Source: a virus
Virus record (IMG/VR): IMGVR_UViG_3300045988_104385
Reading direction: 5' to 3' (one strand)
DNA length: 17,527 bases
Shown here: positions 1 to 17,527 of the stretch, piece by piece
Position numbering within the stretch: the stretch's first letter is position 1
Layout: every line of letters starts with the position of its first letter
Notes under the pieces: model-generated
Seen by the model: only the letters and a program-made list of their open reading frames with translations
The model's database searches: none
What the model was told of the DNA's origin: nothing
Translations under genes and position numbers: made by a program

Positions 1-46
1 AGATGCAGCGTAGTCTCGTGGGCTCGGAGATGTGTATAAGAGACAG
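1..46. other. Illumina Nextera adapter remnant (library artefact, not biological)
   Basis: Positions 13-46 read GTCTCGTGGGCTCGGAGATGTGTATAAGAGACAG, the Nextera read-2 transposase adapter ending in the 19-nt Tn5 mosaic end. They are preceded by AGAT plus 8 nt (GCAGCGTA) in the i7 index position. The exact reverse complement is at 17482-17527. Confidence 0.95.
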
Positions 47-115
47 TATATAGTCCGTCCCACGCGGACATTTTCCCAATTTTGTCCGCGTACGGCGGAC
101 AGCACATTGCACAAC

Positions 116-150
116 AAAAGCGGTGTCCGCGAGAGAAAGACACCGCTTTT
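116..150. terminator. Bidirectional intrinsic-terminator-like hairpin inside the ITR
   Basis: AAAAGCGGTGTC (116-127), an 11-nt loop, then GACACCGCTTTT (139-150). This is a perfect 12-bp stem with an A-run on one side and a T-run on the other, so a U-tract follows the stem in either direction. Confidence 0.6.
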
Positions 151-231
151 GCAATGTATTTGTTTGCATTTGTTCATTTTTCAATACTTTTTCAAACACA
201 TATGCCCGAAATTTTTATGCATTTTTCCAAC

Positions 232-260
232 TTGACAAAAACGCTTTACCCGACTAAAGT
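232..260 (+). promoter_or_regulatory. Sigma-A type promoter in the left ITR, reading inward
   Basis: TTGACA (232-237), a 17-nt spacer, then TAAAGT (255-260). T-tracts spaced about 10-11 bp apart lie upstream (159-226), resembling an UP element or curved DNA. Confidence 0.5.
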
Positions 261-443
261 GTTAGTCCCGTCTAATTGTCTATACAATTCCACAATTATT
301 CACGTTTTCCGACCGAATCACGCACAATTCTTCTGAAATACTTACTCATTTTGCCCGAAAAGTGGACGAAACCGACCGTTTGTACGCGGGACGCGGACAC
401 TTCCGAAACGGTAACTCACTTTAGTTTGCTAAAGTGTCCGCGA

Positions 444-850
444 GTGACGGACACGGCGCGTCCGTTCCGTCCGCGCCTGCCCTCCGGTGTCGTCCGCTCC
501 GCGGACTGCCTGTTATATTATATGTGTAAATTTAGTTATCGCTTGTGATCGTACGGTTGTATGCCAGTGGCCGCCGGAGACTGTAGCGCTTCGCGCGCCA
601 TCCGGGTGACGGACACGGCGCGTCCGTTCCGTCCGCGCCTGCCCTCCGGTGTCGTCCGCTCCGCGGACTGCCTGTTATATTATATGTGTAAATTTAGTTA
701 TCGCTTGTGATCGTGCGGTTGTATGCCAGTGGCCGCCGGAGACTGTAGCGCTTCGAGCGCCATCCGGGTGACGGACACGGCGCTGCGTGTTCCGCAGGCT
801 GCCTTGCATATTATGTGTGTAACTTTTGTTACTTAGTCACACACCGCATT
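444..850. repeat. 162-bp GC-rich tandem repeat: two full copies (444-605, 606-767) plus a degenerate, internally deleted third copy (768 to about 850)
   Basis: GTGACGGACACGGCG starts at 444, 606 and 768, giving a period of 162. Copies 1 and 2 differ at two positions that I could see (gtacgg versus gtgcgg; tcgcgcgc versus tcgagcgc). Copy 3 keeps the ends of the unit but lacks about 40 nt of the GC core, and it runs past the ITR boundary at 791. Confidence 0.9.
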
Positions 851-860
851 CGATTGTTTC

Positions 861-2831
861 TTACCATGTCGCATCCGGTCTTTTTAATGCTATTCCCATA
901 GCATTAGAAATTAATTGAAACATTACTTTATATCCCTCATTGGTAGGGTGCAATCCATCTGAAAGAAGTGTCTCTATTTTTATTCCTTTGTTAGAACAAT
1001 AGTTAATGAATAAATTATAAACGCTGATAAATGGAATATTATTTTCACATGAAACATTTCTAAGTACATTGTGAACATCTTCCATGTGAACACGGAAAGT
1101 TTTTTCGTTTTCGATTGATGCAGGTATGCAAGCCATAATTATTAAATCTTTTCCATAATTTTTAATTGTTTTAATAGTGTCATTCATATCTGAATACAAT
1201 GATTCTAAGTTTCCTTTTTCTCTGTTGTTAGTACCGATCATTAAAACGATACAGTCAAAGTTATATTGTGTATCCATGAAATTAGTTATAAAGTATTTTA
1301 AATCTTCGCTATTAATTCCACTCATTCCAAAGTTTCTAACAATTATTTTGAATTTTTCATTCATATAATTTTTAAATAATTGTGCCCAACCATTCCCGTC
1401 TAGTGCTTCATACCATCGTCTACCGCCTGACGTCCAAAGATATTCCCCAATTTTATAATCAGATGTAGCATTTGGGTTATTCGGGCCATTACCTCTCACA
1501 TTATAAGTTTTCCCATCAATAACGGCGTCATACTGTTGAAAACCTGATGACCCCATACCTTGAGTTATACTGTCACCAATTAAACAGATTCTATAGTTAT
1601 AAGCAGGGGCATTCAATGTCATATATTTTCCAATAACATCAATTGGTGTGTTTTTTTCCGATATATCCGAATCTTGTTTATACATTGGAGGGTAATCTTC
1701 CTTTGGCCACGAAAAACAAAAATATTTTGCACCGTTTGGAATTTTGATATTCGTAAAATTTTCACTTAATAAATAATTTGTGTAACCTTTTACAAATACT
1801 CCGGAAGAAGTAGTTGGCCTTTTCCAAAATGAGATATAGAAAAAAGATTTGTCATTAACAAATTTTCCTTTTTTTACTGTAATAAAATTCGTTTTATTAT
1901 TGATTGGTATTAAATTCGATGTTACGAATGAATCATTGTTGTCTACAGTACCGCCATTTGTTATCTTATAATTAAATATTGCTTTTGCAGTTTTCAAACC
2001 TACTCGTTCATTCATATTAGGTATATTCATAAATATTTGAACTGGTGATTCCTTACTAAAGCAAAATCTAACATATGCCGTATTGATAGGAAAAGAAAAT
2101 TTTTCCATATTATATGTTTGTGTTTCTGGTTTATTAATAAAGTTTATTACATTCATTTCACTATCGAAATATATTACACTAGCATATTTTTGATTTGAAG
2201 GTTTTTTCCATGTACCATTGACAAAATATTCATTACATCCTGTAACATTTATATAGTCGGTGGTATACCAATTATCAACAATTTCTTCATCGCCTGTTGT
2301 AAGAATCGCAATATTATCAATCTTGTGATAATCTGATATATTATTAATATCTTTTAGTCTAATTACAGTTTCATTTAGTGAATTAATTTTATCTCCCGTA
2401 ACTTTAGCATCAGCGGCGGCATTTTCTACCGTCAAAGATTTATCAATCGGCGGATTGGACGGATTCGTGATATTAGCTTTCAACCATGCCGCTACTTCGT
2501 TGTTTACAGTTGGTTTCAGCAGATTAAGCAGTTCTCCGCTTTCTTTCATTTCTTCGATTTTCTTGTTTACTTCGTTCTGTAAGTCGAGATTTGAAAAATA
2601 CTGATTGATAAAATCATGTAACGCTTTGTAACTTTTTACAAGTTCGTCCTGTGCGTCAAACATTTCTTTCACCGTCTTAAACAGCACAACAAATTTGTTT
2701 TCCAAACTCAACGTTCCGTTGAAATCATATGGAATCCCCCGCACACTTGCGACAACTTCACACGCCTGTGTAATCATCTGCCCAAAATCTGGTAAATTGG
2801 GAAAATCTGGAATCGTTGGTTTCTCTGCCAT
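861..2831 (-). CDS. Tail fibre / appendage-type receptor-binding protein with C-terminal SGNH (GDSL) hydrolase domain
   Basis: 656 aa, the last gene of the structural block (the phi29 gene 12 position). SD GAGGAGG lies upstream of the ATG. The N-terminus has a coiled-coil-like segment and the fibre-like motif TVENAAADAKVTGDKI. The C-terminal third has SGNH blocks LIGDSITQG (block I), MIGTNN (block III) and DGLHPT (block V, DxxH). Confidence 0.75.
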   Translation of the reverse strand: MAEKPTIPDFPNLPDFGQMITQACEVVASVRGIPYDFNGTLSLENKFVVLFKTVKEMFDAQDELVKSYKALHDFINQYFSNLDLQNEVNKKIEEMKESGELLNLLKPTVNNEVAAWLKANITNPSNPPIDKSLTVENAAADAKVTGDKINSLNETVIRLKDINNISDYHKIDNIAILTTGDEEIVDNWYTTDYINVTGCNEYFVNGTWKKPSNQKYASVIYFDSEMNVINFINKPETQTYNMEKFSFPINTAYVRFCFSKESPVQIFMNIPNMNERVGLKTAKAIFNYKITNGGTVDNNDSFVTSNLIPINNKTNFITVKKGKFVNDKSFFYISFWKRPTTSSGVFVKGYTNYLLSENFTNIKIPNGAKYFCFSWPKEDYPPMYKQDSDISEKNTPIDVIGKYMTLNAPAYNYRICLIGDSITQGMGSSGFQQYDAVIDGKTYNVRGNGPNNPNATSDYKIGEYLWTSGGRRWYEALDGNGWAQLFKNYMNEKFKIIVRNFGMSGINSEDLKYFITNFMDTQYNFDCIVLMIGTNNREKGNLESLYSDMNDTIKTIKNYGKDLIIMACIPASIENEKTFRVHMEDVHNVLRNVSCENNIPFISVYNLFINYCSNKGIKIETLLSDGLHPTNEGYKVMFQLISNAMGIALKRPDATW

Positions 2832-2843
2832 TATTATTCCTCC

Positions 2844-3602
2844 TCAATAAAATTGATAAAACAATTCTTTGCAATCATCGCAGATACGCTTGTTAAGATT
2901 CAGGATGGTATCGCGGAATCTCTGTATTTCTAATGAGTAACTACCGTCAAAACCCTCATCTTCAATCGTATCATTATTATCTGCATGATACGTGTCATTG
3001 CTGTTGGTTTTTGTTGTATTCTCTCCATTGCTTACCGCACTGTTATGGATGGTATTCTGTCCCCGATCCATCGTAGACGCATAATTCGTTCCGGCGAAAT
3101 TAATTTGCGGATTATCAGAGTGAATATTTTGTGTATTGTTATTTGTATCGGCTGTCGTTGTGTTTTTCGCTGTGCTGTCTCCCGAGATCACACCTGTTCG
3201 TGTATCGTCTTTTGTACTTTGCACTTTTCGTGTACTCTTATGAGTAATAAGCGGGTTGTATTCAAAAGTAATACTCCGGTACAACTGCTCATAGTATGGC
3301 ATATTGATAGTAAGGATTCGTTTGAGATGATACTGAAATTCGCCGATCGTTTCCAGTCCGATCTGTTCCCGAAAATACTGTAAACAGAACGTTTTTTCGA
3401 ACGTAAGTTTTGCGGTTGCATATTCTGGAGCGGATGCATCAACATAAAACGGAAAGTCAAAATTGAAGATTAAAGGAACGGCGGTTTCGATCATCTTGTC
3501 GATCGTCTGATTTTCAAGTGGGGAAATTACGTGATCGGAAATAACCAACTGTTCAATGGTATTCGTTAACGTTTTCGTTTCGTAGTTATAGTCAAGAAAC
3601 AT
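2844..3602 (-). CDS. Lower collar protein (phi29 gp11-like)
   Basis: 252 aa, immediately downstream of the portal gene with a TAATG overlap. The motif YFREQIGLETIGEFQYHLKRILTINMPYYEQLYRS matches the conserved lower-collar pattern (YFREIG.ET.G.F...MPYYNQLY). Synteny follows the 9-10-11-12 order. Confidence 0.75.
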   Translation of the reverse strand: MFLDYNYETKTLTNTIEQLVISDHVISPLENQTIDKMIETAVPLIFNFDFPFYVDASAPEYATAKLTFEKTFCLQYFREQIGLETIGEFQYHLKRILTINMPYYEQLYRSITFEYNPLITHKSTRKVQSTKDDTRTGVISGDSTAKNTTTADTNNNTQNIHSDNPQINFAGTNYASTMDRGQNTIHNSAVSNGENTTKTNSNDTYHADNNDTIEDEGFDGSYSLEIQRFRDTILNLNKRICDDCKELFYQFY

Positions 3603-4555
3603 TATTCCACCTCACTTTCCGGTTTGCCGGTTTCCGGTGTTTTCTGTTCGCCGTTTTTTATTGTCTCAAATGCATCTGGTCGGTTAATCGGCGTTACCAT
3701 CTTAGAATTAAAACGCACATGGATATTCAAACCATACATTTCATTGATCGAATCAAGTCCCCTCTGAATGGTAGCCAGATTTCCGTTTCTTGTCAACTCG
3801 ATTTCTCCATCGTTGTAGCTCGTTTCTGCGGAAACCAACCTTTCCGGTTTTTCCACGCCGCTTGCTTCGATTCCGAGATCAGCCAGACATTCTGCTGTTT
3901 CTCTCTGTGCGGCGGTGTCAAGTTCGTTAAAGATTGGCTTTACTTTCAAGTCAATGGTATCAATCTGAATCTGTTTTCGCAGATCGTTTTTTGCTTTGAT
4001 GAAAGGAATATTTTTTACCCACTTCTGAATAAAGTTGTCAATGGATAACTTCTGCGTAGAATCCCCGCTGATGACAACCGGCGTTCTCTGCTGAATCACG
4101 TTTACCCTTGTTGACGCTTTTTTCTCCGCCAAACTCTGCGAATGCAGAATAATGCTTAGGATTTCCGGTACAGCAAAAGGTCTGGCAAAAATCAACGAAC
4201 TTTCGTTTTTGTCCGTCTGCTCATAATACTGACCATTCATAGCGTAGGCAATCCAATCGGTAGGAATCCCGTAAATATCGGGTTCGCCAACCAGATTAAC
4301 ACCAAACACGCCGAAAAGTCCGGTGATTGGCTCTTTTTTGAACAGGCACATTCCTTGCCATAACAGATAGGAGTTGAGCATCCGTGGCGGAATCTCATCC
4401 GGTAACCCGTCATACTCATACCGCGACAACGCTAGATTGACGAACTTGTCAAAAAAGTGCTTGAAATACATTTTTTCTTCCGGTGACGTATTCGGGTTGT
4501 TTTCCCATTGTCCCCACACTTCTTTGTTACTCACCCGATACGGGTTATTATACAT
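3602..4555 (-). CDS. Portal / upper collar connector (phi29 gp10-like)
   Basis: 317 aa. Segments align by eye to phi29 gp10: [24 protein letters not shown] versus [41 protein letters not shown] versus [30 protein letters not shown] versus INELYGLNVKVKF. SD AAGGAGG is present. Confidence 0.9.
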   Translation of the reverse strand: [317 protein letters not shown]

Positions 4556-4567
4556 GACATCACCTCC

Positions 4568-6145
4568 TTACTTATTGGAAAGACCATAGTTTCCAACATC
4601 ATCCGTATGCCAGAACGTCACGCCGCGGTTAAACATTGCCTGCAAAAAATTGATATCATCGGTAACACACGGCCCATGCAGGCTGCAATTAACCGTTTTG
4701 ACAAAATTCCAGTTTGACCGCCCTGTAATATTAGGTACTTTAATTTTGTGCGTTGCATATCCGTACATTGTGAAATAATCGTCGATCGTTTTCGCCATCT
4801 GAGCGGTTACACTCATCACATGACAGTAAACTTGACTGCCGAACAATGCGGCGGCAACATAACTTCCGGATGAATTTCCTTTTGCTGTTGGCGGTATCAG
4901 ATCATGGCTTTCTTTCTGCGCATTGATATTTTCATTCAGCAAATAAGTGCTAGTTACCGCGTTAAAAATACTTTCTGCGCCTGCGCCTAAATTGCCACTT
5001 AATGCTCCGACCAATCCGCCCGTGAGATTTCCAATCTGCGATATTGCATTCTGCTTTTTGGAGTAGTCCCATAACGGACTAGACTGCGCTAGAAAAGCCT
5101 GATAGCCGTCATTTGTCCATGCACACTGTGGGAAATTATTGATGGTAAAACCGTATGGGGATTTTGGCCCACCAGTACGTTTATATTCACGCGGAGTCAC
5201 AAAGATTGCAGGAATATTAAACATAACGCCATACACCTGCATGGTTAATTCTCCATTTTTACCGTATTCGAAATTAAAAGTATGCTGTATTCCCGAACCA
5301 TCGTTGACCAGACAATAACAATAGGGATACTGAAATAGTTTATTATTTTTCGGGATATAGCCGTCAAGTGCATATGGTTTAACGGTTACTTGTGTATAAG
5401 CAGATGCATCTGTCTGGAAACAGGCTTCTGGTGCTTGATATACATTAACAATCGCATCTCCGTTTCCGCTTTTGACGTACTTCTGGATAACTGTGATTAA
5501 GTCCGTATATTTTGTTTTCCGAGTAAATGTCAACCCCGATAAAATTCCCTGATTGACAATGGGTATAATATTTGTTCCGTTTTCGTCTGCACTTGCACTC
5601 AAACAATACTGCATCGGGCCGAGATTCAAAAGTTTCTGTTCGTTCGGATTGTCCACGTATTCCCCCGTTTCCAGATTTTCTGGCACTAAATTAATTCCGG
5701 CATAATCAGCTTTTTTGTCAATATGCTCCCTTTCCACATAGCACTGTTGAAGCACCACGTTGTAAAAACTGTTCTGAAAACGATCGGGTTCGAAATAAAT
5801 CTTAAAACTTCCGTCACTCAACCATTCTACCCGCGTCACAAATCCGAAATACCACTCTTCCGTATAAGGTTTATTCTGAAACGCAATATAATTGCACTTT
5901 AAAAATTCACTCTCATTCCCTTTTCCTTTATAAGTCAGTTCTCCCCATCTCACGGGCGCGGATTGCTTAAAAATATGAATTGCTTTTTCTCTTACATGAG
6001 CCAGACAGCCTGCTTTTCCGTTTTCATAATAACGCACGTGTTCATAATCGTTTCCCCACTCGATACCACTAGCCAGAATAACCTCCGTCTGCGGGGAAAC
6101 CGCCGCCACATTTTCCTGCGGCGGCATCGGAATGAAATTATCCAT
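4568..6145 (-). CDS. Tail knob / distal tube protein (phi29 gp9-like)
   Basis: 525 aa. ILASGIEWGNDYEHVRYY versus ILADVPFSNDYKNTRWF; YIAFQNKPYTEEWYFGFVTRVEW versus YIMFQNADYGNKWFYAFVTELEF; C-terminal FNRGVTFWHTDDVGNY versus FDNGITLWHTDNIGNY. Confidence 0.9.
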   Translation of the reverse strand: MDNFIPMPPQENVAAVSPQTEVILASGIEWGNDYEHVRYYENGKAGCLAHVREKAIHIFKQSAPVRWGELTYKGKGNESEFLKCNYIAFQNKPYTEEWYFGFVTRVEWLSDGSFKIYFEPDRFQNSFYNVVLQQCYVEREHIDKKADYAGINLVPENLETGEYVDNPNEQKLLNLGPMQYCLSASADENGTNIIPIVNQGILSGLTFTRKTKYTDLITVIQKYVKSGNGDAIVNVYQAPEACFQTDASAYTQVTVKPYALDGYIPKNNKLFQYPYCYCLVNDGSGIQHTFNFEYGKNGELTMQVYGVMFNIPAIFVTPREYKRTGGPKSPYGFTINNFPQCAWTNDGYQAFLAQSSPLWDYSKKQNAISQIGNLTGGLVGALSGNLGAGAESIFNAVTSTYLLNENINAQKESHDLIPPTAKGNSSGSYVAAALFGSQVYCHVMSVTAQMAKTIDDYFTMYGYATHKIKVPNITGRSNWNFVKTVNCSLHGPCVTDDINFLQAMFNRGVTFWHTDDVGNYGLSNK

Positions 6146-6161
6146 GTTTCCTCCCTCTTAC

Positions 6162-7472
6162 TTAATCTTTCGTAAAGTAAATGGTTGCAGTTTTGGAAGA
6201 ATCGAAGCGGCTGGTAATCACAACCCGCACACTTGATGTTTTGTTTACTTTCAATTGCAGATTCTTCTCATCTTTTGCGATTCGAAGAATGGTTGTGCCA
6301 GGGATTACAAACGTATCCGTAGAAGAGTTACCCTCTACTTTTACATCAATCGCTTTATCGGCTACGCCATTTGAATCAATAGAAAAACTGCCGCCGAAAT
6401 CCACGTCTGTTCCGACGTTCACCGTTCCCACGTCATGTGCGGTAATGGAAGAAACAAGAACTGACTCGGTCGTAAAGACAATGATCGGATAGAACAGGGA
6501 ATACGAAAACATCTCTTTTACCGTATACGTACTGTTCCAACGCAGTCCGCGATTAACGTTATCCTGTACCATCATACGGTACTGTTCGCGGATTTTGAAG
6601 AACCGTTTATCAACCAGTACAGCAACGATTCCCTCCGCATCGTTAAAGTTGTCGATTAACACCTGCTGTGCTTTCGGAATCATCCGGTCGAGATTGTACG
6701 CGCTTGCATAACTGTCAACGTTCATCGCGGCTTTGGTATCGGGGTCGACAAACAGAAGAATGGTATCTTCTTTTGCCGCCGATGTCGCGCCAGCGAAATT
6801 ATACAGCGGGTTCGGGAACTGAATCTTGTCGATGTAACTCTGAATCTGTTTTGCCAGTGCGTTCGCGGATGCCTGATTCGTAACCGCATCCACATGAACC
6901 GGGTAAATCTGGCCTGCGCGCTTTGCAGACGCAATCAGTTCTTTTGCAGTTGTGAACTCATCCCAGTTACAAGCGGAAACGACACTTTCCACTTTTGCCT
7001 GCACGAGACTGCGCAAACCGTAATCATCGAGAAACGCGCCGCGCATATCCTCAAACCAGATCGTCACCGGATAATCGTTGTTGAAATTGAGTACATGATA
7101 CAGCGCCATAATGTAGCTGTCATAAATGGCGGTCGCATCTTCGATGCTGATATTGGCATCGTGCGCGTAACCCTGTGCAAAGTTTACGTAGACTTCCTGT
7201 TCACCATTTCCGTATGGCATCGCATTACTGTTCAATACCCGGAGCGGATTTCGGAACGCTTCGGTACTGATCGACTGGCTGGCAATCAGATTTACCAGCG
7301 CAGGAACCAGTTCGTTCCGAGTCATCGGATTGTAAGGGTCGGTTAATGTTTTTGCAATATCGGCAATATTTTCACGAGTTGCCACAGGAACTCTGTCACG
7401 GTAGTCAACACTCATCGTCTGCCGAACGGCGTTCAGCATATTAATATTGGTCATATCTAATTTTTCTGCCAT
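6162..7472 (-). CDS. Major capsid protein (phi29 gp8-like) with C-terminal Ig-like domain
   Basis: 436 aa. [24 protein letters not shown] versus phi29 [36 protein letters not shown]...[10 protein letters not shown] versus EAVLVDKDWFMV...PRGLYWNYYY. The beta-rich C-terminal ~95 aa sits in the position of the phi29 BIG2 domain. Confidence 0.9.
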   Translation of the reverse strand: [436 protein letters not shown]

Positions 7473-7476
7473 TGTT

Positions 7477-7821
7477 TCACTCTCCTTTTCCGCTCAGAAT
7501 GAGCTGAGACATATCAAGATCGTTGATACTTGTTGCGGTTTCTTCCGATTCCGGCACTTTTCCGCCAAACTCGGTTACTTTTGTGATACTTCCGCCATGG
7601 GAAAGATCAGACCAGCGGCTTTTGATTTCAGCAACGGAGGCATCATACTTTCCTTTCAGTTCGTCCCGTTCTGCGACCAGCGCGTCACGTTCGGACATCA
7701 GTGCGCTGATGTCGGTATCTTCTGTTTTGATTTTTTCGCTGATGGCGGCGATTGCGTCACCGTGCGTTTCGATGTTTCCAATGTCGGCAACAATTTCTGT
7801 CCAATACTCTTCTAGTGTCAT
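7477..7821 (-). CDS. Scaffolding protein (gp7-like by position and composition)
   Basis: 114 aa, acidic, with a coiled-coil-like stretch (ALMSERDALVAERDELKGKYDASVAEIKS). It lies directly upstream of the capsid gene, and its TGA stop is 4 nt before the capsid ATG. Confidence 0.6.
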   Translation of the reverse strand: MTLEEYWTEIVADIGNIETHGDAIAAISEKIKTEDTDISALMSERDALVAERDELKGKYDASVAEIKSRWSDLSHGGSITKVTEFGGKVPESEETATSINDLDMSQLILSGKGE

Positions 7822-7822
7822 G

Positions 7823-8887
7823 TTAAAACCTCCTTTTTAAATTGGGATATAACCAGATCGGCATTTTATGCCGTTTTGGTTTCATGGGATGGGGCGGCTC
7901 AGGCGGCTCAGGCGGCTCTGGTTGCTCTCCTTTTGCAAAGTACCGATATACCATCACCGCGTTGTTCAAACGTTCGGAATCAGATAAATACCGATTCCCC
8001 ACAATCCATCCGGTAATTGCAGAATCTTTCGCGTGTTCCGAAATAAAATTGAAACACGCATGTGCTTTTTCCTGCCGGAACGCAAGTGTTCCATCGTCAC
8101 TAATTCCCTCCCATCCTTTCATATAGGCGGAAGTCAGTGCGTTCAGATCGGTGCTGTCACTGTGCAAAAACGCTTGTAGATTTTCGTAAGCACTAGCGGC
8201 TCCGACCGAATACCAGACATTCTCATAAATCAGATATTCTAACTGCGCGTTACCATTTTCCCGGCTGTACCCGTTGGAATCTAACCATTGGAACAACCGC
8301 GTCCGGCGGTCGGTAGAGGAATTATCTGTCCACTGACCCAATCCATAGCCGGGCGAGCCGACAATTGTTCCCTCCCATAATCCAGGATTTACGGTGGATT
8401 CCTGCCAAAAGTTTCCGCAGATGGCGGAAATGACATATTGGCTGATACCGCTTTGTACCGCAACCGGATACCTGTACAGATACGTCCAAGCGCTATAGGC
8501 AGACACAAACGTATTGATGGATACCTGTCTTTCCAGCGGGTAACTATCGGTGTGGGCCCCCATCGTATACCCGCCACCGTCTGCGGGATTGTAAACCATT
8601 TCGGTGTGACCGCTCCTCCACAAGATATCACCTTTCTTCCATGGCTGATTGGCTGTACCTTTTTGGAATCCCGCGCCGATCAGATACCCATCCATGCTTC
8701 GGGTGGTAAACCACGGGTTAGATGCTAAAAATCCGCCTACCGTACAACAATAACTCATGAGGGACGAACAATCATAGTACGTAATACCTCCTACGGTCTG
8801 CCCCTCACGATAGTCTTGTGAGTAACCCACGTTTGGATTGTTACAAATCTCGATACAGGTATTGTACGCAAGCGTCAGATCAGCCAC
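7823..8887 (-). CDS. Tail-associated peptidoglycan hydrolase (phi29 gp13-like): N-terminal NlpC/P60-type cysteine peptidase plus gp13-type lysozyme domain
   Basis: 354 aa with a GTG start overlapping the endolysin stop. The N-terminus has YYDCSSLMSY and KKGDILWRSGHTEMVY (Cys/His peptidase signature). The centre has ISAICGNFWQESTVNPGLWEG...GYGLGQWT, matching the phi29 gp13 N-terminal lysozyme ([22 protein letters not shown]...GFGLVQWT). The C-terminus is an EPP repeat followed by a basic tail. Confidence 0.8.
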   Translation of the reverse strand: MADLTLAYNTCIEICNNPNVGYSQDYREGQTVGGITYYDCSSLMSYCCTVGGFLASNPWFTTRSMDGYLIGAGFQKGTANQPWKKGDILWRSGHTEMVYNPADGGGYTMGAHTDSYPLERQVSINTFVSAYSAWTYLYRYPVAVQSGISQYVISAICGNFWQESTVNPGLWEGTIVGSPGYGLGQWTDNSSTDRRTRLFQWLDSNGYSRENGNAQLEYLIYENVWYSVGAASAYENLQAFLHSDSTDLNALTSAYMKGWEGISDDGTLAFRQEKAHACFNFISEHAKDSAITGWIVGNRYLSDSERLNNAVMVYRYFAKGEQPEPPEPPEPPHPMKPKRHKMPIWLYPNLKRRF

Positions 8888-9572
8888 GGGTCAGACCCTC
8901 TTCTGCTACATATCCGGTATAGACGATGCCATGGACAACCGCTTTCACAAGATACCATTCATTTGTATAATAACCGTAGTTTCTAACACTGGTTCCGGTT
9001 GGCAACGTCAATATGACCGTTTTATTCATTCCTGCGCCAACACGCAGATTATAGCGATCATTGGTATGATAGGATCCGGCGATTCTTCGGTCAAAACTAC
9101 GTGCGGATTCGGTTTTGATGGAGTGTTCCACAACTTTATGTGGTTTGTCGTTTTTTCCCGCATACCGATAATGCACGGTATTTTCATACGGAAGATCGTA
9201 ATAAGACCGGACGCAGATTTCCTTTCCGGTCTGATCTCCCGTCTGGCCATCAATCCCGCCGTTTTCCGACTGGCTGGCGTGGACGATGCGGTTCGCGTCA
9301 ACCGACATCGTTACATGATGGCCAGCCGCAAGGTGGATGTCACCGCGTTTCCAGGGGTTTCCGCATTTCACAAAACCAGCGTTTTCCAACTGTCCGCCGA
9401 GGTTTCTTGTTGTGCTGTAAATGCTGACAGGAAAGCCAGCGTTTGCAAGTGCCGTCCCGACAAAACTTGAACAATCATAATCGGGACTGTTCCGATGTAC
9501 CTGTGAGTACCCGTGCCGATCATCGGCGGCGATCTGTTCCGCCCATGCAACTGCGTTTTCGATTCTACTCAT
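8880..9572 (-). CDS. Endolysin: NlpC/P60-type cysteine peptidase plus C-terminal SH3b cell-wall-binding domain
   Basis: The track ORF starts at GTG 9581, but ATG 9572 has SD GGAGG 8 nt upstream, so I use 9572 (230 aa). It contains HGYSQ..YDCSSFVGT and KRGDIHLAAGHHVTMSV. The C-terminus YNLRVGAGMNKTVILTLPTGTSVRNYGYYTNEWYLVKA is SH3b-like. It follows the holin. Confidence 0.8.
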   Translation of the reverse strand: MSRIENAVAWAEQIAADDRHGYSQVHRNSPDYDCSSFVGTALANAGFPVSIYSTTRNLGGQLENAGFVKCGNPWKRGDIHLAAGHHVTMSVDANRIVHASQSENGGIDGQTGDQTGKEICVRSYYDLPYENTVHYRYAGKNDKPHKVVEHSIKTESARSFDRRIAGSYHTNDRYNLRVGAGMNKTVILTLPTGTSVRNYGYYTNEWYLVKAVVHGIVYTGYVAEEGLTRG

Positions 9573-9762
9573 TCTTTCCACCTCCTAAATGCTGGCAAAG
9601 TGAATTAATTGCGGTTGTGTTTGCTTCTACGCTTTTCCGAAGTTCTTCCATTTCTTCCTTATGCGCGTCTTTTTCTTTCACCAGATACCAAAACAGTGCG
9701 CCGCAACACACGATCGGAAAACCGAGACTTCCAATTAACTGTGTTACCATCGTTACATCCAT
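9565..9762 (-). CDS. Holin (BhlA/UviB-like, single N-terminal TM)
   Basis: 65 aa with one hydrophobic helix (VTQLIGSLGFPIVCCGALFWYLV) followed by a charged coiled tail (KEKDAHKEEMEELRK). SD AAGGAGG lies 7 nt upstream. It sits immediately upstream of, and overlaps, the endolysin gene. Confidence 0.6.
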   Translation of the reverse strand: MDVTMVTQLIGSLGFPIVCCGALFWYLVKEKDAHKEEMEELRKSVEANTTAINSLCQHLGGGKNE

Positions 9763-10043
9763 CCGTCAACCTCCTTATCCTGCCATTTCAACCAGTCCTC
9801 AATTTCACTTAATTTATCACACATGATAAAGTTATGAATGAAGCGGACGGGCGATTTACTGTTATACGCGTTGCCATCCATGAAAAAGAAATCCCACAGA
9901 TACCGGATATGAGACTCGTAATTTTCATGTGGAACAAAGATCAGCGTGTCTTTTTCGTCCCCTTTATAGCGTACCGTATAAGCAAGATAGGCATTTTCTT
10001 TTTTCATCATTCCGACAATCATATTAAAAACGATACTTGCCAT
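9753..10043 (-). CDS. Hypothetical protein (96 aa), first gene after the late promoter
   Basis: The track ORF extends to 10124, but the internal ATG at 10043 is preceded by GAAAGGAGCAAAG (a good SD). The upstream 27 codons overlap a structured leader. I recognise no motifs. Confidence 0.55.
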   Translation of the reverse strand: MASIVFNMIVGMMKKENAYLAYTVRYKGDEKDTLIFVPHENYESHIRYLWDFFFMDGNAYNSKSPVRFIHNFIMCDKLSEIEDWLKWQDKEVDGWM

Positions 10044-10153
10044 CTTTGCTCCTTTCTTCCTGTCCTTAAAACAAGGAAACCTTTTGACCTGCCAAGGACA
10101 GGGCGGTTTACTCAACCGTGGCAACCCCTTTTAAAAGGTTTCCCCGTATTTTC

Positions 10154-10182
10154 ATGATACATCTTTTGTATCCGTATGTCAA
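10154..10182 (-). promoter_or_regulatory. Late (lysis plus morphogenesis) operon promoter
   Basis: On the minus strand: TTGACA (10182-10177), a 17-nt spacer, then TATCAT (10159-10154). It lies in the 192-nt gap between the ATPase stop and the next ATG. Confidence 0.6.
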
Positions 10183-10229
10183 GTACATTTGTCCGTCTCC
10201 CCGTATGTCAAGTACATTTGTCCGTCTCC
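10172..10229. repeat. Perfect 29-bp tandem duplication carrying the -35 hexamer
   Basis: CCGTATGTCAAGTACATTTGTCCGTCTCC at 10172-10200 and again at 10201-10229. The minus strand reads GGAGACGGACAAATGTACTTGACATACGG twice. Confidence 0.9.
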
Positions 10230-10235
10230 AACGAA

Positions 10236-11375
10236 CTATTTATAAAGATCAATCCCCAAAAGCTCGAGTGCCATATTTTTGCTGTCTAAATCGTCAAAAC
10301 GCAAATATGCTTGTTGGTACGCTTCTTCTAACCGTACAAACAAATAATCATAATGATCTAGCATAACCGTGTGCTGTGTGTGGTCTCCGTCCCGAAAAAC
10401 GGCAATATACGTGCAAGACGGGTTACATTTATGTGTGATATAAATATACCCGTCTTCGTAATAGTCATACACACCATAACTTTTGCCGTTGTACTGAATG
10501 GTGAACAGATACCGCGACCGTCCGGTCGGTTTCTGGACAAAAACAGCATCATCAATCAACATACGGTCACCAACGCTCATGCTTTGCATATAGTGACCGT
10601 CACGGAATGCTTTCAGTGCCGGATTTTCCCACATCGCCTTACTAGCACTGTCATTGTGGGTAAATTCACACACATAACCGCTCCCATGCATCATTTTTGT
10701 ATCTTTCTGATATCGTTTATGGATGCCGAAAAATACAAAATAGGGATTGAGTAACGATATATTATTGGATGCCATAATCAGTTTAAACCACCTTGACTGA
10801 TTTCCGTTTCCACGGCTAATCGTAATCAACAACGACTGCATGATTTCAGATTCCCCTTTTACGTACTTTCCGCTTTCCGTGCAAAACTCGTCAAAAAGCA
10901 AAAAGTAGATATCCCGAAAATACGGAGACAATTTTTTTACACTGTCCATCTTACTTCCAAAACTAAACGCGCATCCGAATGGCACACCGTCCAGAAAATA
11001 ACGCACGACATTTCCGTTTTTGTCCAGATTTTTATAGGTAATCACACTTCCTAATTTAGGATACATGCTTAGCATATCTTCGTACATTGCCGCCGCTCCC
11101 GTCATTTCCCCTTTCGTCCGGAAAATCCATCCGGTCTGTAATCCGTACTCTTTGCACAATATACAGCTTGCCGCGGAGAACGCACTTGTCTTTCCGGCGC
11201 TACGGTTGGAACACGTAATTGCTACGCCAGCGAAATCCCCGTCCACGTCCGGCTCTGAAAACAACCGAATCGGATTGTAATACTGAATCGCTTTCCCGTT
11301 ATCGTCTACCGCTTCAAATTTCACATCATATTCAGAAAAAAGTTTTTCCCATGGAATATCGTTCCAAAAAATCAT
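10236..11375 (-). CDS. DNA encapsidation (packaging) ATPase, phi29 gp16-like
   Basis: 379 aa. Walker A is SNRSAGKTS and Walker B is YFLLFDEF. ASNNISLLNPYFVFFGI aligns with phi29 LSNAVSVVNPYFLFFNL, and C-terminal QQAYLRFDDLDSKNMALELL with NGYLRFDNQVIRNIAYELF. It has about 27 extra N-terminal residues relative to gp16. Confidence 0.92.
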   Translation of the reverse strand: MIFWNDIPWEKLFSEYDVKFEAVDDNGKAIQYYNPIRLFSEPDVDGDFAGVAITCSNRSAGKTSAFSAASCILCKEYGLQTGWIFRTKGEMTGAAAMYEDMLSMYPKLGSVITYKNLDKNGNVVRYFLDGVPFGCAFSFGSKMDSVKKLSPYFRDIYFLLFDEFCTESGKYVKGESEIMQSLLITISRGNGNQSRWFKLIMASNNISLLNPYFVFFGIHKRYQKDTKMMHGSGYVCEFTHNDSASKAMWENPALKAFRDGHYMQSMSVGDRMLIDDAVFVQKPTGRSRYLFTIQYNGKSYGVYDYYEDGYIYITHKCNPSCTYIAVFRDGDHTQHTVMLDHYDYLFVRLEEAYQQAYLRFDDLDSKNMALELLGIDLYK

Positions 11376-11391
11376 TGTTTCACGTGAAACA
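11376..11391. promoter_or_regulatory. Perfect 16-bp palindrome TGTTTCACGTGAAACA abutting the ATPase start codon (operator-like site, copy 1)
   Basis: Read directly from the sequence; it lies 1 nt from the ATG at 11375. An extra half-site GTTTCACG is at 11397-11404. The same 19-mer recurs at 14766-14784. Confidence 0.55.
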
Positions 11392-11431
11392 TTTTTGTTT
11401 CACGCCCTCCTTTCTATCATCCCGCTCCGCG

Positions 11432-11451
11432 TCCCCGCCAGTTCCCCGCCA
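11432..11451. repeat. Two direct repeats TCCCCGCCA with 11-bp phasing
   Basis: TCCCCGCCA at 11432-11440 and 11443-11451 (minus strand TGGCGGGGA twice). Confidence 0.6.
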
Positions 11452-11466
11452 GCAAAACCGCAGACA

Positions 11467-11496
11467 ATCTCACGTTTATCGCACGATGATCGCACG
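11467..11496. repeat. Three direct repeats ATC(T/G)CACG with 11-bp phasing
   Basis: ATCTCACG at 11467, ATCGCACG at 11478 and ATCGCACG at 11489. They share the CACG half of the CACGTG palindrome core. Confidence 0.6.
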
Positions 11497-11542
11497 TTTT
11501 GACTGCGGATGGACGGCGGGTAAGGGCAGATTCGCTAGATGT

Positions 11543-11575
11543 AAAAAAGAGATACGTTTTATAGCGTATCTCTCT
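11543..11575 (-). terminator. Rho-independent terminator ending the replication-gene transcription unit
   Basis: Minus strand: AGAGATACG, loop CTATAAAA, CGTATCTCT, then TTTTT. This is a 9-bp perfect stem (11565-11573 pairing with 11548-11556) followed by a T5 run. Confidence 0.7.
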
Positions 11576-11691
11576 TTACACGTATGGAGTTTTTTCAAAA
11601 ATACACAAGATACAGTAACAATCAACTACAGGTAACTTATCATACTCAAGTCTACCGTCCGCCAGTCGGAGCGCGTATTAACGTCATATAT

Positions 11692-12111
11692 TTAAGCAAA
11701 CGGATTAAATTTTTTTAGTTCGCCGAATTTATGGACGTTTACGGCGGAAAGGTAAGCGGTAAAACCCTTGTCGCGGCGGAACTTGCTTTCTCCGATGGAG
11801 ATGAAGAGGTCAACAACTGCGCCTTTACCGAGTTCGTCAACGCTGGAAACGGTGTCGCTCTCAATTCCGTCCTCATAAAAGGCAACGCGGTAACTTGTCT
11901 GCGCTTTTACGTAAAGACCAGATTCGTCACTTTCTTTCGCCGGAATCCACTTTGCTTCCGCGGCGGCATCATTACCGAACTCTTCGATAATTTTTTCAAA
12001 GATGGCTTTCTGCTGATCTTCTGTGATCGAAGCAGAAAGAACGCTTTTTCCGTCCTCTTCCCTTGCATATTTTACAGTTACGTTGTTCAGTTTCATTTTT
12101 GCTTTACTCAT
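11692..12111 (-). CDS. Putative single-stranded DNA-binding protein (OB-fold, gp2.5/DUF2815-like pattern)
   Basis: 139 aa in the replication module with SD AAAGGAGAG. The pattern GAVVDLFISIGESKF..DKGFTAYLSAVNV resembles the C-terminal beta strands of T7 gp2.5-type SSBs. The call rests on pattern and position only. Confidence 0.35.
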   Translation of the reverse strand: MSKAKMKLNNVTVKYAREEDGKSVLSASITEDQQKAIFEKIIEEFGNDAAAEAKWIPAKESDESGLYVKAQTSYRVAFYEDGIESDTVSSVDELGKGAVVDLFISIGESKFRRDKGFTAYLSAVNVHKFGELKKFNPFA

Positions 12112-12218
12112 GATTTTCTCTCCTTTTTGCTTTAATTTGTTTTTACTATGCAGAACCGCGGCGCTTTGCTTTGATCATTGTCTTATCTGGTCACTTCCAG
12201 ACCGCGGTTGTGCGCTGA

Positions 12219-12455
12219 TTAATCGTCCAGTCTCTTTGCTTCGGCAAAGAACTGTTCGTCCGGCATCTCGTAGCGGGCGGATACGGTATCGGTTAATACA
12301 CAGATGAAATCCTCCGGAAAACCAGCGGCGGCAACAGCGGCGGTTTTTGCTTTCTGCGTTTTCAGTTCTTCTGTATTCTCAAAAGAGCCGATCACCTGTT
12401 TTGTGTTTCTGTCAATAACAGAGTAGATAAATTTTTCGATTTTTGTTCTAACCAT
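12219..12455 (-). CDS. Hypothetical protein (78 aa)
   Basis: Clean ORF with an A/G-rich SD region, directly downstream of a strong promoter. I recognise no motifs. Confidence 0.55.
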   Translation of the reverse strand: MVRTKIEKFIYSVIDRNTKQVIGSFENTEELKTQKAKTAAVAAAGFPEDFICVLTDTVSARYEMPDEQFFAEAKRLDD

Positions 12456-12500
12456 TTTTCTTTTCCTTTCTTTATGTGGTTATTTGTTCTTATAAGTATT

Positions 12501-12529
12501 ATAATAGCACTGTTCTATCAGAAAGTCAA
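12501..12529 (-). promoter_or_regulatory. Sigma-A promoter with extended -10
   Basis: Minus strand: AAAAAGTA TTGACT (12529-12524), a 17-nt spacer ending in TGc, then TATTAT (12506-12501) followed by AATA. It lies in an AT-rich gap upstream of the 78-aa gene. Confidence 0.65.
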
Positions 12530-12535
12530 TACTTT

Positions 12536-12658
12536 TTAAATAAGAAAAAGAAAAAATATATCCAAACATAAAAGCAGAATAGCAAGGTCTATTTCCTCTT
12601 CATGAAAAGCACAGATCGTTGCGATTAAAAGTAACATAAAAAAGATAAAAAATCTCAT
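12536..12658 (-). CDS. Small hydrophobic peptide (40 aa), below the ORF-track size cutoff
   Basis: My hand translation gives MRFFIFFMLLLIATICAFHEEEIDLAILLLCLDIFFLFLI. SD GGAGAA overlaps the polymerase stop codon, 6 nt before the ATG. Two hydrophobic segments flank an acidic HEEEID turn. Confidence 0.4.
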   Translation of the reverse strand: MRFFIFFMLLLIATICAFHEEEIDLAILLLCLDIFFLFLI

Positions 12659-12667
12659 TTTATTCTC

Positions 12668-14827
12668 CTATTCCGGTAACACTCCGTCTTGAGAGTTTAC
12701 CAATACTTCATAGTATTCATTCGATACACCTAAGGTATAAGTGGTATCAAGGATTCCAATATTACTTGCAGTTAAAATTTCTTCCCCGTTGACGTTGATG
12801 TAATGGGGTTTGGTGTTATGAAAGCAACTGATCGTTCGTCCGACATTTTCCATTCTGCGGCAGAGACGGAAATTATTACAGCACTTTATATTTTCCGCGC
12901 CTAATTTTTTGTTCATGCCAGCGACCGTAGACGTAAAACGCACGGGGTCTTTGCCGGATTCGGCAGCTTTTTTGTCCCATTCCACGCCGCAGTATTTTTT
13001 CGCGCCTAACGTCTTAAACTGGACATACAGATCATCCATATCCCATACGCCGAGAATGTAGCGTTTCTCCCCAACGTCACAAAATGCTGGAATATCATTA
13101 GCAATCGCACGTTTTTCCAGTATTTTGTTTTTGGCTTCAAATTCTGGAATGTGTACGTCCGGATGTAAAAACTTGATACTATCGGTATCGCAGTACACGG
13201 CATCCATTCCAACAACATCCAGCATATCTTGTAACTGTTTTCTAGCATGGGCGGTAACATAGATACCCCACTGGTAGTGCAAAAAACTGTTTTTTCCCTC
13301 ATAGTACGTTTTCAGTGCTTTTTCCGCATCTGCTTTTTCCCGATGCCATTCTCCCGTAAAAGCATCCATTGCCCATTCGTCATGTAAAAGATCTGTCACG
13401 CACATACCGAATGTGCTGTTCAATTTATTCTTAGATTTCATATACTCATAGACTTTATCGGGATTTCCTTTTAACTGGCTTTTTGCGATAAAAAATGACA
13501 TCATCGTTTTACGCATACTTTCCGGTAATTTTCCGCGCGCGGCTACGTAGCACTCCGAGACGGTAAAGAAATCATAGTCGTATTGATTTTTTATGATCGA
13601 CAAGTCAATTTCCGTCATTGCTATTTCACAGCAATTAATAGAGAGTACGCGCCCATTATCAATCTCACAATCTTTCCCGTGCTTCTGACACTTTGACAGC
13701 GGGATATACGGGACGGGGATATTTTCTTTCATACGCAAGTTGTCAAATTGTACCCGCATAATAACACAGCGGGTAGCACACAAGTTGTCAAACTGTTCCT
13801 GCGATGTGACCGCAACCGCCCGAAACGCACTCATGGGATAATACTCCGTTGCAATCTGCGCCGGATAACTACTCGAAATATCCATACTTCCCATAACGAT
13901 CACAGATTCACCTTTTTTCGCTGTGATCGTGTGCCCCGCGTGAATGCGGTTGGCGTGGGTATTGCCGCCACGGAACGCGTCTTTGCAAAGCTGGTACTGC
14001 GGTAACGTCAAAGCCAGATCGGCAAATACTCCCGGATAATAACCGCTATCTGCCTGCATGGCACGGCGGAATTCTCGGCGGACGTAGCCAGTTGAGGTAA
14101 GGGGGATTTCTGCTAGATTATCCTCTTTTCGTAAGGCGCGGATGCATTCACACAAGCCGCGAACATCGTTATAGCAGTATCCTTGCTCTATTTCTGTTAG
14201 TGGTGTGGTTGGGGTACGTAGTTTTTTATAGTCATAAGTATCAACCAGTTTATAGTGGGTTACACCCTCACTGTTCTCGCAAAATTTCGAAAGGCTCATA
14301 TTGCTGAGAAAATACGAGCAACGAAATTCAATCCCATACTTGTAAGCGTAGCACTTCATAACTTTATGCGCGTCACGCGCAAAGATCTCATCAAATTCTA
14401 TAAAATCTTTCATGAATTGAAATTCGTAGGAAAGATTATGAACGTACACTACAGCACGCTTTGAATCGGAAGTCTGCAAATACAGATGCAGTTTTTCGCA
14501 GAATGAAAGAAACTCATTCCATGTGCGACCGAAACACACGGTATCTTTGATACAAAACTGCCATTGATACAGAAAGGCAGTTCCTTTCACCACTTTTTCG
14601 CCTGTTTTATGATAGCGTTCATAATCAAGTTTTTCTAACGTAGTTGTTTCGATGTCGAACGACATTTCCACGTCATAATAAACGATAGGATTTTTCTTTC
14701 TTCCGCTTTTGCGGCATTCGCGCAAAGTCTGGAAATCAGAAAATGGAAAATCATTAACGGAATAAATTGTTTCACGTGAAACATCTTCGTTTCCGTTTAC
14801 GATAACAGGGATATCCAATTGATACAT
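12668..14827 (-). CDS. Protein-primed family-B DNA polymerase
   Basis: 719 aa. Exo I is FDIETTT, Exo II is VHNLSYEFQF and Exo III is YCYNDVRGL. Motif A is DISSSYPAQI (phi29 DVNSLYPAQM), motif B is KSKNKLNSTFG (K..NS.YG), motif C is VYCDTDSIKF (phi29 IYCDTDSIH), and the KxY motif is GAKKYCG. Confidence 0.97.
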   Translation of the reverse strand: MYQLDIPVIVNGNEDVSRETIYSVNDFPFSDFQTLRECRKSGRKKNPIVYYDVEMSFDIETTTLEKLDYERYHKTGEKVVKGTAFLYQWQFCIKDTVCFGRTWNEFLSFCEKLHLYLQTSDSKRAVVYVHNLSYEFQFMKDFIEFDEIFARDAHKVMKCYAYKYGIEFRCSYFLSNMSLSKFCENSEGVTHYKLVDTYDYKKLRTPTTPLTEIEQGYCYNDVRGLCECIRALRKEDNLAEIPLTSTGYVRREFRRAMQADSGYYPGVFADLALTLPQYQLCKDAFRGGNTHANRIHAGHTITAKKGESVIVMGSMDISSSYPAQIATEYYPMSAFRAVAVTSQEQFDNLCATRCVIMRVQFDNLRMKENIPVPYIPLSKCQKHGKDCEIDNGRVLSINCCEIAMTEIDLSIIKNQYDYDFFTVSECYVAARGKLPESMRKTMMSFFIAKSQLKGNPDKVYEYMKSKNKLNSTFGMCVTDLLHDEWAMDAFTGEWHREKADAEKALKTYYEGKNSFLHYQWGIYVTAHARKQLQDMLDVVGMDAVYCDTDSIKFLHPDVHIPEFEAKNKILEKRAIANDIPAFCDVGEKRYILGVWDMDDLYVQFKTLGAKKYCGVEWDKKAAESGKDPVRFTSTVAGMNKKLGAENIKCCNNFRLCRRMENVGRTISCFHNTKPHYINVNGEEILTASNIGILDTTYTLGVSNEYYEVLVNSQDGVLPE
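14768..14783. promoter_or_regulatory. Second copy of the 16-bp palindrome TGTTTCACGTGAAACA, inside the polymerase 5' coding region
   Basis: Read directly; it encodes residues VSRET of the polymerase. The exact shared 19-mer ATTGTTTCACGTGAAACAT spans 14766-14784 and 11374-11392. Confidence 0.5.
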
Positions 14828-14837
14828 TGATATTACC

Positions 14838-15416
14838 TCACTTTAATTTAGTTCTATTCTTATTAAAAAGTTCTTCCTCCGTAATATATCCATCAAGAAA
14901 TTCCTCATACTCTTCCAGAATATCTTCGAATTCAATTCCGCTATCATGTAATTTCAAAATAAAATCATCAATAAGCTGATCGGATGCCACCTGCTTTCTC
15001 AGATTCTTTTTGTATATATTAGAGGTAAGAAAACGATACAGGTCTTTGTAGTTATCTTCTGTTACTTCTACATCAATTTTATTCTTTGACTTGTCAAAGC
15101 GTCTCTGTAATTCTGCGATTCGATATCCCTCAAGCGTTGTTTCGGGTGAATTCAGAAAAGCGATCATGGTATCCCATTCTTGCCGAATGGATGCATCCGG
15201 CCGCTTTACGCCTTTCAAAAAGCGATCTTTTGATCGCCCTTGTGACGCAAAAAACTCTTTTACGCGCCCGTACTCCCACTGGTCGCGCGCGTGAATTTTT
15301 TCCAGTTTGGCAAGGCGGCTATTCGCCGCCTGCGCAACACGTGGAAGTTCGCGTTTGATCTGGTCAAGGGATAAGTCAAGTTCTTGATAGATGCTGTAGT
15401 CTTTTGAGTTCGGCAT
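14838..15416 (-). CDS. Putative terminal (priming) protein
   Basis: 192 aa, 10 nt upstream of the polymerase gene on the same strand (the phi29 gene 3/gene 2 arrangement). The N-terminal half is basic and the C-terminal region strongly acidic (DDFILKLHDSGIEFEDILEEYEEFLDGYITEEELF). I could not confirm sequence homology by eye. Confidence 0.45.
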   Translation of the reverse strand: MPNSKDYSIYQELDLSLDQIKRELPRVAQAANSRLAKLEKIHARDQWEYGRVKEFFASQGRSKDRFLKGVKRPDASIRQEWDTMIAFLNSPETTLEGYRIAELQRRFDKSKNKIDVEVTEDNYKDLYRFLTSNIYKKNLRKQVASDQLIDDFILKLHDSGIEFEDILEEYEEFLDGYITEEELFNKNRTKLK

Positions 15417-15419
15417 TAT

Positions 15420-15623
15420 TCACACCCCCATTATAAAGATTCGCAATTTATCAGAAATAATCTCGAAACCTATTACTTCTTCTGACAAATAATTTTCTTT
15501 TTTTGTAGTATATACTTTTTTACAATCAATATCAAAATTTCTAACTAATACGCGATGCTTTTCATTAAACACCGTAACAATGGCGTAAATTTCGACTTCT
15601 ACGCGAACACGGCCGTAATACAA
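15420..15623 (-). CDS. Hypothetical early protein (67 aa from a TTG start); the start is uncertain
   Basis: The track ORF begins at TTG 15623 with no SD. A perfect SD (AAGGAGG) plus GTG at 15648 lies 25 nt upstream in another frame; see findings. Confidence 0.4.
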   Translation of the reverse strand: MYYGRVRVEVEIYAIVTVFNEKHRVLVRNFDIDCKKVYTTKKENYLSEEVIGFEIISDKLRIFIMGV

Positions 15624-15660
15624 TTTTTATAAAATCTTCTACTCTCACTGTGATACCTCC

Positions 15661-16011
15661 TTAATAGAAGCAATCTTCATTTTCTCCATCTGACGTATAC
15701 AGAGGGCACAACGTGCAGTTATCATTTGCAGAACAGATAACGCTATGCGGAACTTCTACATAATACGCTTTCAACGCGTAACGTGTAGAAATATTGTTAT
15801 GCAAGTTTACAGTAAATCCCACACCAAAATTACCTTTGTACGGAACTAGTACACATAATGCATCCTTCTTAACATAGCCATTAGTAAGAGACGCATGGTC
15901 ATACACGTAAATATGGATATTCCCAGCAGTATCTTCCTGTTTTACATATAAGGGGATCTCATCAAGTTTCGCTGGTAAGGTATACAGTTTCTCTAAATCT
16001 ACTACTTTCAT
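15661..16011 (-). CDS. Hypothetical early protein (116 aa) with a Cys-rich C-terminus
   Basis: SD AAAGGA lies 6 nt upstream of the ATG. The C-terminus CSANDNCTLCPLYTSDGENEDC contains four Cys residues. I recognise no family. Confidence 0.55.
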   Translation of the reverse strand: MKVVDLEKLYTLPAKLDEIPLYVKQEDTAGNIHIYVYDHASLTNGYVKKDALCVLVPYKGNFGVGFTVNLHNNISTRYALKAYYVEVPHSVICSANDNCTLCPLYTSDGENEDCFY

Positions 16012-16058
16012 GGTAGTTCCTTTCTCCCCGTAGTACCGATAGGTCAGTGTGTTATTTA

Positions 16059-16250
16059 TTATATAAGGTCAAAAGTTTCCTTGTCGAATCTAACATATCC
16101 ATCCTCATATGCCAATTCATAATATTCTTTGCACTCGCGGCAAGAATACGTCTTAGTATACGGGCCTTTAAAAACTACATATTTTTCGCCACTACCATCA
16201 TCTGAATCCAAACATAATACGTCCCCCGTTACACTGAATCCCGGATTCAT
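16059..16250 (-). CDS. Hypothetical early protein (63 aa); the start is uncertain
   Basis: ORF with one CxxC (CRECK). The annotated ATG lacks an SD. An SD-equipped ATG lies 63 nt upstream in the same frame, separated by a single TGA; see findings. Confidence 0.5.
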   Translation of the reverse strand: MNPGFSVTGDVLCLDSDDGSGEKYVVFKGPYTKTYSCRECKEYYELAYEDGYVRFDKETFDLI

Positions 16251-16337
16251 CTTTTCAAAAAAATCTTTCTCATCCTTTGATCATTCGTTTTTTATAAGCA
16301 TAATTTTAATCATTGTGAGTTCCTCCATTTTTTAATG

Positions 16338-16616
16338 CTATCTATTGCAAGACATCTTGTAAGTAGCAAATATTTCCGGTCTAAGATCTGAGTAGTAATA
16401 AAAAGCATCTTCCGAAAAATATTCTCCATTTACTATTTCTATTCCATTTTCATAGATGGAAAAGAAAATTTCACTATTTTCTTTCATAGCTTGTGAACAG
16501 AAAGTTTTTACTAATCCATTTGCTGTTAATAATGACTCAACTTTATATCTGATAATCTCTTTTCCATATTTTGTTACTACAACTTCATAGCCACTTTGTC
16601 TCTTAATTTCTTTCAT
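16338..16616 (-). CDS. Hypothetical early protein (92 aa), the first gene of the early operon
   Basis: The track ORF starts at 16631, but ATG 16616 has SD GGAGGA 7 nt upstream, giving MKEIKRQ... I recognise no motifs. Confidence 0.55.
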   Translation of the reverse strand: MKEIKRQSGYEVVVTKYGKEIIRYKVESLLTANGLVKTFCSQAMKENSEIFFSIYENGIEIVNGEYFSEDAFYYYSDLRPEIFATYKMSCNR

Positions 16617-16669
16617 TTTTGTTTCCTCCATTTTCTATTTGTATGATTGGTTTCCTTGTTTCTGATATT

Positions 16670-16698
16670 ACAATACCACTTTCCTAGAAAAATATCAA
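16670..16698 (-). promoter_or_regulatory. Early promoter with extended -10, just inside the right ITR boundary
   Basis: Minus strand: AAAAAAGTA TTGATA (16698-16693), a 17-nt spacer ending in TGg, then TATTGT (16675-16670) followed by AATA. Its architecture is nearly the same as the promoter at 12501-12529. Confidence 0.6.
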
Positions 16699-16736
16699 TA
16701 CTTTTTTCTAGCATAAACTATTTAATATTACAAATA

Positions 16737-17084
16737 AACACGCAGCGCCGTGTCCGTCACCCGGATGGCGCTCGAAGCGCTACAGTCTCCGGCGGCCACT
16801 GGCATACAACCGCACGATCACAAGCGATAACTAAATTTACACATATAATATAACAGGCAGTCCGCGGAGCGGACGACACCGGAGGGCAGGCGCGGACGGA
16901 ACGGACGCGCCGTGTCCGTCACCCGGATGGCGCGCGAAGCGCTACAGTCTCCGGCGGCCACTGGCATACAACCGTACGATCACAAGCGATAACTAAATTT
17001 ACACATATAATATAACAGGCAGTCCGCGGAGCGGACGACACCGGAGGGCAGGCGCGGACGGAACGGACGCGCCGTGTCCGTCAC
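16737..17084. repeat. Mirror of the 162-bp tandem repeat in the right ITR (16923-17084, 16761-16922, plus 24 nt of a third copy)
   Basis: Reverse complement of 444-791. The array is cut off at the ITR boundary, after which a unique AT-rich promoter region follows. Confidence 0.9.
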
Positions 17085-17267
17085 TCGCGGACACTTTAGC
17101 AAACTAAAGTGAGTTACCGTTTCGGAAGTGTCCGCGTCCCGCGTACAAACGGTCGGTTTCGTCCACTTTTCGGGCAAAATGAGTAAGTATTTCAGAAGAA
17201 TTGTGCGTGATTCGGTCGGAAAACGTGAATAATTGTGGAATTGTATAGACAATTAGACGGGACTAAC

Positions 17268-17296
17268 ACTTTAGTCGGGTAAAGCGTTTTTGTCAA
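17268..17296 (-). promoter_or_regulatory. Mirror copy of the ITR promoter, reading inward toward the early genes
   Basis: Reverse complement of 232-260. On the minus strand it points toward the early gene block. Confidence 0.5.
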
Positions 17297-17377
17297 GTTG
17301 GAAAAATGCATAAAAATTTCGGGCATATGTGTTTGAAAAAGTATTGAAAAATGAACAAATGCAAACAAATACATTGC

Positions 17378-17412
17378 AAAAGCGGTGTCTTTCTCTCGCG
17401 GACACCGCTTTT
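17378..17412. terminator. Mirror copy of the ITR bidirectional terminator-like hairpin
   Basis: Reverse complement of 116-150, within the right ITR. Confidence 0.6.
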
Positions 17413-17481
17413 GTTGTGCAATGTGCTGTCCGCCGTACGCGGACAAAATTGGGAAAATGTCCGCGTGGGACGGACTATATA

Positions 17482-17527
17482 CTGTCTCTTATACACATCT
17501 CCGAGCCCACGAGACTACGCTGCATCT
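17482..17527. other. Illumina Nextera adapter remnant (mirror copy)
   Basis: CTGTCTCTTATACACATCTCCGAGCCCACGAGAC followed by TACGCTGCATCT is the reverse complement of positions 1-46. Confidence 0.95.

Follow-up and report, generated by a model that had tools for sequence, protein, structure and literature searches.

In the adenovirus inverted terminal repeat (ITR), an A/T-rich terminal core is followed by dyad-symmetric NFI/Oct-1 sites and then by a GC-rich inner segment, which is stimulatory and non-essential. Among small protein-primed phages, the ITRs are 6 bp in phi29 and 25–30 bp in Clostridium perfringens podoviruses (PMC3362512; PMC11476376). The phi29 protein p6 contacts DNA every 12 bp, nucleates near both genome ends, activates initiation, and represses an early promoter; it reads bendability rather than a sequence motif (PMC4974454). 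The packaging RNA (pRNA, RF00044) is known solely from Bacillus phi29-like phages (PMC11476376), and the N-terminal RKR of the phi29 portal is indispensable for pRNA binding (PMC12084888).

The window analyzed in the present study, i.e., the whole stretch of 17,527 nucleotides, is a near-complete 17.5-kb genome of a phi29-like podovirus, in which all genes are on the minus strand. Its nearest isolate is Clostridium phage HM2 (17.5 kb; polB 45% identical). More than 100 close relatives were present in IMG/VR, 80 of which were kept (polB 88–98% identical). The ITR of HM2 is approximately 170 bp, AT-rich, and devoid of GC-rich repeats, whereas those of this clade are 574–816 bp and contain a repeat array. 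Besides the genes listed below, a lower collar, a tail protein, a phi29-type major capsid protein, a holin, and lysins were identified with Pfam and PHROG. A candidate terminal protein (192 aa, 14838-15416; 0 homology matches) was named from its position upstream of the polymerase gene alone.

1..46: sequencing adapter, not phage DNA (8-base index, Nextera transposase adapter, and Tn5 mosaic end)
3602-4555, minus strand: upper collar/portal, phi29-type (PHROG 2038)
10236-11375, minus strand: Podovirus_Gp16 ATPase (PF05894)
12668-14827, minus strand: polB of the protein-primed type (PHROG 1907 match at 1e-49)
17482..17527: adapter at the opposite end, reverse complement

Bases 1-46 and 17482-17527 are a Nextera mosaic end, transposase adapter, and 8-base index. 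Megablast matches in unrelated phage records span these bases alone, which corroborates the assignment, and the adapter bases were also the only DNA-level (megablast) matches of the window to GenBank phages. The adapter overwrote the terminus of the window itself. The true end in many relatives reads AAACATATATA(T/C)AGTCCG; therefore, approximately 7 nt of the true terminus are missing before position 47. The termini of the relatives begin with AAA, a candidate terminal base reiteration for sliding back. In practical terms, the record has adapter at both ends, and most related contigs break within the array.

The window is bounded by a 791-nt inverted repeat that is 100% complementary, and 745 nt of it are genuine phage DNA; an identical inverted sequence at both physical ends defines it as an ITR. 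The elements of the two ends are as follows:

47..791: left ITR, genuine part, 100% complementary to 16737-17481
53-69 and 84-100: two terminal dyads, GTCCG-N7-CGGAC
116..152: palindromic hairpin AAAAGCGGTGTC-N11-GACACCGCTTTT, followed by a T-rich tail on each strand
382..399: dyad TGTCCGCG-N3-CGCGGACA, imperfect here and a perfect palindrome in relatives
433..454: basal dyad GTGTCCG-N7-CGGACAC, present in all relatives, including those with zero units
444..605: repeat unit 1 (162 bp)
606..767: repeat unit 2, identical to unit 1 except at 2 positions
768..791: first 24 nt of a third unit (GTGACGGACACGGCGCTGCGTGTT), forming the inner ITR boundary
792..850: degenerate rest of the third unit, at the left end only and outside the ITR (nhmmer E=0.00097)
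16670..16698, minus strand: early promoter TTGATA-17-TATTGT, driving the first gene (16338-16631, minus strand)
16737..17481: right ITR, genuine part, directly upstream of the early promoter
16761-16922 and 16923-17084: mirror units 2 and 1 in the right ITR

Independent contigs also have unit-bearing ITRs (574 nt with one unit in contig 021135, 816 nt with 2.7 units in contig 058210), so that an assembly error does not account for the ITR here. Inverted copies of the unit were found at the two ends of at least 12 contigs. The terminal dyads lie at distances of 6 and 37 nt from the true end of the genome, and their arms were invariant and their spacers variable in the 24 relatives compared. The hairpin at 116-152 resembles a terminator acting on transcripts that run outward toward the end of the genome, and its stem shows a G-C to A-T double change in relative L017. 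The right half of the basal dyad is GTGACGGACAC, the direct repeat that bounds each unit. The array ends approximately 40 nt upstream of the early promoter, which is conserved in relatives and flanked there by TTCTAGAA palindromes. An inward promoter-like site at 232-260 was rejected because its spacer is broken by a 10-nt poly-A insertion in three relatives.

TRF returned 2.1 copies with a period of 162 and 98% matches at 444-783, and a mirror array at 16745-17084. Units 1 and 2 differ at 553 (A/G) and 594 (C/A). A sequence-only reading of this DNA had described near-identical units with a degenerate third at each end. The full units are mirrored, whereas the degenerate third is restricted to the left end: the right arm shares the first 24 nt only and then diverges. 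The remnant at 792-850 runs up to the last late gene (stop codon at 861), and is absent at the equivalent place in contig 021135. The GC content of the unit is 60% versus 41% in the unique genome, and a recount of 601-660 gave the 45 G+C in 60 previously reported. Within unit 1, the left part (444-510) is 76% GC, the core (511-545, TGTTATATTATATGTGTAAATTTAGTTATCG) 23%, and the right part (546-605) 65%. We rejected a protein-coding unit because the AT-rich core has stops in every frame and the sole ORFs, started by TTG or GTG, are not conserved. A mobile element was rejected because the unit body has no terminal inverted repeats and the unit is confined to this clade. A restriction-site decoy was likewise rejected because the unique genome shows no avoidance of CCGG, CGCG, or GCGC.

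The length of the array, taken as the distance between the conserved left flank CTAAAGTGTCCG and the early promoter, was measured in the 29 relatives with both of these assembled; copy numbers are from short-read assemblies throughout, and exact values may be underestimates. The array was 67–107 nt in nine relatives (eight without a unit, and L001 with a remnant of approximately 45 nt), 147 nt in L012 (a larger partial unit), approximately 216–282 nt in eight (one unit), and approximately 307–357 nt in six (approximately 1.5 units, through partial internal duplications). It reached 386 nt in the window (2.1 units) and 457 nt in L017 (2.7 units). Head-to-tail copies that differ in number among relatives make the array a variable-number tandem repeat. 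The nine relatives lacking a full unit have a polB approximately 90% identical or better, the same gene order, and the same packaging motor. Copy-number states are scattered across the polB tree, and it is the nearest relative of the window, L001 (polB 98%), that retains just the short remnant. The units are bounded by GTGACGGACACGGCGC, and zero-unit genomes read ...GTGTCCGCGGGTGACGGACACGGCGCGGCGTGATTATGTG..., which is the window sequence minus the units between the GTGACGGACACGGCGC direct repeats. The inner ITR boundary falls immediately past GTGACGGACAC in three genomes (the window and two others), which suggests that duplication, deletion, and ITR conversion use this repeat as their junction. 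The unit is a clade-specific, non-coding, dispensable module of variable copy number at the inner edge of the ITR.

Over 136 genome pairs, identity was 86% in the unit core, 90.5% in the terminal 400 nt, and 65.5% at four-fold degenerate sites of polB. The difference between the unit and the neutral sites indicates purifying selection or efficient homogenization. A pattern of 19 specified bases from the AT-rich core was found in 54 stretches in IMG/VR, all of them near the ends of contigs of 6–17 kb belonging to this clade only. More distant relatives (polB 54–71%) showed no unit; their contigs end at the ITR edge, with no deeper footprint. An 18-mer scan of genome contigs returned unrelated matches of 18–24 nt only, such as REP-like elements in Acidobacteria MAGs, and no phage contig within an isolate genome, which left no clue to a host; a 14-mer scan of viral contigs yielded mainly noise.

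The half-site GTCCG/CGGAC, with the extended forms TGTCCGCG and ACGGACA, pervades the ITR. GTCCGCG occurs 19 times versus 1.55 expected, and 18 of these copies are inside the ITRs. The dyad GTCCG-N7-CGGAC occurs six times in the window versus 0.01 expected, at 53-69, 84-100, and 436-452 in the left arm, and the everted dyad CGGAC-N7-GTCCG, found once per unit, occurs four times versus 0.01 expected. Within 47-605, the non-redundant ITR, CGGAC, GCGGAC, and CGCGGAC rank first among the 5-, 6-, and 7-mers, and CGGAC itself occurs 12 times versus 1.05 in local-composition shuffles. The modal start-to-start spacing of half-sites is 12 bp, and many alternate in orientation; within units, spacings of 3, 5, and 7 nt are mixed. 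A palindrome CCGGAGG...CCTCCGG keeps its arms around a loop of 7 or 18 nt. ACGGACA occurs nine times versus 2.1 expected; six copies are in the units, where only the boundary copy has this extended form, and two are at the following internal promoter:

10182-10154, minus strand: internal promoter TTGACA-17-TATCAT (11/12 match), within the element 10154..10229

At this promoter, ACGGACA lies 7 nt upstream of the -35 as a lone half-site with no partner, and the 29-bp element carrying both ACGGACA and the -35 is duplicated at 10154-10229. ACGGACA was found 6–8 nt upstream of a TTGACA in 64 of the 80 relatives, while the sequence further upstream varies. The motif is thus over-represented, conserved amid varying flanks and spacers, and reused at other regulatory positions, as in a binding-site array. 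Found at the genome ends, ahead of the early promoter, and at the internal promoter, it behaves like a protein-recognition sequence in double-stranded DNA.

We consider that the array may well be an accessory binding array of double-stranded half-sites, auxiliary to the origin or to early/late regulation, and hold this with about even confidence. We infer from the sequence that a protein binds the motif, as well as the effect of that binding. A sequence-specific DNA-binding protein, encoded clade-wide or supplied by the host, would recognize the GTCCG/CGGAC half-sites. Its core sites would be the terminal and basal dyads, to which the units would add further sites that strengthen or tune a complex at the genome end. 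This complex would act in protein-primed initiation, in regulating the early promoter next to it, or in both. The array would grow and shrink at the GTGACGGACAC repeats on its flanks through slippage, template switching, or recombination. Since the unit is dispensable in relatives, any function is modulatory at most. An origin-associated protein-binding array had been the second proposal of the sequence-only reading; it fits the evidence best, whereas the p6-like protein and binding partner that it called for did not emerge. No p6 homologue was found among the window proteins with PHROG and Pfam, and the array does not qualify as a p6-type nucleation site. Pfam and PHROG gave no DNA-binding match among the early proteins, sequence searches of the PDB were empty or non-significant (E >= 0.05), and no early gene co-occurred with the unit. 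The AF2 model of the universal 116-aa early protein (15661-16011) had a pLDDT of 39 and was unusable. Other early proteins are those of 78 aa (12219-12455) and 139 aa (11692-12111).

A more specific possibility is that the array is a contingency locus. The units would form a bank of half-sites for a regulator of the internal ACGGACA-TTGACA promoter and the termini, and copy number would tune initiation and the early-to-late switch. We regard this as unlikely. If it is true, copy number would change fast through recombination at GTGACGGACAC and would set how strongly the ends recruit or titrate that regulator.

The array had first been proposed as the best candidate for a pRNA-like RNA, i.e., an RNA of approximately 160 nt per unit bridging the portal and the gp16-type ATPase. 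The phage encodes a phi29-type portal and a Podovirus_Gp16 ATPase. The unit resembles the phi29 pRNA gene in lying near the genome end of a protein-primed podovirus and in length (162 versus 174/120 nt; PMC11476376), and its outward TATAAT is oriented like the phi29 A1 promoter. However, a search with RF00044 at E<=10 gave no match on either strand of the window, and one at E<=1 gave none in the relatives L017, L005, and L004 or in HM2; phi29 pRNA, as a positive control in the same search, scored 145.4 bits (E=1.6e-35) against the membership threshold of 100 bits, the gathering score. In RNA folding against dinucleotide shuffles, the unit was no better than chance (z = -0.73 on the plus strand, -1.54/-1.66 on the minus strand). 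Thirty-three distinct units were gathered from relatives (mean column identity 74%; many core columns invariant), and RNAalifold gave weak consensus folds with no three-way junction, covariation terms of +0.08 (plus) and +0.3 (minus), one dubious pair, and no compensatory pairs. Many stem columns are invariant, which limits the power of this comparison, yet in the same genomes the intrinsic terminator at approximately 11577-11543 (minus strand) shows a compensatory A-T to C-G change. The helices listed earlier for the unit are all present in the sequence; several overlap and are therefore mutually exclusive, and their density is no more than chance for the composition. The perfect outward TATAAT is also present, but it has no -35 and varies in relatives to TATGAT, TATAAA, and TAGATA; no sigma-70-like promoter was called on either strand of 444-850. 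The N terminus of the portal (MYNNPYRVSNKEVWGQWENN...) has no basic RKR segment: residues 1-29 ahead of the aligned core are MYNNPYRVSNKEVWGQWENNPNTSPEEKM, and the phi29 equivalent is MARKRSNTYRSINEIQRQKRNRW. The premise that a phi29-type motor needs a pRNA was too broad, as pRNA is known only from Bacillus phages (PMC11476376). The portal here does not have the segment required for pRNA binding (PMC12084888). The unit further differs from the phi29 pRNA in being tandem, within the ITR, and missing from many close relatives; an RNA essential to a shared motor could not be as dispensable as a unit that nine of 29 relatives lack in full, which contradicts this proposal. We consider it very improbable. 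The earlier statement that no other pRNA is evident in the window holds, as no other region resembles a pRNA gene. Upstream of the ATPase gene, a non-coding stretch of 316 nt (11376-11691) was rejected as a pRNA locus because it contains an intrinsic terminator and repeated promoter-region motifs, and shows no conserved fold past the terminator; 10125-10235 was rejected as a duplicated promoter. Another type of structured RNA would place the left array, transcribed outward, in a late 3' UTR that extends to 116-152, as an mRNA stabilizer or small RNA. No terminator was called from the late stop (861) to the array, and 116-152 is a strong palindromic terminator-like hairpin. In addition, all 22 pair-preserving one-sided changes in the local hairpins tested produce G.U on the plus strand, with 21 other cells unpaired. 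However, the G.U-compatible plus strand runs inward, antisense to the late transcript at the left end, and the absence of covariation on both strands, the non-significant z-scores, the dispensability of the unit, and the lack of a conserved promoter of its own apply here as well; we find such an RNA improbable.

The palindromes may instead act in single-stranded DNA, as hairpins in the displaced strand that stall or guide the polymerase, aid panhandle formation or repair of the ITRs, or are recognized as hairpins. The half-site spacings and variable loops fit hairpins better than a rigid dimer site: the CCGGAGG/CCTCCGG arms are kept despite loops of 7 versus 18 nt, and the boundaries of the ITR and the units coincide with the dyad GTGTCCG-N7-CGGACAC. 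The telomere palindromes of Streptomyces are a precedent for structured single-stranded DNA at protein-capped ends. Four local hairpins of the sequence-only reading were paired in 96.0% of cells; however, a column-shuffle control gave 95.9%, with no double changes, although stem columns are often invariant and the power of this comparison is limited. The fold energy also did not exceed that of shuffles. A single arm sequence in all stems points to recognition of sequence, not structure, and at the internal promoter the half-site stands alone. Hairpins of this kind therefore appear to be a poor prospect. It is also conceivable, if somewhat unlikely, that the array is a functionless minisatellite, which arose by duplication and insertion at GTGACGGACAC, expands and contracts by slippage or template switching in strand-displacement replication, and was homogenized by conversion or recombination. 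The range of 0 to 2.7 copies, the scatter of these states on the polB tree, and the eight relatives with no unit beside one with a short remnant are in line with this explanation, as are partial internal duplications (HMM positions 1-99 followed by 41-152) and other module shuffling. Two differences within the genome versus 86% identity between genomes indicate concerted evolution, and the ITR arms are 100% identical. The high conservation of the unit need not reflect function, as gene conversion or recombination between phages that circulate together could also produce it. However, the identity of the unit far exceeds that at four-fold sites of polB, the AT-rich core is conserved with many invariant columns, the motif of the unit is also conserved at the termini and a promoter, and approximately two thirds of relatives retain the unit.

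For the accessory array of binding sites that we favor, the best-fitting analogy would be an auxiliary origin or promoter-upstream region, such as the p6 nucleation regions or the inner adenovirus ITR. Like the p6 sites of phi29, the array is in subterminal non-coding DNA, and its modal half-site spacing equals the 12-bp contact period of p6; in contrast to them, it has a discrete repeated motif, extends over hundreds of bp, varies in copy number, and is dispensable. The adenovirus ITR also belongs to a linear protein-primed genome, with dyad sites, a GC-rich inner part, and a length that varies among relatives. However, adenovirus infects eukaryotes and relies on host factors, its ITR is unrelated in sequence, and the inner segment here is a 162-bp tandem repeat. 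The phi29 p4-type regulator sites at the early/late promoter switch are similarly a short motif just upstream of the -35 of a later promoter and upstream of an early promoter, whereas the present motif bears no relation to them and occurs in many copies within the ITR, and no homologue of p4 was found.

Repeat-bearing ITRs with auxiliary sites are already known in protein-primed replicons, and the array would be a variant of this kind. The present results show that a pRNA cannot be presumed from a phi29-type motor, and there is no sign of one in this clade, which removes a wrong annotation. They also reveal that phi29-like phages of the gut have unusually long ITRs (approximately 570–820 bp), the inner part of which is constrained, yet dispensable and variable in copy number. 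If a protein binds the motif, these phages would provide a natural series from 0 to approximately 3 units for studying auxiliary sites in protein-primed origins and early/late regulation.

Sequence at both ends of the contig does not belong to the phage. The following features were located in the window:

1-46 and 17482-17527: leftover sequencing adapter at both contig ends
116-152, mirrored at 17376-17412: palindrome AAAAGCGGTGTC-N11-GACACCGCTTTT with a 12-bp stem and T-rich tails on both strands
232-260: promoter-like TTGACA-17-TAAAGT within the conserved terminal 400 nt
10172-10229: perfect 29-bp tandem duplication, which contains ACGGACA together with the -35 element (TTGACA) of promoter TTGACA-17-TATCAT
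11376-11391: perfect 16-bp palindrome TGTTTCACGTGAAACA where the ATPase gene begins
11400-11540, minus strand: direct repeats upstream of the ATPase gene, three ACGTGCGAT-like and two CTGGCGGGGA
~11543-11577, minus strand: intrinsic terminator 3' of the 139-aa gene
14768-14783: other perfect copy of the 16-bp palindrome, in the 5'-terminal part of the ORF annotated as polB

Each of these terminal stretches combines an index of 8 bases with Nextera transposase adapter and Tn5 mosaic end sequences. The matches of many unrelated public phage records to the window were confined to these stretches, which indicates that those records are contaminated with the same adapter. Relatives from IMG/VR (L001, L005, L010, L033, and others) start with AAACATATATA(T/C)AGTCCG at positions 1-12, and a comparison with these starts showed that approximately 7 terminal bases are missing from the window before position 47. 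Judging from the relatives, the true genome terminus carries 5' AAA, likewise present at the phi29 terminus (AAAGTA).

The palindrome at 116-152 lies approximately 70 nt from the genome end, and a double change from G-C to A-T was found in its stem in one relative (L017). It may be a terminator that halts outward transcription ahead of the terminus. The site at 232-260 is probably not a functional promoter because a 10-nt poly-A insertion splits it in three relatives (L047, L050, and L061, around position 235). Two copies of ACGGACA-TTGACA, as created by the duplication at 10172-10229, were found in no relative; ACGGACA is an extended form of the half-site that recurs in the repeat units and terminal dyads.

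The intrinsic terminator at ~11543-11577, in which a compensatory A-T to C-G change distinguishes the window from its relatives, was used as a positive control in the covariation analysis. The adjacent repeat-containing region (11400-11540) carries variable insertions in relatives and probably regulates a late promoter. The 16-bp palindrome is also present in Clostridium phage HM2 (L198, 10526-10546), despite polB being only 45% identical, and may be a conserved element that acts as an operator or controls translation.

In the unique genome (792-16736), AGCT (11 observed vs 57 expected) and CTAG (17 vs 57) were strongly depleted, and no depletion of CCGG, CGCG, or GCGC was detected. An 18-mer of the 162-bp unit, CGTCCGCTCCGCGGACTG, was also found among the genome_contigs matches (L199-L278), in intergenic REP-like elements of MAGs from Pyrinomonadaceae/Blastocatellia. 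Since no similarity extends past 18-24 nt at these loci, we judged this match to be coincidental.

In relatives, TTCTAGAA palindromes flank and overlap the early promoter (locus positions ~600-760) and look operator-like; degenerate versions, GCTAGAAAAAA and TTCTAGGAAA, occur at 16640-16740 of the window. In some relatives (L044, L051, and L320, first ~100 nt), the interval from the basal dyad to the early promoter contains a different module (…TTGATTAACAAAGTTAATTATTTCCGCCACGCGC…). The entire subterminal region is a mosaic of exchangeable modules.

Follow-up and report, generated by a model that had tools for sequence, protein, structure and literature searches.

Two perfect consensus parS sites in an uncultured phi29-like phage genome, probably read by the ParB protein of the host

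Five parS sites occur in phage phi29, whose genome, on the evidence summarised in PMC2731898 (citing Meijer et al. 2005), is segregated into the prespore by the Spo0J protein of the host, whilst the lytic cycle is suppressed at the same time through Spo0A boxes. The Spo0J/parS account of phi29 has been restated elsewhere (bioRxiv 10.1101/2024.05.22.595388). During sporulation of the host, the origin region is captured in the prespore by Spo0J-parS/Soj together with RacA and the polar proteins DivIVA-MinJ-MinD-ComN (PMC4949633). Consensus parS has been printed as TGTTTCAC-GTGAAACA (bioRxiv 10.1101/724823). Spreading of ParB from parS is described as CTP-dependent. Scanning the phi29 genome (EU771092) ourselves, we recovered five sites, four of which read TGTTTCACGTGGAACA (1 mismatch) while the fifth has 3 mismatches; most lie within genes, and one begins 1 nt past the ATPase stop. 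Our literature search returned no report of parS in phi29-like phages of Clostridia, and in a 2024 review of about 2000 phi29-like genomes parS, Spo0J, ParB and spores go unmentioned.

The stretch of DNA analysed here (the window; 17,527 nucleotides, IMG/VR record IMGVR_UViG_3300045988_104385) starts with adapter sequence at both ends, presumably Nextera, and has an exact 791-nt inverted terminal repeat. Together these indicate that a linear genome of ~17.4 kb is present in full. Every substantial ORF lies on the minus strand. In addition to a packaging ATPase and a protein-primed DNA polymerase, the genes include a phi29-type major capsid protein (MCP), tail knob, connector and collar, and two lysins, and by this gene content the window is a phi29-like podovirus genome. 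For several of the small early ORFs no function can be recognised, and the window ORFs that were scanned show neither a ParB nor an HTH nor any other DNA-binding domain. All contigs that bear homologues are ≤17 kb, and therefore the phage has never been seen integrated. A blastn search with the ATPase-polymerase region gave no match among GenBank phages, and relatives were located through proteins instead of DNA. An E-value scan of the whole window against Rfam gave 0 matches, and a promoter and terminator scan gave no convincing sigma-70 promoter adjoining the first of the two sites described below. The features on which the analysis turns are as follows.

10236..11375, minus strand: phi29 gp16-type DNA packaging ATPase, 379 aa (PF05894, E = 1.8e-25)
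11376..11391: parS site 1, TGTTTCACGTGAAACA, 16/16 against consensus parS, between the Shine-Dalgarno and the ATPase ATG
11396..11404, minus strand: extra parS half-site, CGTGAAACA
11406..11411, minus strand: Shine-Dalgarno AGGAGG of the ATPase gene, read directly
12668..14827, minus strand: protein-primed family-B DNA polymerase, 719 aa (phrog_1907 DNA polymerase, E = 1e-49)
14768..14783: parS site 2, TGTTTCACGTGAAACA, 16/16 against consensus parS, in the 5′ end of the DNA polymerase ORF

A reading of this DNA from its sequence only had singled out a 19-mer that recurs exactly at 11374-11392 and 14766-14784, each copy no more than about 45 nt from the start codon of the ATPase or the polymerase, and had judged a chance recurrence extremely unlikely. 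Our scan bears out each of these points. The 19-mer, ATTGTTTCACGTGAAACAT, has exactly 2 copies in the window, both at those coordinates on the plus strand. With ≤3 mismatches allowed, the observed number of matches was reached in 0/200 dinucleotide-preserving shuffles (expected 0.03), and the exact 16-mer within it is present twice against an expectation of about 0.00-0.07. The same reading saw a perfect palindrome that it could match to no operator consensus familiar to it, and here it overlooked a match of 16/16: both sites are identical to consensus parS (TGTTNCACGTGAAACA / TGTTTCACGTGAAACA). A literature look-up gave 27 papers with the 16-mer, and the 15 matches listed are predominantly work on ParB-parS. 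Judged by its sequence, the repeated palindrome is thus consensus parS, the centromere site of chromosomal ParB/Spo0J. The motif and its use by phi29 were already known, and our core finding is one of identification, not discovery.

On the coding strand the ATPase leader reads AGGAGG-G-CGTGAAACA-AAAA-TGTTTCACGTGAAACA-ATG, so that the ATG (11375-11373) directly adjoins the palindrome of site 1. The extra half-site that had been suspected near this site is real; read along the coding strand, it precedes site 1 by 4 nt and is a direct repeat of the right half of that site. The 9-mer occurs 5 times in the window (0.25 expected). Because the half-site and parS have been inserted, the gap between Shine-Dalgarno and ATG amounts to 30 nt. 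Site 2 is separated from site 1 by 3.4 kb and occupies nt 45-60 of the polymerase ORF, codons 15-20 (D15-T20, ..D V S R E T..). Compared on the coding strand, the two copies are alike over 28 nt (26/28 identical) and both have a partial third arm, GAAAC. Both copies share one reading frame with respect to the ORF that follows (..VSRET-I.. and ..VSRET-M..), and the residues downstream of both look similar (xNDxPx). The simplest account of the 26/28 likeness, and a plausible one, is that a duplication gave rise to the two sites or that gene conversion took place between them. An old segmental duplication of ~55 nt, which we also considered, explains neither the exact match to consensus parS nor the recurrence of the motif in unrelated phages. 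We likewise considered whether the ATPase might be extended at its N terminus by starting at a GTG farther upstream in the same frame, as found in some relatives, and rejected this; in the window, as in its closest relatives, a difference in the length of the AAA/AAAA loop interrupts the frame.

Conservation was followed in 22 relatives from IMG/VR whose ATPases are 88-97% identical to that of the window. The motif is kept at both locations: site 1 is exact in 20/22 relatives, and site 2 in 14 of the 21 distinct polymerase genes. In one of the two exceptions at site 1 (L002), precisely one 20-nt unit is gone from between the direct repeats CGTGAAACA...CGTGAAACA, and what remains is an ordinary Shine-Dalgarno-10 nt-ATG. 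In the other (L021) a different leader replaces the site. The polymerase genes of these two genomes are 96.7% and 90.8% identical in nucleotides to that of the window, and both genomes are nested among parS-bearing ones; loss of site 1 has therefore happened twice, and the phage is viable without it. Such loss is compatible with an accessory role, and also with weak selection. Site 2 has been kept even in genomes that are no more than 77-82% identical over the 300 nt in which the polymerase start lies. Across its five third-codon positions the mean pairwise identity is 0.91, compared with a gene mean of 0.70 (rank 23 of 715), and the N-terminal region that surrounds it is otherwise variable. 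The variants of site 2 (GGTTTC.., TATTTC.., TGTATC.., AGTATC.. and ..CAAGTG..) are single-sided and uncompensated.

Beyond the close relatives, the exact 16-mer is present in >120 stretches of IMG/VR, in contigs whose GC content runs from 30% to 72%; many of the stretches have 2-5 copies. A tblastn search with the proteins of the window identified 27 of these stretches as phi29-like, about 23 of them distant (24-34% identity in the ATPase and 30-44% in the polymerase). Many of the distant stretches contain 2-4 exact sites at varied positions, often as tandem pairs, and the positions include the inside of the polymerase gene, just 3′ or 5′ of the ATPase gene, and between the capsid and tail-knob genes. 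Moreover, in unrelated viral contigs 18/163 exact sites have a second full or half site within 40 nt against ~1.5 expected, and the extra half-site of the window fits this clustering of parS sites and half-sites. The spread of the 16-mer over such varied viral contigs argues that it is the site of a conserved host protein and not a phage-specific operator. Since the phage has no ParB gene, the sites would need the host ParB as their reader. ParB is, to our knowledge, near-universal in Bacillota, and on sequence grounds we regard binding of the two sites by the host protein as very likely.

We also compared 21 cultured phi29-like genomes, counting as a site any match to parS with ≤2 mismatches; the chance expectation, estimated on the first nine genomes, is about 0.00-0.02 sites per genome. 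Sites are present in 10/13 phages of endospore-formers (Bacillus, Cytobacillus, the C. innocuum group, Hungatella and C. perfringens) and in 0/8 phages of non-spore-formers. The ten carriers are phi29 (4 sites), B103 (2), Nf (2), Bfsp1 (1), CI130P1 (1), CI55P1 (1), CH17P1 (1), HM2 (2), DCp1 (1) and phiCPV4 (7). Three phages of endospore-formers, GA-1, WhyPhy and Aurora, have none, and so parS is not obligatory. The eight phages of non-spore-formers that have none are Cp-1, Av-1, LE1-1, RHph_N3_8, Prophecy, Mendel, BadAztec2 and Evcara. A one-sided Fisher test, calculated by hand and with no correction for phylogeny, gives p = 286/352716, about 0.0008. The census is small, its lineages are non-independent, and phylum and GC content are confounded, and we therefore take the tracking of endospore-forming hosts by parS across phi29-like phages as suggestive rather than conclusive. 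Several of these non-sporulating hosts, among them S. pneumoniae, Actinomyces, Bifidobacterium and Arthrobacter, do have ParB-parS. That parS is missing from phages of such hosts favours a benefit linked to sporulation over a general benefit in partition.

For the phage itself, host hints point to Clostridia, as far as protein similarity can indicate. The ATPase found nothing among GTDB genome contigs. The endolysin gave only two weak matches there (38-40%), both on Clostridia/Oscillospiraceae MAG contigs, and 599 matches in a set of 5.8 billion proteins. The major capsid protein is only about 25-28% identical to those of cultured relatives, the nearest of which infect gut Clostridia (C. innocuum-group, Hungatella) and share about 27% identity in this protein, and an exact-protein look-up led to one Logan run, SRR4305456. 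The census of cultured phages adds indirect support for a host that forms endospores. Amongst the features of the phi29 strategy, the window presents a virulent podovirus with parS and without par genes. Spo0A boxes (TGTCGAA), which in that strategy stand at early and late promoters, are not enriched in the window (2 against 3.1 expected) and do not lie at obvious promoters. Both are inside ORFs, one in the polymerase gene at 14653 and one in a small ORF at 16082, and the box in the polymerase gene is missing in several relatives when the alignment is inspected by eye.

The sequence-only reading had proposed that the palindrome serves a dimeric DNA-binding protein as an operator or roadblock, and alternatively that it acts in the RNA. 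The former was right in kind, parS being the site of ParB, but the use it assigned, control of the ATPase and polymerase genes in particular, is not supported. A small early protein of the phage that represses these two genes as a dimer could account for a perfect palindrome near two gene starts, and the small early ORFs without recognisable function might supply it. However, the ORFs of the phage contain no detectable DNA-binding domain, and the same 16-mer recurs in phages whose early genes are unrelated and whose GC content runs from 28% to 72%; we regard such a regulator as improbable in the extreme. The sites are most likely cis-acting at the level of the genome, for a host protein. As regards RNA, the hairpin that had been drawn from the palindrome, UGUUUC-ACGU-GAAACA touching the ATPase AUG, is unsupported. 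The minimum-free-energy fold of the leader is instead a 10-bp hairpin in which the upstream half-site (arm 1) pairs with the left half of parS (arm 2). An element that controls translation of both ATPase and polymerase, either as an operator bound by protein or as a bridge across a split Shine-Dalgarno and AUG, could appeal to several features of this leader. It folds better than shuffles (-14.3 kcal/mol, z = -2.9; -12.9 kcal/mol, z = -3.5), and the predicted hairpin falls exactly between the Shine-Dalgarno and the AUG and would reduce their spacing to an effective 8 nt. Moreover, a 6-codon mini-ORF, MFHVKQ*, ends in ATGA and overlaps the ATPase start. Against this, the leader folds as arm 1 with arm 2 and the polymerase copy as a hairpin of the palindrome, and the two have no structure in common. 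Variation in arm 1 (in L004, L018 and L022) weakens or switches the fold and is uncompensated, as are the variants of the polymerase copy (in L002, L004, L006, L012/13 and L021). Over the conserved non-coding block upstream of the ATPase the covariation term is weak (-0.28), and compensatory pairs occur only in the terminator stem. The ATPase-proximal copy has been lost twice, and its clean deletion in L002 leaves an ordinary initiation region. Finally, the sequence equals a known DNA-protein site, and the identical 16-mer stands at non-initiation positions in unrelated phages, in both orientations of context. We thus consider control by RNA very unlikely. The hairpin between arm 1 and arm 2 may, if the predicted fold is right, make an insertion of 20-21 nt in the initiation region tolerable, and the mini-ORF ending in ATGA may be another route to tolerating it. 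In our view it is the DNA motif that selection has kept, and whatever effect there may be on translation comes second.

A closer alternative accepts the sites as parS for the host ParB and gives them a purpose other than entrapment in the spore. They might serve partition of the linear genome, in the manner of a plasmid, during a carrier state (pseudolysogeny), the organisation of replicating phage DNA by recruited ParB or SMC, or the titration of host ParB; or ParB might damp expression of the late (packaging) genes from the site in the ATPase leader. Such purposes draw on the same sequence evidence as the reading that we prefer, and they sit comfortably with a window in which Spo0A boxes are not enriched. 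Damping of late genes would also give a meaning to where site 1 stands, right in the region in which translation of the first gene of the late operon is initiated, and phiCPV4 likewise has, among its 7 sites, two in tandem that lie about 20 nt ahead of the start of its ATPase gene. However, none of the eight phages of non-sporulating hosts carries parS, and the sole case that has been studied by experiment, phi29, is one of entrapment in the spore. We therefore hold a purpose outside the spore to be unlikely, though better placed than either control by RNA or a regulator of the phage itself.

The best explanation overall, to which we give a probability of roughly 0.78, is that these are parS sites read by the ParB of the host, with entrapment in the forespore after the manner of phi29 as the proposed use. 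A ParB dimer would nucleate on each site, close as a CTP-dependent clamp and slide into the DNA on either side. As the linear genome measures 17.4 kb and the two sites are 3.4 kb apart, most of the genome could become coated with ParB, and the resulting partition complex would let the phage DNA behave like the origin region of the host. In a sporulating cell the pole would capture this origin-like region, and the forespore would come to enclose it. The genome of a virulent phage would thus be entrapped in the spore, and lytic growth would resume on germination, as described for phi29. That entrapment is the purpose for which the sites are kept is argued by analogy, and we put it slightly above an even chance. 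The position of site 1 between Shine-Dalgarno and ATG is probably incidental to the role in binding ParB.

The value of the finding lies in its extension to uncultured phi29-like phages and in the link with spore-formers. The clade to which the window belongs is abundant and uncultured, with hundreds of protein clusters and contigs that are all phage-sized, and the window phage has two perfect parS sites and no ParB. Perfect parS of the host type may turn out to be a recurrent and repeatedly acquired hallmark of phi29-like phages of endospore-forming Bacillota, including abundant uncultured clades with phages of gut Clostridia as their nearest cultured relatives, a suggestion that we make tentatively and at somewhat less than even odds. 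If true, hitch-hiking in spores by way of host ParB would be a general route of persistence and transmission for gut phages regarded as strictly virulent, which could survive oxygen, ethanol and transit from person to person inside the spores of their hosts. Spore-based isolation and preparations for faecal transplants would then co-transfer such phages, and parS would be a cheap genomic marker that predicts a spore-forming host. A more general lesson is that perfect palindromes in phages should be checked against the centromere and nucleoid-protein sites of the host before they are called operators.

With regard to known systems, the leader of the ATPase recalls genes 38 and 25 of T4, in which split ribosome-binding sites are bridged by a hairpin. 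The resemblance is that in the window a Shine-Dalgarno and an AUG 30 nt apart would be brought to an effective spacing of ~8 nt by a predicted hairpin of 10 bp. Unlike in T4, this hairpin is a by-product of half-parS and parS, shows no compensatory upkeep and is dispensable, as L002 demonstrates. The likeness to phi29 goes further: both are protein-primed podoviruses that have no ParB gene and carry several 16-mers of the chromosomal parS type, some of them in coding regions and one adjoining the gene-16 ATPase. In phi29 that site follows the ATPase stop, and in the window site 1 abuts the ATPase start. The five sites of phi29 each have at least one mismatch (TGTTTCACGTGGAACA), compared with two in the window that are both perfect consensus. 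The organisation also differs from that of phi29, in that the genes of the window are all on one strand and the ATPase comes first after the replication module. Moreover, in contrast to phi29 the window phage has no enrichment of Spo0A boxes, and we infer ParB binding and entrapment here from the sequence. Turning to the chromosomal parS/ParB (Spo0J) system, the 16-mer of the window is the very sequence that serves as idealised consensus in structural and biochemical studies of ParB, and the window shares the clustering of sites with half-sites. Chromosomal parS lies near the origin, whereas here it is found on a 17-kb genome of lytic type with no adjacent parAB. Finally, among the partition loci of plasmids and prophage-plasmids, the parS/ParB system of P1 and the sop-type centromeres of N15 resemble the window in placing centromere repeats of the ParB family on an extrachromosomal replicon. 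P1 and N15 supply ParA and ParB themselves and have centromere sequences of their own; the phage described here encodes neither protein and uses the chromosomal consensus of the host.

The coding-strand similarity between the two copies of parS, the 16-bp ParB/Spo0J centromere palindrome, spans 28 nt, with 26/28 positions identical between 11364-11391 (GAAAC-AAAAA-TGTTTCACGTGAAACAAT) and 14756-14783 (GAAAC-GAAGA-TGTTTCACGTGAAACAAT). Moreover, the two copies share one frame with respect to the ORF downstream. Such a pattern points either to the copying of one site from its counterpart or to gene conversion between the two.

Features of the window and of other genomes
Window 1-46 and 17482-17527: adapter sequence, at both ends
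Window 1041-1056: third, degenerate parS-like sequence (ATTTTCACATGAAACA), 3 mismatches
Window 11412-11545, minus strand: conserved non-coding block between the terminator-like hairpin and the ATPase SD
Window ~11541-11577, minus strand: terminator-like hairpin with a T-run, downstream of a 139-aa ORF
L002 ~5530-5555: ATPase leader without parS site 1
L021 ~5630-5660: ATPase leader without parS site 1
L043 2657-3444: array of exact parS 16-mers
L083 10535-11462: array of exact parS 16-mers
L095 240-961: array of exact parS 16-mers
phiCPV4 (L159) 6109-6149, 8009, 10087-10127 and 13120-13161: parS sites

Site 1, which lies ahead of the ATPase gene, is missing from two natural variants among the relatives of the window. 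In L002 one 20-nt unit has been cleanly deleted between 9-bp direct repeats, giving an arrangement of SD-10 nt-ATG, whilst the leader of L021 is unrelated in sequence (GAAAGGATGAGGGAACATG). The left arm of the polymerase copy is mismatched in both of these relatives, reading GGTTTC in L002 and AGTATC in L021. A further relative, L008, is without the polymerase copy and has a parS-like site with 2 mismatches elsewhere (GGTTTCACATGAAACA at position 530). The degenerate third sequence of the window falls inside the gene for a 656-aa appendage protein with a GDSL-lipase domain, in the neighbourhood of the terminal inverted repeat.

Upstream of the ATPase SD, the non-coding block has a GC content of 60% compared with 42% for the genome, and folding predicts a single long hairpin (-54.5 kcal/mol, z = -2.8). 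Its sequence is kept across all relatives, with insertions that are specific to lineages; covariation support for the fold is weak, and a search of Rfam gave no match. We suggest two alternative candidates for this block, a structured 5′ leader and the packaging RNA required by phi29-like phages. The stem of the adjoining terminator-like hairpin reads GAGAGATACG..CGTATCTC in the window versus GAGAGCTACG..CGTAGCTC in relatives, a comparison that yields two compensatory pairs; a simple terminator scan of the window did not pick up this hairpin. Immediately upstream of it we found by eye a conserved promoter-like element (TTGATT-N16-TGTGTATTTT), absent from the scan's list. A promoter-like element ahead of a terminator-like hairpin is an odd order.

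The window carries an exact inverted terminal repeat of 791 nt (1-791 and 16737-17527), and each end opens with AGATGCAGCGTA followed by GTCTCGTGGGCTCGGAGATGTGTATAAGAGACAG, the Nextera transposase adapter. This terminal sequence is adapter contamination and shows where a linear genome physically ends. Once adapters are excluded, the true genome spans about 47-17481 with a repeat of ~745 bp, long by the standards of phi29-like phages; its length could partly be an assembly effect.

Elsewhere in IMG/VR, three contigs of 50-54% GC (L043, L083 and L095) hold 3-5 exact parS 16-mers within ~0.7-0.9 kb of apparently non-coding DNA. These clusters have the look of centromere arrays belonging to plasmid-like elements or phage-plasmids, and tblastn with the proteins of the window found no match in the three contigs. 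Among cultured phi29-like phages, Cytobacillus phage Bfsp1 (L160) has one parS with 1 mismatch and a record that lists an FtsK-like 'cell division protein' among its annotations. Clostridium phage phiCPV4 carries seven parS sites, three of them exact, mostly as intergenic tandem pairs; the SpoVG-like protein annotated in its record is a further link to sporulation.
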